DNA of 64,000 bases from a virus, in the IMG/VR virus record IMGVR_UViG_3300031963_009547; one strand, given 5' to 3'. Below the pieces are notes generated by a model. The model made no database searches. It was not told the DNA's origin and worked only from the letters and a program-made list of their open reading frames with translations. How positions within the stretch are numbered: the first letter of the stretch is position 1; each line of letters begins with the position of its first letter. The position numbers and the translations under genes are program-made. Below, piece after piece: positions 1 to 64,000 of this stretch.

Positions 1-2
1 GA

Positions 3-137
3 AGGTGGGATGATGCCGTTTCATCGACCAATTTAATAGATGGTGATTTGGGTATTGTTAGAATTTATAATAGATTTTTATCATCTACCGAAATTCTACA
101 AAACTATAACGCACAAAAAGCAAGATTCGGATTATAA
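3..137 (+). CDS. 3' end of a LamG/concanavalin-like virion protein (partial, starts before window)
   Basis: Frame reads RWDDAVSSTNLIDGDLGIVRIYNRFLSSTEILQNYNAQKARFGL*, nearly the same as the C-terminus of the next ORF; TAA overlaps next ATG (TAATG). Confidence 0.8.
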   Translation, partial: RWDDAVSSTNLIDGDLGIVRIYNRFLSSTEILQNYNAQKARFGL

Positions 138-1111
138 TGCCAAACGCAATTAAATATTCAACAACAGGCGACACCCTATCATTAAAAAAAGGAAATATCT
201 TTTTTGGTGTTGGTGATGTCGGTAAAGGACCATCGAGTGCCACCACGTATTATAATGGTGTTACTCCACCTTCAGGTGGGTATACAATTTACTCATATAA
301 TGCCGCTCAGACTTCAAAACTTAGTTTCCATACTGCGGTTAATGACTCAGCACTTATTACATACACAAACGGAGTATCGGGTCAAAACTTTAGTACTGCG
401 ACACAATGTTTGAATTGGTACGCAACACAATCAAATTATGTTTGTGTTAATAGAGATTATGAAGGGATAGTCACAAACGGTTTGGTGTTAAATGTAGATG
501 CAGGTTTTACACCGTCATATACATCATCAGGTACGACTTGGTATGATTTATCTTATGGTGGTTATAATGGGGATTTGGTAAACGGACCAACTTTTAATAG
601 TTCAAATGGAGGTAGTATTGTTTTTGATTCCGTGGATGATGAAGTTAATACGACATATGGACCAACCTTAGGAGATTTTACCATAGGTATTTGGTTCAAG
701 GATAATGGTACTCCCCAATATGGTAGACTAGTAGATAAATCATATACTAATGGTTTTTGGTTAGGTAGAAACGATACAACACCAAATAGTTGGGGTGGGG
801 GTATAAAAGAAACAAGTTTTCCATATGGAATTTTTCTAAACCTTACTGACGGCCAATGGAATTATTTAGTATCTATTAGAAGTGGTACAACTCATATATT
901 ATATGGAAATGGTATTGCAAACACAACCAGTAATACAGTGACATCATCCGCACTTGATAGTACCACATTTTCTATTGGTGCTTGGAGTGGTTCTGAAAAC
1001 TCACAAAGGTTTAAAGGTAATATAGCCGTTGTGCAAGTTTATAATAGAGCTTTGACCAGTACTGAGGTTTTACAAAACTATAACGCACAAAAATCCAGAT
1101 TTGGATTATAA
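137..1111 (+). CDS. LamG-like (concanavalin A-like lectin) domain virion protein
   Basis: GLVLNVDAG...SY...GTTWYDLS...NGPTF and C-terminal FKGNIAVVQVYNRALTSTEVLQNYNA are typical of phage LamG domains. Confidence 0.8.
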   Translation: MPNAIKYSTTGDTLSLKKGNIFFGVGDVGKGPSSATTYYNGVTPPSGGYTIYSYNAAQTSKLSFHTAVNDSALITYTNGVSGQNFSTATQCLNWYATQSNYVCVNRDYEGIVTNGLVLNVDAGFTPSYTSSGTTWYDLSYGGYNGDLVNGPTFNSSNGGSIVFDSVDDEVNTTYGPTLGDFTIGIWFKDNGTPQYGRLVDKSYTNGFWLGRNDTTPNSWGGGIKETSFPYGIFLNLTDGQWNYLVSIRSGTTHILYGNGIANTTSNTVTSSALDSTTFSIGAWSGSENSQRFKGNIAVVQVYNRALTSTEVLQNYNAQKSRFGL

Positions 1112-1127
1112 TTATAAATAAAATATT

Positions 1128-1394
1128 ATGGCAGATTTACAAGAATACGACAACAGAAGATTTATGATTTTTAACGTTAGTGAGTTAAATCAAATTGATT
1201 TTAATACTGTGTTAGAAACATCTGCAGAAACCGTTAGAAAATCAGTTAATCAAACAAAAACATTTGTAAAATGGGATGGTACGATACCAACTTGTGTTAG
1301 TAATTTAACAACAAAAGAAGGACCATATACATATGAAGAAATATTAACAATTCTAGCAACTTCAGAATGGACTGACCCTAACCCAATGATATAA
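1128..1394 (+). CDS. hypothetical phage protein
   Basis: 88-aa ORF coupled to the next gene (TAATG). Confidence 0.7.
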   Translation: MADLQEYDNRRFMIFNVSELNQIDFNTVLETSAETVRKSVNQTKTFVKWDGTIPTCVSNLTTKEGPYTYEEILTILATSEWTDPNPMI

Positions 1395-2275
1395 TGCCAA
1401 CATCAAGACCATTCGCATATAATCCTGGTTCACAGATAAGTGGAACATTACAATTTGGTAGTGTTGCTGTTGGCACACCAACTTCTGGTGTAACAGGAAA
1501 TCCAAGATGGTTTAATGGTCCTGACGAAGATTTAGGTTATGTTATAGCAATTCCGGTATCAGACGGAAATCAACCTGTTCCTGATGGTTCATTTGCATCA
1601 ATTGGGTTTTTTAGGTCGACAGCTCGTACTGAAGGGTCATATATTGAAATATCAAAAATTATTTCAATTAATCAAAATTTTACAACAGGTAATGAGGCGT
1701 ATCTTTGGTTGAGCGGTAATGGATATTGGTCTTCATGGAATTATACAACTCCTACACCAACTCCAACTGCAACACCTACTCCGACACCTACACCAACGCC
1801 AACCGCAACTCCAACACCAACTCCTACACCAACACCTGCAGGTAGTGCGGTCACATTCTCTCAAACATTTACTTCAGGTACTGCTCCAGGTTCAACAATA
1901 GAAACAGCATGGACAACATTCAGAGGTCAGTTAACGGGCACTTATACCAAATTTGATTTCTTCAGTTCAAACGGACAACCAGGGTATACCGGAATAACGG
2001 ATTCAGTCAAAGTACAACAACTTGCAAATGCCCTTAGAACGGGCACAACGGGCATTAGTTTTGTAACAACAATAAGTGGTGTTACTTGGAACGTTGGGTG
2101 TTGTGCTTGTAGAGCTGGGGGTGCTTTAAACGGAGCCGTTGAATTTGCAAACGTTGCTTTATGTGCGGGTAGTAGTACTGCAGCTTTAAGGCCTTGGATT
2201 AATAACGCAAACTGGGGTGGTATTGGAAGTACTGTTGGTGCTGCTACACAAACATTAACTCTTAGATTTTACTAA
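1394..2275 (+). CDS. putative virion protein with Pro-Thr repeat linker
   Basis: G/S/T-rich domains joined by a (TP)n linker of about 30 aa. Confidence 0.7.
   Translation: MPTSRPFAYNPGSQISGTLQFGSVAVGTPTSGVTGNPRWFNGPDEDLGYVIAIPVSDGNQPVPDGSFASIGFFRSTARTEGSYIEISKIISINQNFTTGNEAYLWLSGNGYWSSWNYTTPTPTPTATPTPTPTPTPTATPTPTPTPTPAGSAVTFSQTFTSGTAPGSTIETAWTTFRGQLTGTYTKFDFFSSNGQPGYTGITDSVKVQQLANALRTGTTGISFVTTISGVTWNVGCCACRAGGALNGAVEFANVALCAGSSTAALRPWINNANWGGIGSTVGAATQTLTLRFY
1745..1837 (+). repeat. Pro-Thr codon repeat (mucin-like linker)
   Basis: Degenerate ACNCCN hexamer array encoding TTPTPTPTATPTPTPTPTPTATPTPTPTPTP. Confidence 0.9.
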
Positions 2276-2277
2276 CT

Positions 2278-2412
2278 ATGGTAACTTATGACGTAATAGA
2301 AATTCCAACAGGAAACGTAGTGTTTTCAGATTCAACTTATGAAGATTGTTTAAATTGGATTGAAACGTATGGTGACATACTTAACTACACAATTGTAGAA
2401 CATCAGGTTTAA
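2278..2412 (+). CDS. small hypothetical protein (44 aa, not in ORF track)
   Basis: ATG 2 nt after upstream stop; MVTYDVIEIPTGNVVFSDSTYEDCLNWIETYGDILNYTIVEHQV*. Confidence 0.55.
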   Translation: MVTYDVIEIPTGNVVFSDSTYEDCLNWIETYGDILNYTIVEHQV

Positions 2413-2881
2413 AAAACACTCTTTCTTTACTACCAACCATTTGTTTATACCATAAACCTTTATTATCCATCCATACGTATGGGTCATTAGGGTTTTCAGT
2501 CCAACCGTGTTTTGAATAATACTCAGAATCTTTACGTAAAAGATTTGCTCTATGAGAAGAGTGAAATTCTTCGGTACCTAACCAATGAGGTAAAACAAAC
2601 TCACCTTCAATATGTTCGTGAACCATTGTGTTTTTGAAACCACGTTCAACCCACACATCAATACTATCGTTGTAGTATTGTTTAAGAGCATTTACATAGT
2701 CTTTCCACATAACAGAACAAGGGTGATTTAACCAACCCTTATATGGTTTACCATCTTTACGGGTACGACCTGTGATTGCAGATATGATTTGATATGCCTC
2801 CACACGCTGTTTACCAAGACGTTTGTTGTCTAAACTTTCTAATGATTTTCTAAAATCTGTGTATGGAAGGAACGTTTGCAT
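2381..2881 (-). CDS. pyrimidine dimer DNA glycosylase (endonuclease V-like, MSMEG_6728 family)
   Basis: MQTFLPY.DF...LDNKRLGKQRVEAYQI, GWLNHPCSVMW, PHWLG...HSSHRANLLRKD; start moved to ATG 2881 because the upstream extension shadows the + strand gene. Confidence 0.8.
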   Translation of the reverse strand: MQTFLPYTDFRKSLESLDNKRLGKQRVEAYQIISAITGRTRKDGKPYKGWLNHPCSVMWKDYVNALKQYYNDSIDVWVERGFKNTMVHEHIEGEFVLPHWLGTEEFHSSHRANLLRKDSEYYSKHGWTENPNDPYVWMDNKGLWYKQMVGSKERVFFKPDVLQLCS

Positions 2882-2951
2882 GATTTTTTTTTGTATTACG
2901 ATATATTTATAAAACAAAGATAATAAAAAAATTAAAATAATTAAAAAAATT

Positions 2952-3398
2952 ATGAAAAGAATTGTAAGATTAACAGAATCTGATTTAGCTCGTATCGTAA
3001 GAAGAGTTATTGCTGAAGATGCTACTGCAGCAACCGCAGCAAGTCCAAAAAAAATTACAAAAGATTTTACCGTTACAGGTGATGAGTCCTTACACTTGAA
3101 AATCAGCTCTAAAGTTGGTGGTATGGCTAATAAATTGGCAGGTAATCCGAACGTTGTTGAGTTTGATGCATTATTAAAGTATTCTAGCAAACCGGCATAT
3201 GATGGAAGCTTCGACCAAAAAAATGCAGGAAGAGTGATTCCAGTTAAAGGTTATTTTGGTTGTAATAGTGGTAAATTGACTGCTAAGGACCCATCTACAG
3301 GAAAAGTTGTAGAATTTTTTGATAACTCAATGAGTACTTCAATGATGGCATTCGAAGATTTCTTACTTGAAACAGGTCTTTGTGCTAGCATCTCATAA
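2952..3398 (+). CDS. putative head-associated protein with MKRIVRLTESDL leader
   Basis: Leader ends in VIAE; preceded by TATTTATA motif and followed by a terminator. Confidence 0.65.
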   Translation: MKRIVRLTESDLARIVRRVIAEDATAATAASPKKITKDFTVTGDESLHLKISSKVGGMANKLAGNPNVVEFDALLKYSSKPAYDGSFDQKNAGRVIPVKGYFGCNSGKLTAKDPSTGKVVEFFDNSMSTSMMAFEDFLLETGLCASIS

Positions 3399-3416
3399 TT
3401 AAAGATATATTATAAT

Positions 3417-3446
3417 AAAAAAGGGGAGTTTTCACTCCCCTTTTTT
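3417..3446. terminator. bidirectional intrinsic terminator
   Basis: AAAAAAGGGGAG-TTTTCA-CTCCCCTTTTTT between convergent genes. Confidence 0.85.
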
Positions 3447-4020
3447 ATTTGTTTTTAATTACAATGTAAAAACCGTAATCTTGTTTATCGTAAGACATAC
3501 CTAAACCATATTTCTTTGTTGTTTTATCTAAAAGAATAGACATCGCATCCTCCATACCAACACAGTAATCAAAGAAAGAATCTGCAATTACTTTATTAAT
3601 ATCTAATTTTTTAGTATCAACTTTACTAAAACAAAGTACAGGAATTTTATCCCAAAATTGTTTAGCTGATTTATCATCATTTGTGAATTTAGGTTTAAAT
3701 TGATTCATGTTTTTAGCATCAACCACACATAATTTTGTAAGGTTTACATCCAACTTTACTGGTGAGAGACCGTAAGACTTTCTGAACTCATCAAAAGACT
3801 GTTGTAGGTATGATTGAACAATTTTCATATCAACTTTCTTTAAAAAAGCTTCATTGTAGTCAAAAGAAGTCCCGTCTTTTGGTCCAATATATACTGAACC
3901 CTCATACATTTTACCCATCCAAATGTCAGACTTCATTGGGTAATTTGCCAATGAGTATTTGCTCTGTGCATTAGAAACGAAAACAATTAGAAGTGAAAAA
4001 ATTAAGATGAGGTTTTTCAT
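3445..4020 (-). CDS. secreted protein, divergent CAP/SCP-like domain
   Basis: Signal peptide MKNLILIFSLLIVFVSNA|Q; FDEFRKSYGLSPVKLDVNL resembles the first CAP motif; LLDKTTKKYGLG resembles the CAP C-terminus. Confidence 0.55.
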   Translation of the reverse strand: MKNLILIFSLLIVFVSNAQSKYSLANYPMKSDIWMGKMYEGSVYIGPKDGTSFDYNEAFLKKVDMKIVQSYLQQSFDEFRKSYGLSPVKLDVNLTKLCVVDAKNMNQFKPKFTNDDKSAKQFWDKIPVLCFSKVDTKKLDINKVIADSFFDYCVGMEDAMSILLDKTTKKYGLGMSYDKQDYGFYIVIKNK

Positions 4021-4058
4021 AGTTTTTATGTTTTTAAGATTGGTGAATGATTACACTA

Positions 4059-4066
4059 CAAAGATA
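4059..4066 (-). promoter_or_regulatory. Bacteroidota-type -7 promoter element (TATCTTTG)
   Basis: Matches TAnnTTTG about 40 nt upstream of the 4020 start. Confidence 0.5.
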
Positions 4067-4108
4067 AGACCTTTTTTTGATTTGCCAAAAGGTATTGAAA
4101 ATATTTTT

Positions 4109-4140
4109 AAAAAATCCCATCATAATAAAATGATGGGATT
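4109..4140 (-). terminator. terminator downstream of tmRNA
   Basis: AATCCCATCAT-loop-ATGATGGGATT hairpin followed by a T run on the minus strand. Confidence 0.75.
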
Positions 4141-4143
4141 AAA

Positions 4144-4542
4144 TGGTGGAGGTGGAGGGACTCGAACCCTCGTCCAGTCTATCCTGTCAGATAAGGACTA
4201 CACGTTTAGGTCAAGGTTTTTCATACCTTCCGAAATATCTAAGTTCTCACACCGCTCAGCAACGGTGGTAGTTCTTTAGGGGAACCACACCCTTTTTGTT
4301 TTCTTTTAGAGTAAAAACCAACTCATCTGCGACTTCTGTTGCTAGGTTATATGTCTGACCGACCCCCCGTTTCCGTGCTTATATTAAGCTACAGTAACTT
4401 GCTCAGTTGCAATTAAACCAACCACTGAAAGGTTATCAAGTACGTTGCCGTATAAAAATCGAATCAGTTTTTAAAGAGATTAACTCAGTCCCTACGTGCC
4501 CTTATTCCTCAGCCAATACCTGTCAAATCCAAAAACACCCCC
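4144..4542 (-). ncRNA. ssrA: tmRNA (transfer-messenger RNA), one-piece, about 399 nt
   Basis: 5' GGGGGUGUUUUUGGAUUUGAC; 3' T-arm GAGGGUUCGAGUCCCUC then CACCUCC-A-CCA; the 7-bp acceptor stem has the G3:U70 alanine determinant; internal tag ORF at 4384-4449. Confidence 0.93.
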
Positions 4543-4565
4543 AATACTTTCAAAGAACTCTTTTA

Positions 4566-4573
4566 CAAATATA
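4566..4573 (-). promoter_or_regulatory. Bacteroidota-type -7 element (TATATTTG) for tmRNA
   Basis: TAnnTTTG about 24 nt upstream of the mature tmRNA 5' end. Confidence 0.55.
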
Positions 4574-4611
4574 ATACAAAGATTTGTATTAAACAATATA
4601 TTTATAAATAC

Positions 4612-5757
4612 ATGAAAAAAATATTAAATATTTTTGAGGAAGAAGAAGAGAAGGAATTAACCGACTACGAAAAAATTCTTGCACTTAATAAAAGAAAGAT
4701 TGACCCGTATGAAACTCATTTTGATGGGTGTGATGGTACTGATTATTCAGACTATTATGAAGTAGGTTATGACGGTATCACTTTTACTTTTCATGATGGA
4801 TTAGAAGAATATCTAAGATTTTTTTTCAAAGAAACTTACGGTGAAGAAGGTTCAGATGCTTGGTATGAAGCAGGATATCTTGATGCTATGAGTAGAGGTC
4901 AATGGGAATGGGATACTTGGGATAGAGCAAGTGAAGATTGGGATGAAGGGTATACAATTGAATCAATAAAAGGTGAACCATTAAAACTTTTATATGATAT
5001 ATTAAAAAAATATCAACCACACTTATTAAATTCCTTTGAGGTTATTGATAACCAAGTTCGATGGAAAGGTGATAAAGAAACAGATAAAATAAATGATTTT
5101 ATTGAATCTGTAAGTAAAAGGGCAAAGGATGATTTAATAGATGCATATGCAAATGCGAATGATATGGCAACAGATGCTGAAGTTCCAAGTTATCTTGATG
5201 ATATATATTGTAATTCTTTATCCGTTATCAATATTGAAAATCAATCAAAAAATTGTTATTGGAAATATCATTTAAGTTGGGGTGATGCTATTATGTTATT
5301 TGTAAGATACGGAACTCCTGAAGATTGTTTGATGGACATAATGTTTAAAGCAATAGAAAAAGAAGTTACAAAACATGCTCCAGAATATTATGAAATTCAA
5401 TACGAAGCTTGGAACAGAGATGTGTTTTATGAACAATTTAATAAAAGATGTGTTAGGGTGTTAGAAAGTTTAATGGAAGAGTTAGACGATATGGTTGAAG
5501 AAGGCGGAGAAGAAAAAATGAAAAAATACTTTCAAATTTTAAACACACTAAATGAAAAAATAGGATTTAATACAAATAAAAAAATTCCAGGAGGTTATGA
5601 AATTAGAGTATTTGATGTTGATAAAGACACTTTAATGGTTAATTATGGTTTACGTAAAACCGACAAATGGGGTGAACCATTTAAAAAGGGCTCCTCCCCA
5701 TTACGTCGCATCTTGAACATGTTGGTAACACCACCAATTGTTCCTTATATTGATTAA
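4612..5757 (+). CDS. acidic hypothetical protein
   Basis: 381-aa ORF with TATTTATA at 4599-4606; no family recognised. Confidence 0.75.
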   Translation: MKKILNIFEEEEEKELTDYEKILALNKRKIDPYETHFDGCDGTDYSDYYEVGYDGITFTFHDGLEEYLRFFFKETYGEEGSDAWYEAGYLDAMSRGQWEWDTWDRASEDWDEGYTIESIKGEPLKLLYDILKKYQPHLLNSFEVIDNQVRWKGDKETDKINDFIESVSKRAKDDLIDAYANANDMATDAEVPSYLDDIYCNSLSVINIENQSKNCYWKYHLSWGDAIMLFVRYGTPEDCLMDIMFKAIEKEVTKHAPEYYEIQYEAWNRDVFYEQFNKRCVRVLESLMEELDDMVEEGGEEKMKKYFQILNTLNEKIGFNTNKKIPGGYEIRVFDVDKDTLMVNYGLRKTDKWGEPFKKGSSPLRRILNMLVTPPIVPYID

Positions 5758-6812
5758 TACATTTTAATCAATCTTTCTTTAATAATTTCATAAAGACTTA
5801 CTAAATCCTCATCGGGAATAAATAAAAATCCGTCATCATAAGCATCACTTAATGTGATACCATCTTTTTCTTCATAAACGTCGATAGTTTCTAAACGGTG
5901 GAAAGTCTCGTCTTGGAAACCGAATACGTCTACGTCTTTGTCTAATTCTTCTACAAATGAATTCATAATTGTTTTTTGTGTGTATACTATTGGTTTGTAA
6001 AGATACTCATATTTTTTTAATCCCAAAACTTTTACCATATTTTTTCCAGCTTCAATTGCACATTTCACATCTTCGATTGAAATGAACTCTTGTGCTGAGT
6101 GCATATTATAGTAACCACAAGACATATTGATACAAGAAACGTCAATTTTTTTCTTTAATTGTGAGATGTCAGTATAAGGGTGAGATTGAATTAACATTTC
6201 ATTACCAAAACTTTCAGTAATAACTTCTAATGTTTTTTCAAAGAATTCACTATCACGTTCAAATAAACGAACTCCCGAGCAAATCTCGGTAATTAAGTGA
6301 TTACCTGGCGCATCGTATTGAGTAATATACCCAACATCTTGTAAGAAGTTTACATCACATTTTGATGAACCATGACAACCTGTTTCTTCTGATACAAATA
6401 AACCGATTTTTACTTTGTCTAATTGTTTAAGTAATTCTAAACAAATAAAAATACCACATTTGTCGTCACCACCAATACCTGTTGGGTTTCCCTCTGTATC
6501 GTAAGCCTTTAATACGTCAACAAGAGTGTCGTCAAAAGTTTTACCAAAAGTGTGTGGTCGTTTCAATTTTTCTTCTTCGACAACAATCTTATCTATTTTA
6601 GAGTGAACCGTATCTGTGTGTGCAATAAACATCGGATAGAATTCACCTTCTTCAAGTGTACCCTTTGTTGCATAGATGTTCATCATCTCATCACGATAAA
6701 AAGACACCCCCTCAATACCCTCAAGTTCATCACAAAGGTATTCCACCATATCCTCCTCTTGATATGTTTTTGACGGTACTGAAAGGAGTTCTTTAAATTT
6801 ATTTAGGTCCAT
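5754..6812 (-). CDS. M20/M28-family zinc peptidase
   Basis: AHTDTVH, GGDDKCG, EETGCHGS, GYYNMHSAQE metal-ligand motifs; start moved to MDLNKFK (6812), below a TACCTTTG box at 6830-6837. Confidence 0.85.
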   Translation of the reverse strand: MDLNKFKELLSVPSKTYQEEDMVEYLCDELEGIEGVSFYRDEMMNIYATKGTLEEGEFYPMFIAHTDTVHSKIDKIVVEEEKLKRPHTFGKTFDDTLVDVLKAYDTEGNPTGIGGDDKCGIFICLELLKQLDKVKIGLFVSEETGCHGSSKCDVNFLQDVGYITQYDAPGNHLITEICSGVRLFERDSEFFEKTLEVITESFGNEMLIQSHPYTDISQLKKKIDVSCINMSCGYYNMHSAQEFISIEDVKCAIEAGKNMVKVLGLKKYEYLYKPIVYTQKTIMNSFVEELDKDVDVFGFQDETFHRLETIDVYEEKDGITLSDAYDDGFLFIPDEDLVSLYEIIKERLIKMY

Positions 6813-6878
6813 TATTTTGTTTTTTTTTACAAAGGTAATATATTTATATAATAAAATAAAAAAATATATCAAATTTTT

Positions 6879-7700
6879 ATGAAAAAATTTTTAATGACAG
6901 AATCAGAAAAATCAAGAATACTTGGTATGCACTATAACGCAATGGGTAAATCATTAGTTAAAGAAGAGGCAGGTGACCCGGGAACAATTAACGCAGTGCC
7001 GAGAGAACAAGATTTAGTTGACGGGGGTATGAGTTATATTGGTATTGATTATTATGATGAGGATGGTAATAGAAAACAATACTATTACCATTGTACACCG
7101 TCGGTTTATTCAAAAAAGGAAGATTGGAATGTACCAGGTAATAGAGCAGGTGATTTTACGGACGGTGATAATAACTTAGTAACACTTCAACTAAAGGGTG
7201 ATTATAAGACACAGTTAAAAAATGCTTGTCAAAACATTTACACTTTTTATAATAATTATAAAAAAACTTTTTGTGCGAACCCCAAAAATAAAACAAAAGA
7301 TGCCTATGAGTTTTTATGTCCTAAAGAAACTCCACAACCTCAAGTTGCTGCGGCTACTACGAAAGTAACAGCACCAAATCCTGTTTCTGATGCTAATGTG
7401 GCTGATGCACAAAAAAGAGCGGCAGAAGCAAAAGCAAAAATAGAACAAGCAAATATTGACCTAAAAAAATTGATGGATACACCTAGGTTTTTAAGAACTA
7501 CTGATAGTGATGGATATACCATTACTGATAAAACAACATTAGATGCTCAGGTTAAAGAGTTAGCCAGAGTTCTTGCTAATGGTGCTAATCCTACAGATAG
7601 AATAGATAAACAAGATTTATTAAGAAGTATGAATAATGTTATTAAAGCATTTCCTGAATACGGTGAAACTTTAAAAAGTTACATATATCAACTTCAATAA
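6879..7700 (+). CDS. putative head-associated protein with MKKFLMTESEKSRILGMH leader
   Basis: Leader ends in LVKE; TATTTATA at 6841-6848. Confidence 0.65.
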   Translation: MKKFLMTESEKSRILGMHYNAMGKSLVKEEAGDPGTINAVPREQDLVDGGMSYIGIDYYDEDGNRKQYYYHCTPSVYSKKEDWNVPGNRAGDFTDGDNNLVTLQLKGDYKTQLKNACQNIYTFYNNYKKTFCANPKNKTKDAYEFLCPKETPQPQVAAATTKVTAPNPVSDANVADAQKRAAEAKAKIEQANIDLKKLMDTPRFLRTTDSDGYTITDKTTLDAQVKELARVLANGANPTDRIDKQDLLRSMNNVIKAFPEYGETLKSYIYQLQ

Positions 7701-7711
7701 ATAATTAAAAT

Positions 7712-7742
7712 AAAAAAACCCACTCACAAGGTGGGTTTTTTT
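7712..7742. terminator. bidirectional intrinsic terminator
   Basis: AAAAAAACCCAC-TCACAAG-GTGGGTTTTTTT between convergent genes. Confidence 0.85.
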
Positions 7743-8250
7743 ATTGACATACGGTTAGTACACAAAAAATATAGTTGTCTCCTGTATAAACATTACTACC
7801 AATAATAAATTCATCATCAATAACGTAATTAACGAAAATACCTGTGAAATATGGGTCTAAAAGTAGTTTATTATGTGATGGTGAATTAACCCAAGCATTA
7901 AATATTTCAGATGCAACTTGTTCTACAGTTCCTTGATATACCGCCCCGTATAAATTTTCACCAAAAAAATTAAAACCTGTTCTATTAACGTAATTTACCC
8001 TTTCATCAAAATTATTAAATGTTTTAGGGTAAGATGTTTTTATTTTTTGGCTATGGTCAAGAGGTACGGTATTAGTTGATGACATATAAGATAATTGCTG
8101 TTCATTCAAAGGTTTGGCCTTTTCGTTAACTTTATATGGTACTAATTTATTTTGGACACGGTATTTGTTTACTTTTTGGATAATTAAATCGTTAATTGAT
8201 TGACCAAAAGTAAAAAACGAAAAGAATAAAAATAAAAATAGGAGTTTCAT
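7741..8250 (-). CDS. secreted CAP/SCP domain protein
   Basis: Signal peptide MKLLFLFLFFSFFTFG|Q; VNKYRVQNKL, GENL, AWVNSPSHNKLLL; TATATTTG box at 8267-8274 supports start 8250. Confidence 0.8.
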   Translation of the reverse strand: MKLLFLFLFFSFFTFGQSINDLIIQKVNKYRVQNKLVPYKVNEKAKPLNEQQLSYMSSTNTVPLDHSQKIKTSYPKTFNNFDERVNYVNRTGFNFFGENLYGAVYQGTVEQVASEIFNAWVNSPSHNKLLLDPYFTGIFVNYVIDDEFIIGSNVYTGDNYIFCVLTVCQ

Positions 8251-8298
8251 ATTGATTTTGTTTTTACAAATATAATACAAAACTCCATATATAAAAAA

Positions 8299-10335
8299 TT
8301 ATTTCTTTCTTTTTGTTGGTTTTTTTATTTTAACGTCAGTTTTCTTTTCCTTTTCGTTATACGTTAAAATAAATTTAGAACCTTTTTCAGGATTATCAGT
8401 TAAAATTTTTTCTGTGATTGCATCATCCACCCACTTCTGAACCGTTCTTTTTAGAATACGTGCCCCAAATCTTGTATCAGTACCAACCTCAGTTAAATGT
8501 TTTTTCAAAGTACCATCAACCTCAACTGTGTATTCTAATTTTTCAATTCTTTCATAGAATTTATTTAACTCTAAATCAACAATCTTTAATAAATCATCTT
8601 GGTTTAAATCTTTGAAGTATACGATGTCATCAAAACGGTTGATGAATTCAGGTGCAAACTTTTTGAACAATTCTTTTTCTAACAAAGATTTAATTTCCTC
8701 GTCTTTTCTTTCGGTTTTTGTTGATGTTGAAAACCCAACTCCTGTACCAAAATCCTGAACTACTTTTGTACCTACGTTTGATGTCATTAAAATGATACAA
8801 TTTTTGAAATTAATTTTTCTTCCATGACCATCAGTCAACATACCTTCATCTAACATTTGTAAAAATACATTAAAGATTTCAGGGTGTGCTTTTTCAATCT
8901 CATCTAATAAAATTACAGAGTAAGGTTTGTTTTTTATTTTGTTTAAGAAAGGTGAACCTTCTTCATAACCAACATAACCTGGTGACGTTCCTGTTAATTT
9001 TGATGTTGAAATTTTGTCAGAAAACTCACTCATGTCTAATCTGATAAGTGCGTCCTCACTATTGAACATGTGTTTTGCCAATTGTTTTGCCAACTCAGTT
9101 TTACCAACGCCTGAATTACCAATCAACAATCCACTAAAGATTGGTTTTTTGGGGTCATTAAGACCGACGCGGTTTCTTTGAATTGCTCTTGCAATTTTTG
9201 CCACAGCATCGTCCTGACCGATTACCCTTGTCGATAACGTATCTTTTAATGTAATAAGTTGTGAAGTCTCATCTGTAGTAATCTTATTGATTGGAATTTT
9301 TGTCATCAAAGAAACTACATCATAAACAACGTCTTCAGTTACCTCACGACGGTATAAATCTCTATTTTCTTCAAACTTTCGTTTTTCGTTTTCAAGTTCA
9401 GCTAAAACCTTTCTTTCTTTATCACGAAGATTTGCGGCTTCCTCATATTTTTGTTTGTTGATTACGTCTAATTTTTCCTCTTTGATTTTAGCAGCCTCTT
9501 TTTTAAGTTCCTCAATAATTTCAGGTAATTTAATTTCTACCTGTGAACGTGCACCAACCTCATCAATAATATCAAACGCTTTATCAGGAAACTCACGGTC
9601 TGTAATATATCTATCTGCCAATTCAACACATAGTTTTAGTATATCATCACTATAACTTACTTTGTGGTGGTTTTCATAACGGTCTTTTGAGTTCTGTAGG
9701 ATTTGTAAAGTTTCTTCTTTAGTTGAAGGGTCTACAATTACCTTTTGAAAACGTCTTTCTAATGCTCCGTCCTTTTCAATATTTTTACGATACTCCTCCA
9801 ATGTGGTTGCACCAATACATTGTAATTCTCCACGGGATAATGCTGGTTTGAAGATGTTGGATGCGTCCATAGAACCTGATGAATTACCCGCACCAATCAT
9901 AGTATGAATTTCATCAATAAAAACAATAATGTCAGGATGGTCATATAACTCCTCCATAATTACTTTCATTCGTTCTTCAAATTGACCACGATATTTTGTA
10001 CCAGCAACTACAGATGTCATATCTAAAGAAACTATTCTTTTACCCGCCAAATTTTGTGGACAATCACCCTCAAAGATTTTCTTAGCTAATCCTTCCACAA
10101 TTGCGGTTTTACCACAACCTGGTTCACCAATTATAATTGGGTTATTTTTCTTTCTACGAGAAAGGATTTGAGCAATCCTATTAATCTCATCTTCCCTACC
10201 AATTACAGGGTCTAATTTACCTTCTTCTGCGGCTTTGATTAAATCACGAGAAAAGTTATCTAAAACAGGTGTTTTTGATGAGCTATCTTGTGTTTTGTTT
10301 TTTGGTTTTTCGTTTCCGTCTGCTGAGTCAATCAT
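8299..10335 (-). CDS. clpC: ClpC-like Hsp100 AAA+ unfoldase lacking the N-terminal repeat domain
   Basis: Two AAA modules ([13 protein letters not shown]; [15 protein letters not shown]), KYRGQFEER and GYVG pore loops, short UVR-type M domain ([11 protein letters not shown]), GVGF ClpP-docking loop, GARILKR. Confidence 0.92.
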
Positions 10336-10350
10336 ATTTTAGTTTTTTAT

Positions 10351-10358
10351 CAAATTTA
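10351..10358 (-). promoter_or_regulatory. Bacteroidota-type -7 element (TAAATTTG) for clpC
   Basis: TAnnTTTG about 16 nt upstream of the start. Confidence 0.5.
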
Positions 10359-10508
10359 ACTTATATAAACTGAATAATCAATTATTTTTAGGTTTTTGTC
10401 ATAATGTCATATATAAATTTGACTTTACTGACATTTTGTCATATATTTAGTAGTGGCACATATTTAGTGTAAAAATACAAAAATAAACTTATAAAATGAA
10501 ATAATACT

Positions 10509-10871
10509 ATGATTAACTGGAGAGAATTTGATGAAATGTTTGATAAAATGTTTTCTATGAGGTCAGATTTTTTTAACGACAAGAGTTGGAATTACAAAAC
10601 CTATAAATCACCTGATGGAAAATATTCATACACATACATGTCAAAAGGGTTTCAACCAACAGATGAATTAGATGAATTAAAAAATAAATTAGATGTTGCT
10701 GTTGAAGAACAAAATTTTGAGGAAGCCGTTAAGTTAAGAGACCAAATTAAGAGTTTAGAAAAAAACAAAGAAAAGATTTCGGAGTTACAAACTAAATTAG
10801 ATGAATGTATTAAAAAACAAGATTTTGAAAAGGCGATTGAATATCGAGATAAAATAAAGGCTCTCAAATAA
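10509..10871 (+). CDS. tandem UVR (UvrB/UvrC motif) protein
   Basis: LKNKLDVAVEEQNFEEAVKLRDQI and LQTKLDECIKKQDFEKAIEYRDKI. Confidence 0.85.
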   Translation: MINWREFDEMFDKMFSMRSDFFNDKSWNYKTYKSPDGKYSYTYMSKGFQPTDELDELKNKLDVAVEEQNFEEAVKLRDQIKSLEKNKEKISELQTKLDECIKKQDFEKAIEYRDKIKALK

Positions 10872-10875
10872 CAAG

Positions 10876-10899
10876 AATCCACCTTCGGGTGGATTTTTT
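10876..10899 (+). terminator. intrinsic terminator with C(UUCG)G loop
   Basis: AATCCACC-TTCG-GGTGGATTTTTT. Confidence 0.85.
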
Positions 10900-10943
10900 G
10901 TTTACAACTATTTTACCAATCATTATTTTTTAAATAAAAAATT

Positions 10944-11198
10944 ATGGCAATAACAAGAACTGATATAGTTGGCACAAAAATTATTTGTGAAATTGAGTCT
11001 TCTAATTTAGTTAAGACTGAATATGATAGTGAAACAAATATGCTAATCGCAACATTTAAAAATGGTATTATGTATGAATATGAAGAAGTTCCACACAAAA
11101 TTTACGCACAATTCAGACTTGCAGAATCACAAGGAAAATTCTTTAATACAGAGATTGCAAGACAATACAAATACAAAAAAGTGGAAGAAACAGAATAA
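10944..11198 (+). CDS. KTSC domain protein
   Basis: SSNLVKTEYDSETNMLIATFKNGIMYEYEEVP...AESQGKFFN. Confidence 0.9.
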   Translation: MAITRTDIVGTKIICEIESSNLVKTEYDSETNMLIATFKNGIMYEYEEVPHKIYAQFRLAESQGKFFNTEIARQYKYKKVEETE

Positions 11199-11215
11199 CC
11201 TATGTATTTATAGGT

Positions 11216-11989
11216 ATGGAAAGTGATAGTAAAATCATTAATAGTTTATATCTTCAAGACGAATTAAATCCCGACATTTGGTATCTACCGAATGAAAAAC
11301 ACATGGGAGACCCTGAGGCACAGTTTTATAAACTTAAACCCGAAATCAAAGAAAGACTTCTTAAAGTAAGTGAAATATTTTTAGATTATATCGACATTGA
11401 TATATATGTTCACGACATCATTCTTATTGGTTCATTAACGGGTTATAATTGGTCTGATTTTTCAGACTTTGATGTTCATATTCTTTATGATTTTAATGAT
11501 GCTGGCGAAAACGCTGATTTATATAGAGAATTATTTCATTTGAAAAAAACCGTATTTAATGCGAAGCACGACATAAAAATTAAAGGGTATGAAGTTGAAA
11601 TGTTCATACAGGATTTAAATGAAAAAGAAACTAGTGCTGGTTCATACTCTGTGTTATATAACAAATGGTTAAGGTCCCCTGAAAAAGAAAACTTCAAAAT
11701 TGATAAGAAGATTATTAAAGAAAAGGCTAATCAATGGATGAGAATTATTGACGGTGTTTTAGAAAATGCTGAAGAGGAAGATTTAAACGACGCAATAAAA
11801 TTAGTTTCAAAATATAGAGAAAAATTAAGAAAATATAGAACCTGTGGGCTTAAAAAAGAAGGAGAGTTTTCTTATGAAAATTTGGTATTTAAATTCTTAA
11901 GAAGAAATGGTTATATATCCAAATTAGAAGATTTCAAAAACAAAATTACTGATAAAAAATTATCATTAGAACAAGAAATTGGCGAATAA
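11216..11989 (+). CDS. Pol-beta superfamily nucleotidyltransferase
   Basis: LIGSLTGYNWSDFSDFDVH (hGS..DxD) with a third acidic residue in YEVEMF. Confidence 0.75.
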   Translation: MESDSKIINSLYLQDELNPDIWYLPNEKHMGDPEAQFYKLKPEIKERLLKVSEIFLDYIDIDIYVHDIILIGSLTGYNWSDFSDFDVHILYDFNDAGENADLYRELFHLKKTVFNAKHDIKIKGYEVEMFIQDLNEKETSAGSYSVLYNKWLRSPEKENFKIDKKIIKEKANQWMRIIDGVLENAEEEDLNDAIKLVSKYREKLRKYRTCGLKKEGEFSYENLVFKFLRRNGYISKLEDFKNKITDKKLSLEQEIGE

Positions 11990-12032
11990 TTGAAAATTAT
12001 CAATTAACGATATATTTATATAGAAAAAAATT

Positions 12033-12224
12033 ATGCCAACAACAGCGTGTACTTCATATTATACTACGGTAGTAAAAGGTTATGTTCCTGGTTCAGGTGA
12101 TACACTTGGAACCGTAGTTACATTTACTACCCCAAAACCGGATTACGGTACTCAGACTAATGATAGTACTAATTTACAATGTAATGCTGTAACATTAGGT
12201 GGCTTTAATGGATTAAACAATTAA
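12033..12224 (+). CDS. small hypothetical virion protein
   Basis: 63-aa T/G-rich ORF after TATTTATA (12013-12020). Confidence 0.6.
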   Translation: MPTTACTSYYTTVVKGYVPGSGDTLGTVVTFTTPKPDYGTQTNDSTNLQCNAVTLGGFNGLNN

Positions 12225-12238
12225 AAAATAATATTAAA

Positions 12239-13585
12239 ATGGCAGATTTAAGACCAATTGGTAGTGAAAAATTAGAAGGAGTGGATAAGTTGAGAAGGAT
12301 TATGGAAATCGCAACTTATAAAGAAACCCCAAAAACTGAATTAAATAATTTGTCAACAACAAATTATACCATTCAATTATCTGATGGTAACTTTTATGGT
12401 ATTGTAAAAGAAAGACAAGGGTATATTATTAAAACAGGTGTCAATGAGTCTAACATGGATTATTCGGACCCTATGAAAAATAGAAAATATTATCGTTCAT
12501 ATTCAGAAGCGATGAAAAAATTAAATTTAATTGTTGCTGAAACAAATAGAATAACTGGTAATGATAATGAAATTCCACTTATTGGTGAACAACCTGAGGT
12601 AAAAAAAAAATTCGTACTGAAAACAGCTAAAAAGGACACACCTGCTCCTGAAGCTCCCGCACCTGATATGGCGACTCCGGCTCCTGAAGCACCAGCTTCC
12701 GAAGCACCGGCTCCAGAAGTACCGTCTCCCGTAGCACCTGCCGATGACATGTCAGCCCCAACACCTGAAATGGGTGGAGATACTGATATGGGAATGGGTC
12801 TCGACATGGGTGGAGAGGAAACACCAGAAGAACCAGAAATGCCAATGGCACCTGGAGACGCACCTATGTTAGATAATGAAACCGATGTAGAAGGTGATGA
12901 TGAAGAAGGCGGACCAAGTAATTTAAAATTAATCCAAAAACTTACAGGTAAATTAAGTCAAAAATTAAGAATGTTTGATAAAGATAAGGGACTTGATTCA
13001 CAAGATATTAAATACGTAATTAATTCAATAGTGTCAGCTATTAATTTAAGTAAGTTAGATGACGACGATAGAGAAGACATCGTAGATAAAATTGAAGGGT
13101 TTGATGAGTATGGTAAAGAAGGTGAAGGTGATTTAGACTTTGATATGGGAGAGTTTGATATGGGGGGTGAAGAAATGCCAACTGACGAAATGCCAACTGA
13201 CGAAATGCCAACTGACGAAATGCCAACTGACGAAATGCCAATCGAACCCGAAACTAAAGAAGGGTATCAAACTGTAATGGATTCAATTTTTGGTGAGTCT
13301 CAAGTTGAGAAAGTTTTATCAGGTTATTTTGATTTTAAAGAAGAGGAAGCTCCGATTTTAGAGGTAAAAAGTAAAATGGACTTTTTAAAAAATAAAATTA
13401 ATAGAATTTCACAAAAACAAGAATTAAAAAATTTATCAGTTAATGAAACACAAATGAAGGCTGGGTTAGTTCTTTTGGAACAATACGATAACTCAACTCT
13501 AATAGGTAGAACTAATAAAAATAATTTAGTTTTTAATATTAATAATAGAGAAGTTAAACTTACACCAAACGGTAGAACTATATGA
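12239..13585 (+). CDS. acidic low-complexity head-assembly-region protein
   Basis: 448 aa with APE/DMG/EMPTD repeats, in the operon leading to TerL. Confidence 0.75.
   Translation: MADLRPIGSEKLEGVDKLRRIMEIATYKETPKTELNNLSTTNYTIQLSDGNFYGIVKERQGYIIKTGVNESNMDYSDPMKNRKYYRSYSEAMKKLNLIVAETNRITGNDNEIPLIGEQPEVKKKFVLKTAKKDTPAPEAPAPDMATPAPEAPASEAPAPEVPSPVAPADDMSAPTPEMGGDTDMGMGLDMGGEETPEEPEMPMAPGDAPMLDNETDVEGDDEEGGPSNLKLIQKLTGKLSQKLRMFDKDKGLDSQDIKYVINSIVSAINLSKLDDDDREDIVDKIEGFDEYGKEGEGDLDFDMGEFDMGGEEMPTDEMPTDEMPTDEMPTDEMPIEPETKEGYQTVMDSIFGESQVEKVLSGYFDFKEEEAPILEVKSKMDFLKNKINRISQKQELKNLSVNETQMKAGLVLLEQYDNSTLIGRTNKNNLVFNINNREVKLTPNGRTI
13172..13241 (+). repeat. perfect 15-bp tandem repeat GAAATGCCAACTGAC x4.7 (EMPTD)
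   Basis: Four identical units plus a 10-nt partial unit, in frame. Confidence 0.95.
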
Positions 13586-13983
13586 ATTTAGTTTTTATAA
13601 ATGAATTAGGACCCAATTTTAGGGGAGATAACATTTATGAATTTATATTTTCAGATATTGATGACGTACACGGTGATGAGTGGGATAGTGAAACAGCAAA
13701 TGGAAAACCAACACCACCTTACGTTGAATTTATAAAAAAAGTTGGTGTATTAAAAAATTCTGAGGTTGAGTTAGAATTGATACAAAATTCAGATTTTTTT
13801 GGAATGTACGATTCTGTTGACGGTGTAATTGCTTTGGGTTGGGAAAAACCTGATAATTATGAAGGGAAAAGATTAGTATTTCAATATGGTGAAAGTATTG
13901 AAATTGTAGAAAATAAATTATACGAGAAGGACATCGTATTAAAATGGGAAAAAAATTTAGTTAGTGATGAGACATATGAATAA
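13582..13983 (+). CDS. hypothetical phage protein
   Basis: 133 aa; ATGA overlap with the upstream gene. Confidence 0.75.
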   Translation: MNLVFINELGPNFRGDNIYEFIFSDIDDVHGDEWDSETANGKPTPPYVEFIKKVGVLKNSEVELELIQNSDFFGMYDSVDGVIALGWEKPDNYEGKRLVFQYGESIEIVENKLYEKDIVLKWEKNLVSDETYE

Positions 13984-14623
13984 TAAAATAGCAAAACTTT
14001 TACACGAAGGGTTTTCGATGACAACTTTAGAAGGACTTAACGAAAAACAATTATCTGTTTTATTTAATAAAATTGTTTCAGAACAACCTAAACCTATTGA
14101 AAAAACAGTCACATCTAAAGTAATCGAATTACCCACAGGTGCAAAGACGGCTTTGGGTGGTGCAACCGTATCAAATGAAGCCGGTAAAACTGTTATCACC
14201 ACAACACCAACAGAAGGTGAAATTGGTGAAGAAGAGGAAGTAGATGTTACAAATGTGGATAAAGGTGAGGACGACCAAGACCCAATTCAAATACAAGGTC
14301 CTGATGGGATGGGTGAAGGTTACATTTCAGAAAAGGCAGTTTCAAAACAACAACAAAAAATTATGGGTTTAGCACTTTCAGTTAAAAGAGGTGATACTCC
14401 TAAATCAAAAGTTTCTAAACAAGTTCAAAAAATGGCAAAAGAAATGACAAAAAAAGAACTTGAGGATTTTGCTTCAACAAAACATAAAGGTTTACCTAAA
14501 ACAGTTGATGAAAAAGAGGAAGTAGAAAAATTAGAGGAAAGTATCTTAAGAATTATTGAAAATCATTTACCTCCTCACACTACAAAAGGTGAATTACTAA
14601 ATTATATTAGAAGAAACAAATAA
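13964..14623 (+). CDS. protein with DUF3008-like basic domain
   Basis: KAVSKQQQKIMGLALSVKRG...MTKKELEDFASTKHKGLP; exact start uncertain (13964, 13967 or 13976). Confidence 0.65.
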   Translation: MMRHMNNKIAKLLHEGFSMTTLEGLNEKQLSVLFNKIVSEQPKPIEKTVTSKVIELPTGAKTALGGATVSNEAGKTVITTTPTEGEIGEEEEVDVTNVDKGEDDQDPIQIQGPDGMGEGYISEKAVSKQQQKIMGLALSVKRGDTPKSKVSKQVQKMAKEMTKKELEDFASTKHKGLPKTVDEKEEVEKLEESILRIIENHLPPHTTKGELLNYIRRNK

Positions 14624-14626
14624 TGA

Positions 14627-16402
14627 ATGTCTCTTTCAAAAGAACAAATACTATTAGAATATGCTAAATGTGCTCATGATACACCATATGCACTAAGAAC
14701 ATATTTACAAACCTACGATAACACACAATCCAAATACGTACCGTTAGAATTATTTAATGACCAAGTAACTTTGGTTAAGGATTATGATACTTGTGAAGAA
14801 AATATCGCACTTAAGTATCGTCAGGCCGGTGTATCAACAGTAACATCTGCATGGGCATCAAAACGATTGGTATTTGCTAAAAAATCAAAACCAGAAAAAA
14901 TCCTAATTATTGCAAACAAACTTGATACTGCCGTGGAAATGGCGAATAAAGTTCGTGCGTTTGTAGAACAATGGCCAAGTTGGTTAGGTGTTGGGTTTTC
15001 TCCTGAGAAAAATGCAGCAAGACACTTTAAGTTAACTAATGGTTGTGAGGTTAAAGCTGTGGCAACATCAAAAGATGCACTTCGTGGTTATACCCCTACT
15101 ATTCTTATTTTTGATGAGGCAGCATATATTGATGCAGATGAAGATTTCTGGTCTGCTTGTATGGCGTCCCTTTCAACGGGAGGTAAAGTAATCGTGATTT
15201 CAACACCAAACGGATTCGACCCAATCTATTATTCAATCTATAGTCAGGCTGTTAAAGGTATGAATGACTTTAGAATTACAGAAATGTATTGGTTTCGTGA
15301 CCCTCGTTATTCTAAAGACTTAAAACTTGTTAAAGTAGAAGATATAATTCACTATATGTTAAATAGGGGTGATTATAGAGATGAGGATATTGTATTAGAC
15401 TATTCTGAGATTAAAGTTGCGGATAGAGATTTTGAAGAAATAAAACAAAAAATAGAAAAGGGTTATAAACCTTATTCGTCGTGGTTTGAAGCCATGTCAA
15501 AAAAATTAAAGTTTGATAAACGTAAAATTTCACAAGAGTTAGAGTGTAACTTTTTAGGTTCAGGGGATAACGTAATTCCACCTGAAACCATGAAAAAAAT
15601 CAAAGAAAATTTTATAAAAGAACCTGAAAATAAATTTATGGGTGGTGCTTTGTGGCAGTGGAAAGAACCAATTGCAGGTCACAAGTACATTATGGGTATT
15701 GACGTTTCTCGTGGTGATAGTGAAGACTTTACAACTTTTACTATTATTGATTTTGATGATAGAGAACAAGTGTTAGAATATATTGGAAAAGTCCCGCCTG
15801 ATGTGGTTGCAGAAATTGCTTTCAAATGGGCAACTATGTATAACGCATTTATCGTTACCGATATTACTGGTGGTATGGGGGTTGCTACTTCCCGTAAATT
15901 ACAAGAACTTGGTTATAAAAATCTTTATGTTGATGGAATAAATCCTGCCGATAAATGGAAATGGGACCCAAAACAGAATGATAAAATACCTGGTATTAAT
16001 TTTAATTCGAAAAGAGTTTTAATTGTTCAGGCGTTTGAAGAGGCTTTAAGATTTGGGTTTATTATAAGGTCTCAGAGGTTATTTAATGAACTTAATACGT
16101 TTGTATACGTGAATGGTAGACCTGACCACCAAAAAGGTCAACATGATGATTTAATTATGGCTATGGCCATGGCAATTTATGTTGGTGAATCGTCATTCGC
16201 TAAATTAGAGAAAGCAACAGAACAAGCAAAGGCGATGATTGAGTCTTGGACAACAGAAAAACGTGATTTCAGAGATTCTTCACAAAATTTTAATCCGGGG
16301 TTACCTGTTGACATATATAACCAATACAGAATGGGTGGGTATCAATCAACAAAGAATGATTATGAAAAGTATTTATGGTTATTCAGTAACAAAAGAGTTT
16401 AA
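14627..16402 (+). CDS. terL: terminase large subunit (T4 gp17-like)
   Basis: KYRQAGVST Walker A variant, LIFDEAA Walker B, ISTPNG coupling motif, QELEC, GIDVSRG and HDDLIMA nuclease motifs. Confidence 0.93.
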   Translation: MSLSKEQILLEYAKCAHDTPYALRTYLQTYDNTQSKYVPLELFNDQVTLVKDYDTCEENIALKYRQAGVSTVTSAWASKRLVFAKKSKPEKILIIANKLDTAVEMANKVRAFVEQWPSWLGVGFSPEKNAARHFKLTNGCEVKAVATSKDALRGYTPTILIFDEAAYIDADEDFWSACMASLSTGGKVIVISTPNGFDPIYYSIYSQAVKGMNDFRITEMYWFRDPRYSKDLKLVKVEDIIHYMLNRGDYRDEDIVLDYSEIKVADRDFEEIKQKIEKGYKPYSSWFEAMSKKLKFDKRKISQELECNFLGSGDNVIPPETMKKIKENFIKEPENKFMGGALWQWKEPIAGHKYIMGIDVSRGDSEDFTTFTIIDFDDREQVLEYIGKVPPDVVAEIAFKWATMYNAFIVTDITGGMGVATSRKLQELGYKNLYVDGINPADKWKWDPKQNDKIPGINFNSKRVLIVQAFEEALRFGFIIRSQRLFNELNTFVYVNGRPDHQKGQHDDLIMAMAMAIYVGESSFAKLEKATEQAKAMIESWTTEKRDFRDSSQNFNPGLPVDIYNQYRMGGYQSTKNDYEKYLWLFSNKRV

Positions 16403-16440
16403 TTTAACACGGATGAACTTATTATTTAAATAAAAAAATT

Positions 16441-18255
16441 ATGGCAGAACAAAAATATACGGTATGGCAAAGGTTGGGTAAGGTTTTTGGACCTAACGCT
16501 ACTTTAGACCAACAAACGCCGGTTTTCAAGTTTGATAAAAAAGAACTATTAAAAACCACAGATAAGTCTGAGTTTGAAAAGGAAAAACTACAAGCCCAAC
16601 AAACCATGTATATTGGTAAACAGTGGCAAAAAGTTGAAAGTAACTTGTATACTCAAGCGGTTTATTATGAACCAACTCGTATGGCATCATATTATGATTA
16701 TGAGTCTATGGAGTATACTCCTGAGATTTCTGCAGCGTTGGATATCTATGGTGAAGAATCTACAACACCCGATAAAGATGGATATATGTTACAGATTTAT
16801 TCTGAATCAAAAAGAATAAAATCAGTATTGGCTGACCTTTTCAATAATAGATTAGACATTAATACCAACTTACCAATGTGGACAAGAAACACTTGTAAGT
16901 TTGGTGATAATTTTGTGTATTTAAAACTAGACCCTGAGAAAGGAATTGTTGGTTGTCAACAATTACCTAATATTCAAATCGAAAGATTGGAAAAAGGGAT
17001 GAGGTTCCAACCGGATAAGTATTCTCAAGAAATGGAAAACGATGCATTGAAGTTTACTTGGAAAGAAAAGAATATGGAATTTAACACTTGGGAAGTAGCT
17101 CACTTTAGAATTTTAGGTGATGATAGAAAACTACCTTATGGTACATCAATGTTAGAAAAAGCAAGACGTATTTGGAAACAACTTTTATTATCTGAGGATG
17201 CAATGTTAATATATCGTGTATCAAGAGCACCTGAAAGAAGAGTGTTCAAGGTGTTTGTTGGTAATATGGATGATAAAGACGTTGATGCTTACGTACAAAG
17301 AGTTGCTAATAAATTTAAAAGAGACCAAATCGCAGACCCGTCAACAGGTAATGTGGATATGAGATATAACCAACTTGCGGTAGACCAAGATTATTTTATA
17401 CCTGTTCGTGACCAAGCGGCAACAAATCCAATAGAAACTTTACCGGGTGGAACAAACTTGGCAGAGATTGCAGATATTGAATATATCCAAAAGAAACTTG
17501 TAACGGCATTAAGAATACCTAAGGCTTATTTAGGTTTTGAAGAAGCTGTTGGTGATGGTAAAAACTTATCGTTGTTAGATATTAGATTTGCAAGAACAAT
17601 CAATAGAATTCAAAAATCTATGATTGCAGAATTAAATAAAATAGCAATCATCCATCTTTTCTTATTAGGTTTTGAAGATGAATTAACAAACTTTACTTTA
17701 GGGTTGACTAACCCATCTAAACAATCCGATTTATTAGGTATTGAGGTTTGGAAAGAAAAGATTCTTCTTTATAAAGATGCTGTTGCTGAGATTGCAAATA
17801 GTGTTGCGCCTGTATCCGCTTCTTGGGCTAAGAAACACATTTTAGGATTCTCTGACGAAGAAATCAGATTAGACATCCAACAACAGAGAGTAGAAAGAGC
17901 GGTTGCAGCTGAATTAGCAAAAACCGCTGAGGTAATCACTAATACAGGTTTATTTGATACAATAGATAAACTATACGGTAAGAAAGATAGTGAAAAACCT
18001 GCTGAAGGTGGTGATACAGGAGCACCTGATATGGGTGGAGCGCCTGATATGGGTGGAGCACCACCGATGGGAGGAGAGTCACCAGCACCTGAGGCTGGAG
18101 GGGCTGAGTTGGCACCTGAATCATTCAATAAAGATGACCTAAATTTACTACTTGAAGAACATTTATTTGGTCAAAATGATTTTATGAATTTAGGTAAAGC
18201 AAGAAATTCATTAGTAGAAATAGATGATAAACTGAAAGATTTGTTAGACAGATAA
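16441..18255 (+). CDS. portal protein (T4 gp20-like)
   Basis: PEISAALDI, EDAMLIYRVSRAPERRVF, DYFIPVR...IETLPGG, ALRIPKAYL. Confidence 0.93.
   Translation: MAEQKYTVWQRLGKVFGPNATLDQQTPVFKFDKKELLKTTDKSEFEKEKLQAQQTMYIGKQWQKVESNLYTQAVYYEPTRMASYYDYESMEYTPEISAALDIYGEESTTPDKDGYMLQIYSESKRIKSVLADLFNNRLDINTNLPMWTRNTCKFGDNFVYLKLDPEKGIVGCQQLPNIQIERLEKGMRFQPDKYSQEMENDALKFTWKEKNMEFNTWEVAHFRILGDDRKLPYGTSMLEKARRIWKQLLLSEDAMLIYRVSRAPERRVFKVFVGNMDDKDVDAYVQRVANKFKRDQIADPSTGNVDMRYNQLAVDQDYFIPVRDQAATNPIETLPGGTNLAEIADIEYIQKKLVTALRIPKAYLGFEEAVGDGKNLSLLDIRFARTINRIQKSMIAELNKIAIIHLFLLGFEDELTNFTLGLTNPSKQSDLLGIEVWKEKILLYKDAVAEIANSVAPVSASWAKKHILGFSDEEIRLDIQQQRVERAVAAELAKTAEVITNTGLFDTIDKLYGKKDSEKPAEGGDTGAPDMGGAPDMGGAPPMGGESPAPEAGGAELAPESFNKDDLNLLLEEHLFGQNDFMNLGKARNSLVEIDDKLKDLLDR
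18019..18072 (+). repeat. 18-bp degenerate tandem repeat x3 (GAPDMG) in portal tail
   Basis: GGAGCACCTGATATGGGT / GGAGCGCCTGATATGGGT / GGAGCACCACCGATGGGA. Confidence 0.85.
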
Positions 18256-18273
18256 TATTTATAATAAAAAAAG

Positions 18274-19005
18274 ATGAACAAATTTGGACAATTAAAAACT
18301 AATATAGAAAAAACAAGTATTGATTTATTTGGTAAAAATAGATTTAATCAATTTATGAAGGAATTCAAATCTAATATTTTAGAGAATAGAGACTTGAGTG
18401 AAATTTTCTTCATTTATGATGACTTATCATCAAAAAAAGGAATGGATAAGGATATCGCAACAGACTATGTAAATGAATCAATCGAGTATTGTCAAATTTT
18501 AATTGATAACAATAAGACTAAAATATCTAAGTTATCTGAGTGGGTTTCATCTTACAATAGTAATACTGAAAACAATTATAAGAATATTGATACAATCATT
18601 TATAATAACTCAATTAAAAACTTAGAGACAGTATTAGAATCTAAAAAACAAATTATATCTAACTTAATTTCTGAAGGTGTAAAAAAAGAAATTAAAGAAT
18701 CAGTTAACTTACCATTATCAACTATGGTTAAAGTTGCCGAAGACAATTTAAAAAATGAACTAGCTAATCTAAGTGAATCAGACAAAAAAGAAATCACATC
18801 GATTTCATCATTATCTAAAGAGGAGTTAGAAAAAGAATTTAACACACTTAAAGAGTCTGTAATAACTAATTTAAAAGGTTCATTAAACGAATCAAAAGAA
18901 GATGAAATTAAAACTATGATTGGTCAAACAATTACAAAAATTTCAGATTCAAAATGTACTCACTACGATTTATATAAGTTGAGAAAATTACACCAAGGAC
19001 TATGA
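18274..19005 (+). CDS. helical hypothetical protein, probable head assembly
   Basis: 243 aa directly after the portal; TATTTATA at 18256-18263; many (L/I)xE sites. Confidence 0.7.
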   Translation: MNKFGQLKTNIEKTSIDLFGKNRFNQFMKEFKSNILENRDLSEIFFIYDDLSSKKGMDKDIATDYVNESIEYCQILIDNNKTKISKLSEWVSSYNSNTENNYKNIDTIIYNNSIKNLETVLESKKQIISNLISEGVKKEIKESVNLPLSTMVKVAEDNLKNELANLSESDKKEITSISSLSKEELEKEFNTLKESVITNLKGSLNESKEDEIKTMIGQTITKISDSKCTHYDLYKLRKLHQGL

Positions 19006-19295
19006 GTAAAAAATACTTTTTTGGTTGGGGTAACATAAAAAAAGGTATTACTGAAATAATCAGAATCTATTCAGAGAAACCATCTTTCTTTTCTAAGAAG
19101 AGAATAGAATCAGGAATTGCTTTTATAATAGCCGAGTGGGGTATGATATTTTTCTTACTTAAAAAGTACCCAAATTTAACCATGACAGATTTAGTCATGT
19201 GGGCAACAGTTCAGTTCGGAGTTTCGGGATACATTATATATCAAATACAAAAAGAAAAAAAGTTTGAGAAACCAAATGAAAATCAAGAAAGTTGA
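19002..19295 (+). CDS. small membrane protein (two hydrophobic segments)
   Basis: GIAFIIAEWGMIFFLL and LVMWATVQFGVSGYIIY; holin function possible but unsupported. Confidence 0.65.
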   Translation: MSKKYFFGWGNIKKGITEIIRIYSEKPSFFSKKRIESGIAFIIAEWGMIFFLLKKYPNLTMTDLVMWATVQFGVSGYIIYQIQKEKKFEKPNENQES

Positions 19296-19474
19296 TTTTT
19301 AAGTTTTTGAATATATTGCGCTCTTTTTTTCTCACTTCTCCTTTTAACAGAATTCTTTGTAAACTCTTGTCTATCTCGTAATTGTTCAGTTTGCTTTGTC
19401 TTATAAACTTTAAATTTATATTGTTTCAAAGCCTGTTCAATTGAAGACGCATTTTTTACTTTAATTATAATCAT
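19283..19474 (-). CDS. rpsU: ribosomal protein bS21 (phage-encoded)
   Basis: MIIIKVK...SIEQALKQYKFK...LRDRQEFTKNSVKRR...AQYIQKL; Bacteroidota-like C-terminus with Tyr at position 54. Confidence 0.9.
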   Translation of the reverse strand: MIIIKVKNASSIEQALKQYKFKVYKTKQTEQLRDRQEFTKNSVKRRSEKKRAQYIQKLKNQLS

Positions 19475-19577
19475 ATTTTTTTTACTTTATAATATAAATA
19501 TACGGAAAAAAGTCAATTTTGACATTTTTTATTTTTAGACTTACATTTAAAAAAAATAAACCTGAAAGTTATGATTA

Positions 19578-20027
19578 ATGAAAAAAGGAAAAACATCAAA
19601 ATTAAACATTTTTGATGATGCAAAATGTCTCTACGGTACAGTAGATTCAAAAAATTTAAAATCCATTTATGTGGTACTACAGACTTGGATTGAACCATTG
19701 AGTATAGATGAAAATTGGAACCGATTAGTTGGTGAAATAAAAAGACAAATACAACATACATTATTAGAAGTAGTAGATACCCAAACATTCGAAAGAAAAC
19801 AAATTGTAGATTTAGATTTAAGGACAAGTGGGATACAAAAAAATAAAAAAAGTTTTATGAATATTGAAATAACATTATTTGTTCATAACAACACACACGA
19901 CTTTAAATCCCCAATATTAAAAGACAAAATTAAAAAAATAGTTTCTTGTGTTTATACTGACGATTTAAAAAATAATAAACATTTTACTCTTAGTAAGACA
20001 AAATCTGAAGAATTCAAAGAAAGCTAA
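19578..20027 (+). CDS. hypothetical protein
   Basis: 149-aa ORF between rpsU and the prohead protease. Confidence 0.75.
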   Translation: MKKGKTSKLNIFDDAKCLYGTVDSKNLKSIYVVLQTWIEPLSIDENWNRLVGEIKRQIQHTLLEVVDTQTFERKQIVDLDLRTSGIQKNKKSFMNIEITLFVHNNTHDFKSPILKDKIKKIVSCVYTDDLKNNKHFTLSKTKSEEFKES

Positions 20028-20048
20028 TATTTATCTCTAAAAGAACTT

Positions 20049-20762
20049 ATGAAAATTTTAGGACCTAGCGATACAGGTAAAGGTATATTAGTTGAGTGGG
20101 ATGCAGGGATTATTAACCCTAACGAACCACGTAATCAAAGTATTATACGTGAATCTTACGGACAATTAGAACATTCTAAACCATTTGAATTTTATGCAAC
20201 TCTTCAAAAGTGGGGGGTTCCAAATAGAAACGGAAGAGTATATCCTGAAAAGATATTAAGAAGAGAATCTGAAAAATATCAAGACGCTATTAAACGTGGT
20301 ATGTCCATTTCAGAATTAAATCACCCTGAATCTTCTTTAATTGACCTTGATAGAGTATCTCACCTTATCACAGAGATGTGGTGGGAAGGTAACGTATTAA
20401 TGGGTAAGATTAAATTATTAACTACGCCAGGTTTTCATGAAAGAGGTATAGTATCATCTAAGGGTGATGTTGCAGCTAACATGATGAGACAAGGAGTTAC
20501 TATGGGGGTATCTTCTCGCGGTGTTGGTTCATTAGTTAAAAAGGGTGACCAAAACGAAGTTCAAGACGATTTCGAATTAATTTGTTTTGACCTTGTATCT
20601 TCACCGTCCACACCTGGAGCATATCTTTACTTGAATAAAGAAGATAGACCAAGATATGAAGAAAAATTATCAGAACATGATAATACTTTAGTTAGTGTTG
20701 GAGGTGGATTAGAAAAATCTGTTGACTTAATGAAAAGATTGTCCGACTATTTAGGAAAGTAA
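20049..20762 (+). CDS. prohead protease (T4 gp21-like)
   Basis: NRNGRVYP, ELNHP, VSHLI, GVSSRGVGSL, FDLVSSPSTPGA. Confidence 0.93.
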   Translation: MKILGPSDTGKGILVEWDAGIINPNEPRNQSIIRESYGQLEHSKPFEFYATLQKWGVPNRNGRVYPEKILRRESEKYQDAIKRGMSISELNHPESSLIDLDRVSHLITEMWWEGNVLMGKIKLLTTPGFHERGIVSSKGDVAANMMRQGVTMGVSSRGVGSLVKKGDQNEVQDDFELICFDLVSSPSTPGAYLYLNKEDRPRYEEKLSEHDNTLVSVGGGLEKSVDLMKRLSDYLGK

Positions 20763-20773
20763 AAAAATTTATT

Positions 20774-20983
20774 ATGGACGAAAAGTATTTTGTAGCAAAA
20801 ATCACAACTGATATGGTTGATGATAACACAGGTAAAGTTAAAAAAATGAGAGAAGAAAAACTTGTGAGAGGGTTTTCACCGACAGATGTCGAAGCAAAGG
20901 TAACGAAAGTTTACGAAACTTATTCAATGGATTGGAGAATTACAGCAATTGTTGAAAGTAAAATTGACGAAGTTATCGAATAG
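20774..20983 (+). CDS. DUF4494-like small protein
   Basis: YFVAKI...GKVKKMREEKLVRGFSPTDVEAKV...ITAIVESKIDEVI resembles Bacteroidota DUF4494. Confidence 0.6.
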   Translation: MDEKYFVAKITTDMVDDNTGKVKKMREEKLVRGFSPTDVEAKVTKVYETYSMDWRITAIVESKIDEVIE

Positions 20984-21004
20984 TTTTTTAACAAATTTTT
21001 TAAG

Positions 21005-21028
21005 AAGGGACTTATGGTCCCTTTTTTT
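21005..21028 (+). terminator. intrinsic terminator
   Basis: AAGGGAC-TTATG-GTCCCTTTTTTT. Confidence 0.8.
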
Positions 21029-21131
21029 ATGCTTTTAATTTTTTTCTTGTAAAGGTGGATAAATAAGAACTTTTTTGAATAACGATATATTTATTTAGTA
21101 AAATAAACGCATAACGCATTGCATTAAAAAA

Positions 21132-22640
21132 ATGAGTTTGGAAAAAAACGAAAATTTAGTCGAGAAAACTTTACTACAAATAAAGTCAATCGAGGAAGCT
21201 ATAAGCGAAAACGCAAAAGGAATACTTGCTTCTACAATGAAGGAAGAAATCAGTGAATTAGTAAAGGAGTCATTATTTGGCACAAAATCAAAATCGTCTT
21301 TACACGAGCAAGAAGAAGATGACACCGAAGAAGTGGTAGGTGTGGAAACTGACACAGAAGTTGCAGATGATAGTGAAGAGACAACAGACGTTGATGCTGA
21401 GGTTAATCCTGAAGGTGGTGAATTTGATATCACTATGATGGATACCGATGTTGATACTGATAATGAAGACGAATTACCTCCCCTTGATATGACAGGGGCA
21501 AAACCTGATGAAGTATTGAAAGTGTTTAAGGCTATGGGTGATGAAGATGGAATTATCGTTGTTAGAGACGATAATAAAATACACCTTACTGACAACAACA
21601 CCGACACTGAATACTTTATTGATTTAGGTGATGATTCAGAAATGCCAATGGAAGAACCTATGGAAGATATGAATGAGAGTGTGATTTATGAATTAGTCTT
21701 CGAAGAGGATGAAAAAATGGGTAAACACGAAATGGAAGAAGATTATATGGAGGAAGAAATAGACGAAGAAATTGACGAAACAATTTACGAATTGGAAGTT
21801 AGTGAGTCTATGAAACCTGTTGGTATGGGCTTCGGAAAAATGAAAAATGGTTTATCTAAATCATCTGTTAACAACAAAGGTTTCGATGAAGATATGGAAG
21901 ATGGTATTAAATCAGAGAAAAAAGGAAAAGGTCCTAAATTCAACTACGGTAAAATCAAACATGGTGTTACTGAAAACTACATGGAAGAAGATTACATGGA
22001 AGAAGGATGGATGGATGAAGAAATGATTGATGACATGAAAACCGAATCTGACTACATGGAAGGCGATTACATGAAAGGAGACTACATGGAAGGAGATTGT
22101 ATGGAAGGTGATTGTATGGAAGGTGACGCTATGGTAGACGAATTACCTGGTGAAACTACAGAAGCATCAAGAACTATGACTTACATGAGAAGAGCACAAA
22201 GAGACCGAGTTGCAGCACCAAGTCAATTAAGAAAAGAATCTGTTGAAAAAGAACTTAATTTATTAAGAGAGAAAAACGAAGAATACAAAAAAGCTTTAGA
22301 CTTCTTTAGAAATAAATTAAATGAAGTAGCAGTATTCAACTCAAACTTGGCTTATTCTACTAGATTGTTCACTGAACACTCAACAACAAAACAAGAAAAA
22401 ATAAACATACTTAGAAGATTTGATAATGTTGAAACTATCAAAGAATCTAAATCACTTTACAAAGCAATTAAATCTGAATTAGACGGAGTAAGTAAAAGTA
22501 ATGAAGTTGTAACTGAATCAGTTCAAAGAAAACTTGTTAACACTCCTTCAAATGGTTCAGCATCTAATTTGATTGAAAGTAAAACTTATGAAAATCCACA
22601 ATTCTTAAGAATGAAAGATTTGATGGGAAAAATTAAATAA
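21132..22640 (+). CDS. prohead core/scaffold protein (gp22 position)
   Basis: Very acidic 502-aa protein with C-terminal coiled coil, between the protease and the major capsid protein. Confidence 0.75.
   Translation: MSLEKNENLVEKTLLQIKSIEEAISENAKGILASTMKEEISELVKESLFGTKSKSSLHEQEEDDTEEVVGVETDTEVADDSEETTDVDAEVNPEGGEFDITMMDTDVDTDNEDELPPLDMTGAKPDEVLKVFKAMGDEDGIIVVRDDNKIHLTDNNTDTEYFIDLGDDSEMPMEEPMEDMNESVIYELVFEEDEKMGKHEMEEDYMEEEIDEEIDETIYELEVSESMKPVGMGFGKMKNGLSKSSVNNKGFDEDMEDGIKSEKKGKGPKFNYGKIKHGVTENYMEEDYMEEGWMDEEMIDDMKTESDYMEGDYMKGDYMEGDCMEGDCMEGDAMVDELPGETTEASRTMTYMRRAQRDRVAAPSQLRKESVEKELNLLREKNEEYKKALDFFRNKLNEVAVFNSNLAYSTRLFTEHSTTKQEKINILRRFDNVETIKESKSLYKAIKSELDGVSKSNEVVTESVQRKLVNTPSNGSASNLIESKTYENPQFLRMKDLMGKIK
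22050..22133 (+). repeat. 15-bp degenerate tandem repeat x5 (DYMEG/DCMEG)
   Basis: GAYTRYATGRAAGGN units in frame. Confidence 0.85.
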
Positions 22641-22676
22641 ATAAACAATAAATAAACTCAAATTAAAAAAAATAAA

Positions 22677-24491
22677 ATGGGAGCATTATTAGAATCAGGT
22701 CTTGTTGGTAACATCGGGTTAAAACACCTTAAAGTTATCAAAGAAGATACAATCAACAAATGGGATAAATTAGGATTCCTAGACGGTCTTAAAGGACACA
22801 TCAAAGAGAACATGGCACAGTTATATGAAAACCAAGCTTCTCACCTAATCAACGAAGCGGCTTCTACGGATAGCTCAGGTTCTTTCGAAACTGTAGTTTT
22901 CCCTATCGTAAGACGTGTATTCTCTAAATTGTTGGCTAACGATTTAGTATCTGTACAAGCAATGAACTTACCTATCGGTAAATTGTTCTACTTTGTACCT
23001 AAAATCCAAAGCTACCAATACCCTAACGCAACTGACGGTCAGTTACACTACCCACCAATTGGAGGTCCTAACACACCTAACAGTAACATTGGTCAAGGTT
23101 ATAATTCAACGGATAAAAACCTTTACGATAGATTTTACGAAGGTTCTGAACCAACATTAGACCCTCCAGGATTATTTGACTATTCTAAAGGTAGATTCTC
23201 GGCTATAACTACAAATGCTGTAACTGTTGCTTGGAGCAGCGGTCAATTAGTTGAGTCAGCATATGCTGCGGGCGAATACAGAAAAGTTCTTTTAATTCTT
23301 TCAGGTTTCTCTAGTGCGGGTGCCGGTAAATTAATCGGACCTGAAGGTCAAGAAATGGATAATGAAGCTTTCTTATCTGATTTACAAGTTAACGCATTAA
23401 CTGGTGTAGGTTCACCTGAAAGAGCATTCTCAGGAGCGGGTACTTCAGACTTACTTTTCCGTGTAGTTACTCAAAAATATGGTAAAGGTATCGTTCAATA
23501 CGGTTCACAACAAGCTACAACTTTCTACAGTGGTAGTTACAAGGGAAATGGTGGTTCTTATGACAATATCTGTGATGCAGCAGGTTTCATCTACTTAGAA
23601 GTTGATTTACAAGTACCATGTGCAATCGGAGCTAACTCAATTGATGGTTACTCAGGTTTAACAACTACATTTGCCGCTGCGGCAGGAGGACAATTTTCAT
23701 GTTCTTATAGAGTATACGAAGAATTAGAATTCGAAGACAAAATTGGTGAGGTTTCTTTCGACTTAGAATCAGTAACTGTTTCTGTAACTGAAAGAAAATT
23801 AAGAGCACAATGGTCTCCTGAATTGGCACAAGACGTTTCTGCATTCCATAACATCGATGCTGAAGCTGAATTAACAGCTTTATTATCTGAGCAAGTAGCA
23901 GCAGAAATCGACCGTGAAATTTTACGTGACTTACGTAAAGGTGCAGCTTGGAACTTACGTTGGGACTACAACGGATGGAAAAGAGGTACTTCTTCTAACC
24001 CTTTAACTCAATACACTCAAAAAGATTGGAATCAAACATTGATTACAGCAATTAACCAAATTTCAGCACAAATCCACAAATCTACATTAAGAGGTGGAGC
24101 TAACTGGATTGTTGTATCTTCTGAGATTTCCGCTATCTTTGACGATTTAGAATACTTCCACGTATCTAACGCGTCTCCTGAGCAAGACCAATACAACATG
24201 GGTATTGAAAGAGTTGGTACATTAGCTGGTCGTTACCAAGTTTACCGTGACCCTTACTTCCCACCGAACACAGTATTGTTGGGACACAAAGGTTCTTCAT
24301 TGTTAGATACTGGTTACGTTTACGCACCATATGTTCCTCTACAATTAACACCTACAATGTATAACCCATTCAACTTCACACCTATCAAAGGTATCATGAC
24401 AAGATACGCTAAGAAAATGGTTAACAACCGTTTCTACGGACGTATCACAGTTGATGGAGTTAGAACATTTGACTTGAGAGAATTGAGATAA
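22677..24491 (+). CDS. major capsid protein (T4 gp23-like)
   Basis: VSVQAMNLPIG, RKLRAQWSPELAQD...HNIDAEAEL, EIDREI, YAPYVPL...FTPIKGIMTRY. Confidence 0.95.
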   Translation: MGALLESGLVGNIGLKHLKVIKEDTINKWDKLGFLDGLKGHIKENMAQLYENQASHLINEAASTDSSGSFETVVFPIVRRVFSKLLANDLVSVQAMNLPIGKLFYFVPKIQSYQYPNATDGQLHYPPIGGPNTPNSNIGQGYNSTDKNLYDRFYEGSEPTLDPPGLFDYSKGRFSAITTNAVTVAWSSGQLVESAYAAGEYRKVLLILSGFSSAGAGKLIGPEGQEMDNEAFLSDLQVNALTGVGSPERAFSGAGTSDLLFRVVTQKYGKGIVQYGSQQATTFYSGSYKGNGGSYDNICDAAGFIYLEVDLQVPCAIGANSIDGYSGLTTTFAAAAGGQFSCSYRVYEELEFEDKIGEVSFDLESVTVSVTERKLRAQWSPELAQDVSAFHNIDAEAELTALLSEQVAAEIDREILRDLRKGAAWNLRWDYNGWKRGTSSNPLTQYTQKDWNQTLITAINQISAQIHKSTLRGGANWIVVSSEISAIFDDLEYFHVSNASPEQDQYNMGIERVGTLAGRYQVYRDPYFPPNTVLLGHKGSSLLDTGYVYAPYVPLQLTPTMYNPFNFTPIKGIMTRYAKKMVNNRFYGRITVDGVRTFDLRELR

Positions 24492-24511
24492 TCAATTAAA
24501 AACAGAATAAG

Positions 24512-24539
24512 AAAAGGTCAGAGAAATCTGACCTTTTTT
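24512..24539 (+). terminator. intrinsic terminator after major capsid gene
   Basis: AAAAGGTCAGA-GAAA-TCTGACCTTTTTT. Confidence 0.9.
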
Positions 24540-24560
24540 ATTTTATAGATATTTATAGTC

Positions 24561-25268
24561 ATGGGAAAAAAAATAAACGAAGCTACATCCTCCGGTGGTT
24601 CTAGAGGTAGTTATATTGCACCTTTAATGCCCGGTGAAAGATACTTTAAAAAAAATATTTTAAGCCCATTCACCGAACCCGTGTCAAATTACAAAAGTCC
24701 TGATTTGGCCTACGACTCCTATGATGGTAAAATGGAACGAAGTAACAAACAAAGAAAAAAAGAAGAAAGAATTGCTGATAAAATATATAATTTTATAAAA
24801 AACCATCCAAATGCGACGTTTAGTGATACCGAAGGTAACCCTATAAATCAATTTCCAGATAAAAATAAAAACATGGTACCAATAAAAGAATGGATAGAGT
24901 TAGATAAAATTAATCTTAATGAAGATTTAGCCGTTTGGTTTGGTACAAAGAAAAAACCAAAGGGTTCGAAACAACCAAAAGGACCATGGGTTAACATTTG
25001 TAGGAAAGTAGATGGGAAGCACCCACCATGTGGTAGACCTGATACGTCAAAAGGAGCATACCCAAAATGTAGAGCAGCAGGTGTCGCTGGAAAAATGAGT
25101 GATTCTGCTAAAAAAGCTGCTTGTGCACAGAAAAGAAATGCTGAGAAAAAAGATACTCAAACAGGAAAAGGTCAAAAACCTGTAATGACTTCATACAAAC
25201 CAAAAAAGAAAAGGACCCAAAATGAGTCCTTAGAAAAAATTATAAAAAATATTTTAAGTTCGCTTTAA
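24561..25268 (+). CDS. basic Cys-containing hypothetical protein
   Basis: EDLAVWFG...GPWVNICRK...HPPCGR...YPKCR...AAC domain; TATTTATA at 24550-24557. Confidence 0.75.
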   Translation: MGKKINEATSSGGSRGSYIAPLMPGERYFKKNILSPFTEPVSNYKSPDLAYDSYDGKMERSNKQRKKEERIADKIYNFIKNHPNATFSDTEGNPINQFPDKNKNMVPIKEWIELDKINLNEDLAVWFGTKKKPKGSKQPKGPWVNICRKVDGKHPPCGRPDTSKGAYPKCRAAGVAGKMSDSAKKAACAQKRNAEKKDTQTGKGQKPVMTSYKPKKKRTQNESLEKIIKNILSSL

Positions 25269-25753
25269 CAATAAGTTCCTGAACATCTTTTTTGTCCGTC
25301 TAAACCTTTAATTTTACCTTTACACACTTGTATAGCATATCCATTAGCATATGCTGAAGGATAAACATCATATTTCGCTTTAGCTGCTGCCTTACCACGA
25401 GCACATAATTTAGTACCTGTTTTTTTTCTACCTTCACCCATTACCATATTTTTGTCATCGATATTCATAGAAAGTTCCATACCGTCTTTTTTAGATTCGT
25501 TCATTAAAAAATCGAATACTTGGTCCATGTTATTCTTTGCTTCAGCAATATGGTCTTGAGCCCAATCGTGACCATTCTCTAAAATTTCTTCAATCATAGA
25601 GTGGTCCAAATCTAATAATAAATCACACTGTCTTCTCATCTGTTCTAAATTTGAAAAGAACATATATCTTGAAGACTCTTGTTCTTGTCTTGAAGGTTTA
25701 TCTTCAATAGTCTCTCTAATGACTTTATTTATAATGTAATCTAAATTTTTCAT
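25265..25753 (-). CDS. hypothetical protein with C-terminal LCARGK..YPSAYANG..C motif
   Basis: 162-aa ORF with a basic, Cys-containing tail. Confidence 0.75.
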   Translation of the reverse strand: MKNLDYIINKVIRETIEDKPSRQEQESSRYMFFSNLEQMRRQCDLLLDLDHSMIEEILENGHDWAQDHIAEAKNNMDQVFDFLMNESKKDGMELSMNIDDKNMVMGEGRKKTGTKLCARGKAAAKAKYDVYPSAYANGYAIQVCKGKIKGLDGQKRCSGTYC

Positions 25754-25755
25754 AA

Positions 25756-27234
25756 TTATTTTTTATTAACAATTTGGAACTGAAGTTCTCTTTTATAAGT
25801 ATCTATATTTCTATCGGATACAACTTTTATATCAATAAAATACTCGTTTGGTATTTTGTCTGTGGTGTTGAAAATAAAGTAATACGAATCGGGAGTTTTA
25901 TTAACCCTTGTCCAATCTTGTACTTGTACTTCTGTATTACCACCTTCTTTAACATATACTCTATAATAAGCTTCAATGTTATTTAAAATTTTATTTGAGG
26001 AGTATGCTTGTTTAATTGTAAGATTAACTTTTCTAATGTCTGTATTAAGAATTTGTTCGTTTTGTTTAATACCATCAAATGAGAAACCATAAATTTTTGG
26101 ACTACTTGTGGTTGAGCCAATTTGGTAGTTACCATTTTTGGTTAAAAGTACAAACTCGTTTTGAACATTTGTAATTGTTGTTGAATTTATAGATAGTCCA
26201 CTCCATAAGTCATAATATAAACATGGAATAGTTGTGCCGGTTAATCCACTAACAATTACTTTATACACCCCTTTTGTTACTTGACACGTACTTAAATTAC
26301 TAAACCCTTGTACGACATCCTCATTACTATCTAAGATGTTTACAGTGGGGTTAGAATCCAAATTAACCGCATTACCGTTTTCATAAACGTATAGATATAA
26401 CTCATTTACGTTACCGGCATAAAAAGTATTTCTATCATCATCAATAAAATCATTATAATTTGTTTCTAAAAATGGTTCATAGAATGTTTGTGTATGTGGT
26501 GAAAAGAACCCTACCGAGTAATTTTCGGTCATACCTGAAATGTTTTCTACTTGTGGTAAAAAAGATATTACCCACCCTGCAGGTGCCACCGTACCTCCCG
26601 TAAGTATTGAATTTATTTCATGAGACATGTCAAACTCAATATTTTCATTACCAAACTCAAAGTGTTGGGTGTCAACAACAGTAAGTGCCGAATAGTTTAA
26701 ACCTGTGAGGCCAGTCAATGAGTTAGTATTGTTGTAAATTCCAGGATTTGACCAACCTGATATTGTAGTTGATTCGTACCAATTTGAAGGTCTTGTTGAA
26801 AATGCTCTATCATTTAAATTAGTTATACCAAAATCATAATAATCATACCCAACACCACTATCCCAATTTTGAATTGCCCCTGTTGTTCCTGAATATCTTG
26901 GTATTCTTAAAAGTTGTAAATCAAAAGAAGTTGCTCTTCTTCTACCTTGACTTGTTTTATCATTTAATAATTCATTATCAAAAAATGATGTGTTAGTCAT
27001 ACGAAGAGTATGTGTAATATTTCTACTACATCCCGTTGAAATTATTTTATTATTGAAGTTTTCGGTAAGACCTGATAAATCAATATCAAAAATATATCTA
27101 CTGAAACCGATTGGGTTAGGTTTGTTATTTACAAACCCATAGAATAATTCGACAATAGGATTTCTTGCCGTATTGGTGTACGAATTATAAATGAGAGTAT
27201 TCGACTTATCAAAATAAGACCTATAAATTGACAT
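25756..27234 (-). CDS. putative virion structural protein
   Basis: 492 aa, beta-rich composition, TATTTATA on the minus strand at 27247-27254. Confidence 0.7.
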   Translation of the reverse strand: MSIYRSYFDKSNTLIYNSYTNTARNPIVELFYGFVNNKPNPIGFSRYIFDIDLSGLTENFNNKIISTGCSRNITHTLRMTNTSFFDNELLNDKTSQGRRRATSFDLQLLRIPRYSGTTGAIQNWDSGVGYDYYDFGITNLNDRAFSTRPSNWYESTTISGWSNPGIYNNTNSLTGLTGLNYSALTVVDTQHFEFGNENIEFDMSHEINSILTGGTVAPAGWVISFLPQVENISGMTENYSVGFFSPHTQTFYEPFLETNYNDFIDDDRNTFYAGNVNELYLYVYENGNAVNLDSNPTVNILDSNEDVVQGFSNLSTCQVTKGVYKVIVSGLTGTTIPCLYYDLWSGLSINSTTITNVQNEFVLLTKNGNYQIGSTTSSPKIYGFSFDGIKQNEQILNTDIRKVNLTIKQAYSSNKILNNIEAYYRVYVKEGGNTEVQVQDWTRVNKTPDSYYFIFNTTDKIPNEYFIDIKVVSDRNIDTYKRELQFQIVNKK

Positions 27235-27255
27235 TTGTTTTTTATATATAAATAC

Positions 27256-28821
27256 TTAGTTAAGCCGAATATTACTATTCAAAACTTTTTGATAAGCATT
27301 TAACATAGCAAATGTCAAATCTTCCTTTTTAATATTTGTTATTGTTTGTGATGATGGAGGTAAAAGAGGGTATTCGTGAACGTGGGTTAAACAAAAATTC
27401 ACAATAAGTTGTAATAACTCCAATAACTCTTCACCTCTAACCATAGAAGATGTATTAGGTTCAATCTCATTATCTATTTGTTCTTTTTCTATTCCATAAA
27501 CAGAACCGCCAAAATTGATTTTGTTTTTACCTGGTATTTCAGTTTCGTTTGAAAGTAAATACAATCTTGTTCCTCCTAATAATGCTGCAGAATTATCTGT
27601 TATTTTAGCTGAGGATGAAACATATACGGATTTTTCAATTTCATATGGGATATTAGGTGATAGTTTTGAATCTAAAACTAAACCATAACCTGATTGTATG
27701 TCAGTGTTAGAAATCTTAACCAATGACATCAATTTAACCATATTAGACGAAGCGATTAATTGACTACTATTAGGGTTAGTTGCCAAATCATAAACTTTTT
27801 TTGTTGGTCTATAGTAGAATGGGTATTGTTCGTTTTTTTGAAGATTCGGTGAAAGTAATGATAAAGAAGGATTTGTAATAATACCTTTTAGTGTTTGATT
27901 TATTTGAAGTGATAAGTTTTCAAAATTTAAACCGATTGGTAGGTTAACCATTTTTATCAACTTAACTCCATCGGTACTACCTGTCGTATCTAAAATTGTT
28001 GTTGGATTAAAGTTACCTGTTAAAGTTTTCGCTGCTAGTTTTTCAGTTCTAAGTTGGTAAATATAAATAACCGCGGTAAATGCTGAAAACTGGTTTTCAG
28101 GGTTTATAACATCATACTCCACCAAGTATTTGATTGGTTTTTTATTTTGTACTAGTTTCTCTCTACTTTTTACATCACCAAAACTTGTATCTGTGTTATA
28201 TTTAGAAAGTTGTAAAAATGCTCTCTTTGGTTCTTCATCTGGAAGTTGTCCTGTTGAAAAGTTTTTATGTTTTCCGGCTCTTAATAAAAGTTCACTTTCC
28301 TTGATAACAATATCAGCACTATCTCTACCATTTAAGGATATGTCAACAGGTTCGGGGAATACCCCTTTATTTTTGGCATTTTTGAAAGTACCGTCTTGAT
28401 TTTTAATCGGTGGTAGTCTTTTTGTTGAATTACCGTAACCTGAGTTTAACCTTGTTTGTGAAGATGTACCATCTTCAAATTTTATGGTAGTTGGAGAAGA
28501 AAAGGTACTAATCATGTAGAACCTATTTCTATCTGTTTTTGTGTTAGTGTTATAATAAAATAACATTACTTTTTCTCCTTTTTTTGGTACTTGATTTACA
28601 AAATAAGGTAGAAGAGGTAAATAAATATACGGGTCTGAATCAGACCACGGTCCATTTTTATTCGGGTCATTTGAATTAGGGTCAAAATTAGGTATAGATT
28701 TTTCTAACGCAGCCTGATTAATATTTTCAGGCTCAACCCTAATACGACCTAACATAAGTGGGTCATCACTTGATAAACATGTACCAAAAAAAATCTGTTG
28801 ACCGTCAATATAGTTATTCAT
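27256..28821 (-). CDS. baseplate hub/spike protein (gp5/VgrG-like OB fold with C-terminal HxH)
   Basis: DDPLMLGRIRV...PKKGEKVMLF OB-fold signature; VRGEELLELL...LTHVHEYP spike-type HxH. Confidence 0.65.
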   Translation of the reverse strand: MNNYIDGQQIFFGTCLSSDDPLMLGRIRVEPENINQAALEKSIPNFDPNSNDPNKNGPWSDSDPYIYLPLLPYFVNQVPKKGEKVMLFYYNTNTKTDRNRFYMISTFSSPTTIKFEDGTSSQTRLNSGYGNSTKRLPPIKNQDGTFKNAKNKGVFPEPVDISLNGRDSADIVIKESELLLRAGKHKNFSTGQLPDEEPKRAFLQLSKYNTDTSFGDVKSREKLVQNKKPIKYLVEYDVINPENQFSAFTAVIYIYQLRTEKLAAKTLTGNFNPTTILDTTGSTDGVKLIKMVNLPIGLNFENLSLQINQTLKGIITNPSLSLLSPNLQKNEQYPFYYRPTKKVYDLATNPNSSQLIASSNMVKLMSLVKISNTDIQSGYGLVLDSKLSPNIPYEIEKSVYVSSSAKITDNSAALLGGTRLYLLSNETEIPGKNKINFGGSVYGIEKEQIDNEIEPNTSSMVRGEELLELLQLIVNFCLTHVHEYPLLPPSSQTITNIKKEDLTFAMLNAYQKVLNSNIRLN

Positions 28822-29014
28822 TCAGTCTCTTTTTATATTCATCATAAATTTTATTATACTCCTTTTCAGTGGTATCTAAATGATGTGTTAATTTTATTAA
28901 TAATTCTTTGGTTTTTTCAAAATCTTCTTTTAAAAAATCCATAGCAGTAACCAAACTTTTATTTGGTTTATTTTTATAGTCGTTAATTATGTTTTTTATT
29001 TCTTCTAATTCCAT
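28814..29014 (-). CDS. small coiled-coil protein
   Basis: Start moved to MELEEIK (29014), just after the upstream stop. Confidence 0.65.
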   Translation of the reverse strand: MELEEIKNIINDYKNKPNKSLVTAMDFLKEDFEKTKELLIKLTHHLDTTEKEYNKIYDEYKKRLNE

Positions 29015-29015
29015 T

Positions 29016-31010
29016 TTAATACGATTTACCATATCCTTTTGTTGGTTTAGTAATACCCGCACCAAGAGGAGTAACAACAACCTTTAGTGGTGGGATAAAT
29101 ACTTCAGTTTTTCCATTTTCTGCCTGCTCTTGGTTCATACCTTTTATTATACCTTCGAAAGCTTGATTCATCCTGTTTGGTGAACCATCTGGTGCGTCTC
29201 CTGTTGGTAATCCCGATTTTTGTAAATTCTCAATCACATTTGCAAATGCCCTTGTATCAGATACACCACCAAGTAATTTAGATGCGGCCAATGCAAACAT
29301 AGGTAATCCTAAGTTTAATTGTGTGAGACCTAAATTTAACAGTTTTAAAATTTCATCAATAACACTCTTACAATTTCTAAAGTCAATAAACGCTTGACCT
29401 ACTATTAGTAATGCGTATAAAATTGAAGAATACATTTGAAGTTGTTTGTTTTTAGCCTCTTTTACTATATCAGAAATAATACCCTCAACCAACTTCTTAA
29501 TGTCCCTTTTAACTATTTTAAAAAGTTCCTCAACAAATAACGCATAAATTCTTCTAATAAAATTTACATTAAACTTTCTAAACGTTTTCATAAATTGAGT
29601 TAAATCATCGTAAGCATCATCTAATGTTTGGGATAGGTTACTATTAATAGCCTTTACCATAATTAAAAAACCTAACATTGTTTTTGGTGATAAAACACTT
29701 CTATATATAATTTTAGCCATTTCGGTAATTACTTTAAAATCAATATCACCTTTTATATTCAAATCAATACCAATTCCAGGAACTAAGTTTGACCATTCCG
29801 GATTTTTTGACATGTCATCCAATGCAGACTCAATTAAATCAATTTGTCCTGATGGGTTGTTTTCTGTAATAACTTCGTCTAACGCACTAAGCATTGCACC
29901 ACTATTGATTGGTAGTTTCACACCCTCACACGATTCAAATTCAACAACCCCATTTGAAACGTTATTAATTTGATTCTCGATGTTTCTTAATTCTTGATTT
30001 GATATTTCGAAAAAATTATCGTCAATTAGGTCCAAATCATTTAATTTCGCATTACCACCAGTATCTATTGTTTTTGTTGGGTCTGAACAAATACCTGTAA
30101 TTCTTTTTATTATTAAATCAAATTTTCTTTGTTCTCTTAATTTGTCAGTCGATAATTTTAAATCAAAATCAAACGACCCGAAAATTATGTTAAGTAATTC
30201 CGTAAAAATCGAATTAATACCCAATACTTCAAGACTATCATAATAGTCAAATAAAAAATTAGAAACTGTTGCGGTATTGTTAAGTTGTGGCTTTAAAGTG
30301 ATTTTGTAGTAATCTCCAAAATTAGTTGGGTTGACCGCAGGATAAAATTGAACGTACTCTATATCAAAAAGTTCTTGACCTGACGCTCCAACATAACTTG
30401 AACCAAATTGAGTTTGATAAGATTGACCTAAATTTTGTAATCTTGAGTATAACTCTCTATTCATACTATATGGAACGGTACCTACAGGTGTGTCATCTTT
30501 TTCATAATAATATTTAGCAACTTCGTCATCGGGTGAATAAATTAAACGTTTAAATAAGTCAATCTGACTTACCTTAATATACAACTCCTGATTAACTTTA
30601 TCTTCATACGATTGTTCTTCTGAACAACCTATAGTCCCAATAATTTCATCCACTAAAATACTTTTAACTTTTCCTTTAGTATTTTGAGCAGCCTCTAAAA
30701 ATACTCGTCTTACAGTATCTATTGCTTTATTTTCTGACGGTGGGAAAGTTTGTTTAAGTAATTCTAAAAGTTGTTCTAATTGCCCCTTTATTTCACTTTT
30801 AACATCGTTCTTTATCTTGTTACTGAATGTTGTACCTGATTTTTCAAGCTCACTGATTTGTTTTACAACATCACTTTTTTTCTTATCAACAGAGGATTGT
30901 GCTTTTTCTTTTTGTTTTATTGCATTATTTTTTTTAGACTCTTTTGTGGTCTGATAAGCGCTAATTTTATCACTAGCCTTTTTGTAATCATTTGATAAAT
31001 CAAGACCCAT
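29016..31010 (-). CDS. large hypothetical protein, probably structural
   Basis: 664-aa ORF in an operon with the spike-like gene. Confidence 0.7.
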   Translation of the reverse strand: MGLDLSNDYKKASDKISAYQTTKESKKNNAIKQKEKAQSSVDKKKSDVVKQISELEKSGTTFSNKIKNDVKSEIKGQLEQLLELLKQTFPPSENKAIDTVRRVFLEAAQNTKGKVKSILVDEIIGTIGCSEEQSYEDKVNQELYIKVSQIDLFKRLIYSPDDEVAKYYYEKDDTPVGTVPYSMNRELYSRLQNLGQSYQTQFGSSYVGASGQELFDIEYVQFYPAVNPTNFGDYYKITLKPQLNNTATVSNFLFDYYDSLEVLGINSIFTELLNIIFGSFDFDLKLSTDKLREQRKFDLIIKRITGICSDPTKTIDTGGNAKLNDLDLIDDNFFEISNQELRNIENQINNVSNGVVEFESCEGVKLPINSGAMLSALDEVITENNPSGQIDLIESALDDMSKNPEWSNLVPGIGIDLNIKGDIDFKVITEMAKIIYRSVLSPKTMLGFLIMVKAINSNLSQTLDDAYDDLTQFMKTFRKFNVNFIRRIYALFVEELFKIVKRDIKKLVEGIISDIVKEAKNKQLQMYSSILYALLIVGQAFIDFRNCKSVIDEILKLLNLGLTQLNLGLPMFALAASKLLGGVSDTRAFANVIENLQKSGLPTGDAPDGSPNRMNQAFEGIIKGMNQEQAENGKTEVFIPPLKVVVTPLGAGITKPTKGYGKSY

Positions 31011-31378
31011 TATAGTTGATAATTTTGACCTTTACTATTATCTACATCTTTTTGTATTAAAGATTGTAGAGTATCTTCATCCATATCAGATAAACTGAAC
31101 GATTCTTCTTTACTATTATTTGATTTCTCCCAAATACTAGACTGTAATTTAGACAGACTCAATTTTTTTTCAATAGTATCATTAATAATTTTTTGTTGTT
31201 CTTTAATAACGGGACCTATTACTGTCATGTCTTCCGCATCTTTCAAAAGTGCCAACATTTTATTTTGTATACGAATTGCCGTAGACCTTTGCTCGACTAA
31301 TTCATTATATATTTCTTGCATTAAACCTAATACAGAATCTTTGTTTAAACTTATTTCTTTTTTTCTTGCTCTATTCAT
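31010..31378 (-). CDS. coiled-coil hypothetical protein
   Basis: 122 aa; TATTTAT on the minus strand at 31383-31389. Confidence 0.7.
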   Translation of the reverse strand: MNRARKKEISLNKDSVLGLMQEIYNELVEQRSTAIRIQNKMLALLKDAEDMTVIGPVIKEQQKIINDTIEKKLSLSKLQSSIWEKSNNSKEESFSLSDMDEDTLQSLIQKDVDNSKGQNYQL

Positions 31379-31394
31379 ATCAATAAATATTTGT

Positions 31395-32147
31395 CTATTG
31401 ATTATGTATTTTTTTTAAAGTTTCCAAATAAAGAGTTTTGTACTTTTTTAAGTAAGTTCTTATTTCTTTTGTATTAAGATTCGTCATTTCTCTTAATGTT
31501 AGTAATACTATATTTTTGTTAAACTTATTATTATCGTTCCCAATAAAAATATTACCATAGTCATCAAAAAGTTCTATAAGTGCGTAACCTAATTTACTTT
31601 CATTATCTTGTAATTCTGTGTTACCAACATATAACTTTAAATCAACTAAAAATTTGTCAATTATTTTCTCGGCATCTATTTTTTCAAACTCCAAATAATA
31701 AACCATATCGGGTCTATTTTCTAATGCACTAGATATATCTTCATAGGAAATTTTACGATTCATTTCCTTTTGGTCTTTTAATATCTGACCCATCAAATAG
31801 TTTTTACAAATAGTACCAAAATAAGAATAAGCCTTCTTGTTTTTAGCTGGCTTAAACTTATCCACTTTTGTCATCAAAAAAGAGTGGGTGTCCGTATGGA
31901 TATCGTTATAATCCATATCTTTTCTGTATAACTTATACCTTCTTATGATTGATTCAATCATCTTATCAAGAGGTTCCCTTAGAAATTCATTATATATAAT
32001 TTCTTTTTCGTATTTAGTTTCTGCTATTATATATGCTTTAACCGCCTCTTCTTCACGTACATCAAAGTAATTATTATTTTTTACTTTTTTTTCCGTCTTT
32101 TTCTCTTCGTATGTAACTTCTGTTATAGTTGCAGACGATATAGTCAT
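31395..32147 (-). CDS. RNA polymerase sigma factor for late transcription (gp55-like)
   Basis: KVDKFKPAKNKKAYSYFGTICKNYL resembles sigma region 2 of gp55-like factors; no clear region 4. Confidence 0.65.
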   Translation of the reverse strand: MTISSATITEVTYEEKKTEKKVKNNNYFDVREEEAVKAYIIAETKYEKEIIYNEFLREPLDKMIESIIRRYKLYRKDMDYNDIHTDTHSFLMTKVDKFKPAKNKKAYSYFGTICKNYLMGQILKDQKEMNRKISYEDISSALENRPDMVYYLEFEKIDAEKIIDKFLVDLKLYVGNTELQDNESKLGYALIELFDDYGNIFIGNDNNKFNKNIVLLTLREMTNLNTKEIRTYLKKYKTLYLETLKKIHNQ

Positions 32148-32953
32148 TAGTTTTCTTGTGGTTCATATTTTATATTTCTATCCATGGTGAAGAAATGTTC
32201 TTTTTTTGCTGATTCAATCCAAAAAGAAACTTCATCATCAGTAATTGAATTTTGACCATTTTTATAACTCCAAAAGATGGAACCCTCTCTAAAATTCATG
32301 TGCTTATACCCAATTCTAGGGATTGTCATAATCTGAGCTGAATTGTAAGTTAGTCTTAACAAAAACTCATAAACAAATGTTAATTTGAACGAAGATTTAA
32401 ATCCACCATTGTCAGAGTAAGTTGATTTTTTAATTACCATTCCACTTGTTTGAAAGTTTTGGTAGTTCATTAATACGTCATTTGTTAAATAACCTATTTC
32501 TGAATTTAAACTCGCAGCAAATGTCGCCTCATTTGTAAAACCAACAAACATACCCTTTTCATCAGTATCAACAACTAGTGGTAAAAATGCATCAACTTCA
32601 GGGTAAGACTCGATAAATCTTTTTACATTTTTAAACCAAATAGTAGAATACTCATCATCAAATTCTAAAATTGAAATATATTCACCATTTGAATTCTCAA
32701 CACCTAAGTTAACTTGAGTACTAAAATCTGTCTTACCTTTATTTTCTACAAAATTTACAGTTAGACCACTGTAATCAAATTTATTTAATACTTCTTTTAA
32801 ACCATCCTCATCAGAATGTACTACGATAACTTCTAAAGGACTTGTATGTTGAATTTGAACAGACTTAATTGCTCTTTCATAAAATGTTTCAAAATCCCTT
32901 TGTTTAGATGAATTAATTGGGATTATTACTGATACGTTTAGATTATTTTCCAT
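32147..32953 (-). CDS. glycosyltransferase family 2
   Basis: VSVIIPI, QVNLGV...GEYISILEFDD. Confidence 0.8.
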   Translation of the reverse strand: MENNLNVSVIIPINSSKQRDFETFYERAIKSVQIQHTSPLEVIVVHSDEDGLKEVLNKFDYSGLTVNFVENKGKTDFSTQVNLGVENSNGEYISILEFDDEYSTIWFKNVKRFIESYPEVDAFLPLVVDTDEKGMFVGFTNEATFAASLNSEIGYLTNDVLMNYQNFQTSGMVIKKSTYSDNGGFKSSFKLTFVYEFLLRLTYNSAQIMTIPRIGYKHMNFREGSIFWSYKNGQNSITDDEVSFWIESAKKEHFFTMDRNIKYEPQEN

Positions 32954-32954
32954 G

Positions 32955-34022
32955 TTATTTACTTTCTTCTGTTACATTTAGTTTATCCAATTGTTCTTGG
33001 AATGCGTTAAGTCTTGAGGTAAAGAATTCTTCAAAAAGTTCCAATACTTTTGACTCGAATTTATTTTTGTTTTGATAGTTTGATGATGTTGTAGACATAT
33101 TCTCATAAAGTGTTTCTGAAATATTATCTTCCAACCAATTTTGAATGAAATTTGCAACAACGTCAACAATTTCGTTAAATTGATTAGTCCAAACACCATT
33201 CTCTTCATTCATCCATTCAGGTACCATATTAGGTACTTTTGCAATAACTGGTGTTCCGCTTACCATTGATTCCAATGGGTAGGTACCAAATGATGACTCA
33301 TTATCAACCCATACACTTAAAAATGACTCCTTTAAGAATTTAGAAAAATCACTGATAGAAATACCTCTCATATCTCTAAAAGTAATCCATCTATATTGTG
33401 GATATTTCAAATAGAACGTTTTAATAATTTTTGCAGTGTCCCTTTGGTCTCTTGTATGAATTGAAATAATAGGTTTAGATGGTTTTTCTTTTTTAGAAAA
33501 AACCTCATCAATATAAGGTTCTAAAACATCAATACTTACATTTTTCATTACTTCTGAAATATATTCTTTTTGTTTTTCAGAAGTAGTTATTGCTTTATAA
33601 AATCCTAATTGAGGCCATGTAACACCCGGAGCTAAAGTTTCCAACATATGGTCATATGCCTGACATAAAACTATTTTACCACAAGGTAAGTTTTTAATTT
33701 GTTCCATAACGTGACCATAAAGTTCCGGTAATACAATCATATCTTCAGGTGAAATAGATAAGTTTTGACCGTCGATAGACTGATGTGGTAACTCCATATA
33801 TTTTTCATTCAACCACGAAGAAACACCTTCATAATCTGTTGTTTCGTGAATTATAATTGGATTATATCCTGAATTTTTTAAGGTTAGTGCCATATCATAG
33901 ATATATTTAATACTAGCCTTTGGGTTACCTTTTGTATCTTGTACTAAAAAATAAATTCTAGCCGTTTTTTCTTTAAGGTTATTAACTGAACCCTCAATCT
34001 TTTTTATTTTTTCTAAATCCAT
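32955..34022 (-). CDS. GT-B (family 4-like) glycosyltransferase
   Basis: ESSFGTYPLESMVSGTPVI (E-x7-E-like motif). Confidence 0.75.
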   Translation of the reverse strand: MDLEKIKKIEGSVNNLKEKTARIYFLVQDTKGNPKASIKYIYDMALTLKNSGYNPIIIHETTDYEGVSSWLNEKYMELPHQSIDGQNLSISPEDMIVLPELYGHVMEQIKNLPCGKIVLCQAYDHMLETLAPGVTWPQLGFYKAITTSEKQKEYISEVMKNVSIDVLEPYIDEVFSKKEKPSKPIISIHTRDQRDTAKIIKTFYLKYPQYRWITFRDMRGISISDFSKFLKESFLSVWVDNESSFGTYPLESMVSGTPVIAKVPNMVPEWMNEENGVWTNQFNEIVDVVANFIQNWLEDNISETLYENMSTTSSNYQNKNKFESKVLELFEEFFTSRLNAFQEQLDKLNVTEESK

Positions 34023-34025
34023 TTT

Positions 34026-34307
34026 TTAAAATTTTTTGATTATTTTATTTAATAATAAAGTATTAAAAGAAATTTTGAATGGTATTGATAAATCTTTAGT
34101 ACTATGAATACCCAAATTTTCATCCACACCTTCTCTTTCCGATAGGACAATTTCCATTAATAACTTAAATGTTTCATATCTTGTTACGCTAATTTGTTCA
34201 TTTTCAGTGTCGCCAGATGGTACCGCAATTTTTGAACTATTTATACTTACTTGTGTTTCTAATTCGTCCACATCAAAGTAGTAATTCTCACCCCAAAGTT
34301 GTATCAT
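34026..34307 (-). CDS. hypothetical protein
   Basis: 93-aa ORF within the operon. Confidence 0.65.
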   Translation of the reverse strand: MIQLWGENYYFDVDELETQVSINSSKIAVPSGDTENEQISVTRYETFKLLMEIVLSEREGVDENLGIHSTKDLSIPFKISFNTLLLNKIIKKF

Positions 34308-34956
34308 TCTCTAATTTTTTTATTATTTCATCAAAGTCTCCCAACTTTTCTATTTTATAATCACACTCAATACTTACGTTATAGTCAGTGAGATATTGGA
34401 TTGTAGTTTTATGTTGTGGTACCTTAGTTAATATATTAGGATTTGCAGTTAATAAGATATCTATAGTATCCCACATATTATCTAAAGTTGAGTTTGAATA
34501 GAATTTAATATTTTCTATTAAACATCCAAATTTAGATAAGAAAAATAAAGTCGCCGGTTTTGATTTACCAATTTCATCAGATACAACATAAATCTCATAT
34601 TTGTCACGATTGTTTAAATAAAAATCATTTAAATCATTAAATGTAAAAGTTTCAGTAGAACCTGCATGACCAAACAATTGCATAGGGAAATCTTCAAACA
34701 TAAAATCATATAATTCCTCATCAGATTTGAATTTAAAATGGTTTTTTAATTCAAATGTATTGATAGGTTCGATAATTTCATAAATAAATTCGTCCTCAAC
34801 CTTATCAATTGATGTGTTACCAGACATATCCATGGTAAATGTTTGATTTGAATTTTCAGACTCATAATTTTCAATCATATGTTTTTCATATAATTGTCTA
34901 AACTTGCCAAATGTATCCCTTAAAACACCATTAACTTCAATCCCTATTCTCTTCAT
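34288..34956 (-). CDS. degenerate HAD-fold protein (5'(3')-deoxyribonucleotidase-like)
   Basis: RIGIEVNGVLRD matches HAD motif I with DxD replaced by ExN. Confidence 0.5.
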   Translation of the reverse strand: MKRIGIEVNGVLRDTFGKFRQLYEKHMIENYESENSNQTFTMDMSGNTSIDKVEDEFIYEIIEPINTFELKNHFKFKSDEELYDFMFEDFPMQLFGHAGSTETFTFNDLNDFYLNNRDKYEIYVVSDEIGKSKPATLFFLSKFGCLIENIKFYSNSTLDNMWDTIDILLTANPNILTKVPQHKTTIQYLTDYNVSIECDYKIEKLGDFDEIIKKLENDTTLG

Positions 34957-35674
34957 CGTATTTTTCTAATATTTTACTGATTAATGGGTTTCTTACGTTT
35001 TTAGCGTTTCTAAAATCATACACACCCACATCATTTATATTTTTGAACCTTTGTAAAGCATCATAAAGACCTGATTGTTTTTTGTCTTTATAACGGTCAG
35101 TTTGTTCTAAATCTCCTGATATAAAGAACTTACTATTAAACCCTATCCTTGTCAATAGTAATTTCATTTGATTTGGAGTTGCGTTTTGAGCTTCTTCAAA
35201 AATTAGAATGGAATTGTCGATATTCATACCTCTCATATAGGCTAAAGCAAATACCTCAATTATTTCAGCTTCTTTAAGTTTTTCTCTCGCCTCTTTACCT
35301 ATAATTTTATTTAATAGGTAATATGAAGGAAAAATGTAAGGGTCTAATTTTTCTTCCAAGTTACCTGGTAACGAACCCAGTTTTTCTTCAGCTTCAACTG
35401 CTGGTCTAACGATGATTAGTTTTTCATAAGAATTATTAGGGTCCATTAGTAGGTCAACCGCCGCTCTCATGGAAATAAAACTTTTACCAACACCTGCGGG
35501 ACCTGAACATATTGTGATTTGATTAGACATCAATATGTCATAATACTCTTTTTGATTGTCTGATAAGAATTTATTTTTTTGTTTTCTTTTAATAACTGAA
35601 TTTATGTAATCCTTTTTTGTGATTGTTTTAGGTATTACTGGTTCTTCTGGTTGAGTTATTTTTTTTCTTGTCAT
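34937..35674 (-). CDS. phoH: PhoH-like ATPase
   Basis: GPAGVGKS, RPAVEAEEKLGSLPG, AYMRG, EEAQN, LTRIG...GDLEQTD. Confidence 0.93.
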   Translation of the reverse strand: MTRKKITQPEEPVIPKTITKKDYINSVIKRKQKNKFLSDNQKEYYDILMSNQITICSGPAGVGKSFISMRAAVDLLMDPNNSYEKLIIVRPAVEAEEKLGSLPGNLEEKLDPYIFPSYYLLNKIIGKEAREKLKEAEIIEVFALAYMRGMNIDNSILIFEEAQNATPNQMKLLLTRIGFNSKFFISGDLEQTDRYKDKKQSGLYDALQRFKNINDVGVYDFRNAKNVRNPLISKILEKYDEENRD

Positions 35675-35682
35675 TTAATTAT

Positions 35683-36660
35683 TTATTTATTTTTATAGTA
35701 ATCCATCCAATACTCAATCATCTCATCTAACATAGATTCAAAAGTATATTTTGGATTCCAATTTAATCCATCTCTCAATTTTGATGAATCTCCTTTTAAA
35801 TTATATAACTCTTCAGGTCTGAAATGTTTCTCATCAATTACTATGTATTCACTATAATCTAATCCTAATGAACTAAATACGTAACTACATAAGTCTTGTA
35901 CCGAATGTGATATTCCTGTAGAACAAACGTAGTCTTCAGGTTTATCTGATTGTAGCATCAACCACATTGCTTCGACATAATCTTTAGCATGTCCCCAATC
36001 TCTTGTTGCATCTAAATTACCAATATTTAATTTTTCTTGTAAACCTAAACTAATTCTAACTGCTGCTTTAACAACTTTATTTGTTACAAAGTTTGTCCCT
36101 CTTCTTGGTGACTCGTGGTTAAACAAAATACCATTCCATATTTTCATACCATATGAATTGCGATAGTTTCGACAAATGTTGTATGAAAATACCTTAGCAC
36201 ATCCATAAGGCGATACTGGATTCATCGGTGTTGTTTCTCTTTGAAACCCATCTTCATCGATAGTATTTCCAAACATTTCAGATGACGATGCTTGGTAAAT
36301 TTTAATATCTTTATTTAATAGTTTTACCGCCTCCAATAAATTAAGAGTTCCAAGACCCGTTACATTTGCGGTGTAGATTGGTTGGTCAAAAGATATTCTT
36401 ACATGTGATTGTGCGGCCAAATTATAAATTTCAATTGGTTTAACTTCTTGTATTACTCTTGTAAGTGAAGATAAATCAGTTAAATCCGCATAGTGTAAAT
36501 GTAATTTATCGAATACGTCATCTAATCTACTTGTTTGATTTTCCGATACTGAATTTCTCTTTAATGTTCCGTGAACTTCATATCCTTTTTCTAAAAGAAA
36601 TTCTGCAAGATACGAACCATCCTGTCCGTTTATTCCTGTTATTAGTGCTACTTTTTTCAT
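35683..36660 (-). CDS. gmd: GDP-mannose 4,6-dehydratase
   Basis: LITGINGQDGSYLAE, NLAAQSHV, QASSSEMFG, FNHESPRRG, RDWGHAKDYV. Confidence 0.95.
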   Translation of the reverse strand: MKKVALITGINGQDGSYLAEFLLEKGYEVHGTLKRNSVSENQTSRLDDVFDKLHLHYADLTDLSSLTRVIQEVKPIEIYNLAAQSHVRISFDQPIYTANVTGLGTLNLLEAVKLLNKDIKIYQASSSEMFGNTIDEDGFQRETTPMNPVSPYGCAKVFSYNICRNYRNSYGMKIWNGILFNHESPRRGTNFVTNKVVKAAVRISLGLQEKLNIGNLDATRDWGHAKDYVEAMWLMLQSDKPEDYVCSTGISHSVQDLCSYVFSSLGLDYSEYIVIDEKHFRPEELYNLKGDSSKLRDGLNWNPKYTFESMLDEMIEYWMDYYKNK

Positions 36661-37805
36661 TCGTTAATTATTGATACAATAGTTTGGATTTCATCAAAAG
36701 TCAATCCTTGATGGTTTGGTATGTAGAACCCAAACTTGTTTATTAATTCACAATTTTTTAATTCAACAGGTCCGTATTTTTTTACCCACATCGGTTTTTT
36801 AGACATGTCTCCAGCAATTAAAGGTCTAACCTCAATATTTTTTTCTAATAGTTTATTAACTATTTCATTTCTTCTTTCATTAATAATTGGGTATGCAAAG
36901 TTCGATACAAAATCACCTTTGTTTTCACCAACCATAATTTTATTATCACCAATTAGTGATTTATATTTTTTGAAATTTTCATTTCTTTTTTCACTATACC
37001 CGTCTAATTTATCAATTGCCATTAAACCAATAAATGCTTGTAAATCTGTTGCTCTTAAATTAAAACCCGGTAAATAAAAAGTATATAAAGAGTCAAACTC
37101 ATTTACATTATTTTCTTTTCTTAATTTTTCTTGTATGTGTGTAGGTAAATCCCTATCCCAACCGTGACTTCTCATCATTAATAATGAATAATAAAAATCC
37201 TCATCGTTTGTATTTATGAACCCACCTTCAATTGTGCTTAAGTGATGTCCAAAATACATCGAAAAAAATGATGCAAAACCAAAAGAACCTAAATACTTTC
37301 CTTGATATTTTGACCCCATACTTTCGCAAACATCTTCCAATAGAATTACATTGTATTTTTCACACAGTGAAATTACTTTTTCCATATTAGGAACTAAACC
37401 TAATGGTGAAACTAAAATCATACAAGATGGGTCATTTGTTTTAAACAACTCTTCTAAATGTTCTAAATCACAAGAAAGGTCTTCTAAGTTAGAGTCACAA
37501 AGTATTGGTTCCATACCTAATAACATTGGGGAACTAACATCGGTAGCCCAACTTAATCCAGGAACAACAACTTTGTTATTTTTTAATTTACCGGTGTGTA
37601 ATAATGATGCTAACGCTAAAATAATTGCTGACGACCCGGAATTAACATAGACAGAATATTTCGTACCTATTTTTTTAGCCCATTTTGATTCTAATTCCCA
37701 TGTTAAATCTCCTTTTGTAAGTCTTGGTATTTCATCTTGGTTTAACCATTCTATTAATTTATTGATGTCATTTTTATCAATTGTGTCTTTAACTAACTTT
37801 ATCAT
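36657..37805 (-). CDS. colD: DegT-fold PLP enzyme, probable GDP-4-keto-6-deoxymannose 3-dehydratase (ColD-like)
   Basis: VNSGSSA, LEDVCESMG, FSMYFGHHLSTIEGG (His in place of the Schiff-base Lys), RSHGW; 382 aa. Confidence 0.75.
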   Translation of the reverse strand: MIKLVKDTIDKNDINKLIEWLNQDEIPRLTKGDLTWELESKWAKKIGTKYSVYVNSGSSAIILALASLLHTGKLKNNKVVVPGLSWATDVSSPMLLGMEPILCDSNLEDLSCDLEHLEELFKTNDPSCMILVSPLGLVPNMEKVISLCEKYNVILLEDVCESMGSKYQGKYLGSFGFASFFSMYFGHHLSTIEGGFINTNDEDFYYSLLMMRSHGWDRDLPTHIQEKLRKENNVNEFDSLYTFYLPGFNLRATDLQAFIGLMAIDKLDGYSEKRNENFKKYKSLIGDNKIMVGENKGDFVSNFAYPIINERRNEIVNKLLEKNIEVRPLIAGDMSKKPMWVKKYGPVELKNCELINKFGFYIPNHQGLTFDEIQTIVSIINE

Positions 37806-38703
37806 AATATGAATTATATACTAATTTTATACCTTCACTCAAAGGTGTGAATTCAAAATTTGGAAACAAATTTTTAAATTTATCTATTGAAACGTCTTTT
37901 CTAAATTGACCGTTTGGTTTTGTTGTGTCCCATTCAATTTTTATATTTTTACTATCGGTCACATCTAAAGCAATTTCAGCCATTTGTTTAATTGAAAGGT
38001 TTTCTTCAGTTGCAACATTGAAGCTTTCAGTTACATCTTTTTCAATTGTCTGTTTAATTATTTCTGCAAAATCACCAGCATACATGAATTGTCTTAGAGG
38101 TGTCCCATCACCAAAAAGAGTAATCTCACCTGAATTGTTATTTTTAGCGTAATTAATTTTTTTAATTAATGATGTTAAAAAATGACTTTTATTTTCGTCG
38201 TCCTTATCTTCAATACCATATAAGTTACAAGGAATTAAATATTGATAATTTAAATTATACTGAAGATTATATGCATCTATTTGTGCTCCCATTGAACGTT
38301 TAGAATAACCATAAGAGAAATTGGTTATAGTTGGTGGTCCCTCATGTAACATGGTTTCATCCATTGGGTATTTTCTTGCAACATCAGGGTATATACAAGT
38401 ACTTAAAATACCTATGAATTTTTTTACTTTGAAAATTCTTGAGTATTCGATTAGTAGTGTATTCATTAAAACATTCTGTGTAAAATATTCGGCAGGATGG
38501 TTAATATTATCAATTATACCACCAACCCTTGCTGCTAAATGAACTACTATATTAGGTTTATGTTTTAAAAACATTCGTTTAACACCTTCTTCCGTTGTTA
38601 AATCATAATCATTAGATGATATATAAATTGCTTCTGGTAATATCTTTTTTAAATATTTCCCAACTAATCCTGAACCGCCCGTTACTAATATTTTACTGTT
38701 CAT
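37789..38703 (-). CDS. GDP-L-fucose synthase family epimerase/reductase (Fcl or ColC)
   Basis: TGGSGLVG, HLAARVGGI, LSTCIYP, YGYSKR, PCNLYG, GDGTPLRQF. Confidence 0.88.
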   Translation of the reverse strand: MNSKILVTGGSGLVGKYLKKILPEAIYISSNDYDLTTEEGVKRMFLKHKPNIVVHLAARVGGIIDNINHPAEYFTQNVLMNTLLIEYSRIFKVKKFIGILSTCIYPDVARKYPMDETMLHEGPPTITNFSYGYSKRSMGAQIDAYNLQYNLNYQYLIPCNLYGIEDKDDENKSHFLTSLIKKINYAKNNNSGEITLFGDGTPLRQFMYAGDFAEIIKQTIEKDVTESFNVATEENLSIKQMAEIALDVTDSKNIKIEWDTTKPNGQFRKDVSIDKFKNLFPNFEFTPLSEGIKLVYNSYYDKVS

Positions 38704-38998
38704 TTTTAAAAAAAACTAAATCGTTTATTGCTTTGTCATCTACGATTAAATCGTAGTGTAATTTTCTACCAACATATAAATCATGGTATTTTACCCCCCA
38801 AGTTTCCAATTGATTTTTTGTTAAATTAAACCAATCAATTCCTGTTGTTGCCCCTCTTGCTGTGTCTATTATTATATGATTACCATCGTGATATAAATCA
38901 TTTAATTTTTTTATTCTTTGGTGAAAGGGTTCTGCCTTTTCGTAATCACCATATGTGTTAGTACATAAAGTACCATCTAAATCAAAACAATAAATCAT
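38693..38998 (-). CDS. minimal HAD phosphatase (capsule-biosynthesis type)
   Basis: FDLDGTL, TARG, IVDDKA. Confidence 0.8.
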   Translation of the reverse strand: MIYCFDLDGTLCTNTYGDYEKAEPFHQRIKKLNDLYHDGNHIIIDTARGATTGIDWFNLTKNQLETWGVKYHDLYVGRKLHYDLIVDDKAINDLVFFKNEQ

Positions 38999-39939
38999 AT
39001 AATTGTAATTTTTTTTGGTTCTGAAAATTCTAATGTTTGAGGTCTGTTATTTTTAATTATAATATCTAAAATTTCATCATCACTTAACCCAACCAATTTA
39101 AAAGTTAAATTTGTTTTTTTAGAATCAATTAAACTAACATTTATTTCTGTATTTGTCACAGACCACTCTTCATTCAAAACATAGAAATCTACGTTACTAC
39201 CATAGTGAGTAATAAACCCTCCCGCATCGGCTGCGGTTAAAACCCCCCTTGATAAATAAAATAATGATATTAGTTCATCCTGAGTTAATGACTCATCAAT
39301 TTCCAAATAGTTTTCAGTAATATTATAAGATTGTGGTGGAAATCCTATATTAATGATATTATATCCGTTTGATATTAATTTATTTAATAATTTTTCTAAA
39401 TGGGGTAATGACGATAAAGTGTTATGTTCAGTCGATTTATTTTTAAAATTTCTAGTAATTAATATAAAGGTTTTATCTGTAAAAAGATGACCGTATTTTT
39501 TTTTAATCGATTTAAAAACTTTTTCAGTTGGTTTTATGGTCAAACCATTATCAAAGAATTTTTTAGCATAATCTAAAGAAGTGGTGTATGTGTTTCTTGG
39601 AGAAAATACATCAACAACACCGTCATCATATTCTGTTTTTTGCCAACTACGGATTTCAATATTATCAATACCATATTTTTCAGTACAGTAATTAATACAT
39701 TTTTCTAAAAAAAGGTCATTTTCTCGTGATGCACTATCTAATACAGATGGGTATGAAAAAAAATCTCCATTTTTTACGGTAATAATTTCATCAACTGATG
39801 ATAACACAATATAACCATTATACTGTGTTATTCCGATAACTTTAGAACCGTCAGTTTTAGATTCATTTATAAAAGAATTAAATGGTAATAATTGATTCCA
39901 TTCTTCAGGTTGTGTAATATAAATTAATACCTTAGACAT
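38995..39939 (-). CDS. hypothetical protein, possible GT-B glycosyltransferase
   Basis: Weak GT9-like pattern (ELISLFYLSRGVLTAADAGG) within the glycan operon. Confidence 0.4.
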   Translation of the reverse strand: MSKVLIYITQPEEWNQLLPFNSFINESKTDGSKVIGITQYNGYIVLSSVDEIITVKNGDFFSYPSVLDSASRENDLFLEKCINYCTEKYGIDNIEIRSWQKTEYDDGVVDVFSPRNTYTTSLDYAKKFFDNGLTIKPTEKVFKSIKKKYGHLFTDKTFILITRNFKNKSTEHNTLSSLPHLEKLLNKLISNGYNIINIGFPPQSYNITENYLEIDESLTQDELISLFYLSRGVLTAADAGGFITHYGSNVDFYVLNEEWSVTNTEINVSLIDSKKTNLTFKLVGLSDDEILDIIIKNNRPQTLEFSEPKKITII

Positions 39940-39946
39940 TTTTATT

Positions 39947-40777
39947 TTAGATATTATTAACTTTTCTAAGTTTTTTAGCTATTGGTTTTTCAGTTTCATA
40001 AACAACTTTGACACCGTCACCTAAAACCGTTTCCATTTTACGAATTCCAGACATTAACTCCCCAACGTTTTCAATAGACGCAGCTTGGTCTGAACCATAC
40101 ATTGTTCTGTCTTTTGTAATGTGAAATTCAATACATTCTGAACCTAATGCAACAGCCCCAAAACAAGGAATCATCCCACTTGCGTGATTAGAAAACCCAA
40201 TTTTATATTGTGGGTATTTTTCCTTCAAAGTTTTGATGTAATTTAAATTAATTTCTTCGTCTTTTGTTGGGTATGTACTTGTACATGCTAAAACATATTC
40301 CACATTATTTAAAATATTGATTGCGGAATCAACTTCTCTTTCTGTAGACATACCAGTAGAAACGATGATTGGTTTACCTGTTGAATTTAATTTTTCCAAA
40401 AATGTTTTATCTGTTAATAAAGCTGAAGCTACTTTATGATATTTCACATTTAAGTTTGATTCAATTAAATCGACACTTTTTGTATCCCAACAAGAAACAA
40501 TAAAATCTAAACCTAATGCGTTTGAGAATTTTTCTAAATCTTTATATTGTTCAATACTAAACTCTAATCCCATCTTTTGTTCACGATTAGTTGTTCCCCA
40601 TGGGGATTCTCTTTGTGCGTCCAATTCTTCTTTAGTGTATACCGACTCGATATCTCTTTTTTGAAATTTAACAGCATCACATTCATAAGTTTTTGCCATA
40701 ACTATTAATTCTTTCGCCAAATCAAGGTCACCATTATGGTTGATTCCGATTTCTGCAATCACATAAGTCTTTTTCAT
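39947..40777 (-). CDS. neuB: NeuB-family ulosonic acid synthase, short form without C-terminal SAF domain
   Basis: IAEIGINHNGD, AVKFQKR, IVSTGMS, CTSTYPT, GFSNH, IEFHITKDR..GSDQAAS; 276 aa. Confidence 0.9.
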   Translation of the reverse strand: MKKTYVIAEIGINHNGDLDLAKELIVMAKTYECDAVKFQKRDIESVYTKEELDAQRESPWGTTNREQKMGLEFSIEQYKDLEKFSNALGLDFIVSCWDTKSVDLIESNLNVKYHKVASALLTDKTFLEKLNSTGKPIIVSTGMSTEREVDSAINILNNVEYVLACTSTYPTKDEEINLNYIKTLKEKYPQYKIGFSNHASGMIPCFGAVALGSECIEFHITKDRTMYGSDQAASIENVGELMSGIRKMETVLGDGVKVVYETEKPIAKKLRKVNNI

Positions 40778-40790
40778 TTTTTAATATTTT

Positions 40791-41894
40791 TTATTTTTTA
40801 TTTGAAAGTTCAACTTTTACTTTTTTTAGTGCTGAACCGATAATCTGATGCATATCATAGTATTTGTATTCTGCCAATCTACCTCCGAATATTACATTAG
40901 GTAGTGTTTCTGCTAACTTTGCATACTTTTGATAAACTTCATTGTTTTTTTTATCATTTATTGGATAATATGGTATATCGTTTTCAGTGTAAGTTTTTGA
41001 ATATTCTTTAGTAATCCATGTAACATCTGACTTTGAATTTTCGAAGTGTTTATGTTCGGTAATTCTTGTATACGGTACTTCTTCATGTGTGTAGTTCATG
41101 ACAGCACAACCTTGGAAGTCTTCCAAATCTACTTTTTCATGAACAAAATCTAATGACCTATACTCTAATTTACCGTATTTATAATCAAAAAATTCATCTA
41201 TTTTACCTGTGAAAACAATTTTATCCGCTATTGAGTAATAGTAATCTTTGTTATCAAAAAAATCAACATCGGTCATTACATCAATACCATCAAATATTCT
41301 TTCAAATATTTTTGTATATCCATCTACAGGTATACCTTGATATTTGTCTGAAAAATAATTGTCATTGAAATTAGTTCTTATGGGTATTCTTTTGAGAATT
41401 GCCGATGGTAAATCTTTAGGGTCTCTACCCCACTGTTTTTTTGTGTATCCTTTAATAAAAATTTCATATATTTCTTTACCTATTTGTGAAAGTGCAAAAG
41501 TCTCGAAATTTTCATCTTGTAAATTTTTAGAAACAACTGAATTTAATTTTTCTTTAGCCATTTCAGGGCTTGTTACACCCCACACTTGACATAGTGTTAG
41601 TAAATTAATCGGGAAAGAATATATTTTATCTAAATAACTAACTTTAGGTCTGTGCTGGTAGTTATTAAATTCAGTAAATTGATTTATCCAATTCCAAATA
41701 GTTAAATCATTAGTGTGAAAAATGTGTGAACCATATATATGAACGTTTATATTATCTTTTTTTTCGCTATAACAATTACCACCTATGTGTTTTCTTTTTT
41801 CAATAACTAAACATTTTTTACCCGATTTAGTCATCTCATGCGCGAATACCGCACCAAATAAACCACTGCCGACAATTAAATAATCATATTTCAT
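40791..41894 (-). CDS. glf: UDP-galactopyranose mutase
   Basis: IVGSGLFG, HIGGNCY, HIYGSHIFHT, YFSDKYQGIP, GRLAEYKYYDMHQ. Confidence 0.95.
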   Translation of the reverse strand: MKYDYLIVGSGLFGAVFAHEMTKSGKKCLVIEKRKHIGGNCYSEKKDNINVHIYGSHIFHTNDLTIWNWINQFTEFNNYQHRPKVSYLDKIYSFPINLLTLCQVWGVTSPEMAKEKLNSVVSKNLQDENFETFALSQIGKEIYEIFIKGYTKKQWGRDPKDLPSAILKRIPIRTNFNDNYFSDKYQGIPVDGYTKIFERIFDGIDVMTDVDFFDNKDYYYSIADKIVFTGKIDEFFDYKYGKLEYRSLDFVHEKVDLEDFQGCAVMNYTHEEVPYTRITEHKHFENSKSDVTWITKEYSKTYTENDIPYYPINDKKNNEVYQKYAKLAETLPNVIFGGRLAEYKYYDMHQIIGSALKKVKVELSNKK

Positions 41895-42901
41895 ATAATA
41901 TCACCATTATTATAATAGGAATACCATAAATCTACAATCTTATTAAGTTCTTTTGATAATTTCCATGGTTTATTATGACCTGTATAGTGTATAATGTGTA
42001 TTTTATCATCGTTAATGAAAAGTTGGTTGTCTTTAATTCTCACTTCAGAACGACGTGTTCCCGTTAAAGGTGATACTTCCGTTAAATTTAAAAAGGTGGT
42101 GTCAGATAATTCACCATCACCTAAATAACCTCCTAAGTCATTTAACCCACTTAAATTCCATTGGGACCCCATATTATAAAATTTAATTTTATTTTTAACT
42201 AAAAATAAATTAATGTATGATTGTGCGAGAAATTCAAAAGAATGGCCAAAAGGAATTAACTCATCAAAAGAATCTGACATTTTTTTAAACATATCACTTT
42301 TTGCTGCAAAAACACCGCCATTCATACTTAAATAATCATCAACATTTTCTAACCCTAATTCATTCACAATTACATCCATACGTCCGTGATTAATTCTCTC
42401 ATCTTTATTCAAGGTGAGGCTTCTTAATTTAGTTAAGTATTCGTGTCTTTCCGCACCATCAAATGTAATTTGATTTCTAAATGGCCATATCCATTTAGGT
42501 TCTAAAAAATTAGCAACACCGTCATCCATTGAGCCAACAAATTCATTTGTGTCTAATTTTTCAAAATATTCTGAAAGGTCAGATAAAACTAATGTATCCA
42601 CTTCTAATGATAAAATATTTTCAAATCCCGACATCCAAGAAAAAAGTTGTGCAAAACAAGAAAAATCCTTCATAAACCCACCTTGCCAAAATCTAACTTT
42701 ACCTGATAGTAATTCATTTACAAATTTTAAATCAACAACTTTTATATTTTTTTCTTTTAGTTTATTTAAATTTTCTGCACTTATACCAGTATCAAAAACA
42801 CAAACACCGACATTAGGGTTTGATATTTTTAAAGAGTTTAACGTTGCAACTAAACCTAAAAAATATTCGTCATTAGTTGCTAAAACTATACCATTCTTCA
42901 T
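41891..42901 (-). CDS. glycosyltransferase family 8
   Basis: LEVDTLVLSDL, MNGGVF, Q..IN, WN, IIHYTGHNKPW. Confidence 0.8.
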   Translation of the reverse strand: MKNGIVLATNDEYFLGLVATLNSLKISNPNVGVCVFDTGISAENLNKLKEKNIKVVDLKFVNELLSGKVRFWQGGFMKDFSCFAQLFSWMSGFENILSLEVDTLVLSDLSEYFEKLDTNEFVGSMDDGVANFLEPKWIWPFRNQITFDGAERHEYLTKLRSLTLNKDERINHGRMDVIVNELGLENVDDYLSMNGGVFAAKSDMFKKMSDSFDELIPFGHSFEFLAQSYINLFLVKNKIKFYNMGSQWNLSGLNDLGGYLGDGELSDTTFLNLTEVSPLTGTRRSEVRIKDNQLFINDDKIHIIHYTGHNKPWKLSKELNKIVDLWYSYYNNGDII

Positions 42902-42906
42902 TTTTT

Positions 42907-43482
42907 TTATTTAAACATTTTATTTTCTACTATTTCTAAAATTGTATGCCCAAGTAGTGTGTGACATTCTTGTATTCTTGCTGTGTTATTTGAAGGTATG
43001 ATTAGATTGTAATCTGATATGTCTTTCATTTCTCCACCATCATTACCAATAAAAGATACAACAATAGCACCTTTGTTTTTGGCAACTTCAATAGCTTTAA
43101 TAACATTTTTTGATTTACCTGATGTTGAAAAACAAATTAGAATGTCACCTTCTTTTATTGATGATTTAATTTCTCGTGAAAAGATATCTGAGTATGAATA
43201 ATCATTTCCTACCGCAGTTAAGTAAGAAACATTAGACGCTAATAAAACCACCTCTAACGGGTCTCTATCAAAATAGAAACGACCACTTAATTCTGCTGAA
43301 AGGTGTTGTGCGTCTGCAAAACTACCACCATTACCACAAAAATATACCTTATTACCGTTTTTATAACACTCGATGATTTTTTCTGCAATCTTATTTGAGT
43401 TGTTTATAATTTCTTCATTATTCAATAATTCAGTCTTCAATCTAATTGACTCCTGAATATTTTTTATAACCATTTCTACCAT
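42907..43482 (-). CDS. gmhA: sedoheptulose-7-phosphate isomerase-like SIS protein
   Basis: CGNGGSFADAQHLSAEL, TAVGNDY, FSTSGKS, TARIQECH. Confidence 0.9.
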   Translation of the reverse strand: MVEMVIKNIQESIRLKTELLNNEEIINNSNKIAEKIIECYKNGNKVYFCGNGGSFADAQHLSAELSGRFYFDRDPLEVVLLASNVSYLTAVGNDYSYSDIFSREIKSSIKEGDILICFSTSGKSKNVIKAIEVAKNKGAIVVSFIGNDGGEMKDISDYNLIIPSNNTARIQECHTLLGHTILEIVENKMFK

Positions 43483-44294
43483 ACTGTTTTACCTCCGTCT
43501 ATAACGACATTCGAACCTGTCATATATGAACTTGCGTCAGAACACATAAACACAATCGCACCTTTATATTCATCAATATGAGCCATTCTACCCATCGGTA
43601 TAATATTAGATAACTTCGTTACAAAATCAACAGGATGGTCATTATAAACTCCTGTCGGACTTAAACAATTTACTCTAATATTATTTTTAGCGAAATATGT
43701 AGAAAGATATTTGGTCATACCAATTACTGCCCACTTGGCTGCAGAATACGTAATTGGTTTTACATTCTGTTCGTTTTCAGATTTTGTTTCATCTCTGTAT
43801 ATTCTTTGGTCAGGAGCAATTACACCTAAGTCGGATGAAATGTTTAGTACTACACCACCACCTGTTTCTAACATTTTATTACAAATAACTTGTGAAGTAA
43901 TAAAAGTTCCGTTTATAATTGCATCAATACCTTCTTTAAAATATGATTCAGTCATAACCTCAAATCTTGTTTCAGGTGTTAAACTTTTATCGTCCTTTGT
44001 AACTTTTGGGTCTTTAGCAGCATTGTTAATAAGGATATCAATTCTTTCATATTTGTTTGATACCTCATCCACACTATTTTTATCTGTGACATTCATGTAT
44101 TCCATAAACACATTTTCTTCTCCATAAATTGAAGAAAGCTCTTTGTGTTTCTTAGTTAACATATCCATGTCTACATCGGTAAGAATTACTTTAGCTCCAT
44201 ATTCTAAAAGAGCTTCAGCGTGTTTTGGACCTAATAATCCACCAGCACCTGTAATCAAAGCAACCTTACCATCTAAATCAAATAAGTTTCTCAT
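43476..44294 (-). CDS. short-chain dehydrogenase/reductase (PtmA/FlmA-like)
   Basis: TGAGGLLG, INNAA, YSAAK, RVNCLSPTG, YMTGSNVVIDGG. Confidence 0.88.
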   Translation of the reverse strand: MRNLFDLDGKVALITGAGGLLGPKHAEALLEYGAKVILTDVDMDMLTKKHKELSSIYGEENVFMEYMNVTDKNSVDEVSNKYERIDILINNAAKDPKVTKDDKSLTPETRFEVMTESYFKEGIDAIINGTFITSQVICNKMLETGGGVVLNISSDLGVIAPDQRIYRDETKSENEQNVKPITYSAAKWAVIGMTKYLSTYFAKNNIRVNCLSPTGVYNDHPVDFVTKLSNIIPMGRMAHIDEYKGAIVFMCSDASSYMTGSNVVIDGGKTVW

Positions 44295-45058
44295 AATAAT
44301 GTTTTGATTTTTTGGTATGTATTTTTTATGTAATTTATTTCATCACCATCTACATCTCTTGCAAGTTGCAATATGATGTTATCAGTGTAATTAATATTTT
44401 TTAATGAATCAATTATAATTTTAAAATCAGTATCACCCAACCCAAAATGTTTTGTTTCTCCATTAAAGGTTCTATCTTTAAAATGTACATTTTTTATTTT
44501 TGACCCAAAGTAATGTATCAATTCTTTATGGTCTATTTTTTCTTTATATGTTGAGGTGAAATTACCGGTGTCGTAGGTAATAAAAAAATTGTTTTTATTA
44601 TTGACGACATCCATCACAATTTCTTTATCACATTCAAATTCAAAACAGAAATTAATCGATGGGTATTTTTCAGATATTGGGATTATGTTTTTTAAAAATT
44701 CATATCTGATATATTCATTTTCTACTGAACTATCTTCTAAAAGGGGTATTACAATTTTATTTAATTTTAGTTCTACCATTTTATCTAAAACTGGTACTAA
44801 ATTTTCATTCATAAATTCATCTTTGTAAAATGAATTATTAACCATAGTATCTACACAAACTGATAAGATGTTAGTAGGTAAATTAGGTTCATTAAATAAT
44901 GGATTATTTGAGTTATCATTTGGAGTTATTAACCATTCAATACCACATAATTCAATGTGATTTAAAACGTTAAATTCTGTCTTCCAATTAGATGGAAACT
45001 CTTGCATTTTTTTATTGACGGGTTCACTAAGACGACCCTGAAGAATTCCTACTTTCAT
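44291..45058 (-). CDS. sugar-phosphate epimerase/isomerase, TIM barrel (UlaE-like)
   Basis: MKVGILQGRLS, YDTGN, NVHFKD, GLGDTDF. Confidence 0.78.
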   Translation of the reverse strand: MKVGILQGRLSEPVNKKMQEFPSNWKTEFNVLNHIELCGIEWLITPNDNSNNPLFNEPNLPTNILSVCVDTMVNNSFYKDEFMNENLVPVLDKMVELKLNKIVIPLLEDSSVENEYIRYEFLKNIIPISEKYPSINFCFEFECDKEIVMDVVNNKNNFFITYDTGNFTSTYKEKIDHKELIHYFGSKIKNVHFKDRTFNGETKHFGLGDTDFKIIIDSLKNINYTDNIILQLARDVDGDEINYIKNTYQKIKTLL

Positions 45059-45468
45059 AATAACTCAACAAATTCTATAATATTATTTTCTGGGTCCATA
45101 CCAAAAAAAACTTTAACTGTTTTTTCATCAGAAATAGTTGGGGTATTGATGACAGATAAATTATTATCAATAAACTTATTGTAAAGAAAATTAACATCTT
45201 TTATAGTCAATGCAAAGTGAGTGTAACCATTTTCTAAAAGACTTTTTTTATTTACATCACAACTCCCAAAATAAAGTAATTCAACTATTGTTTTGTTATC
45301 AACCCCCAGTTTAATTATTCTTGGAGATTCATTATCAGAATTAAGAATATGATTTAAAAATCGACCTTCTTCTATTTTATCGTAAAGTATTTCTAAACCA
45401 ATTAAATCACGGTAAAACCATAACATTTTATCTAAGTCGTTTACGACTATACCAACATGTCTAAACAT
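45055..45468 (-). CDS. VOC/glyoxalase-family metalloenzyme
   Basis: HVGIVVNDLD..FY.D.IG, ELL, HFAL, DPENNIIEFVE. Confidence 0.85.
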   Translation of the reverse strand: MFRHVGIVVNDLDKMLWFYRDLIGLEILYDKIEEGRFLNHILNSDNESPRIIKLGVDNKTIVELLYFGSCDVNKKSLLENGYTHFALTIKDVNFLYNKFIDNNLSVINTPTISDEKTVKVFFGMDPENNIIEFVELL

Positions 45469-46781
45469 TCTATCAAACTTTCTTTTAATACTCCAATACC
45501 TTCAATTAATGCATCATCATCGATTGTTAATGGTGGACCTATTTTTAAGGTTCCTGATTGAGTCCTAATCGATAATAAACCTTTTCTCATAGCCACTTCT
45601 ATAATCATATCAACAAAATCAATATCATTTCCATTTGGTGATTTTATGAACACACCAGATAATAACCCTTCGCAGTTTATTTTTTTTACATAATCAGGCA
45701 TTTCTGTTTTCCATTTTAACAATTCCATTCTCATTATTTCTCCCTTCCTATAAGACTCATTAACTAAGTCATTATCTAAAAGATATTTAACAGAAGCGTT
45801 TGATGCTGCAACCGCAACAGGATTACCACCATGCGTACTATTGTAAGACATGTCATTATTAATAATTCCATTATTAGTTATGACACAAGATAATGGTAAC
45901 GAAGATGAAATACCTTTAGCACAAACAATTATATCTGGAACAATTTCAAAATGTTCATATGCAAATAATTTACCAGTTCTACCAAAACCTGATTGTATTT
46001 CGTCTATAATTAACAAAACTTTATTTTCATCACACCATTTTCTTAATAATTTAACATAATCTTTTGATGCGAATTCAGCAGACCATCCTTGGTATGGTTC
46101 CATGATTACTGCGGAATATTCAGAAGGATTTAAACCTTTAAAGTATTTCTCAAATAGTTCTTGTGGTGTTAATTTTTCGTTTTCTAATGTAATGGTGTCG
46201 GGGTAAGGTAAATGTGTGACATATGTTTTAACAGGTATCCATTCTTGTGATTTAAATTTTCCACCCGCCATAGCTGAACCCATGGTTTTACCATGATACC
46301 CATTATTAAATGAAATAATTTTATTTTTACCAGAATGTTTAATTGACATTTTGATTGCACACTCAACCGCTTCAGAACCTGTTGATAAAAATAACACCTT
46401 GTCAAAATTTTCAGGAGTGGATTCTACCAACAATTTAGAAAATTCAGACCTCTCTTTTGTTGGGTAATAATATGCGTTTAATAAATTTTTATTAGTTGTG
46501 GATATAATTGCGTCTTTTACTTTTGGGTTTGAGTGACCTACATTTGCAACAAAAATTGATGATGTAAAATCAATCCATTTATTACCTGAAATATCATAAA
46601 TTGAATAGTTCGATGCCGAATCCCACACAACGGGTAATTGGTCGTTCATTGAATCGGGCTCATATTTGATGCAATCATTTAAATATTGTAATGATTGTGG
46701 TGAAGGTATTGGTGTGATGATGTTTCGATAACGAGTTTTTACAACATCACAGTTAAATGGAGTTAACTGAAACTTATGCAT
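45447..46781 (-). CDS. class III PLP aminotransferase
   Basis: DISGNKWIDF, STGSEAVE, YHGKT, EPYQG, DEIQSGFGRTG, PDIIVCAKG, THGGNP. Confidence 0.9.
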   Translation of the reverse strand: MHKFQLTPFNCDVVKTRYRNIITPIPSPQSLQYLNDCIKYEPDSMNDQLPVVWDSASNYSIYDISGNKWIDFTSSIFVANVGHSNPKVKDAIISTTNKNLLNAYYYPTKERSEFSKLLVESTPENFDKVLFLSTGSEAVECAIKMSIKHSGKNKIISFNNGYHGKTMGSAMAGGKFKSQEWIPVKTYVTHLPYPDTITLENEKLTPQELFEKYFKGLNPSEYSAVIMEPYQGWSAEFASKDYVKLLRKWCDENKVLLIIDEIQSGFGRTGKLFAYEHFEIVPDIIVCAKGISSSLPLSCVITNNGIINNDMSYNSTHGGNPVAVAASNASVKYLLDNDLVNESYRKGEIMRMELLKWKTEMPDYVKKINCEGLLSGVFIKSPNGNDIDFVDMIIEVAMRKGLLSIRTQSGTLKIGPPLTIDDDALIEGIGVLKESLIECLDMLV

Positions 46782-47442
46782 TTTTTTTATTTAAGATAAA
46801 CTCAATATAATTAAAATCCTCGATAGTGTCAATTTCATAAGTTTTATCAGTAATAAAAGAATAAATTTTATCACCGTAAAAATTGTCTGAATTCATAAAC
46901 ACTTCAGGATTTACTATATCTATATATCCATTTGGTGAATACGTTTTGGGATAACTTTGTCTAGGTAAGTTAGTATCCATACCCTCTACAATAGGACTCC
47001 AATATATCCCGTCTTGTTTATAAAATTTGTAAACAGATTCTGAAGTTTCGTGGGCGGACCTAAGACTTGTGATTAATGATTTATTCTTTAAAAATACTTC
47101 AATAGCATCGTCTATAACTGAATGATTAATCAAAGGTGTTGTTGCTCGTAAATGTATAATTGGTTCAGTATAGTTTAATTCCTTACAAAAATGTCTGAAA
47201 GAATCGATATCTAACGATGTGTCAGTTGACAATTCAGAAGGTCTTATAATTATTTTACATCCTAATTTTTTTGATATCTCAATAATTTCTTCGTCGTCGG
47301 AAGAAACGTATATATCCGTAATTTTTTTTGATTCTTTTGCCGAAGTGATAACATATTCAATTAAAGGTTTACCTAATAATTTTTTTATATTTTTTTTGGG
47401 TATTCCTTTACTACCTCCTCGAGCTAAAATTAAAGCTATCAT
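46774..47442 (-). CDS. neuA: acylneuraminate cytidylyltransferase family (CMP-ulosonate synthetase)
   Basis: ILARGGSKGIPKKNI, VSSDD, RPSELS, TTPL, PRQ..P...NG, EIDTIEDF. Confidence 0.9.
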   Translation of the reverse strand: MIALILARGGSKGIPKKNIKKLLGKPLIEYVITSAKESKKITDIYVSSDDEEIIEISKKLGCKIIIRPSELSTDTSLDIDSFRHFCKELNYTEPIIHLRATTPLINHSVIDDAIEVFLKNKSLITSLRSAHETSESVYKFYKQDGIYWSPIVEGMDTNLPRQSYPKTYSPNGYIDIVNPEVFMNSDNFYGDKIYSFITDKTYEIDTIEDFNYIEFILNKKNA

Positions 47443-48137
47443 TTTTTTTCCGCTTTACAAATTAACATTGCCTCTTTTGAGAATCTAATTATTTTGTTTG
47501 TTTTTTTACCCCATAATACTTTTTCAAAAGGTGAGTAAGGTAAAGGTAATTTTTGAATTATATACCTAAAAATGTTTAAAAATGGATATTTCCATGTTAA
47601 TGGTAACTGATACAAATAATCACATTCAGAGACAAATCCTGATAATTCACAGGCGGTTTCTAATGAGTATCGTGTAAAAGGGGTAACGTGAGTATGGTCA
47701 ATATAAAATGCTTCTTTATATGAATGTTTCCAGCTTGGCGCCATACATATTAATACTCCCCCTTTTTTTAACATTCTATAAGATTCATCTAATAAAATAT
47801 CTGGATTATGTAGATGTTCGACAACAGATTTTGAAAAAATAAAATCAAATTTTTCATCTTTAAATGGGTATTTTTTCTCATTTAAATTATATGACTTAAA
47901 CTTTTTTGATGGTATATTTTCTTTAGCTGAGTCAGAAATATCTATTCCATATGCGTCTATACCACACTCAATGAAACACTTAGTTAACACACCGTCTCCA
48001 CAACCAATATCTAAAATTTTATCACCCTTTTTTATATTATATTTTTTTATAATATAGTTAACTAACTTTTTTGGATAGTCTGTTTTATTCTCTTTATATG
48101 TTGTTTGTACGTAATTTGGATTAAATATTGAACTCAT
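47439..48137 (-). CDS. class I SAM-dependent methyltransferase
   Basis: ILDIGCGDG, GIDIS, FDFIFSKSVVEHL, LKKGG. Confidence 0.88.
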   Translation of the reverse strand: MSSIFNPNYVQTTYKENKTDYPKKLVNYIIKKYNIKKGDKILDIGCGDGVLTKCFIECGIDAYGIDISDSAKENIPSKKFKSYNLNEKKYPFKDEKFDFIFSKSVVEHLHNPDILLDESYRMLKKGGVLICMAPSWKHSYKEAFYIDHTHVTPFTRYSLETACELSGFVSECDYLYQLPLTWKYPFLNIFRYIIQKLPLPYSPFEKVLWGKKTNKIIRFSKEAMLICKAEKK

Positions 48138-48862
48138 ATTTTTTCAGTTTTGAATATAGTTTTAAGAATTGAATCTTCGCTGGTGTTTATTATCTCAATA
48201 CCAAGATTTTTTACACTATCATTTATAATTTTAAAATCATTTAAAATATTATTTATACAGACATCAAATTCAATCACTGAATGAGGTCTCATATATGAAT
48301 TATAATAACCTTTTTTATAATCTAAATCTACACCGGATATAAAAATTTTATTACAACCAAGTAATATTGATAACGCTAACATATGTATTGCAACTGTATC
48401 ACCCGTACTATATCTTAAATCATAATTTGTAAATTTTTGTAATTCTTCTTGTATTGTTAATCTACCATCTATAAAATTTTTACATCCATTAGGGCAATTA
48501 TTACATTTAGAATTATTAAAATGTCTTTGGTCGTACCCAATATAATTTAATCCTGAGGAGTTTTTTTCTATCCATTCTCTTGGGGTTGAGTCAACTGAAT
48601 CCGAATGTACTATTGTTGTACCCTCATATTTTTTAAATCTTTCTAACATAAATGGAAATGTTTGCAATGAATTTGCAAACACCCAATAATCGGGTTTTAA
48701 ATTTGTGTTAATATCAATATCATTACAACATATTAAAATTATTTCGTCTCTATTTTTTGTAATGTATTCTATAGTCTCTGATAAGGACGGACCTAAACCA
48801 CATATAAATGCAGTTTTATTTAGATGTTTGTTTTTAATTTGCTCAAAATTATATTGTATCAT
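48134..48862 (-). CDS. Maf/DUF115-like (MAF_flag10) protein, putative CMP-ulosonate transferase
   Basis: AFICGLGPSL, CCN...LKPDY, TVA..ALSILLGCNKIFISGVDL. Confidence 0.7.
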   Translation of the reverse strand: MIQYNFEQIKNKHLNKTAFICGLGPSLSETIEYITKNRDEIILICCNDIDINTNLKPDYWVFANSLQTFPFMLERFKKYEGTTIVHSDSVDSTPREWIEKNSSGLNYIGYDQRHFNNSKCNNCPNGCKNFIDGRLTIQEELQKFTNYDLRYSTGDTVAIHMLALSILLGCNKIFISGVDLDYKKGYYNSYMRPHSVIEFDVCINNILNDFKIINDSVKNLGIEIINTSEDSILKTIFKTEKI

Positions 48863-50085
48863 TTGAATGGTGATTCTATTAAATTATTTTTAATCATTTC
48901 TCTATTGATTAGGTATAAAACGTTTTTAGGTTTTAAATGTATATCATCTACATAATATATTTCTTTAGTCGTGTCTCCATCAACTAAGTAATCATATATA
49001 CTTAAAAATTTGTAACCTTTTTTTGAACACTCTTCCTTAACTCTTTGATTAAAATATTCTTTAAATTTTCTTCTTTCGCTATATGTACCTCTTGGTTTAT
49101 CAAACGCTTCTGGATTTTCTCTATAATAGAATATAAACGGCTCTTCTTTTAATTCCGGTGTTACCGAAAATAAAATTATATTTTTATTATATAAATTGTC
49201 AATAAATTGAAAATACCTATCAATAATTTCATCTATTAATTCAATATAATCTTTGTTTTGTTCGTCCATATTTTTTTTTACTTGAGCTCTACAATCTATT
49301 TCACCAAAACAAATAAGAATATTTTCATCATAAGATACATTATTAATTATTTCATATACATTTGGTTTGTTAATTAAGTTGTATGCTAAATAAGGTCCGA
49401 ACCTATAGGTATGATAAGAATCATATACAATTAATTCATTCATATTAAATAAACTTTCTTTATTAGAAAAAATACTAATATGACTATCACCAAAACAATT
49501 TATTTTTTGTATTTTTTTCTGCGTCCACCCTTCAAAAATAAATTCGTAATTAAAAATAGTATCATAATATACTGATACCTTTTCCAAAATTGAATTTCGT
49601 TTTTCAACATATCCGTCGACAAACCCGTGAAATTGTACCAAATAATTTTCAAAGACATTTAATTCAGGTATTGATGACAGATATTCTAATAATCTATACT
49701 CTTCCCCTTCAATATTAATTTTTATTAAATCTACTTGAAAAATTTGCTCCTCGAATAAAAATTCTTTTATAGATTTAAGTTTTATTTTTTCAGTTCTGTC
49801 GTTTTGTGAATATATTGATGATGCATCACCATTTGTGCTTATATATTCATCTCTTGTGATATCTGACAAACCAAAATTATAAACTTTTATATTTTCATTA
49901 TTTTTATATCTATGTACTATCTTTTCATAGAATGATAACACAGGTTCAAATATATATATTTTTGGATTTTCGTATCTGTCAATACAAATTTGAGCAAAAT
50001 CACCCATATACCCACCAACGTCAAAAATTACAGAATCTTTTTTTAATTCAAATTTCATTACATCATTCCAAGTTGGATTTCCCAT
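48859..50085 (-). CDS. FkbM methyltransferase fused to an SGNH-like domain
   Basis: N-terminal FDVGGYMG, FEPV, LIKINIEGEE; C-terminal FGDSH, FGEIDCR, DDIHL. Confidence 0.75.
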   Translation of the reverse strand: MGNPTWNDVMKFELKKDSVIFDVGGYMGDFAQICIDRYENPKIYIFEPVLSFYEKIVHRYKNNENIKVYNFGLSDITRDEYISTNGDASSIYSQNDRTEKIKLKSIKEFLFEEQIFQVDLIKINIEGEEYRLLEYLSSIPELNVFENYLVQFHGFVDGYVEKRNSILEKVSVYYDTIFNYEFIFEGWTQKKIQKINCFGDSHISIFSNKESLFNMNELIVYDSYHTYRFGPYLAYNLINKPNVYEIINNVSYDENILICFGEIDCRAQVKKNMDEQNKDYIELIDEIIDRYFQFIDNLYNKNIILFSVTPELKEEPFIFYYRENPEAFDKPRGTYSERRKFKEYFNQRVKEECSKKGYKFLSIYDYLVDGDTTKEIYYVDDIHLKPKNVLYLINREMIKNNLIESPFK

Positions 50086-50088
50086 TTT

Positions 50089-50862
50089 TCAAATTTTTAT
50101 CAATTTATTAAAATACACGTCACTTGTATCTATATTTTTTTTAGCGGGTCCAAACCATTTTTTTGGTCCTATCACTATTTTATTTTCATTCTTATTTAAC
50201 CAAGCCCCCCACCATGAAAATGACGAATTCGCTATAATATTATTATAACATAAAGACATCAAAATTAAATCTTCGTAATCTTTATTATTTTCACAATATA
50301 TAACATTATCTAAAAAGTTAAAATTTTCTTTACACCACCTAATATCATCTGAGAAAATAAAAAAAGTTTTATCAGAACCAACTATAGATATTGCTTCTTT
50401 ATAATATTCTAAACTTTGTGTTGGGTGGTGGTCTAATAGATTTAAATAATCACCTCTTCTTACATGTATAGAACAAGTGTTTTCATGTAATACTTCTTTA
50501 TATTTTTCACGTATGTTATTAACAACTTCATCACAATAAAAAAAATCTAAAATTTTATTTCTGTTGTGTTTGAAATATTTTTCAGATTGAAAATATCCGT
50601 GAAGTGATGTTGGTAACATAAAATCAGGTATGGGTGAATAGTGAAAATGTGGTTCATTATATATTTGACTCGTAACAAAATTACCATCTAATATTAAATT
50701 TTTCAAAATATTGTCCATGTAAACGTCAATTGGTTTATGGACTACTTGGACATTATTTGGGTTGATAACAAATTTTTCACCCAAATCTAAAGATTTAGAA
50801 TATGCTGTTGCGATTTGAAAAAGATAGTTCCCAAGACCACCCATTAAATAACAAGAAACCAT
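50089..50862 (-). CDS. GT11 alpha-1,2-fucosyl/colitosyltransferase
   Basis: GGLGNYLFQ, GYFQSEKYF, IHVRRGDY, FSDDIRWC, NSSFSWWGAWL. Confidence 0.92.
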   Translation of the reverse strand: MVSCYLMGGLGNYLFQIATAYSKSLDLGEKFVINPNNVQVVHKPIDVYMDNILKNLILDGNFVTSQIYNEPHFHYSPIPDFMLPTSLHGYFQSEKYFKHNRNKILDFFYCDEVVNNIREKYKEVLHENTCSIHVRRGDYLNLLDHHPTQSLEYYKEAISIVGSDKTFFIFSDDIRWCKENFNFLDNVIYCENNKDYEDLILMSLCYNNIIANSSFSWWGAWLNKNENKIVIGPKKWFGPAKKNIDTSDVYFNKLIKI

Positions 50863-50863
50863 A

Positions 50864-51679
50864 TTATAAGTTTTCTTTTATGAATTTATACACATGTTCG
50901 TCAGGTAGTAAAAAGTTTTTACACTTATCAAAGTTTTCTCTAATAACATCTAATTTTGAGTTATAAAAATCTTCATTACAGTCGTTTAAAATTGTTTCTA
51001 ACTCATCCATATTATCAAATATTAACATACCGTCAGTATTGAAAAAATCACCAATAGAAGGACACCCCCAATATATAGGAATCGTTCCTGTTGCAAAACA
51101 ATCAATTAGTTTTTCTGTAAACCAATAATCTCTTTTACAATTTTCAATAACAACTGAAAAACGATAATCTTTAAGACCATCAATTTTAAAATTAATAGGG
51201 TTATAACTTCTACCGAACACATCCATTTTATCACCAAACTTTTGAATTACTTCGTGTCTTAATCTATGCCCGTCAGTGAATGTTTTATTAGATGAAATGA
51301 CTGAAATGTTTTTACTTTTATCGTAAACTTTTTGTTCTTCTTTCGGTATCCAACAACACCCAAAAGGAATGAATTTTGTATTGTAATCTAAATCTAATAA
51401 TGTTTTTTCATGTGTTAAAATGTAATCAAACTTCATTAGATTATTTCTAACGTAATCGTAATGTTGAGGTGCAACACAAACAGGCTCAATCAACCAAGCG
51501 ATTTTATTTTTAGATGGTGGTAAATTTGATGTTAAAAAATTATCAGTAATAACTAAATTTTCAGTATTATTTGGTTGGGTTCTTTCCCACTCAAAATTTT
51601 CTGACTTTTGAAAGTCAGAACAATAACCTAAAATAGAGTGTGAAAAAGTATTATCTGCAATTTTTATTTTTTGTTTCAT
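50864..51679 (-). CDS. GT10-like fucosyltransferase
   Basis: YRFSVVIEN..RDYWFTEKLIDCFATGTIPIYWG. Confidence 0.8.
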   Translation of the reverse strand: MKQKIKIADNTFSHSILGYCSDFQKSENFEWERTQPNNTENLVITDNFLTSNLPPSKNKIAWLIEPVCVAPQHYDYVRNNLMKFDYILTHEKTLLDLDYNTKFIPFGCCWIPKEEQKVYDKSKNISVISSNKTFTDGHRLRHEVIQKFGDKMDVFGRSYNPINFKIDGLKDYRFSVVIENCKRDYWFTEKLIDCFATGTIPIYWGCPSIGDFFNTDGMLIFDNMDELETILNDCNEDFYNSKLDVIRENFDKCKNFLLPDEHVYKFIKENL

Positions 51680-52401
51680 AATATCAATTTTTCGTATGGT
51701 TTAAATGTTCTGATTTTTTGAGTAATTGTTTGAACTTTAGGTAAATTAACCTTATGGTCATTTAATGGATTACTTTCATTATAAATGTAATTTATGTCAT
51801 TCATAAATCTATAATGTTCAATACCACTCATTTCAGCCATTGGGTACATAAACGATAAATCGCCAGCAACCCCCCAATAATTTCCATATTCATCTTTTAA
51901 ATCTTCCTGATTAATTTTTCTCCACAAAAATACTCTCCAAGTTCTTAGATGAGTTAATGTAAAAGTTTCGTTTCTAATATTATCAAAACTTGTATATGGC
52001 CTTGCAAACCCAGGTCTACCATCATGATATCTAAAACTACCATTCGCTAACCATACATCATCTGAATTATATGTATCAACAACTCTTTGGAATGTTTTTG
52101 AATCCGGTAACCAATCGTCACCATCAACCTCAACACAAATGTCGTTATCTTCAATATCAAACTCACCTCTTATTACTTGGTCATAATTTCCCGGTTGAAA
52201 CATTTTAGTTTTATTTTCAATTAAAACAAATCTATCATCACCTTTAATAAAATTCTTTATTTTTTCAACCGTTCCATCTGTTGATAAATCATCAGTGATA
52301 TAACATTTAAAATTTTTATAAGTTTGAGTCATAATTGTTGCTAAGGACCTCTCAACAAAATTCTCACAATTATATGTGGTAGTTAAAACTATTAGTTTCA
52401 T
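51676..52401 (-). CDS. glycosyltransferase family 2
   Basis: TTTYNCE, DDLSTDGT, VDGDDWL. Confidence 0.88.
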   Translation of the reverse strand: MKLIVLTTTYNCENFVERSLATIMTQTYKNFKCYITDDLSTDGTVEKIKNFIKGDDRFVLIENKTKMFQPGNYDQVIRGEFDIEDNDICVEVDGDDWLPDSKTFQRVVDTYNSDDVWLANGSFRYHDGRPGFARPYTSFDNIRNETFTLTHLRTWRVFLWRKINQEDLKDEYGNYWGVAGDLSFMYPMAEMSGIEHYRFMNDINYIYNESNPLNDHKVNLPKVQTITQKIRTFKPYEKLIL

Positions 52402-54038
52402 CGGTTTAAAATTTTAATATATTCTTCTTTTATTTTTTTTGCAACTTCGATTGAGTTGAACTTTTCTACATCTGAAGGTACTTCATGTCTTTCTTTACTA
52501 AGAATATCACCTTTATCGTCTACTTGATAAATCCATCCTGGTTTGCCACATAACCACCCTTCTATCGTAGTTCTACCAAGTAAAATACCTGCAGTTTCCG
52601 TACAGTTTTTAACGTACTCCTCAACTTTATTAGTTGCTTGGAAATGTTTAACGTGTGAACTATTTAATAGTTCAGGTAAGTAATTTGATTTGTTTTCACC
52701 AACTAACCACAACTCTTTACCGATAGATTTTGAATACTCAACCAAATCTCGAATTGTTTTTTCTCTCAAATAATCAATAGTACCAACAAATAAAACATAT
52801 GGATATGTTTTTGTATTCACGTTATTAAATCTATTTGTGTCGATTGGATTATATATTACATCTGTGTTAGTTTCATCTATGTTAAAATTATCAACAACAT
52901 GTTTTTGAATTTCAGGTCGTATACAAATATACTTTTTAATTGAGTCGTGAATAAACGGATTTTCTAATTCAATCACCTCTGAATGTATTGTTGAAATTTT
53001 TGGGGTGTTTGGATACATATCACATACTCTTTGTGATATTGGATTATGTTGTACGTGAATGATATCAAAATTTACGTCTGACATCTTGTACAACATATTA
53101 GGTTGGCTTTGAACAAAACCTTGCGGTGTGTTCATTCCCCATTTTCCATCACCTAATTTATAACCAGGTGGGTTAGAGAATGGTAAAGTTTTAATTCCCT
53201 GTTGATTTGCTAATGTAGATAACGGACCATCAATATCTGAAAGAACCGTAATATCACAATTTAATTTTTTAAGACCCCTTGCAAGTTCATAAACATACAT
53301 CTCTGAGCCAGTAAAAGTTTTAAAGAATAGTGATGATAGTAATACTTTAATTGGTGACTCTAATGTGAGATTTCTTTTAATTTTAACGGGAAGAAGTTCT
53401 TTGTGTTTTTCTGCAAATTTAATTCTGTTTTGTTCCCATTCGTCATTTGTTTGACCTATTGATTTGTGAGTTACTCTAACATCGTAGATAATTCCAATTT
53501 TTACATCTTCAATAAAGTTTCTAAATGAAAAATCCACATCATAAAAGTGAAAACCTTTTATTTCTTCATTAAAAGTTTGTTTAATATTTTTCTTATTTAA
53601 AACAATGAAAAGACCATCGACTAAAACCACGTCTTCGATTTGGTTACCTAAACTTGCAGAATATTTTGATTCCCATTTTTTACCTTCGTGTTCATGATTA
53701 ACAATACCTTTCATTTTTGAAAAGTCTTCCCACCATTTTGCAGACTCAGGTAGTTGTGTTGAACCAGCAAGACCTAAAATTCCGTACTCAGGACTTCTTT
53801 TGAAATGTTTTAATATTTTACTACCCCAATTCTTACTATCGAAATAGATATCATCGTGACACAACACAACAATGTCATTTGTCGCTTGTTCTAAAATCAT
53901 ATTATAAGCTTCAGGTAGTGAATACTTACCCTCATTTTCTATTGGGATTATTTGTGGGTTTGGTACGCCGCACGTTTTCTTCAATAGTTCCACAAAACTA
54001 TCGTCAATTTTTCTTGTTGAAAATCCTATTGTAATCAT
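52398..54038 (-). CDS. two-domain glycosyltransferase (GT-A plus GT-B)
   Basis: N-terminal YN..LCHDD..DGLF..FHFYD; C-terminal TGSEMY..LA..L, IYNPID, GRTTIEG..CGKP. Confidence 0.8.
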   Translation of the reverse strand: MITIGFSTRKIDDSFVELLKKTCGVPNPQIIPIENEGKYSLPEAYNMILEQATNDIVVLCHDDIYFDSKNWGSKILKHFKRSPEYGILGLAGSTQLPESAKWWEDFSKMKGIVNHEHEGKKWESKYSASLGNQIEDVVLVDGLFIVLNKKNIKQTFNEEIKGFHFYDVDFSFRNFIEDVKIGIIYDVRVTHKSIGQTNDEWEQNRIKFAEKHKELLPVKIKRNLTLESPIKVLLSSLFFKTFTGSEMYVYELARGLKKLNCDITVLSDIDGPLSTLANQQGIKTLPFSNPPGYKLGDGKWGMNTPQGFVQSQPNMLYKMSDVNFDIIHVQHNPISQRVCDMYPNTPKISTIHSEVIELENPFIHDSIKKYICIRPEIQKHVVDNFNIDETNTDVIYNPIDTNRFNNVNTKTYPYVLFVGTIDYLREKTIRDLVEYSKSIGKELWLVGENKSNYLPELLNSSHVKHFQATNKVEEYVKNCTETAGILLGRTTIEGWLCGKPGWIYQVDDKGDILSKERHEVPSDVEKFNSIEVAKKIKEEYIKILNR

Positions 54039-54655
54039 GATATTCCTGTTGAACCAAATCCGTTATCATTTCTATCTTTTGATTCAATATCTTTAACCTC
54101 AACTAAATCCACCCAATTACCATTTAAAACAGGACAAAGAACCGCTTGAGCAACTTTCTGACCTTTTTCTATTTTTATAGATTGGTTTGTGGTGTTAAAA
54201 AGAATAACTTTTATTTCCCCTTGATATCCACTATCAATTGTACCTGGTGAGTTTAAAACGAATAATCCTTGATTTAATGCTAGACCGCTCTTGGACCTGA
54301 TTTGCACTTCATATGAATCTGCAATATCTAATCTTATCCCTGTTGGTATGAGTGCTCTTGAATTTGCACCAATAACAACTTCTTCGGCTGCTCTTAAATC
54401 AAAACCTGAATCTGACGGATATACATAACTTGGATTAACATTATCTGAAGTATTAACAAACTTAAGAGTTGCTTTAGTTATTTGTGTTGAATACTCATCA
54501 TTCATCGACTCAAAGTGTTTATTTAAATCATCGGTACTTAGACCCATTTTTTTTAAAAACTCTTCAGGATTGTTCATATCAATCTCACCTAAGTGAGATT
54601 GTAAGTCTTTAATTGTTTTGAGTTGTTCTCTTATTTCTTTTATTCCTTTAAACAT
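54035..54655 (-). CDS. dut: trimeric dUTPase with ~60-aa N-terminal extension
   Basis: SGFDL, RSKSGLA, NSPGTIDSGYQGE, AQAV, RNDNGFGSTG. Confidence 0.92.
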   Translation of the reverse strand: MFKGIKEIREQLKTIKDLQSHLGEIDMNNPEEFLKKMGLSTDDLNKHFESMNDEYSTQITKATLKFVNTSDNVNPSYVYPSDSGFDLRAAEEVVIGANSRALIPTGIRLDIADSYEVQIRSKSGLALNQGLFVLNSPGTIDSGYQGEIKVILFNTTNQSIKIEKGQKVAQAVLCPVLNGNWVDLVEVKDIESKDRNDNGFGSTGIS

Positions 54656-54656
54656 G

Positions 54657-55385
54657 TTATTTAAGAGATTTTAATTGTAAAATTGCGTTTATTAATACAT
54701 CTACATCTTTTTCACAGTATTCTGCTATTTCCTGTAGTCTATTATGGTTCCAATATGCTTCATGAACCATTCCACCATTAATTGGTCCGTCTTTAGGTGT
54801 AGGGATATCTAAACAAGTGCACATTAAATCTAATGAACCAATCGCGGTGTATGCACCATACTGCCAAATCTCTTTCGTGTCGATTGCCTTTACTTCCCAA
54901 GGTTTAGTATCATATGAGGGGAGAATCTTTGAGGGCATAATTCCATTGATAATCATTCGTTTTGCCAACATAGGGATGTCAAAGTTTTTAAGGTTATGAC
55001 CACAAAGATAAAAATCCAATTTATGACATCTATTCAAAAGGTCTCTAACCTCTAATAACAACTTGTGTTCGTCATCGTTAGAAAACGTTTGTTTTTTAAT
55101 TTCACCATTTTCTAAAACAAATGCCATAGACACACAAACTATTTTCGCAAACTCAGGAACTAAAGCAGTTCGTTTTGCATAAACATCATTCATTTTTTGC
55201 ATTTCTTCTTCGAGACCATTTGTTTCAACATTATCCTCTGGAAATCTTTTTAGGAACCAATCGAAATATTTAACAAATTGTTCTGCAATTTTAGGATGAC
55301 TTTCTTGACAAGAACTCCAGTCTTTACATAGACCAACAGTTTCTATATCTAAAAATAAAATTTTGTTAATAGGTATGTTTATCAT
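54657..55385 (-). CDS. DnaQ/PolB-type 3'-5' exonuclease
   Basis: FLDIET, GHNLKNFDIP, YCEKDV (DEDDy). Confidence 0.85.
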   Translation of the reverse strand: MINIPINKILFLDIETVGLCKDWSSCQESHPKIAEQFVKYFDWFLKRFPEDNVETNGLEEEMQKMNDVYAKRTALVPEFAKIVCVSMAFVLENGEIKKQTFSNDDEHKLLLEVRDLLNRCHKLDFYLCGHNLKNFDIPMLAKRMIINGIMPSKILPSYDTKPWEVKAIDTKEIWQYGAYTAIGSLDLMCTCLDIPTPKDGPINGGMVHEAYWNHNRLQEIAEYCEKDVDVLINAILQLKSLK

Positions 55386-56596
55386 TTTACTAAGGATTTA
55401 TATAATTCTGCTCTATTTTTTGTGACAACATTTAAGTCGTAAGTATCTTTTACTGTTTCATATAATTTTTGACCTAAATCATATGCGAAGTTAGGGTTAT
55501 CAATTAACTTTTTCATATACTTTGACCAATCACTATGATTTCTTGCTTCATCTACAAGTAACGCATTACCATCTGTAAATTCACCTTTATTAAGTGCGTG
55601 TTTCAAATCAATAGTATAAGGACCGACATTAGATGCTATAATTGCCTTTTTATAAAATCCTGCCTCAATTACTTTAAGTTGTGATTTAACTCTATTGAAT
55701 ACATGATTTTTGATTGGTGCTAAAGATACGTCAAACCATTTGTAGTTGTTAGCATAACTTGTTACTGGTTTTGTCCAAACACGATTATAGAATGTTGAAG
55801 TGTTTGATTTATACTCTTCTTCTGTAAACTTCATTAAATAATCTTTATGATTTTCATCAACAAGTTTATAGTTGTCCGTGAATATTTCCTCATAACGAGC
55901 CCAAACAGTTTCTTCAGGTTTGATTTGTCTTTGTTTTTGTTCACCTGTTTGTTGATTTATTTCGGTTACGGTTCCACGAATATCAAATCCACAAAGATAC
56001 ATACTAAATTTATCCTTCAATGGGGTTAATTTATTCATTGTACCATCTAAAAGTTTCAAGTCGTGTAAGTGTGAAGAACCACCTAACCAACCAAATCTTA
56101 ATCTATCTGACGGCTCGGTTTTTGCATTAAATTGAGATTCTTTTGGGTTAATTGCGTTAGGTAAAACAAAAACACTTTTATTGTATTTTGAAATTTCTGT
56201 TGCAAATACTGAAGTAGTAGTTGTTATGTGTTGAGCAACTTTAAGGTTCTCTATTATTTTTTTATGGAGATTAGTTTGAATTACCATTTGATGTACAGGA
56301 TGTTCTTTTGTCGGTAACCAATAGTCGTCTAAGTCCATGATAGTAACAACACCAAGGGAGTTAAGTTTTTTGATTAGATTAACTGAATTATCGTACTCGT
56401 GAGCGATAGTCCTATGAAAATGAACTATGTCGTATTGTTTCCAATAATTTAAATCATTTATCTTTGGTTCATAATCAATATCGACATGAAATTCATCTGA
56501 GTGGTTATTTTGTAACATAACGTGTGGGTCCACACTTCTAAATTTACCCACTCCTGTTTTGTCAGATGGTAGTACTAAAACTTTTATTTTACTCAT
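55382..56596 (-). CDS. GT-B (family 4-like) glycosyltransferase
   Basis: MDLDDYW, GWLGGSSHLHDL, DVSLAPI...FNRVKSQLKVIEAG...IIASNVGPY. Confidence 0.8.
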   Translation of the reverse strand: MSKIKVLVLPSDKTGVGKFRSVDPHVMLQNNHSDEFHVDIDYEPKINDLNYWKQYDIVHFHRTIAHEYDNSVNLIKKLNSLGVVTIMDLDDYWLPTKEHPVHQMVIQTNLHKKIIENLKVAQHITTTTSVFATEISKYNKSVFVLPNAINPKESQFNAKTEPSDRLRFGWLGGSSHLHDLKLLDGTMNKLTPLKDKFSMYLCGFDIRGTVTEINQQTGEQKQRQIKPEETVWARYEEIFTDNYKLVDENHKDYLMKFTEEEYKSNTSTFYNRVWTKPVTSYANNYKWFDVSLAPIKNHVFNRVKSQLKVIEAGFYKKAIIASNVGPYTIDLKHALNKGEFTDGNALLVDEARNHSDWSKYMKKLIDNPNFAYDLGQKLYETVKDTYDLNVVTKNRAELYKSLVK

Positions 56597-56634
56597 AAAT
56601 ATTTTTTTTACATAAAAGATAATTTAAATAAAAC

Positions 56635-56663
56635 AAAAAATCCACCCCTTTTGAGAGTGGATT
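56635..56663 (-). terminator. probable intrinsic terminator
   Basis: AATCCAC..GTGGATT hairpin followed by a T run on the minus strand, just after the 56684 stop. Confidence 0.6.
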
Positions 56664-56683
56664 AATATCAATTTACAATGAAA

Positions 56684-57289
56684 TTATTTTAGTTTTTTTA
56701 CTGTGGTAACTTTACCAACAAACAAATGATTACCTACTTTAAATTGAATTGTATCATTAGATTTTGATGTAGATTCTACCAACATACCAGCGTCTTTAAG
56801 TTCTTCCCTTATAACATCTCTTACTGTGTCTCTAACAACGTCTCTAATCATTGACTTCATTTCATTCATATTAAAGTTAGAAGTTGGTTGTTTTGTTGTT
56901 AAATTTTTTGATGGTTCAGGTTGAGTTACCGTAGTATTTGGGTTCATACCCATTAATCTTTGAGCCCCCTCAATTATATCATTACTAATTACTGAACCAC
57001 CGTTCATAGAACTTGGTTGTACTATTGGTTGCTCAATCATTAATCTTTTAATTTCATCAGGTAGTTTTGAATTTTTAATTCTACTTTCATCTAAAGGTTG
57101 TGACGGGTCAAAGTTTTGCCCTTGTTGTGTGACTTCACCTACATATTCTTGAGGAATATTATATGATGCGTTTGGCACCTCATAATTTTCAACCATCGGT
57201 GTTGATGGGGTAGCAGTTCCTCTATTTATTCCATTATGGGCATCCATAATTTTTTTTGAAATTGCTAATTTTTGCATTAAATCTGACAT
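56684..57289 (-). CDS. hypothetical protein
   Basis: 201-aa ORF. Confidence 0.75.
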   Translation of the reverse strand: MSDLMQKLAISKKIMDAHNGINRGTATPSTPMVENYEVPNASYNIPQEYVGEVTQQGQNFDPSQPLDESRIKNSKLPDEIKRLMIEQPIVQPSSMNGGSVISNDIIEGAQRLMGMNPNTTVTQPEPSKNLTTKQPTSNFNMNEMKSMIRDVVRDTVRDVIREELKDAGMLVESTSKSNDTIQFKVGNHLFVGKVTTVKKLK

Positions 57290-57290
57290 A

Positions 57291-57689
57291 TTAAGCTAAG
57301 TTTTCTGTGTTATCAAAATTTGCGTTTAAAATAACGCTTGACATAAGTTTATCACCATCCGGATTGTAATCAGGTCTCATTTCATAAAAATTATCACCTT
57401 GTGGTTGATAAGTCAATATTTTAACTAATTTAAAAAATCTCCATCCTGGTATAGGGTTATCTCTTGTAACCTTAGAATGAGACGCCCCCTGTCTTTCCCA
57501 TGCTCGTAATACTAATTCACCTTTTTTCGAGTACCCAACACAAACAGGTTCAATCTCACGGAATCCTCTACCATACTCTCTACCGTCGTAGTTGATAGTA
57601 ATCACTTTTTTATTTCTAATACTATCTTGAACAACATCTAAATTTGCCGCTTCTAAAATTAAACTAGAAAGATTATTTAATAACTTCAC
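57291..57689 (-). CDS. stand-alone WYL-like domain protein
   Basis: IRNKKVITINY...REIEPVCVG....VLRAW...GWRFFKLVKI; GTG start overlaps the upstream stop. Confidence 0.7.
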   Translation of the reverse strand: MKLLNNLSSLILEAANLDVVQDSIRNKKVITINYDGREYGRGFREIEPVCVGYSKKGELVLRAWERQGASHSKVTRDNPIPGWRFFKLVKILTYQPQGDNFYEMRPDYNPDGDKLMSSVILNANFDNTENLA

Positions 57690-57979
57690 GATACTGTGTA
57701 ATATGGGTTATTTGGTGAAAATTTATTTATTTTTAAATCGTCTTTTCTTTCTGCGATGTCTGTAGACGTACCCGCAGCTTGATTATATACATCTAATTCG
57801 CCACCAGTACCCCTACCAATTTTATCACCATCTGCGATTGCATCTGGGTGTACTGATGAATATTGGTCTGCAGGATTAAAATCATTTCTTGGAAATAACT
57901 TTTTTCTTTGTTCTTCCGCAATTTTACTTAATTGATTATCAGGTTGCGAAAAATCCATTTTATCTGATTGGACTGCCAT
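57686..57979 (-). CDS. hypothetical protein
   Basis: 97-aa ORF, coupled to its neighbours. Confidence 0.7.
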   Translation of the reverse strand: MAVQSDKMDFSQPDNQLSKIAEEQRKKLFPRNDFNPADQYSSVHPDAIADGDKIGRGTGGELDVYNQAAGTSTDIAERKDDLKINKFSPNNPYYTVS

Positions 57980-58443
57980 TATAATATTTTTTGGTATAGT
58001 TTATTCATTAATCTTATTTCTTGTTCAACTCTAACATCAATGTCACTATTAGTTTTTGAGTGACTATCTAATGGGTTAGATATCATTTGGTCTTTTTGGT
58101 GGCCATCAATAAATTGGTTCTGCATACCAGCATCCATTTTTATTTTTTTACCTCCTTTATCATTTTCTCTCCAAACTCTTAAAACCTCATCACACCATGT
58201 TTTCATTCTATCACCACCATTAAGGATAAACGGGGCGTCTTCTTTTCTACCACCATAGTTGTCGAACCAACTTTTTATTCTTTTTATCTGTTGATATGTT
58301 GCTTGTCTACCTTGACGTAATTGTTGATTTCTATTAAAACCCTCAGTGTTTTGATTTCCACCTACAGAATTAAAAGAGTCTTCTAAGTGTTTAACCAAAC
58401 TATCGGGTATTATTGCAATTCTATCGTATAAATTTTTATTCAT
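57979..58443 (-). CDS. hypothetical phage protein
   Basis: 154 aa with IKRIKSWFD...LNGGDRMKTW. Confidence 0.7.
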   Translation of the reverse strand: MNKNLYDRIAIIPDSLVKHLEDSFNSVGGNQNTEGFNRNQQLRQGRQATYQQIKRIKSWFDNYGGRKEDAPFILNGGDRMKTWCDEVLRVWRENDKGGKKIKMDAGMQNQFIDGHQKDQMISNPLDSHSKTNSDIDVRVEQEIRLMNKLYQKIL

Positions 58444-59176
58444 CTTTTAACATTTGAATTAATTCTTTGGCTGATATTCCGTGCTCTTTAGCCAATTTTT
58501 TAATTGATTTAATGTTTCTTAATAAAAGAGGATTGATTAAATCTTTTAATTTTCTTTTTTCCGTATTTTCTTCAGAGTTTTTATCTATAACGACATCTTC
58601 ACCTATTTCTTTTTCTTTCAGAATTGGTCTACCAACAAAACCTTTTTTATTTTTATATGGTGATTTTTCATCTCTTTCAGGACTTTTACCAAATTCATCT
58701 TCCACTCTTTTTTCTGCCGACTCATCATCCATTTCTAACTCATCTTTGAAATAATCCAAAGTTTCTTTAGCGTCCATATTCATAGTATCCTTATACCCAA
58801 ATGCTTTAATCATATTTTCTTCTTTAACATACCCCTCACCATAGTATCCGTACCATCCACGTAACAATGGGTCTCTTGGGTTTCTTGCCGCTGGTACGAT
58901 TTGGTCAGTTGTTTTAGTACCAAGACCATTATTAGCAGGTGAAAGAATAGGAATGTCAGATGATAACCATGTTCCATCGTCATCAACAAGCTCAGTTACT
59001 TCCTGTTCCTTAGGTTCATCTTCAGAAGATTTTAATTTTTTTAAAAATATTTCGTGGGACTTACAAGGCATGTATTTTCTTTCACCATCTTCGTTGTGAT
59101 AGTGAGAGCCGACACAGCCCAAAGTTTTTGCAACTCTTTCTGCCCTTTCTTCTGTAGAGTATTTATATGTCTTCAT
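58436..59176 (-). CDS. hypothetical protein with N-terminal Cys/His (DUF3721-like) motif
   Basis: STEERAERVAKTLGCVGSHYH...YMPCKSH; TATTTATA on the minus strand at 59190-59197. Confidence 0.65.
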   Translation of the reverse strand: MKTYKYSTEERAERVAKTLGCVGSHYHNEDGERKYMPCKSHEIFLKKLKSSEDEPKEQEVTELVDDDGTWLSSDIPILSPANNGLGTKTTDQIVPAARNPRDPLLRGWYGYYGEGYVKEENMIKAFGYKDTMNMDAKETLDYFKDELEMDDESAEKRVEDEFGKSPERDEKSPYKNKKGFVGRPILKEKEIGEDVVIDKNSEENTEKRKLKDLINPLLLRNIKSIKKLAKEHGISAKELIQMLKDE

Positions 59177-59189
59177 TGAGCTTTTTACC

Positions 59190-59216
59190 TATAAATACTT
59201 CAAACAAAGTATTTAT
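59190..59216. promoter_or_regulatory. back-to-back putative late promoters (TATTTAT on each strand)
   Basis: TATAAATA at 59190-59197 (reads TATTTATA on minus) and TATTTAT at 59210-59216, each 11-13 nt before divergent ATGs. Confidence 0.55.
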
Positions 59217-59227
59217 CATAAAAAAGT

Positions 59228-61492
59228 ATGCCAACTCAAAATTTAAATACATATTATTATCCAAAGTACAAAAGTTTTTTAAATTCAAGGCAATATTTTG
59301 ATTTGACATTGGCTGCGGATGAAAGGGATTACGACGAAGAGGTTGTGTTCTCAACAGACATCATTGCGGCAAATGACGGAACAAGATTACCAATACGTTT
59401 AGATTTGAATGATACTGGTTCTTGTCCTCAACTTTCTATGTCTTTTGATGTATTTTATACGGGAGCTACTTTAGTATCTAAAAATTATTATAATCCGAAT
59501 AATTTAGATTTAGATTGTATATCTGCTTTCACAGGAACTTGTGATATTGGCTTAGTTGCCACAGATAACGGATTGTATACTGGAATGACAGGTCAAACTC
59601 TTTATTATACTATGGGTGTCAGAGACGATTATAAGTTTCATCCGCACTATTATGATAGAAGAATGAAATTACATATGGTTACCGGTTACACCACACCACC
59701 TAATACTGTATTTTCAGGTAGACCAAAAACAGCAATGTATAATATAGTGTCTAAAACGGCACCATCAATAGGTTACTATCAAGAACTATACGGAGGATTT
59801 TACCAAGGATTTTATAAATTATTTGGGTATGATTATGAAGTCTTTCCTGAAAGATTAAATAAAGGTTGGACTATGGAGACGGTAATTAAGCCAAGAATTA
59901 CTGATGAATATTCTATTAACACATCGACCGAAGAATACCTGAACACTCGTTACCCTCAAAATGCAGGAACGTTCTTTTATTTTGGCACTAGAGCTGAAAA
60001 TAAATATTATCATTTTGCAAGTGGTAGTCCTATAAGTGATAGTGGATATACTAGAGTAACGTCTGGACTTACAAGTTTAAGTAGTTGTACTTGTAATCAA
60101 TCGGGATTTACAAATGCGAATTGTGTTAAACTTTATCCTGTAAGTGCAACAACAGCTTATCATAACATTGGGTGTGGATGTGGCGCATGTACTGAACAAA
60201 TACCTGTAGAACCTTTGGACCCCAAATTTGATGTATTATCGAATGCGTTATCAATTAGGTTTAGTGGATGCGCCGCAGACCCAAGAATTTGTGTTAAAAG
60301 TATTATTATTACTGGTGATTGTGTAACAACTGGTAGTTGTTCAACAACAGGTTTAACATTTCAAACAGGATATACTATAACCGAGGTTTGTAGTCCGCCA
60401 ATTTATGATATATGTGATTATGTTTGTGAACAAATTTTAGAGGACAGATGGGTAATGGTTACTGCGGTTTTTGAAAGGTACACAACAATAGAAGAATGTG
60501 ATTTATTAAATTTAGGTGGGTTGGGAGATATAAGAGAAGTAACTTACCAATCTATATTGAATAATACATCTTACAATTTAATAATGCCACCTGAAACGCA
60601 TTCAGGTGGAACAAAAGAAGATAAAGTATATCGTGTTGTTTTCGATAGAAAATGGTTTGATGATGCTTGGTATAGATTAGGTAGATTAAAAATTTATATC
60701 AACGGATATTATTTTATGGTTATTGAAAACTTTGAAGAGATAATTCCGAGAGAATTGAATTGTGAAAAAGAAAAACAACTTGGAGTTCCATTCAACATAT
60801 CGTGGGGCGGTGGGTCTCAAGGTTTACACGACCATTTAATATTTTCTGCAACTTCAGCGACAACGGGACCTTATACTCAGGACCCCGAGTTATTCCCTGA
60901 TGAAATTTTATCTGCAACTACATTCAGCGGTTTAAGTACACAAATTTTAATGGAACAAAATTTCGGTGGAACTTTTATGGGAGGACTATCCCAATTTAGA
61001 ATGTACACAGAAGCTTTTAATAGTTCACAAGTACAACATAATTTTAGAATTTTAAAAGATAGGTTTAATCTTTTTGATTACTGGTGTCCAAATTGTTTAA
61101 CCCCAAGTTTACCTACCCCAACACCATCACCTACACCGACGGTAACACCAACTCCAACTCCAACCCCAACTGCCACTCCAACACCTACGGTCACACCAAC
61201 TCCAACTCCAACACCTTCTGGTCAATTTTTAGCGGCGTTAGCAAGTTGTAGTAATACTAATCAACCAACACAATCTATGTTATTACCATTGGCATATCTA
61301 CCGGTTACTGAAGGGGCGTTCTCAACTTGGTATACCTACACAGTAAGGGACACATTGGGTGATTGTTGGACAATTACAGGTCAATATTTTGATACTCCAA
61401 CCACTCCAACTCTAACTTGGGATGGAAGTAACACATTGAATTTAATAAACAACTTTGGTTCTGGTACTTACGCAGGATGTGCTTCATGTTAA
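59228..61492 (+). CDS. large Cys-rich virion protein with LamG-like region and Pro-Thr linker
   Basis: GWTMETVIKP...LKIYING...FMGGLSQFRMYTEAFNSSQVQHNF; PT repeat near the C-terminus. Confidence 0.7.
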   Translation: MPTQNLNTYYYPKYKSFLNSRQYFDLTLAADERDYDEEVVFSTDIIAANDGTRLPIRLDLNDTGSCPQLSMSFDVFYTGATLVSKNYYNPNNLDLDCISAFTGTCDIGLVATDNGLYTGMTGQTLYYTMGVRDDYKFHPHYYDRRMKLHMVTGYTTPPNTVFSGRPKTAMYNIVSKTAPSIGYYQELYGGFYQGFYKLFGYDYEVFPERLNKGWTMETVIKPRITDEYSINTSTEEYLNTRYPQNAGTFFYFGTRAENKYYHFASGSPISDSGYTRVTSGLTSLSSCTCNQSGFTNANCVKLYPVSATTAYHNIGCGCGACTEQIPVEPLDPKFDVLSNALSIRFSGCAADPRICVKSIIITGDCVTTGSCSTTGLTFQTGYTITEVCSPPIYDICDYVCEQILEDRWVMVTAVFERYTTIEECDLLNLGGLGDIREVTYQSILNNTSYNLIMPPETHSGGTKEDKVYRVVFDRKWFDDAWYRLGRLKIYINGYYFMVIENFEEIIPRELNCEKEKQLGVPFNISWGGGSQGLHDHLIFSATSATTGPYTQDPELFPDEILSATTFSGLSTQILMEQNFGGTFMGGLSQFRMYTEAFNSSQVQHNFRILKDRFNLFDYWCPNCLTPSLPTPTPSPTPTVTPTPTPTPTATPTPTVTPTPTPTPSGQFLAALASCSNTNQPTQSMLLPLAYLPVTEGAFSTWYTYTVRDTLGDCWTITGQYFDTPTTPTLTWDGSNTLNLINNFGSGTYAGCASC
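61112..61216 (+). repeat. Pro-Thr codon repeat (mucin-like linker)
   Basis: Encodes PTPTPSPTPTVTPTPTPTPTATPTPTVTPTPTPTP. Confidence 0.9.
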
Positions 61493-61502
61493 AATTAAAA
61501 AA

Positions 61503-61856
61503 ATGGAATTTTTTATAAAACAAAATACAACTTTACCTATAGTCAAAATGGATGTAGTTTTTGATGGTAGAACAGATGCTGGTGAAAATTTTTACTCATT
61601 GATAGATAATGCTACTTTAAGGTTTTCTATGATTAGTGAAGAAACTGGTATTCCTAAAGTTAGTATGAAACAAGCATATATTGTTGCTAAAGACAAAAGA
61701 AATCCAGATTCACCGTGGGAATATTACATTTACTATAAGTGGGGTGCAAAAGATACTAACAAGAAAGGAAGATTTTTAGGTCAATTTTTAGTAGTTTTGG
61801 AAAGTGGGGAACTTATTTCACCGATTAGAGAAAATCTTTACATCAACATTATTTGA
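61503..61856 (+). CDS. small beta-sandwich virion protein (BppU N-terminal-like)
   Basis: MEFFIKQNTTLP...YYKWGAKDTNKKGRFLGQF; start moved to ATG 61503. Confidence 0.55.
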   Translation: MEFFIKQNTTLPIVKMDVVFDGRTDAGENFYSLIDNATLRFSMISEETGIPKVSMKQAYIVAKDKRNPDSPWEYYIYYKWGAKDTNKKGRFLGQFLVVLESGELISPIRENLYINII

Positions 61857-61881
61857 CATTAAGACAACTCATTTTTATATT
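61853..61881 (+). promoter_or_regulatory. sigma70-like promoter upstream of DNA polymerase
   Basis: TTGACA-17 nt-TATATT, overlapping a TATTTAT box at 61878-61884. Confidence 0.4.
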
Positions 61882-61947
61882 TATTGAAGAAGGGAAACCA
61901 CGACTTAGTTCGTGAGAACAATAACCCAAAACTAAAAAATATAAAAT

Positions 61948-64000
61948 ATGGTTCCACAAGAAGAAATTGAACGCTTCCTATTAGGCGAAGACGAAGAAAA
62001 ATATATCGTATCACTCGAATACGATTACAAATCATCTAAAATTTATAAGGTAATACAAGACCCTGTTAAGGGTAAATTATTACGCCCCGACACATTTATT
62101 CCATTTGCTTGGGTTGGTGACTTGAAAGGAAAAAACTTTTACAAGAACGATAAACACGCACAAAAACGTGCGATGAGTGAAAATGGTATCATCATAGAAA
62201 AACTTGAAACTCACGGTGATGAACGTTTAGAAAACGGATTAAAGTATTTGGTTAAAACAACCAAGTCATATTCTAACCTTGTAAACTTCTTTAAAGGTGG
62301 TGGATTAGACCCATGGGGTAGAGATAACACAGATTCAATTCAAATATTATCACCCGTAGAACAATACTTAATTCAAAAAAGTAAAAGACTATTCAAAGGT
62401 TTTGATGAATACGATGAAATCCACAGGTTTGTATTCGATATCGAGACCACAGGTCTTGACCCCAAAACAAGTAAAATATTCTTGATAGGGATGAAAGACA
62501 ATCGTGGTTTTCTAAAATTATTATCAGCACAAAATGAAGATGAAGAACGACAAATGATTGTCGACTTCTTTAAGACTATTGATGAGTTGAAACCATCTTT
62601 GATTGGTGGTTACAACTCAGCTTTCTTTGACTTTCCATTTATTTTGAAAAGAGCTGAAATATTAAAAGTTAATATAAAAAAAATCTGTAAGACCTTGCAT
62701 CCTGATTATACACTGAAACAAAAAGATGGTATCTTAAAGTTGGCAAACGAAATGGAACCATACGTTCAGACACAGATGTGGGGGTATAACATTGTGGATA
62801 TTGCACACGCTGTTCGTAGAGCGCAAGCAATCAACTCAGACATTAAGAGTTGGTCTTTGAAGTATATCACCAAATTTATTGAAGCAGAAAAACCAAATCG
62901 TGTTTATGTTGAAGGAGATAAGATTGGTAAAATTTATTTTGATAACCTTGAATATTGGATGAACAAAGAAAACGGAGCATATAAAAAAGTTGGATTTGAT
63001 TCAAAAATAGATGAGGTATGTAAAAGAAGAGATGATGTTTATAAATTAGTTACAGGTTCAAAAATTATTGAAGACTACTTGGACGATGACCTTTATGAAA
63101 CGATGGTTGTCGATGAGCAGTTTAACCAAGCGAACTTCTTGTTGTCGAAACTTGTACCAACAACCTATGAACGACTTTCAACAATGGGAACCGCAACGTT
63201 ATGGAAAATGATTATGTCCGCGTGGTCATATAAACATAACTTAGCTTTACCAAGAAAATTAGAGAAAAGAAAGTTTACAGGAGGTCTTTCTCGTTTGGTT
63301 CAGGTTGGGTTCTCTAAAAACGTATTAAAACTTGACTACTCATCACTATACCCATCTATTCAGTTGGTTCACGATGTGTTCCCCGCTTGTGATGTAACGG
63401 GAGCGATGAAGAGCATGTTAAAGTATTTCCGTGATACTCGTATTAAATACAAGAACTTAGCGAGTGAATATAAGTCTATTGACCCGAAACTTGCAATTTC
63501 TTATGACCGAAAGCAATTACCAATTAAAATTTTTATCAACGCATTCTTTGGTTCATTATCAGCACCACAAGTATTTCCGTGGGGTGATATTGATATGGGT
63601 GAACAGATTACTTGTACTGGTAGACAATACCTTCGTCAAATGATTATGTTTTTTATGAAAAGAGGTTACGTTCCACTTGTAATGGACACGGACGGTGTGA
63701 ACTTTGAAACGCCACAAGATAGGGAGACATATAAGTATATTGGTAAAGGTTTGAACGGTCTTGTTAAAGAGGGTAAAGAATATGTTGGGGCTGAAGCGGA
63801 TGTTGCAGAATACAACGACTTATTCTTACGAGGTGAGATGGGATTAGACATTGATGGTGTTTGGCCTTCAACAATAAACGTGGCTCGTAAAAACTACGCA
63901 CTTCTCACAGACAAGGGTAAAGTAAAACTAACGGGTAATACAATTAAATCTAAAAAACTTCAAACGTATGTTGCCGAGTTTTTGGACACAGGTCTTCGAA
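61948..64000 (+). CDS. polB: family B DNA polymerase (partial, runs off window; absent from ORF track)
   Basis: Open frame from MVPQEEIERF; ExoI FDIETTG, ExoII GYNSAFFDFP, motif A LDYSSLYPS, motif B KIFINAFFG, motif C MDTDG. Confidence 0.93.
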   Translation, partial: MVPQEEIERFLLGEDEEKYIVSLEYDYKSSKIYKVIQDPVKGKLLRPDTFIPFAWVGDLKGKNFYKNDKHAQKRAMSENGIIIEKLETHGDERLENGLKYLVKTTKSYSNLVNFFKGGGLDPWGRDNTDSIQILSPVEQYLIQKSKRLFKGFDEYDEIHRFVFDIETTGLDPKTSKIFLIGMKDNRGFLKLLSAQNEDEERQMIVDFFKTIDELKPSLIGGYNSAFFDFPFILKRAEILKVNIKKICKTLHPDYTLKQKDGILKLANEMEPYVQTQMWGYNIVDIAHAVRRAQAINSDIKSWSLKYITKFIEAEKPNRVYVEGDKIGKIYFDNLEYWMNKENGAYKKVGFDSKIDEVCKRRDDVYKLVTGSKIIEDYLDDDLYETMVVDEQFNQANFLLSKLVPTTYERLSTMGTATLWKMIMSAWSYKHNLALPRKLEKRKFTGGLSRLVQVGFSKNVLKLDYSSLYPSIQLVHDVFPACDVTGAMKSMLKYFRDTRIKYKNLASEYKSIDPKLAISYDRKQLPIKIFINAFFGSLSAPQVFPWGDIDMGEQITCTGRQYLRQMIMFFMKRGYVPLVMDTDGVNFETPQDRETYKYIGKGLNGLVKEGKEYVGAEADVAEYNDLFLRGEMGLDIDGVWPSTINVARKNYALLTDKGKVKLTGNTIKSKKLQTYVAEFLDTGLR

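Follow-up and report, generated by a model that had tools for sequence, protein, structure and literature searches.

The window analysed here, 64,000 nucleotides of the virus record IMGVR_UViG_3300031963_009547, is phage DNA: a terminase, a portal, a major head protein and a T4-type prohead protease are all present, and the source is a large uncultured T4-like phage. A single long operon extends from 35683 to 54655 with intergenic gaps of -22 to +13 bases, and a glycan island of ~20 kb carries many glycosyltransferases and several independent sugar pathways (GMD, a ColD-like enzyme with a reductase, and Glf). Ten genes had been claimed at 38693-48862 in a first-pass annotation, and domain, motif and profile matches recovered all ten on the minus strand (Table 1). 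The last eight were described as overlapping and indeed do so, by 4 to 22 bases each. Three further genes that the annotation did not list lie in the same interval: a glycosyltransferase-like 314-aa ORF, Glf and a GT8 glycosyltransferase.

Table 1 Genes at positions 38693 to 48862 of the window.
Feature	Coordinates	Strand	Basis
Mini-HAD phosphatase, 101 aa, proposed ulosonate omega-phosphate phosphatase	38693..38998	-	HAD motifs
Glycosyltransferase-like 314-aa ORF, accessory, outside conserved core	38995..39939	-	Nearest Atlas clusters
SAF-less NeuB-type ulosonate-phosphate synthase, 276 aa	39947..40777	-	PF03102, 208 bits
UDP-galactopyranose mutase (Glf)	40791..41894	-	PF03275, 278 bits
GT8 glycosyltransferase	41891..42901	-	PF01501, E 3.7e-12
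GmhA-type sugar-phosphate isomerase (SIS), 191 aa	42907..43482	-	TIGR00441, 183.6 bits
SDR oxidoreductase, proposed maker of keto intermediate	43476..44294	-	adh_short_C2, E 4e-35
Xylose-isomerase-like TIM barrel (AP_endonuc_2), proposed epimerase next to carbonyl	44291..45058	-	PF01261
VOC (glyoxalase-fold) protein	45055..45468	-	PF00903
Class III (omega-type) aminotransferase	45447..46781	-	PF00202, 284 bits
NeuA/PseF-like CMP-ulosonate synthetase (CTP_transf_3)	46774..47442	-	PF02348, 104 bits
Class I SAM methyltransferase (MT), putative N- or O-methylation of sugar	47439..48137	-	Methyltransf_23, _11 and related models
Single-domain DUF115/MptE-like protein, 242 aa, proposed CMP-ulosonate transferase	48134..48862	-	PF01973, 62.7 bits

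Neighbourhood conservation had been suggested as a check on this gene set, which does recur: 11 related phage contigs retain the order DUF115-(MT)-NeuA-aminotransferase-VOC-TIM-SDR-GmhA-NeuB-HAD, their proteins sharing 60-99% identity. Such an arrangement lies well outside what chance would produce. The block is contiguous in phage loci L001-L007 and L011, and NeuB and HAD adjoin or overlap in most related phages. In the present phage alone, it is broken up by Glf, GT8 and the 314-aa ORF. Glf and GT8, which lie between GmhA and NeuB, are missing at that site in 15 other phage loci and were inserted together. The 314-aa ORF has no Pfam family match and homologues confined to L001-3 and L006; its nearest Atlas clusters are named glycosyltransferase, one with GT9 on 30% of members, and it is probably a glycosyltransferase.

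Individual enzymes are replaced within otherwise alike blocks, the aminotransferase step being filled by three unrelated families (class III, class IV and DegT). Class III and VOC give way to a class IV enzyme in L008 and L010, where NeuA identity drops to 36-38% while NeuB, SDR and TIM remain at 72-92% (NeuB alone, 77-88%). This exchange of NeuA, but not NeuB, along with the aminotransferase points to NeuA working on the aminated sugar. L009 and a marine Kyanoviridae record, MH319754.1, have DegT beside NeuB. VOC accompanies the class III enzyme in every case and is missing from loci that have class IV or DegT instead. In L013 and L014, B12 radical SAM enzymes and a small cupin (with a small SPASM radical SAM enzyme in L013) replace SDR, TIM and SIS. 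Elsewhere the mini-HAD alternates with a KdsC-like HAD, and the SDR with GFO or radical SAM enzymes; the methyltransferase is variably present.

The NeuB/NeuA pathway had been described as a phage one. It does occur in phages, but it is not specific to them: the gene set is widespread but uncharacterised, being common to other phages, many bacteria and archaea. SAF-less NeuB homologues (46-53% identity) were found in 80 cellular loci from bacteria and archaea of many phyla, which include SIS in 28 cases, SDR in 27, TIM in 20 and class III aminotransferase in 7; in the other 52, no SIS gene occurs within 10 kb. SDR homologues in cellular NeuB loci share 43-50% identity, KdsC-like HADs adjoin NeuB, and GFO oxidoreductases follow TIM. 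A NeuB-NeuA-class III aminotransferase-VOC-MT set is present in one Leptospirales, one Elusimicrobiota and one Methanoperedens genome. HAD::SIS (HAD::GmhA) fusion proteins are present in five loci; like the KdsC-like HADs, such fusions neighbour SAF-less NeuBs of the same clade as the phage enzyme.

The phage NeuB covers model positions 1-277 out of 329 in PF03102 and thus lacks the SAF domain. It scores 226.6 bits against NeuB_NnaB (cut-off 399.65) and 153 against PseI (cut-off 340), and a tree with just two SAF-bearing outgroups assigned it to clade B among the SAF-less sequences. Linkage to SIS is restricted to clade B, which holds all phage sequences, and is not seen with the Streptomyces-type clade A. 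The neighbouring mini-HAD begins with MIYCFDLDGT and has weak Pfam matches (E 0.03-0.04), and its four HAD motifs (D6, D8, T10; T/S46; K79; D88) are kept in 9 homologues. By these motifs alone, we propose that it is a phosphatase. The enzyme swaps, together with HAD::GmhA fusions beside SAF-less NeuB, support a route through phosphorylated sugars of the Kdn/Kdo type rather than through nucleotide-linked amino sugars.

The identity of the isomerase bears on the length of the product. By sequence and tree, the SIS protein looks like an ordinary GmhA: it matches B. pseudomallei GmhA (2x3y/2xbl) with 164 bits, as against E 0.005 for the KpsF model, and retains the DAQH..E, STSGKS and IQE.H...GH motifs. 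In a tree with just two GmhA copies unlinked to NeuB, the NeuB-linked copies interleave with GmhAs sited elsewhere in their own genomes. The NeuB-linked copy is the sole GmhA homologue in five genomes (two Chloroflexota, one actinobacterial MAG and two archaea) of lineages presumably without LPS heptose, and an HldE kinase above cut-off was found in none of the five. Since the isomerase appears to be an ordinary GmhA, a heptose-derived, ten-carbon backbone is plausible, and we put it forward tentatively, at somewhat less than even odds.

Alternatively, the same scheme could run on nine carbons. The GmhA-like enzyme or a host phosphomannose isomerase would supply mannose 6-phosphate, NeuB would form Kdn-9-P, and HAD would release Kdn, which would then be oxidised, epimerised, aminated, methylated and CMP-activated. 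Streptomyces, which has Kdn cell-wall polymers, carries the same SAF-less NeuB family at 46-48% identity. S. scabiei is listed among SAF-less NeuBs (PMC8208679), and the sole characterised phosphosugar-using NeuB homologues yield Kdn-9-P or Neu5Ac-9-P (PMC6200933). The cupin of L013 and L014 in place of SIS, weakly similar to mannose-6-phosphate isomerase and lyxose isomerase, would also suit a hexose route, as would the 52 of 80 cellular loci without SIS, and we came across no naturally occurring ulosonic acid with ten carbons in the literature. However, SIS retains the GmhA active-site motifs, nests among ordinary GmhAs and is linked to clade B NeuB but not to the Streptomyces clade; the HAD::GmhA fusions beside NeuB and the five genomes with a single, NeuB-linked GmhA also speak against a Kdn-type product, which we consider rather unlikely. 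To our knowledge, isomerisation of fructose 6-phosphate by GmhA has never been demonstrated.

The first-pass annotation reported neither NeuC, PseB/LegB nor nucleotide-heptose partners of GmhA. A Pfam scan of the window, covering all but a few ORFs of at least 100 aa, likewise detected no NeuC, PseB/LegB or heptose kinase/nucleotidyltransferase domains, and five related phage contigs, the longest of 219 kb, contained none of NeuC, PseB/LegB, HldE, GHMP kinases, NTP_transferase or HddA-type and HddC-type genes. Because these contigs are fragments (13-75% complete), the absence of partner genes is weak evidence, and host supply is also possible. The genes could be divided among separate branches of a single glycan island. 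Host kinases and nucleotidyltransferases would then carry the GmhA product on to a heptose residue, a non-sugar substituent would come from the class III aminotransferase, VOC and methyltransferase, and NeuB and NeuA would use precursors made by the host for an ordinary sugar of the Neu, Leg or Pse type. The incomplete contigs, the several independent sugar pathways of the island and the best NeuA model, PseF, would fit such a division. Nevertheless, NeuB lacks SAF and falls well under the NeuB and PseI cut-offs, and the contiguous, overlapping block is kept as a unit in phages and cells. Together with the HAD::GmhA fusions adjoining NeuB, the exclusively NeuB-linked GmhA of the five genomes and the lack of precursor genes in related contigs, this makes a division into branches very improbable.

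Following condensation and dephosphorylation, the remaining enzymes would tailor the sugar. The top NCBIfam match of the SDR is PRK09186 (164 bits), with PtmA at 100 bits. The TIM-barrel model (pLDDT 90) is closest in fold to UlaE, ketose 3-epimerases, Art22 and YcjR (TM 0.7-0.75), and residues E140, D163 and H192 are invariant. The first-pass annotation had this enzyme epimerise a ketose phosphate before isomerisation. Given its YcjR/UlaE-like fold, epimerisation beside a keto group made by the SDR appears equally likely. The closest solved relatives of the class III aminotransferase are GABA and acetylornithine aminotransferases; the usual substrates of classes III and IV are amino/keto acids and omega-amines, not sugars.

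Amination might also precede condensation. On a hexose or heptose phosphate, SDR, TIM and aminotransferase would yield an amino-aldose phosphate, as in kanosamine formation (NtdC, NtdA, NtdB), and NeuB with PEP would give a neuraminic-acid-like product directly. In the kanosamine pathway a sugar 6-phosphate is oxidised, transaminated and then dephosphorylated by a HAD phosphatase, so the logic is established; SDR, TIM and SIS lie immediately upstream of NeuB (aminotransferase-VOC-TIM-SDR-SIS-NeuB-HAD), and the TIM fold resembles epimerases of phosphorylated ketoses such as UlaE. NeuB would, however, be expected to co-vary with the aminotransferase, and in L008 and L010 it is NeuA that diverges. 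Cellular NeuB-NeuA-class III aminotransferase-VOC-MT loci also exist without SDR, TIM or SIS, and we therefore regard early amination as improbable.

CMP activation and transfer are expected to complete the pathway. NeuA matches PseF best (110 bits), with KdsB models at 36-60 bits, all under cut-offs. The adjoining DUF115 protein has a weak full-length WaaZ match and carries conserved Cys residues and a YDQRHF motif. Its model (pLDDT 88) is most similar to CstII and Cst-I, then to MjHPPK and Maf (5mu5), and we propose a small transferase with a sialyltransferase-like fold, nearest to GT42 CstII. Points in common with GT42 enzymes and Maf/DUF115 proteins are a fold akin to that of CMP-sialic-acid-dependent transferases, a PF01973 match and a gene position next to the CMP-sugar synthetase, although the protein shares just 13-18% identity with CstII (TM ~0.5). 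Transfer by a Maf-like protein had been suggested. A putative transferase is retained here, but a Maf identity is not: the protein is a single domain of 242 aa, compared with >600 for Maf, and flagellin context is absent. Because it differs in this way from the multidomain Mafs that modify flagellin, its acceptor is no less likely to be a glycan than a protein.

These observations suggest, with a probability of roughly 0.6 for the overall scheme, that the interval is a phage copy of a pathway to a CMP-activated amino-ulosonic acid. The GmhA-type isomerase would convert a ketose phosphate to a manno-configured aldose phosphate, most likely sedoheptulose 7-phosphate to D-glycero-D-manno-heptose 7-phosphate and less likely fructose 6-phosphate to mannose 6-phosphate. 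SAF-less NeuB would condense this with PEP to a 3-deoxy-ulosonate omega-phosphate, from which the mini-HAD would remove the phosphate. The SDR would then oxidise a hydroxyl to a carbonyl (step 4), the UlaE/YcjR-like TIM enzyme would epimerise the adjacent carbon, the class III aminotransferase with its VOC partner would add an amino group, and the methyltransferase would methylate the product (step 7). Finally, the NeuA-like enzyme would form the CMP-sugar, and the small DUF115 protein would move the residue onto a glycan built by the island's glycosyltransferases. Gene content and conservation, fusions and enzyme replacements are observed directly, whereas we infer which substrates are used, in what order steps 4 to 7 run, where the amino group sits and what the acceptor is; the first-pass scheme, from aldose phosphate through to transfer, is upheld in outline by the comparative evidence. 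If this reading is true, genes of a phage operon build and attach a sugar resembling sialic acid, with perhaps ten carbons rather than nine.

The proposed pathway combines elements of several known systems. During Kdo8N formation in Shewanella, the free ulosonic acid is oxidised by the dehydrogenase KdnB and transaminated by KdnA before CMP activation. The same sequence is proposed here, although the phage would use an SDR and a class III aminotransferase with VOC and add an epimerase and a methyltransferase. As in the Kdo pathway (KdsD, KdsA, KdsC, KdsB), a SIS isomerase is followed by a PEP-dependent synthase, a HAD phosphatase and CTP_transf_3 activation, a parallel strengthened by the HAD::SIS fusions beside the synthase. 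Unlike in that pathway, the synthase is NeuB-family and not KdsA/DAHP synthase, the isomerase is GmhA-type and not KdsD/KpsF-type, and there is extra tailoring. Cellular loci pair TIM with a GFO/IDH/MocA dehydrogenase, as YcjR is paired with YcjS, and the TIM model resembles YcjR and UlaE; the phage partner, however, is an SDR, and an ulosonate or sugar phosphate would take the place of the glucoside as substrate.

In the Kdn pathway, a NeuB homologue acts on mannose 6-phosphate and a HAD removes the 9-phosphate; CMP-Kdn formation involves the synthase BT1714, the HAD phosphatase BT1713 and a CMP-Kdn synthetase in Bacteroides thetaiotaomicron, and also occurs in Prymnesium parvum (PMC6200933). 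The phage set similarly has a NeuB-family synthase (phosphorylated aldose plus PEP), a HAD phosphatase and a CTP_transf_3 cytidylyltransferase, with neither nucleotide-sugar precursors nor NeuC. It differs in its dedicated GmhA-type isomerase, its oxidation/epimerisation/amination/methylation module, its possible heptose substrate, and a mini-HAD of 101 aa where that pathway has a KdsC-like enzyme. Legionaminic and pseudaminic acid pathways share the proposed end product, a CMP-activated amino-ulosonic acid, and the SDR is weakly PtmA-like. Unlike those pathways, the phage set is without an NDP-sugar dehydratase, a hydrolysing 2-epimerase or an N-acetyltransferase, and it has a SAF-less synthase and a phosphatase.

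The window has a G+C content of ~30%, and genes for the large subunit of terminase, a portal protein, a major head protein and a T4-type prohead protease mark it as part of a large tailed phage. A megablast search of the interval against GenBank phages gave no match, so no near-identical relative is present there. Domain searches and HAD motifs recovered all ten genes that the first-pass annotation had named for a candidate amino-ulosonic acid pathway, and the coordinates confirm that the last eight overlap. The gene list was nevertheless incomplete, as a 314-aa ORF, a UDP-galactopyranose mutase (Glf) and a GT8 glycosyltransferase within the interval had been left out. Since related loci keep the block contiguous, these three genes are local insertions in the window phage. 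Glf and GT8 (40791-42901, minus strand) split the GmhA-type sugar-phosphate isomerase (SIS) from NeuB in this phage only; in related phages NeuB directly follows GmhA. One related locus, L008, also carries Glf, but elsewhere in the locus. The 314-aa ORF was considered as the HAD phosphatase and rejected for want of HAD motifs, and the 101-aa ORF is the HAD instead. Pfam models give the latter sub-cut-off scores, but the motifs DxDxT, S/T, K and D/DD are kept: D6, D8, T10, K79 and D88 are invariant in an alignment of nine sequences, and position 46 is T or S in all nine homologues.

Genes of the interval in the window phage, and replacement genes in two distant phage loci.
Feature	Position	Strand	Remarks
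HAD, 101 aa	38693-38998	-	N-terminus MIYCFDLDGT; motifs, Pfam weak
ORF, 314 aa	38995-39939	-	without Pfam family
NeuB, 276 aa	39947-40777	-	PF03102
UDP-galactopyranose mutase (Glf)	40791-41894	-	
GT8	41891-42901	-	
GmhA-like SIS protein	42907-43482	-	
SDR	43476-44294	-	
Xylose-isomerase-like TIM barrel	44291-45058	-	
VOC protein	45055-45468	-	
Class III aminotransferase	45447-46781	-	
CTP_transf_3 cytidylyltransferase (NeuA)	46774-47442	-	
SAM methyltransferase	47439-48137	-	
MptE-like/DUF115 protein	48134-48862	-	
Radical SAM/cupin replacements	L013 7448-9994; L014 15474-17452		cupin 112-118 aa

The synthase had been described as a short NeuB without a SAF domain, and this proved correct. It matches PF03102 with 208.1 bits (cut-off 22.1) over profile positions 1-241 of 241, and at 276 aa it aligns to positions 1-277 of 329 of TIGR03569, so that the C-terminal SAF (antifreeze-like) domain is missing, as it also is in 100 of 103 collected relatives. 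Scores of 226.6 for the NeuB_NnaB equivalog and 153 for the PseI equivalog are under the respective cut-offs of 399.65 and 340.25. A group of SAF-less NeuBs, mostly environmental and with Streptomyces scabiei as a member, is already on record (PMC8208679), and no functional study of them was found in the literature. A tree with 101 sequences, in which two SAF-bearing paralogues served as the outgroup, divides the SAF-less family into two clades. Clade A (20 rows) comprises Streptomyces NeuA-NeuB pairs and, from some Chloroflexota and actinobacterial loci, the second paralogues, while clade B (78 rows, SH-aLRT 96) contains all phage sequences and all loci with SIS, TIM and SDR genes. SIS accompanies 28 of ~63 clade B loci and none of 17 clade-A-only loci, a contrast inflated by relatedness. 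The phage NeuBs fall in a 29-row subclade (support 100), alongside cellular loci bearing a class III aminotransferase and a VOC protein. Two Chloroflexota loci (L029 and L039) each carry two to three SAF-less NeuB paralogues from both clades together with two NeuA homologues, which suggests that they make two different ulosonic acids in parallel.

The NeuB scan of IMG/VR yielded 16 loci. In the proposed check of neighborhood conservation, the order DUF115-(methyltransferase)-NeuA-aminotransferase-VOC-TIM-SDR-SIS-NeuB-HAD recurs contiguously in eight of them (L001-L007 and L011), with 60-99% protein identity, and in most of these NeuB directly abuts the mini-HAD. The Kdn-type pairing is thus seen in most related phages, with NeuB and HAD adjacent and NeuA within the block. 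In L008 and L010, a class IV aminotransferase stands in place of the class III enzyme and its VOC partner, and NeuA is only 36-38% identical, whereas NeuB, SDR and TIM are 72-92% identical. NeuB has a DegT-type aminotransferase as its neighbor in L009 and in MH319754.1, a marine Kyanoviridae record. Because three unrelated aminotransferase families occupy the same place, these gene neighborhoods argue strongly that amination is a genuine step of the predicted pathway. The joint exchange of aminotransferase and NeuA, with NeuB unchanged, further argues that NeuB would act before amination and NeuA after it. L009 also carries a phosphofructokinase-family gene (13228-14400, plus strand) within its NeuB-TIM-SDR ... 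HAD block. The distant loci L013/L016 and L014 have NeuB, NeuA, class III aminotransferase, methyltransferase and VOC genes plus B12-binding radical SAM enzymes and a small cupin; SIS and TIM are missing from all of them, and SDR from L013/L016. An additional 263-aa SPASM radical SAM enzyme in L013/L016 is of a size that we take to be like that of the BtrN dehydrogenase. A tblastn search of NeuB against GenBank phages returned three records, none of them a cultured phage bearing this block.

The pathway had been presented as a phage one, and it is not confined to phages. When species-representative genomes were searched with a profile built from the phage NeuBs, at least 596 matches came up, and the best 80, 45-53% identical, were examined. 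They stem from Acidobacteriota, Streptomyces, Chloroflexota, Spirochaetota, Myxococcota, Nitrospirota, candidate phyla and archaea. Within 10 kb of NeuB, these best 80 of at least 596 have NeuA (43), SIS (28), SDR (27), TIM (20), class III aminotransferase (7) and VOC (5), and the cellular SDRs are often 43-50% identical to the phage SDR. NeuB, NeuA, class III aminotransferase, VOC and methyltransferase genes are contiguous in one genome each of Leptospirales, Elusimicrobiota and Methanoperedens. In cells, KdsC-like HADs (~170 aa) adjoin NeuB, GFO/IDH/MocA oxidoreductases come after the TIM gene, and in five loci HAD::SIS fusion proteins lie beside NeuB. Since NeuB relatives with partner genes occur in so many phyla, the pathway, judged by gene content, is cellular and widespread, with a compact form in phages.

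Compared with the GmhA of Burkholderia pseudomallei, the phage isomerase (SIS) scores 164 bits, and with the enzyme from Campylobacter, 157 bits. With TIGR00441 it reaches 183.6 bits, under the equivalog cut-off of 209.45, and NeuB-linked copies in the checked cellular genomes reach 161-211 bits. Alignment to 2xbl and 2x3y indicates that DAQH..E, STSGKS and IQE.H...GH are kept, which we take to be the zinc and phosphate ligands of GmhA. The NeuB-linked SIS is the only GmhA homologue in five genomes (two Chloroflexota, an actinobacterial MAG, Thermoplasmatales and Methanoperedens) whose lineages presumably lack LPS heptose, and no HldE-type kinase scores above cut-off in any of the five, one of which has a partial 218-bit match. 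In the SIS tree, two GmhAs from elsewhere in their genomes nest among NeuB-linked copies, and one unlinked GmhA is sister to the NeuB-linked copy of the same genus. The NeuB-linked proteins therefore look like ordinary GmhAs rather than a diverged subfamily. Such a linked isomerase argues for a substrate other than the mannose 6-phosphate of the Kdn pathway. Sedoheptulose 7-phosphate would be isomerized to D-glycero-D-manno-heptose 7-phosphate, which the SAF-less NeuB would condense with PEP; the product would then be dephosphorylated, aminated, methylated and CMP-activated. Mainly because of the likeness to ordinary GmhA, we give a probability of roughly 0.4 to the reading that phage and cellular carriers make a ten-carbon amino-deculosonic acid, shown in the phage case on a phage-directed glycan. 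Against ten carbons, a weak resemblance to phosphomannose isomerase is seen in the small cupin of L013 and L014, and most cellular loci (best 80 of at least 596) are without a SIS gene nearby. To our knowledge, all known ulosonic acids have eight or nine carbons, and no ten-carbon one is on record in the literature. If GmhA truly feeds the synthase, the ulosonic acids would gain a member with ten carbons and a new route of amination, and the ten-carbon sugar would represent a never-described class of sialic-acid-like sugar.

Structures were predicted for the TIM and DUF115 proteins because PDB sequence searches gave no match for the former and a weak Maf match only for the latter. The TIM model (pLDDT 90) resembles UlaE, ketose 3-epimerases, Art22 and the 3-keto-glucoside 4-epimerase YcjR with TM 0.7-0.75. 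These enzymes abstract a proton adjacent to a carbonyl. A dehydrogenase (SDR in phage, GFO in cells) and the TIM protein can thus be modeled as an oxidize-then-epimerize module that could end in reduction or transamination. The class III aminotransferase has its closest relatives among GABA and acetylornithine aminotransferases, and its VOC neighbor accompanies it always but its replacements never. Terminal aldehydes are the preferred substrates of this subgroup, so by analogy amination may take place at the carbon from which the phosphatase removes the phosphate, although this is speculation; Kdo8N is a precedent for amination at that carbon.

The last gene of the block had been called Maf/DUF115-like. 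The PF01973 domain was found (62.7 bits), but as the only domain of a 242-aa protein that has no flagellin context, whereas Maf is a multidomain protein of ~600 aa acting on flagellin. The top fold matches of the model (pLDDT 88) are the GT42 sialyltransferases CstII and Cst-I (Foldseek E 4e-7, TM 0.50-0.54, identity 13-18%), then the archaeal MptE kinase and Maf (5mu5). The GT42 Pfam family was not reported for this protein, which shows weak but full-length similarity to the Kdo III transferase WaaZ. An MptE-type pterin pyrophosphokinase was considered and rejected, as MjHPPK ranks below the sialyltransferases and the gene lies beside a CMP-sugar synthetase among glycosyltransferases. We read the DUF115 protein, from its modeled fold, as a putative CMP-ulosonate transferase acting on a glycan.

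Canonical routes to ulosonic acids were looked for in the window and in five related phage contigs. The first-pass annotation had seen no NeuC, PseB or LegB and no partner for GmhA; accordingly, no canonical Neu, Leg or Pse precursor gene and no heptose-nucleotide gene is among the window ORFs scanned with Pfam. The wider search, in five incomplete contigs of 82-219 kb, agrees, in that it found none of NeuC, PseB/LegB, HldE, GHMP kinases or NTP_transferase. There, PF02350 had no match, PF02719 gave cross-hits to GDP-mannose 4,6-dehydratase (GMD) and SDR only, and TIGR02198, PF00288 and PF00483 (HldE and HddA/HddC-type partners) had no match. Because these contigs are fragments, the absence is supportive but not conclusive. 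The closest known pathway is that of Kdn (PMC6200933), while the Kdo pathway is closest in logic. In contrast to both, the present system has a GmhA-type isomerase, a SAF-less clade B synthase, a small DUF115 transferase and an added oxidation, epimerization, amination and methylation module. This predicted system appears to be a relative of these pathways. It did not appear in literature searches on nonulosonic acid genes in phages, gene clusters for Kdn and ulosonic acids of ten carbons; the cyanophage papers retrieved concern unrelated cytidylyltransferases and MPI. Among surface sugars, ulosonic acids such as Kdo, Kdn, sialic acid, legionaminic acid and pseudaminic acid have a key part in recognition, immunity and the adsorption of phages. 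The cassette occurs widely, in bacterial and archaeal phyla as well as in large phages, with no characterization found in the literature, and the compact, overlapping phage gene set is open to direct expression and reconstitution.

In the window phage, the block lies in a minus-strand sugar-metabolism island of ~20 kb that extends from PhoH (34937-35674) to dUTPase (54035-54655). As its genes are spaced by only -22 to +13 bases, the island is almost certainly a single transcription unit. This raises the question of why a lytic T4-like phage spends ~20 kb on glycan synthesis, with host-surface remodeling and decoration of its own virion as possible aims. At 35683-38703 (minus strand), the island encodes a GMD, a DegT-fold protein and an epimerase/reductase. 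The DegT-fold protein (36657-37805) has the motif GHHLSTIEGG, with His replacing the catalytic Lys as in ColD 3-dehydratases, and a role as a PseC/LegC-type partner was rejected on account of this His and of its place between GMD and the reductase. These genes look like a GDP-colitose-type 3,6-dideoxyhexose branch, whose sugar product could be used by GT11 and GT10 transferases encoded at 50089-51679. Directly upstream of the DUF115 gene, a 408-aa protein (48859-50085, minus strand) that combines an FkbM methyltransferase domain with a weak GDSL/SGNH match could be an extra sugar-tailoring enzyme (O-methylation or O-acetyl handling). Elsewhere, the window encodes a Laminin_G_3 lectin-fold protein that weakly matches the sialidase N-terminal domain (137-1111, plus strand) and, on the minus strand, a 678-aa Lon-like ATP-dependent protease (8299-10335; phrog_4871, 756 bits), two CAP (cysteine-rich secretory protein) domain proteins (3445-4020 and 7741-8280) and a pyrimidine-dimer DNA glycosylase of the T4 endonuclease V type (2381-3190).
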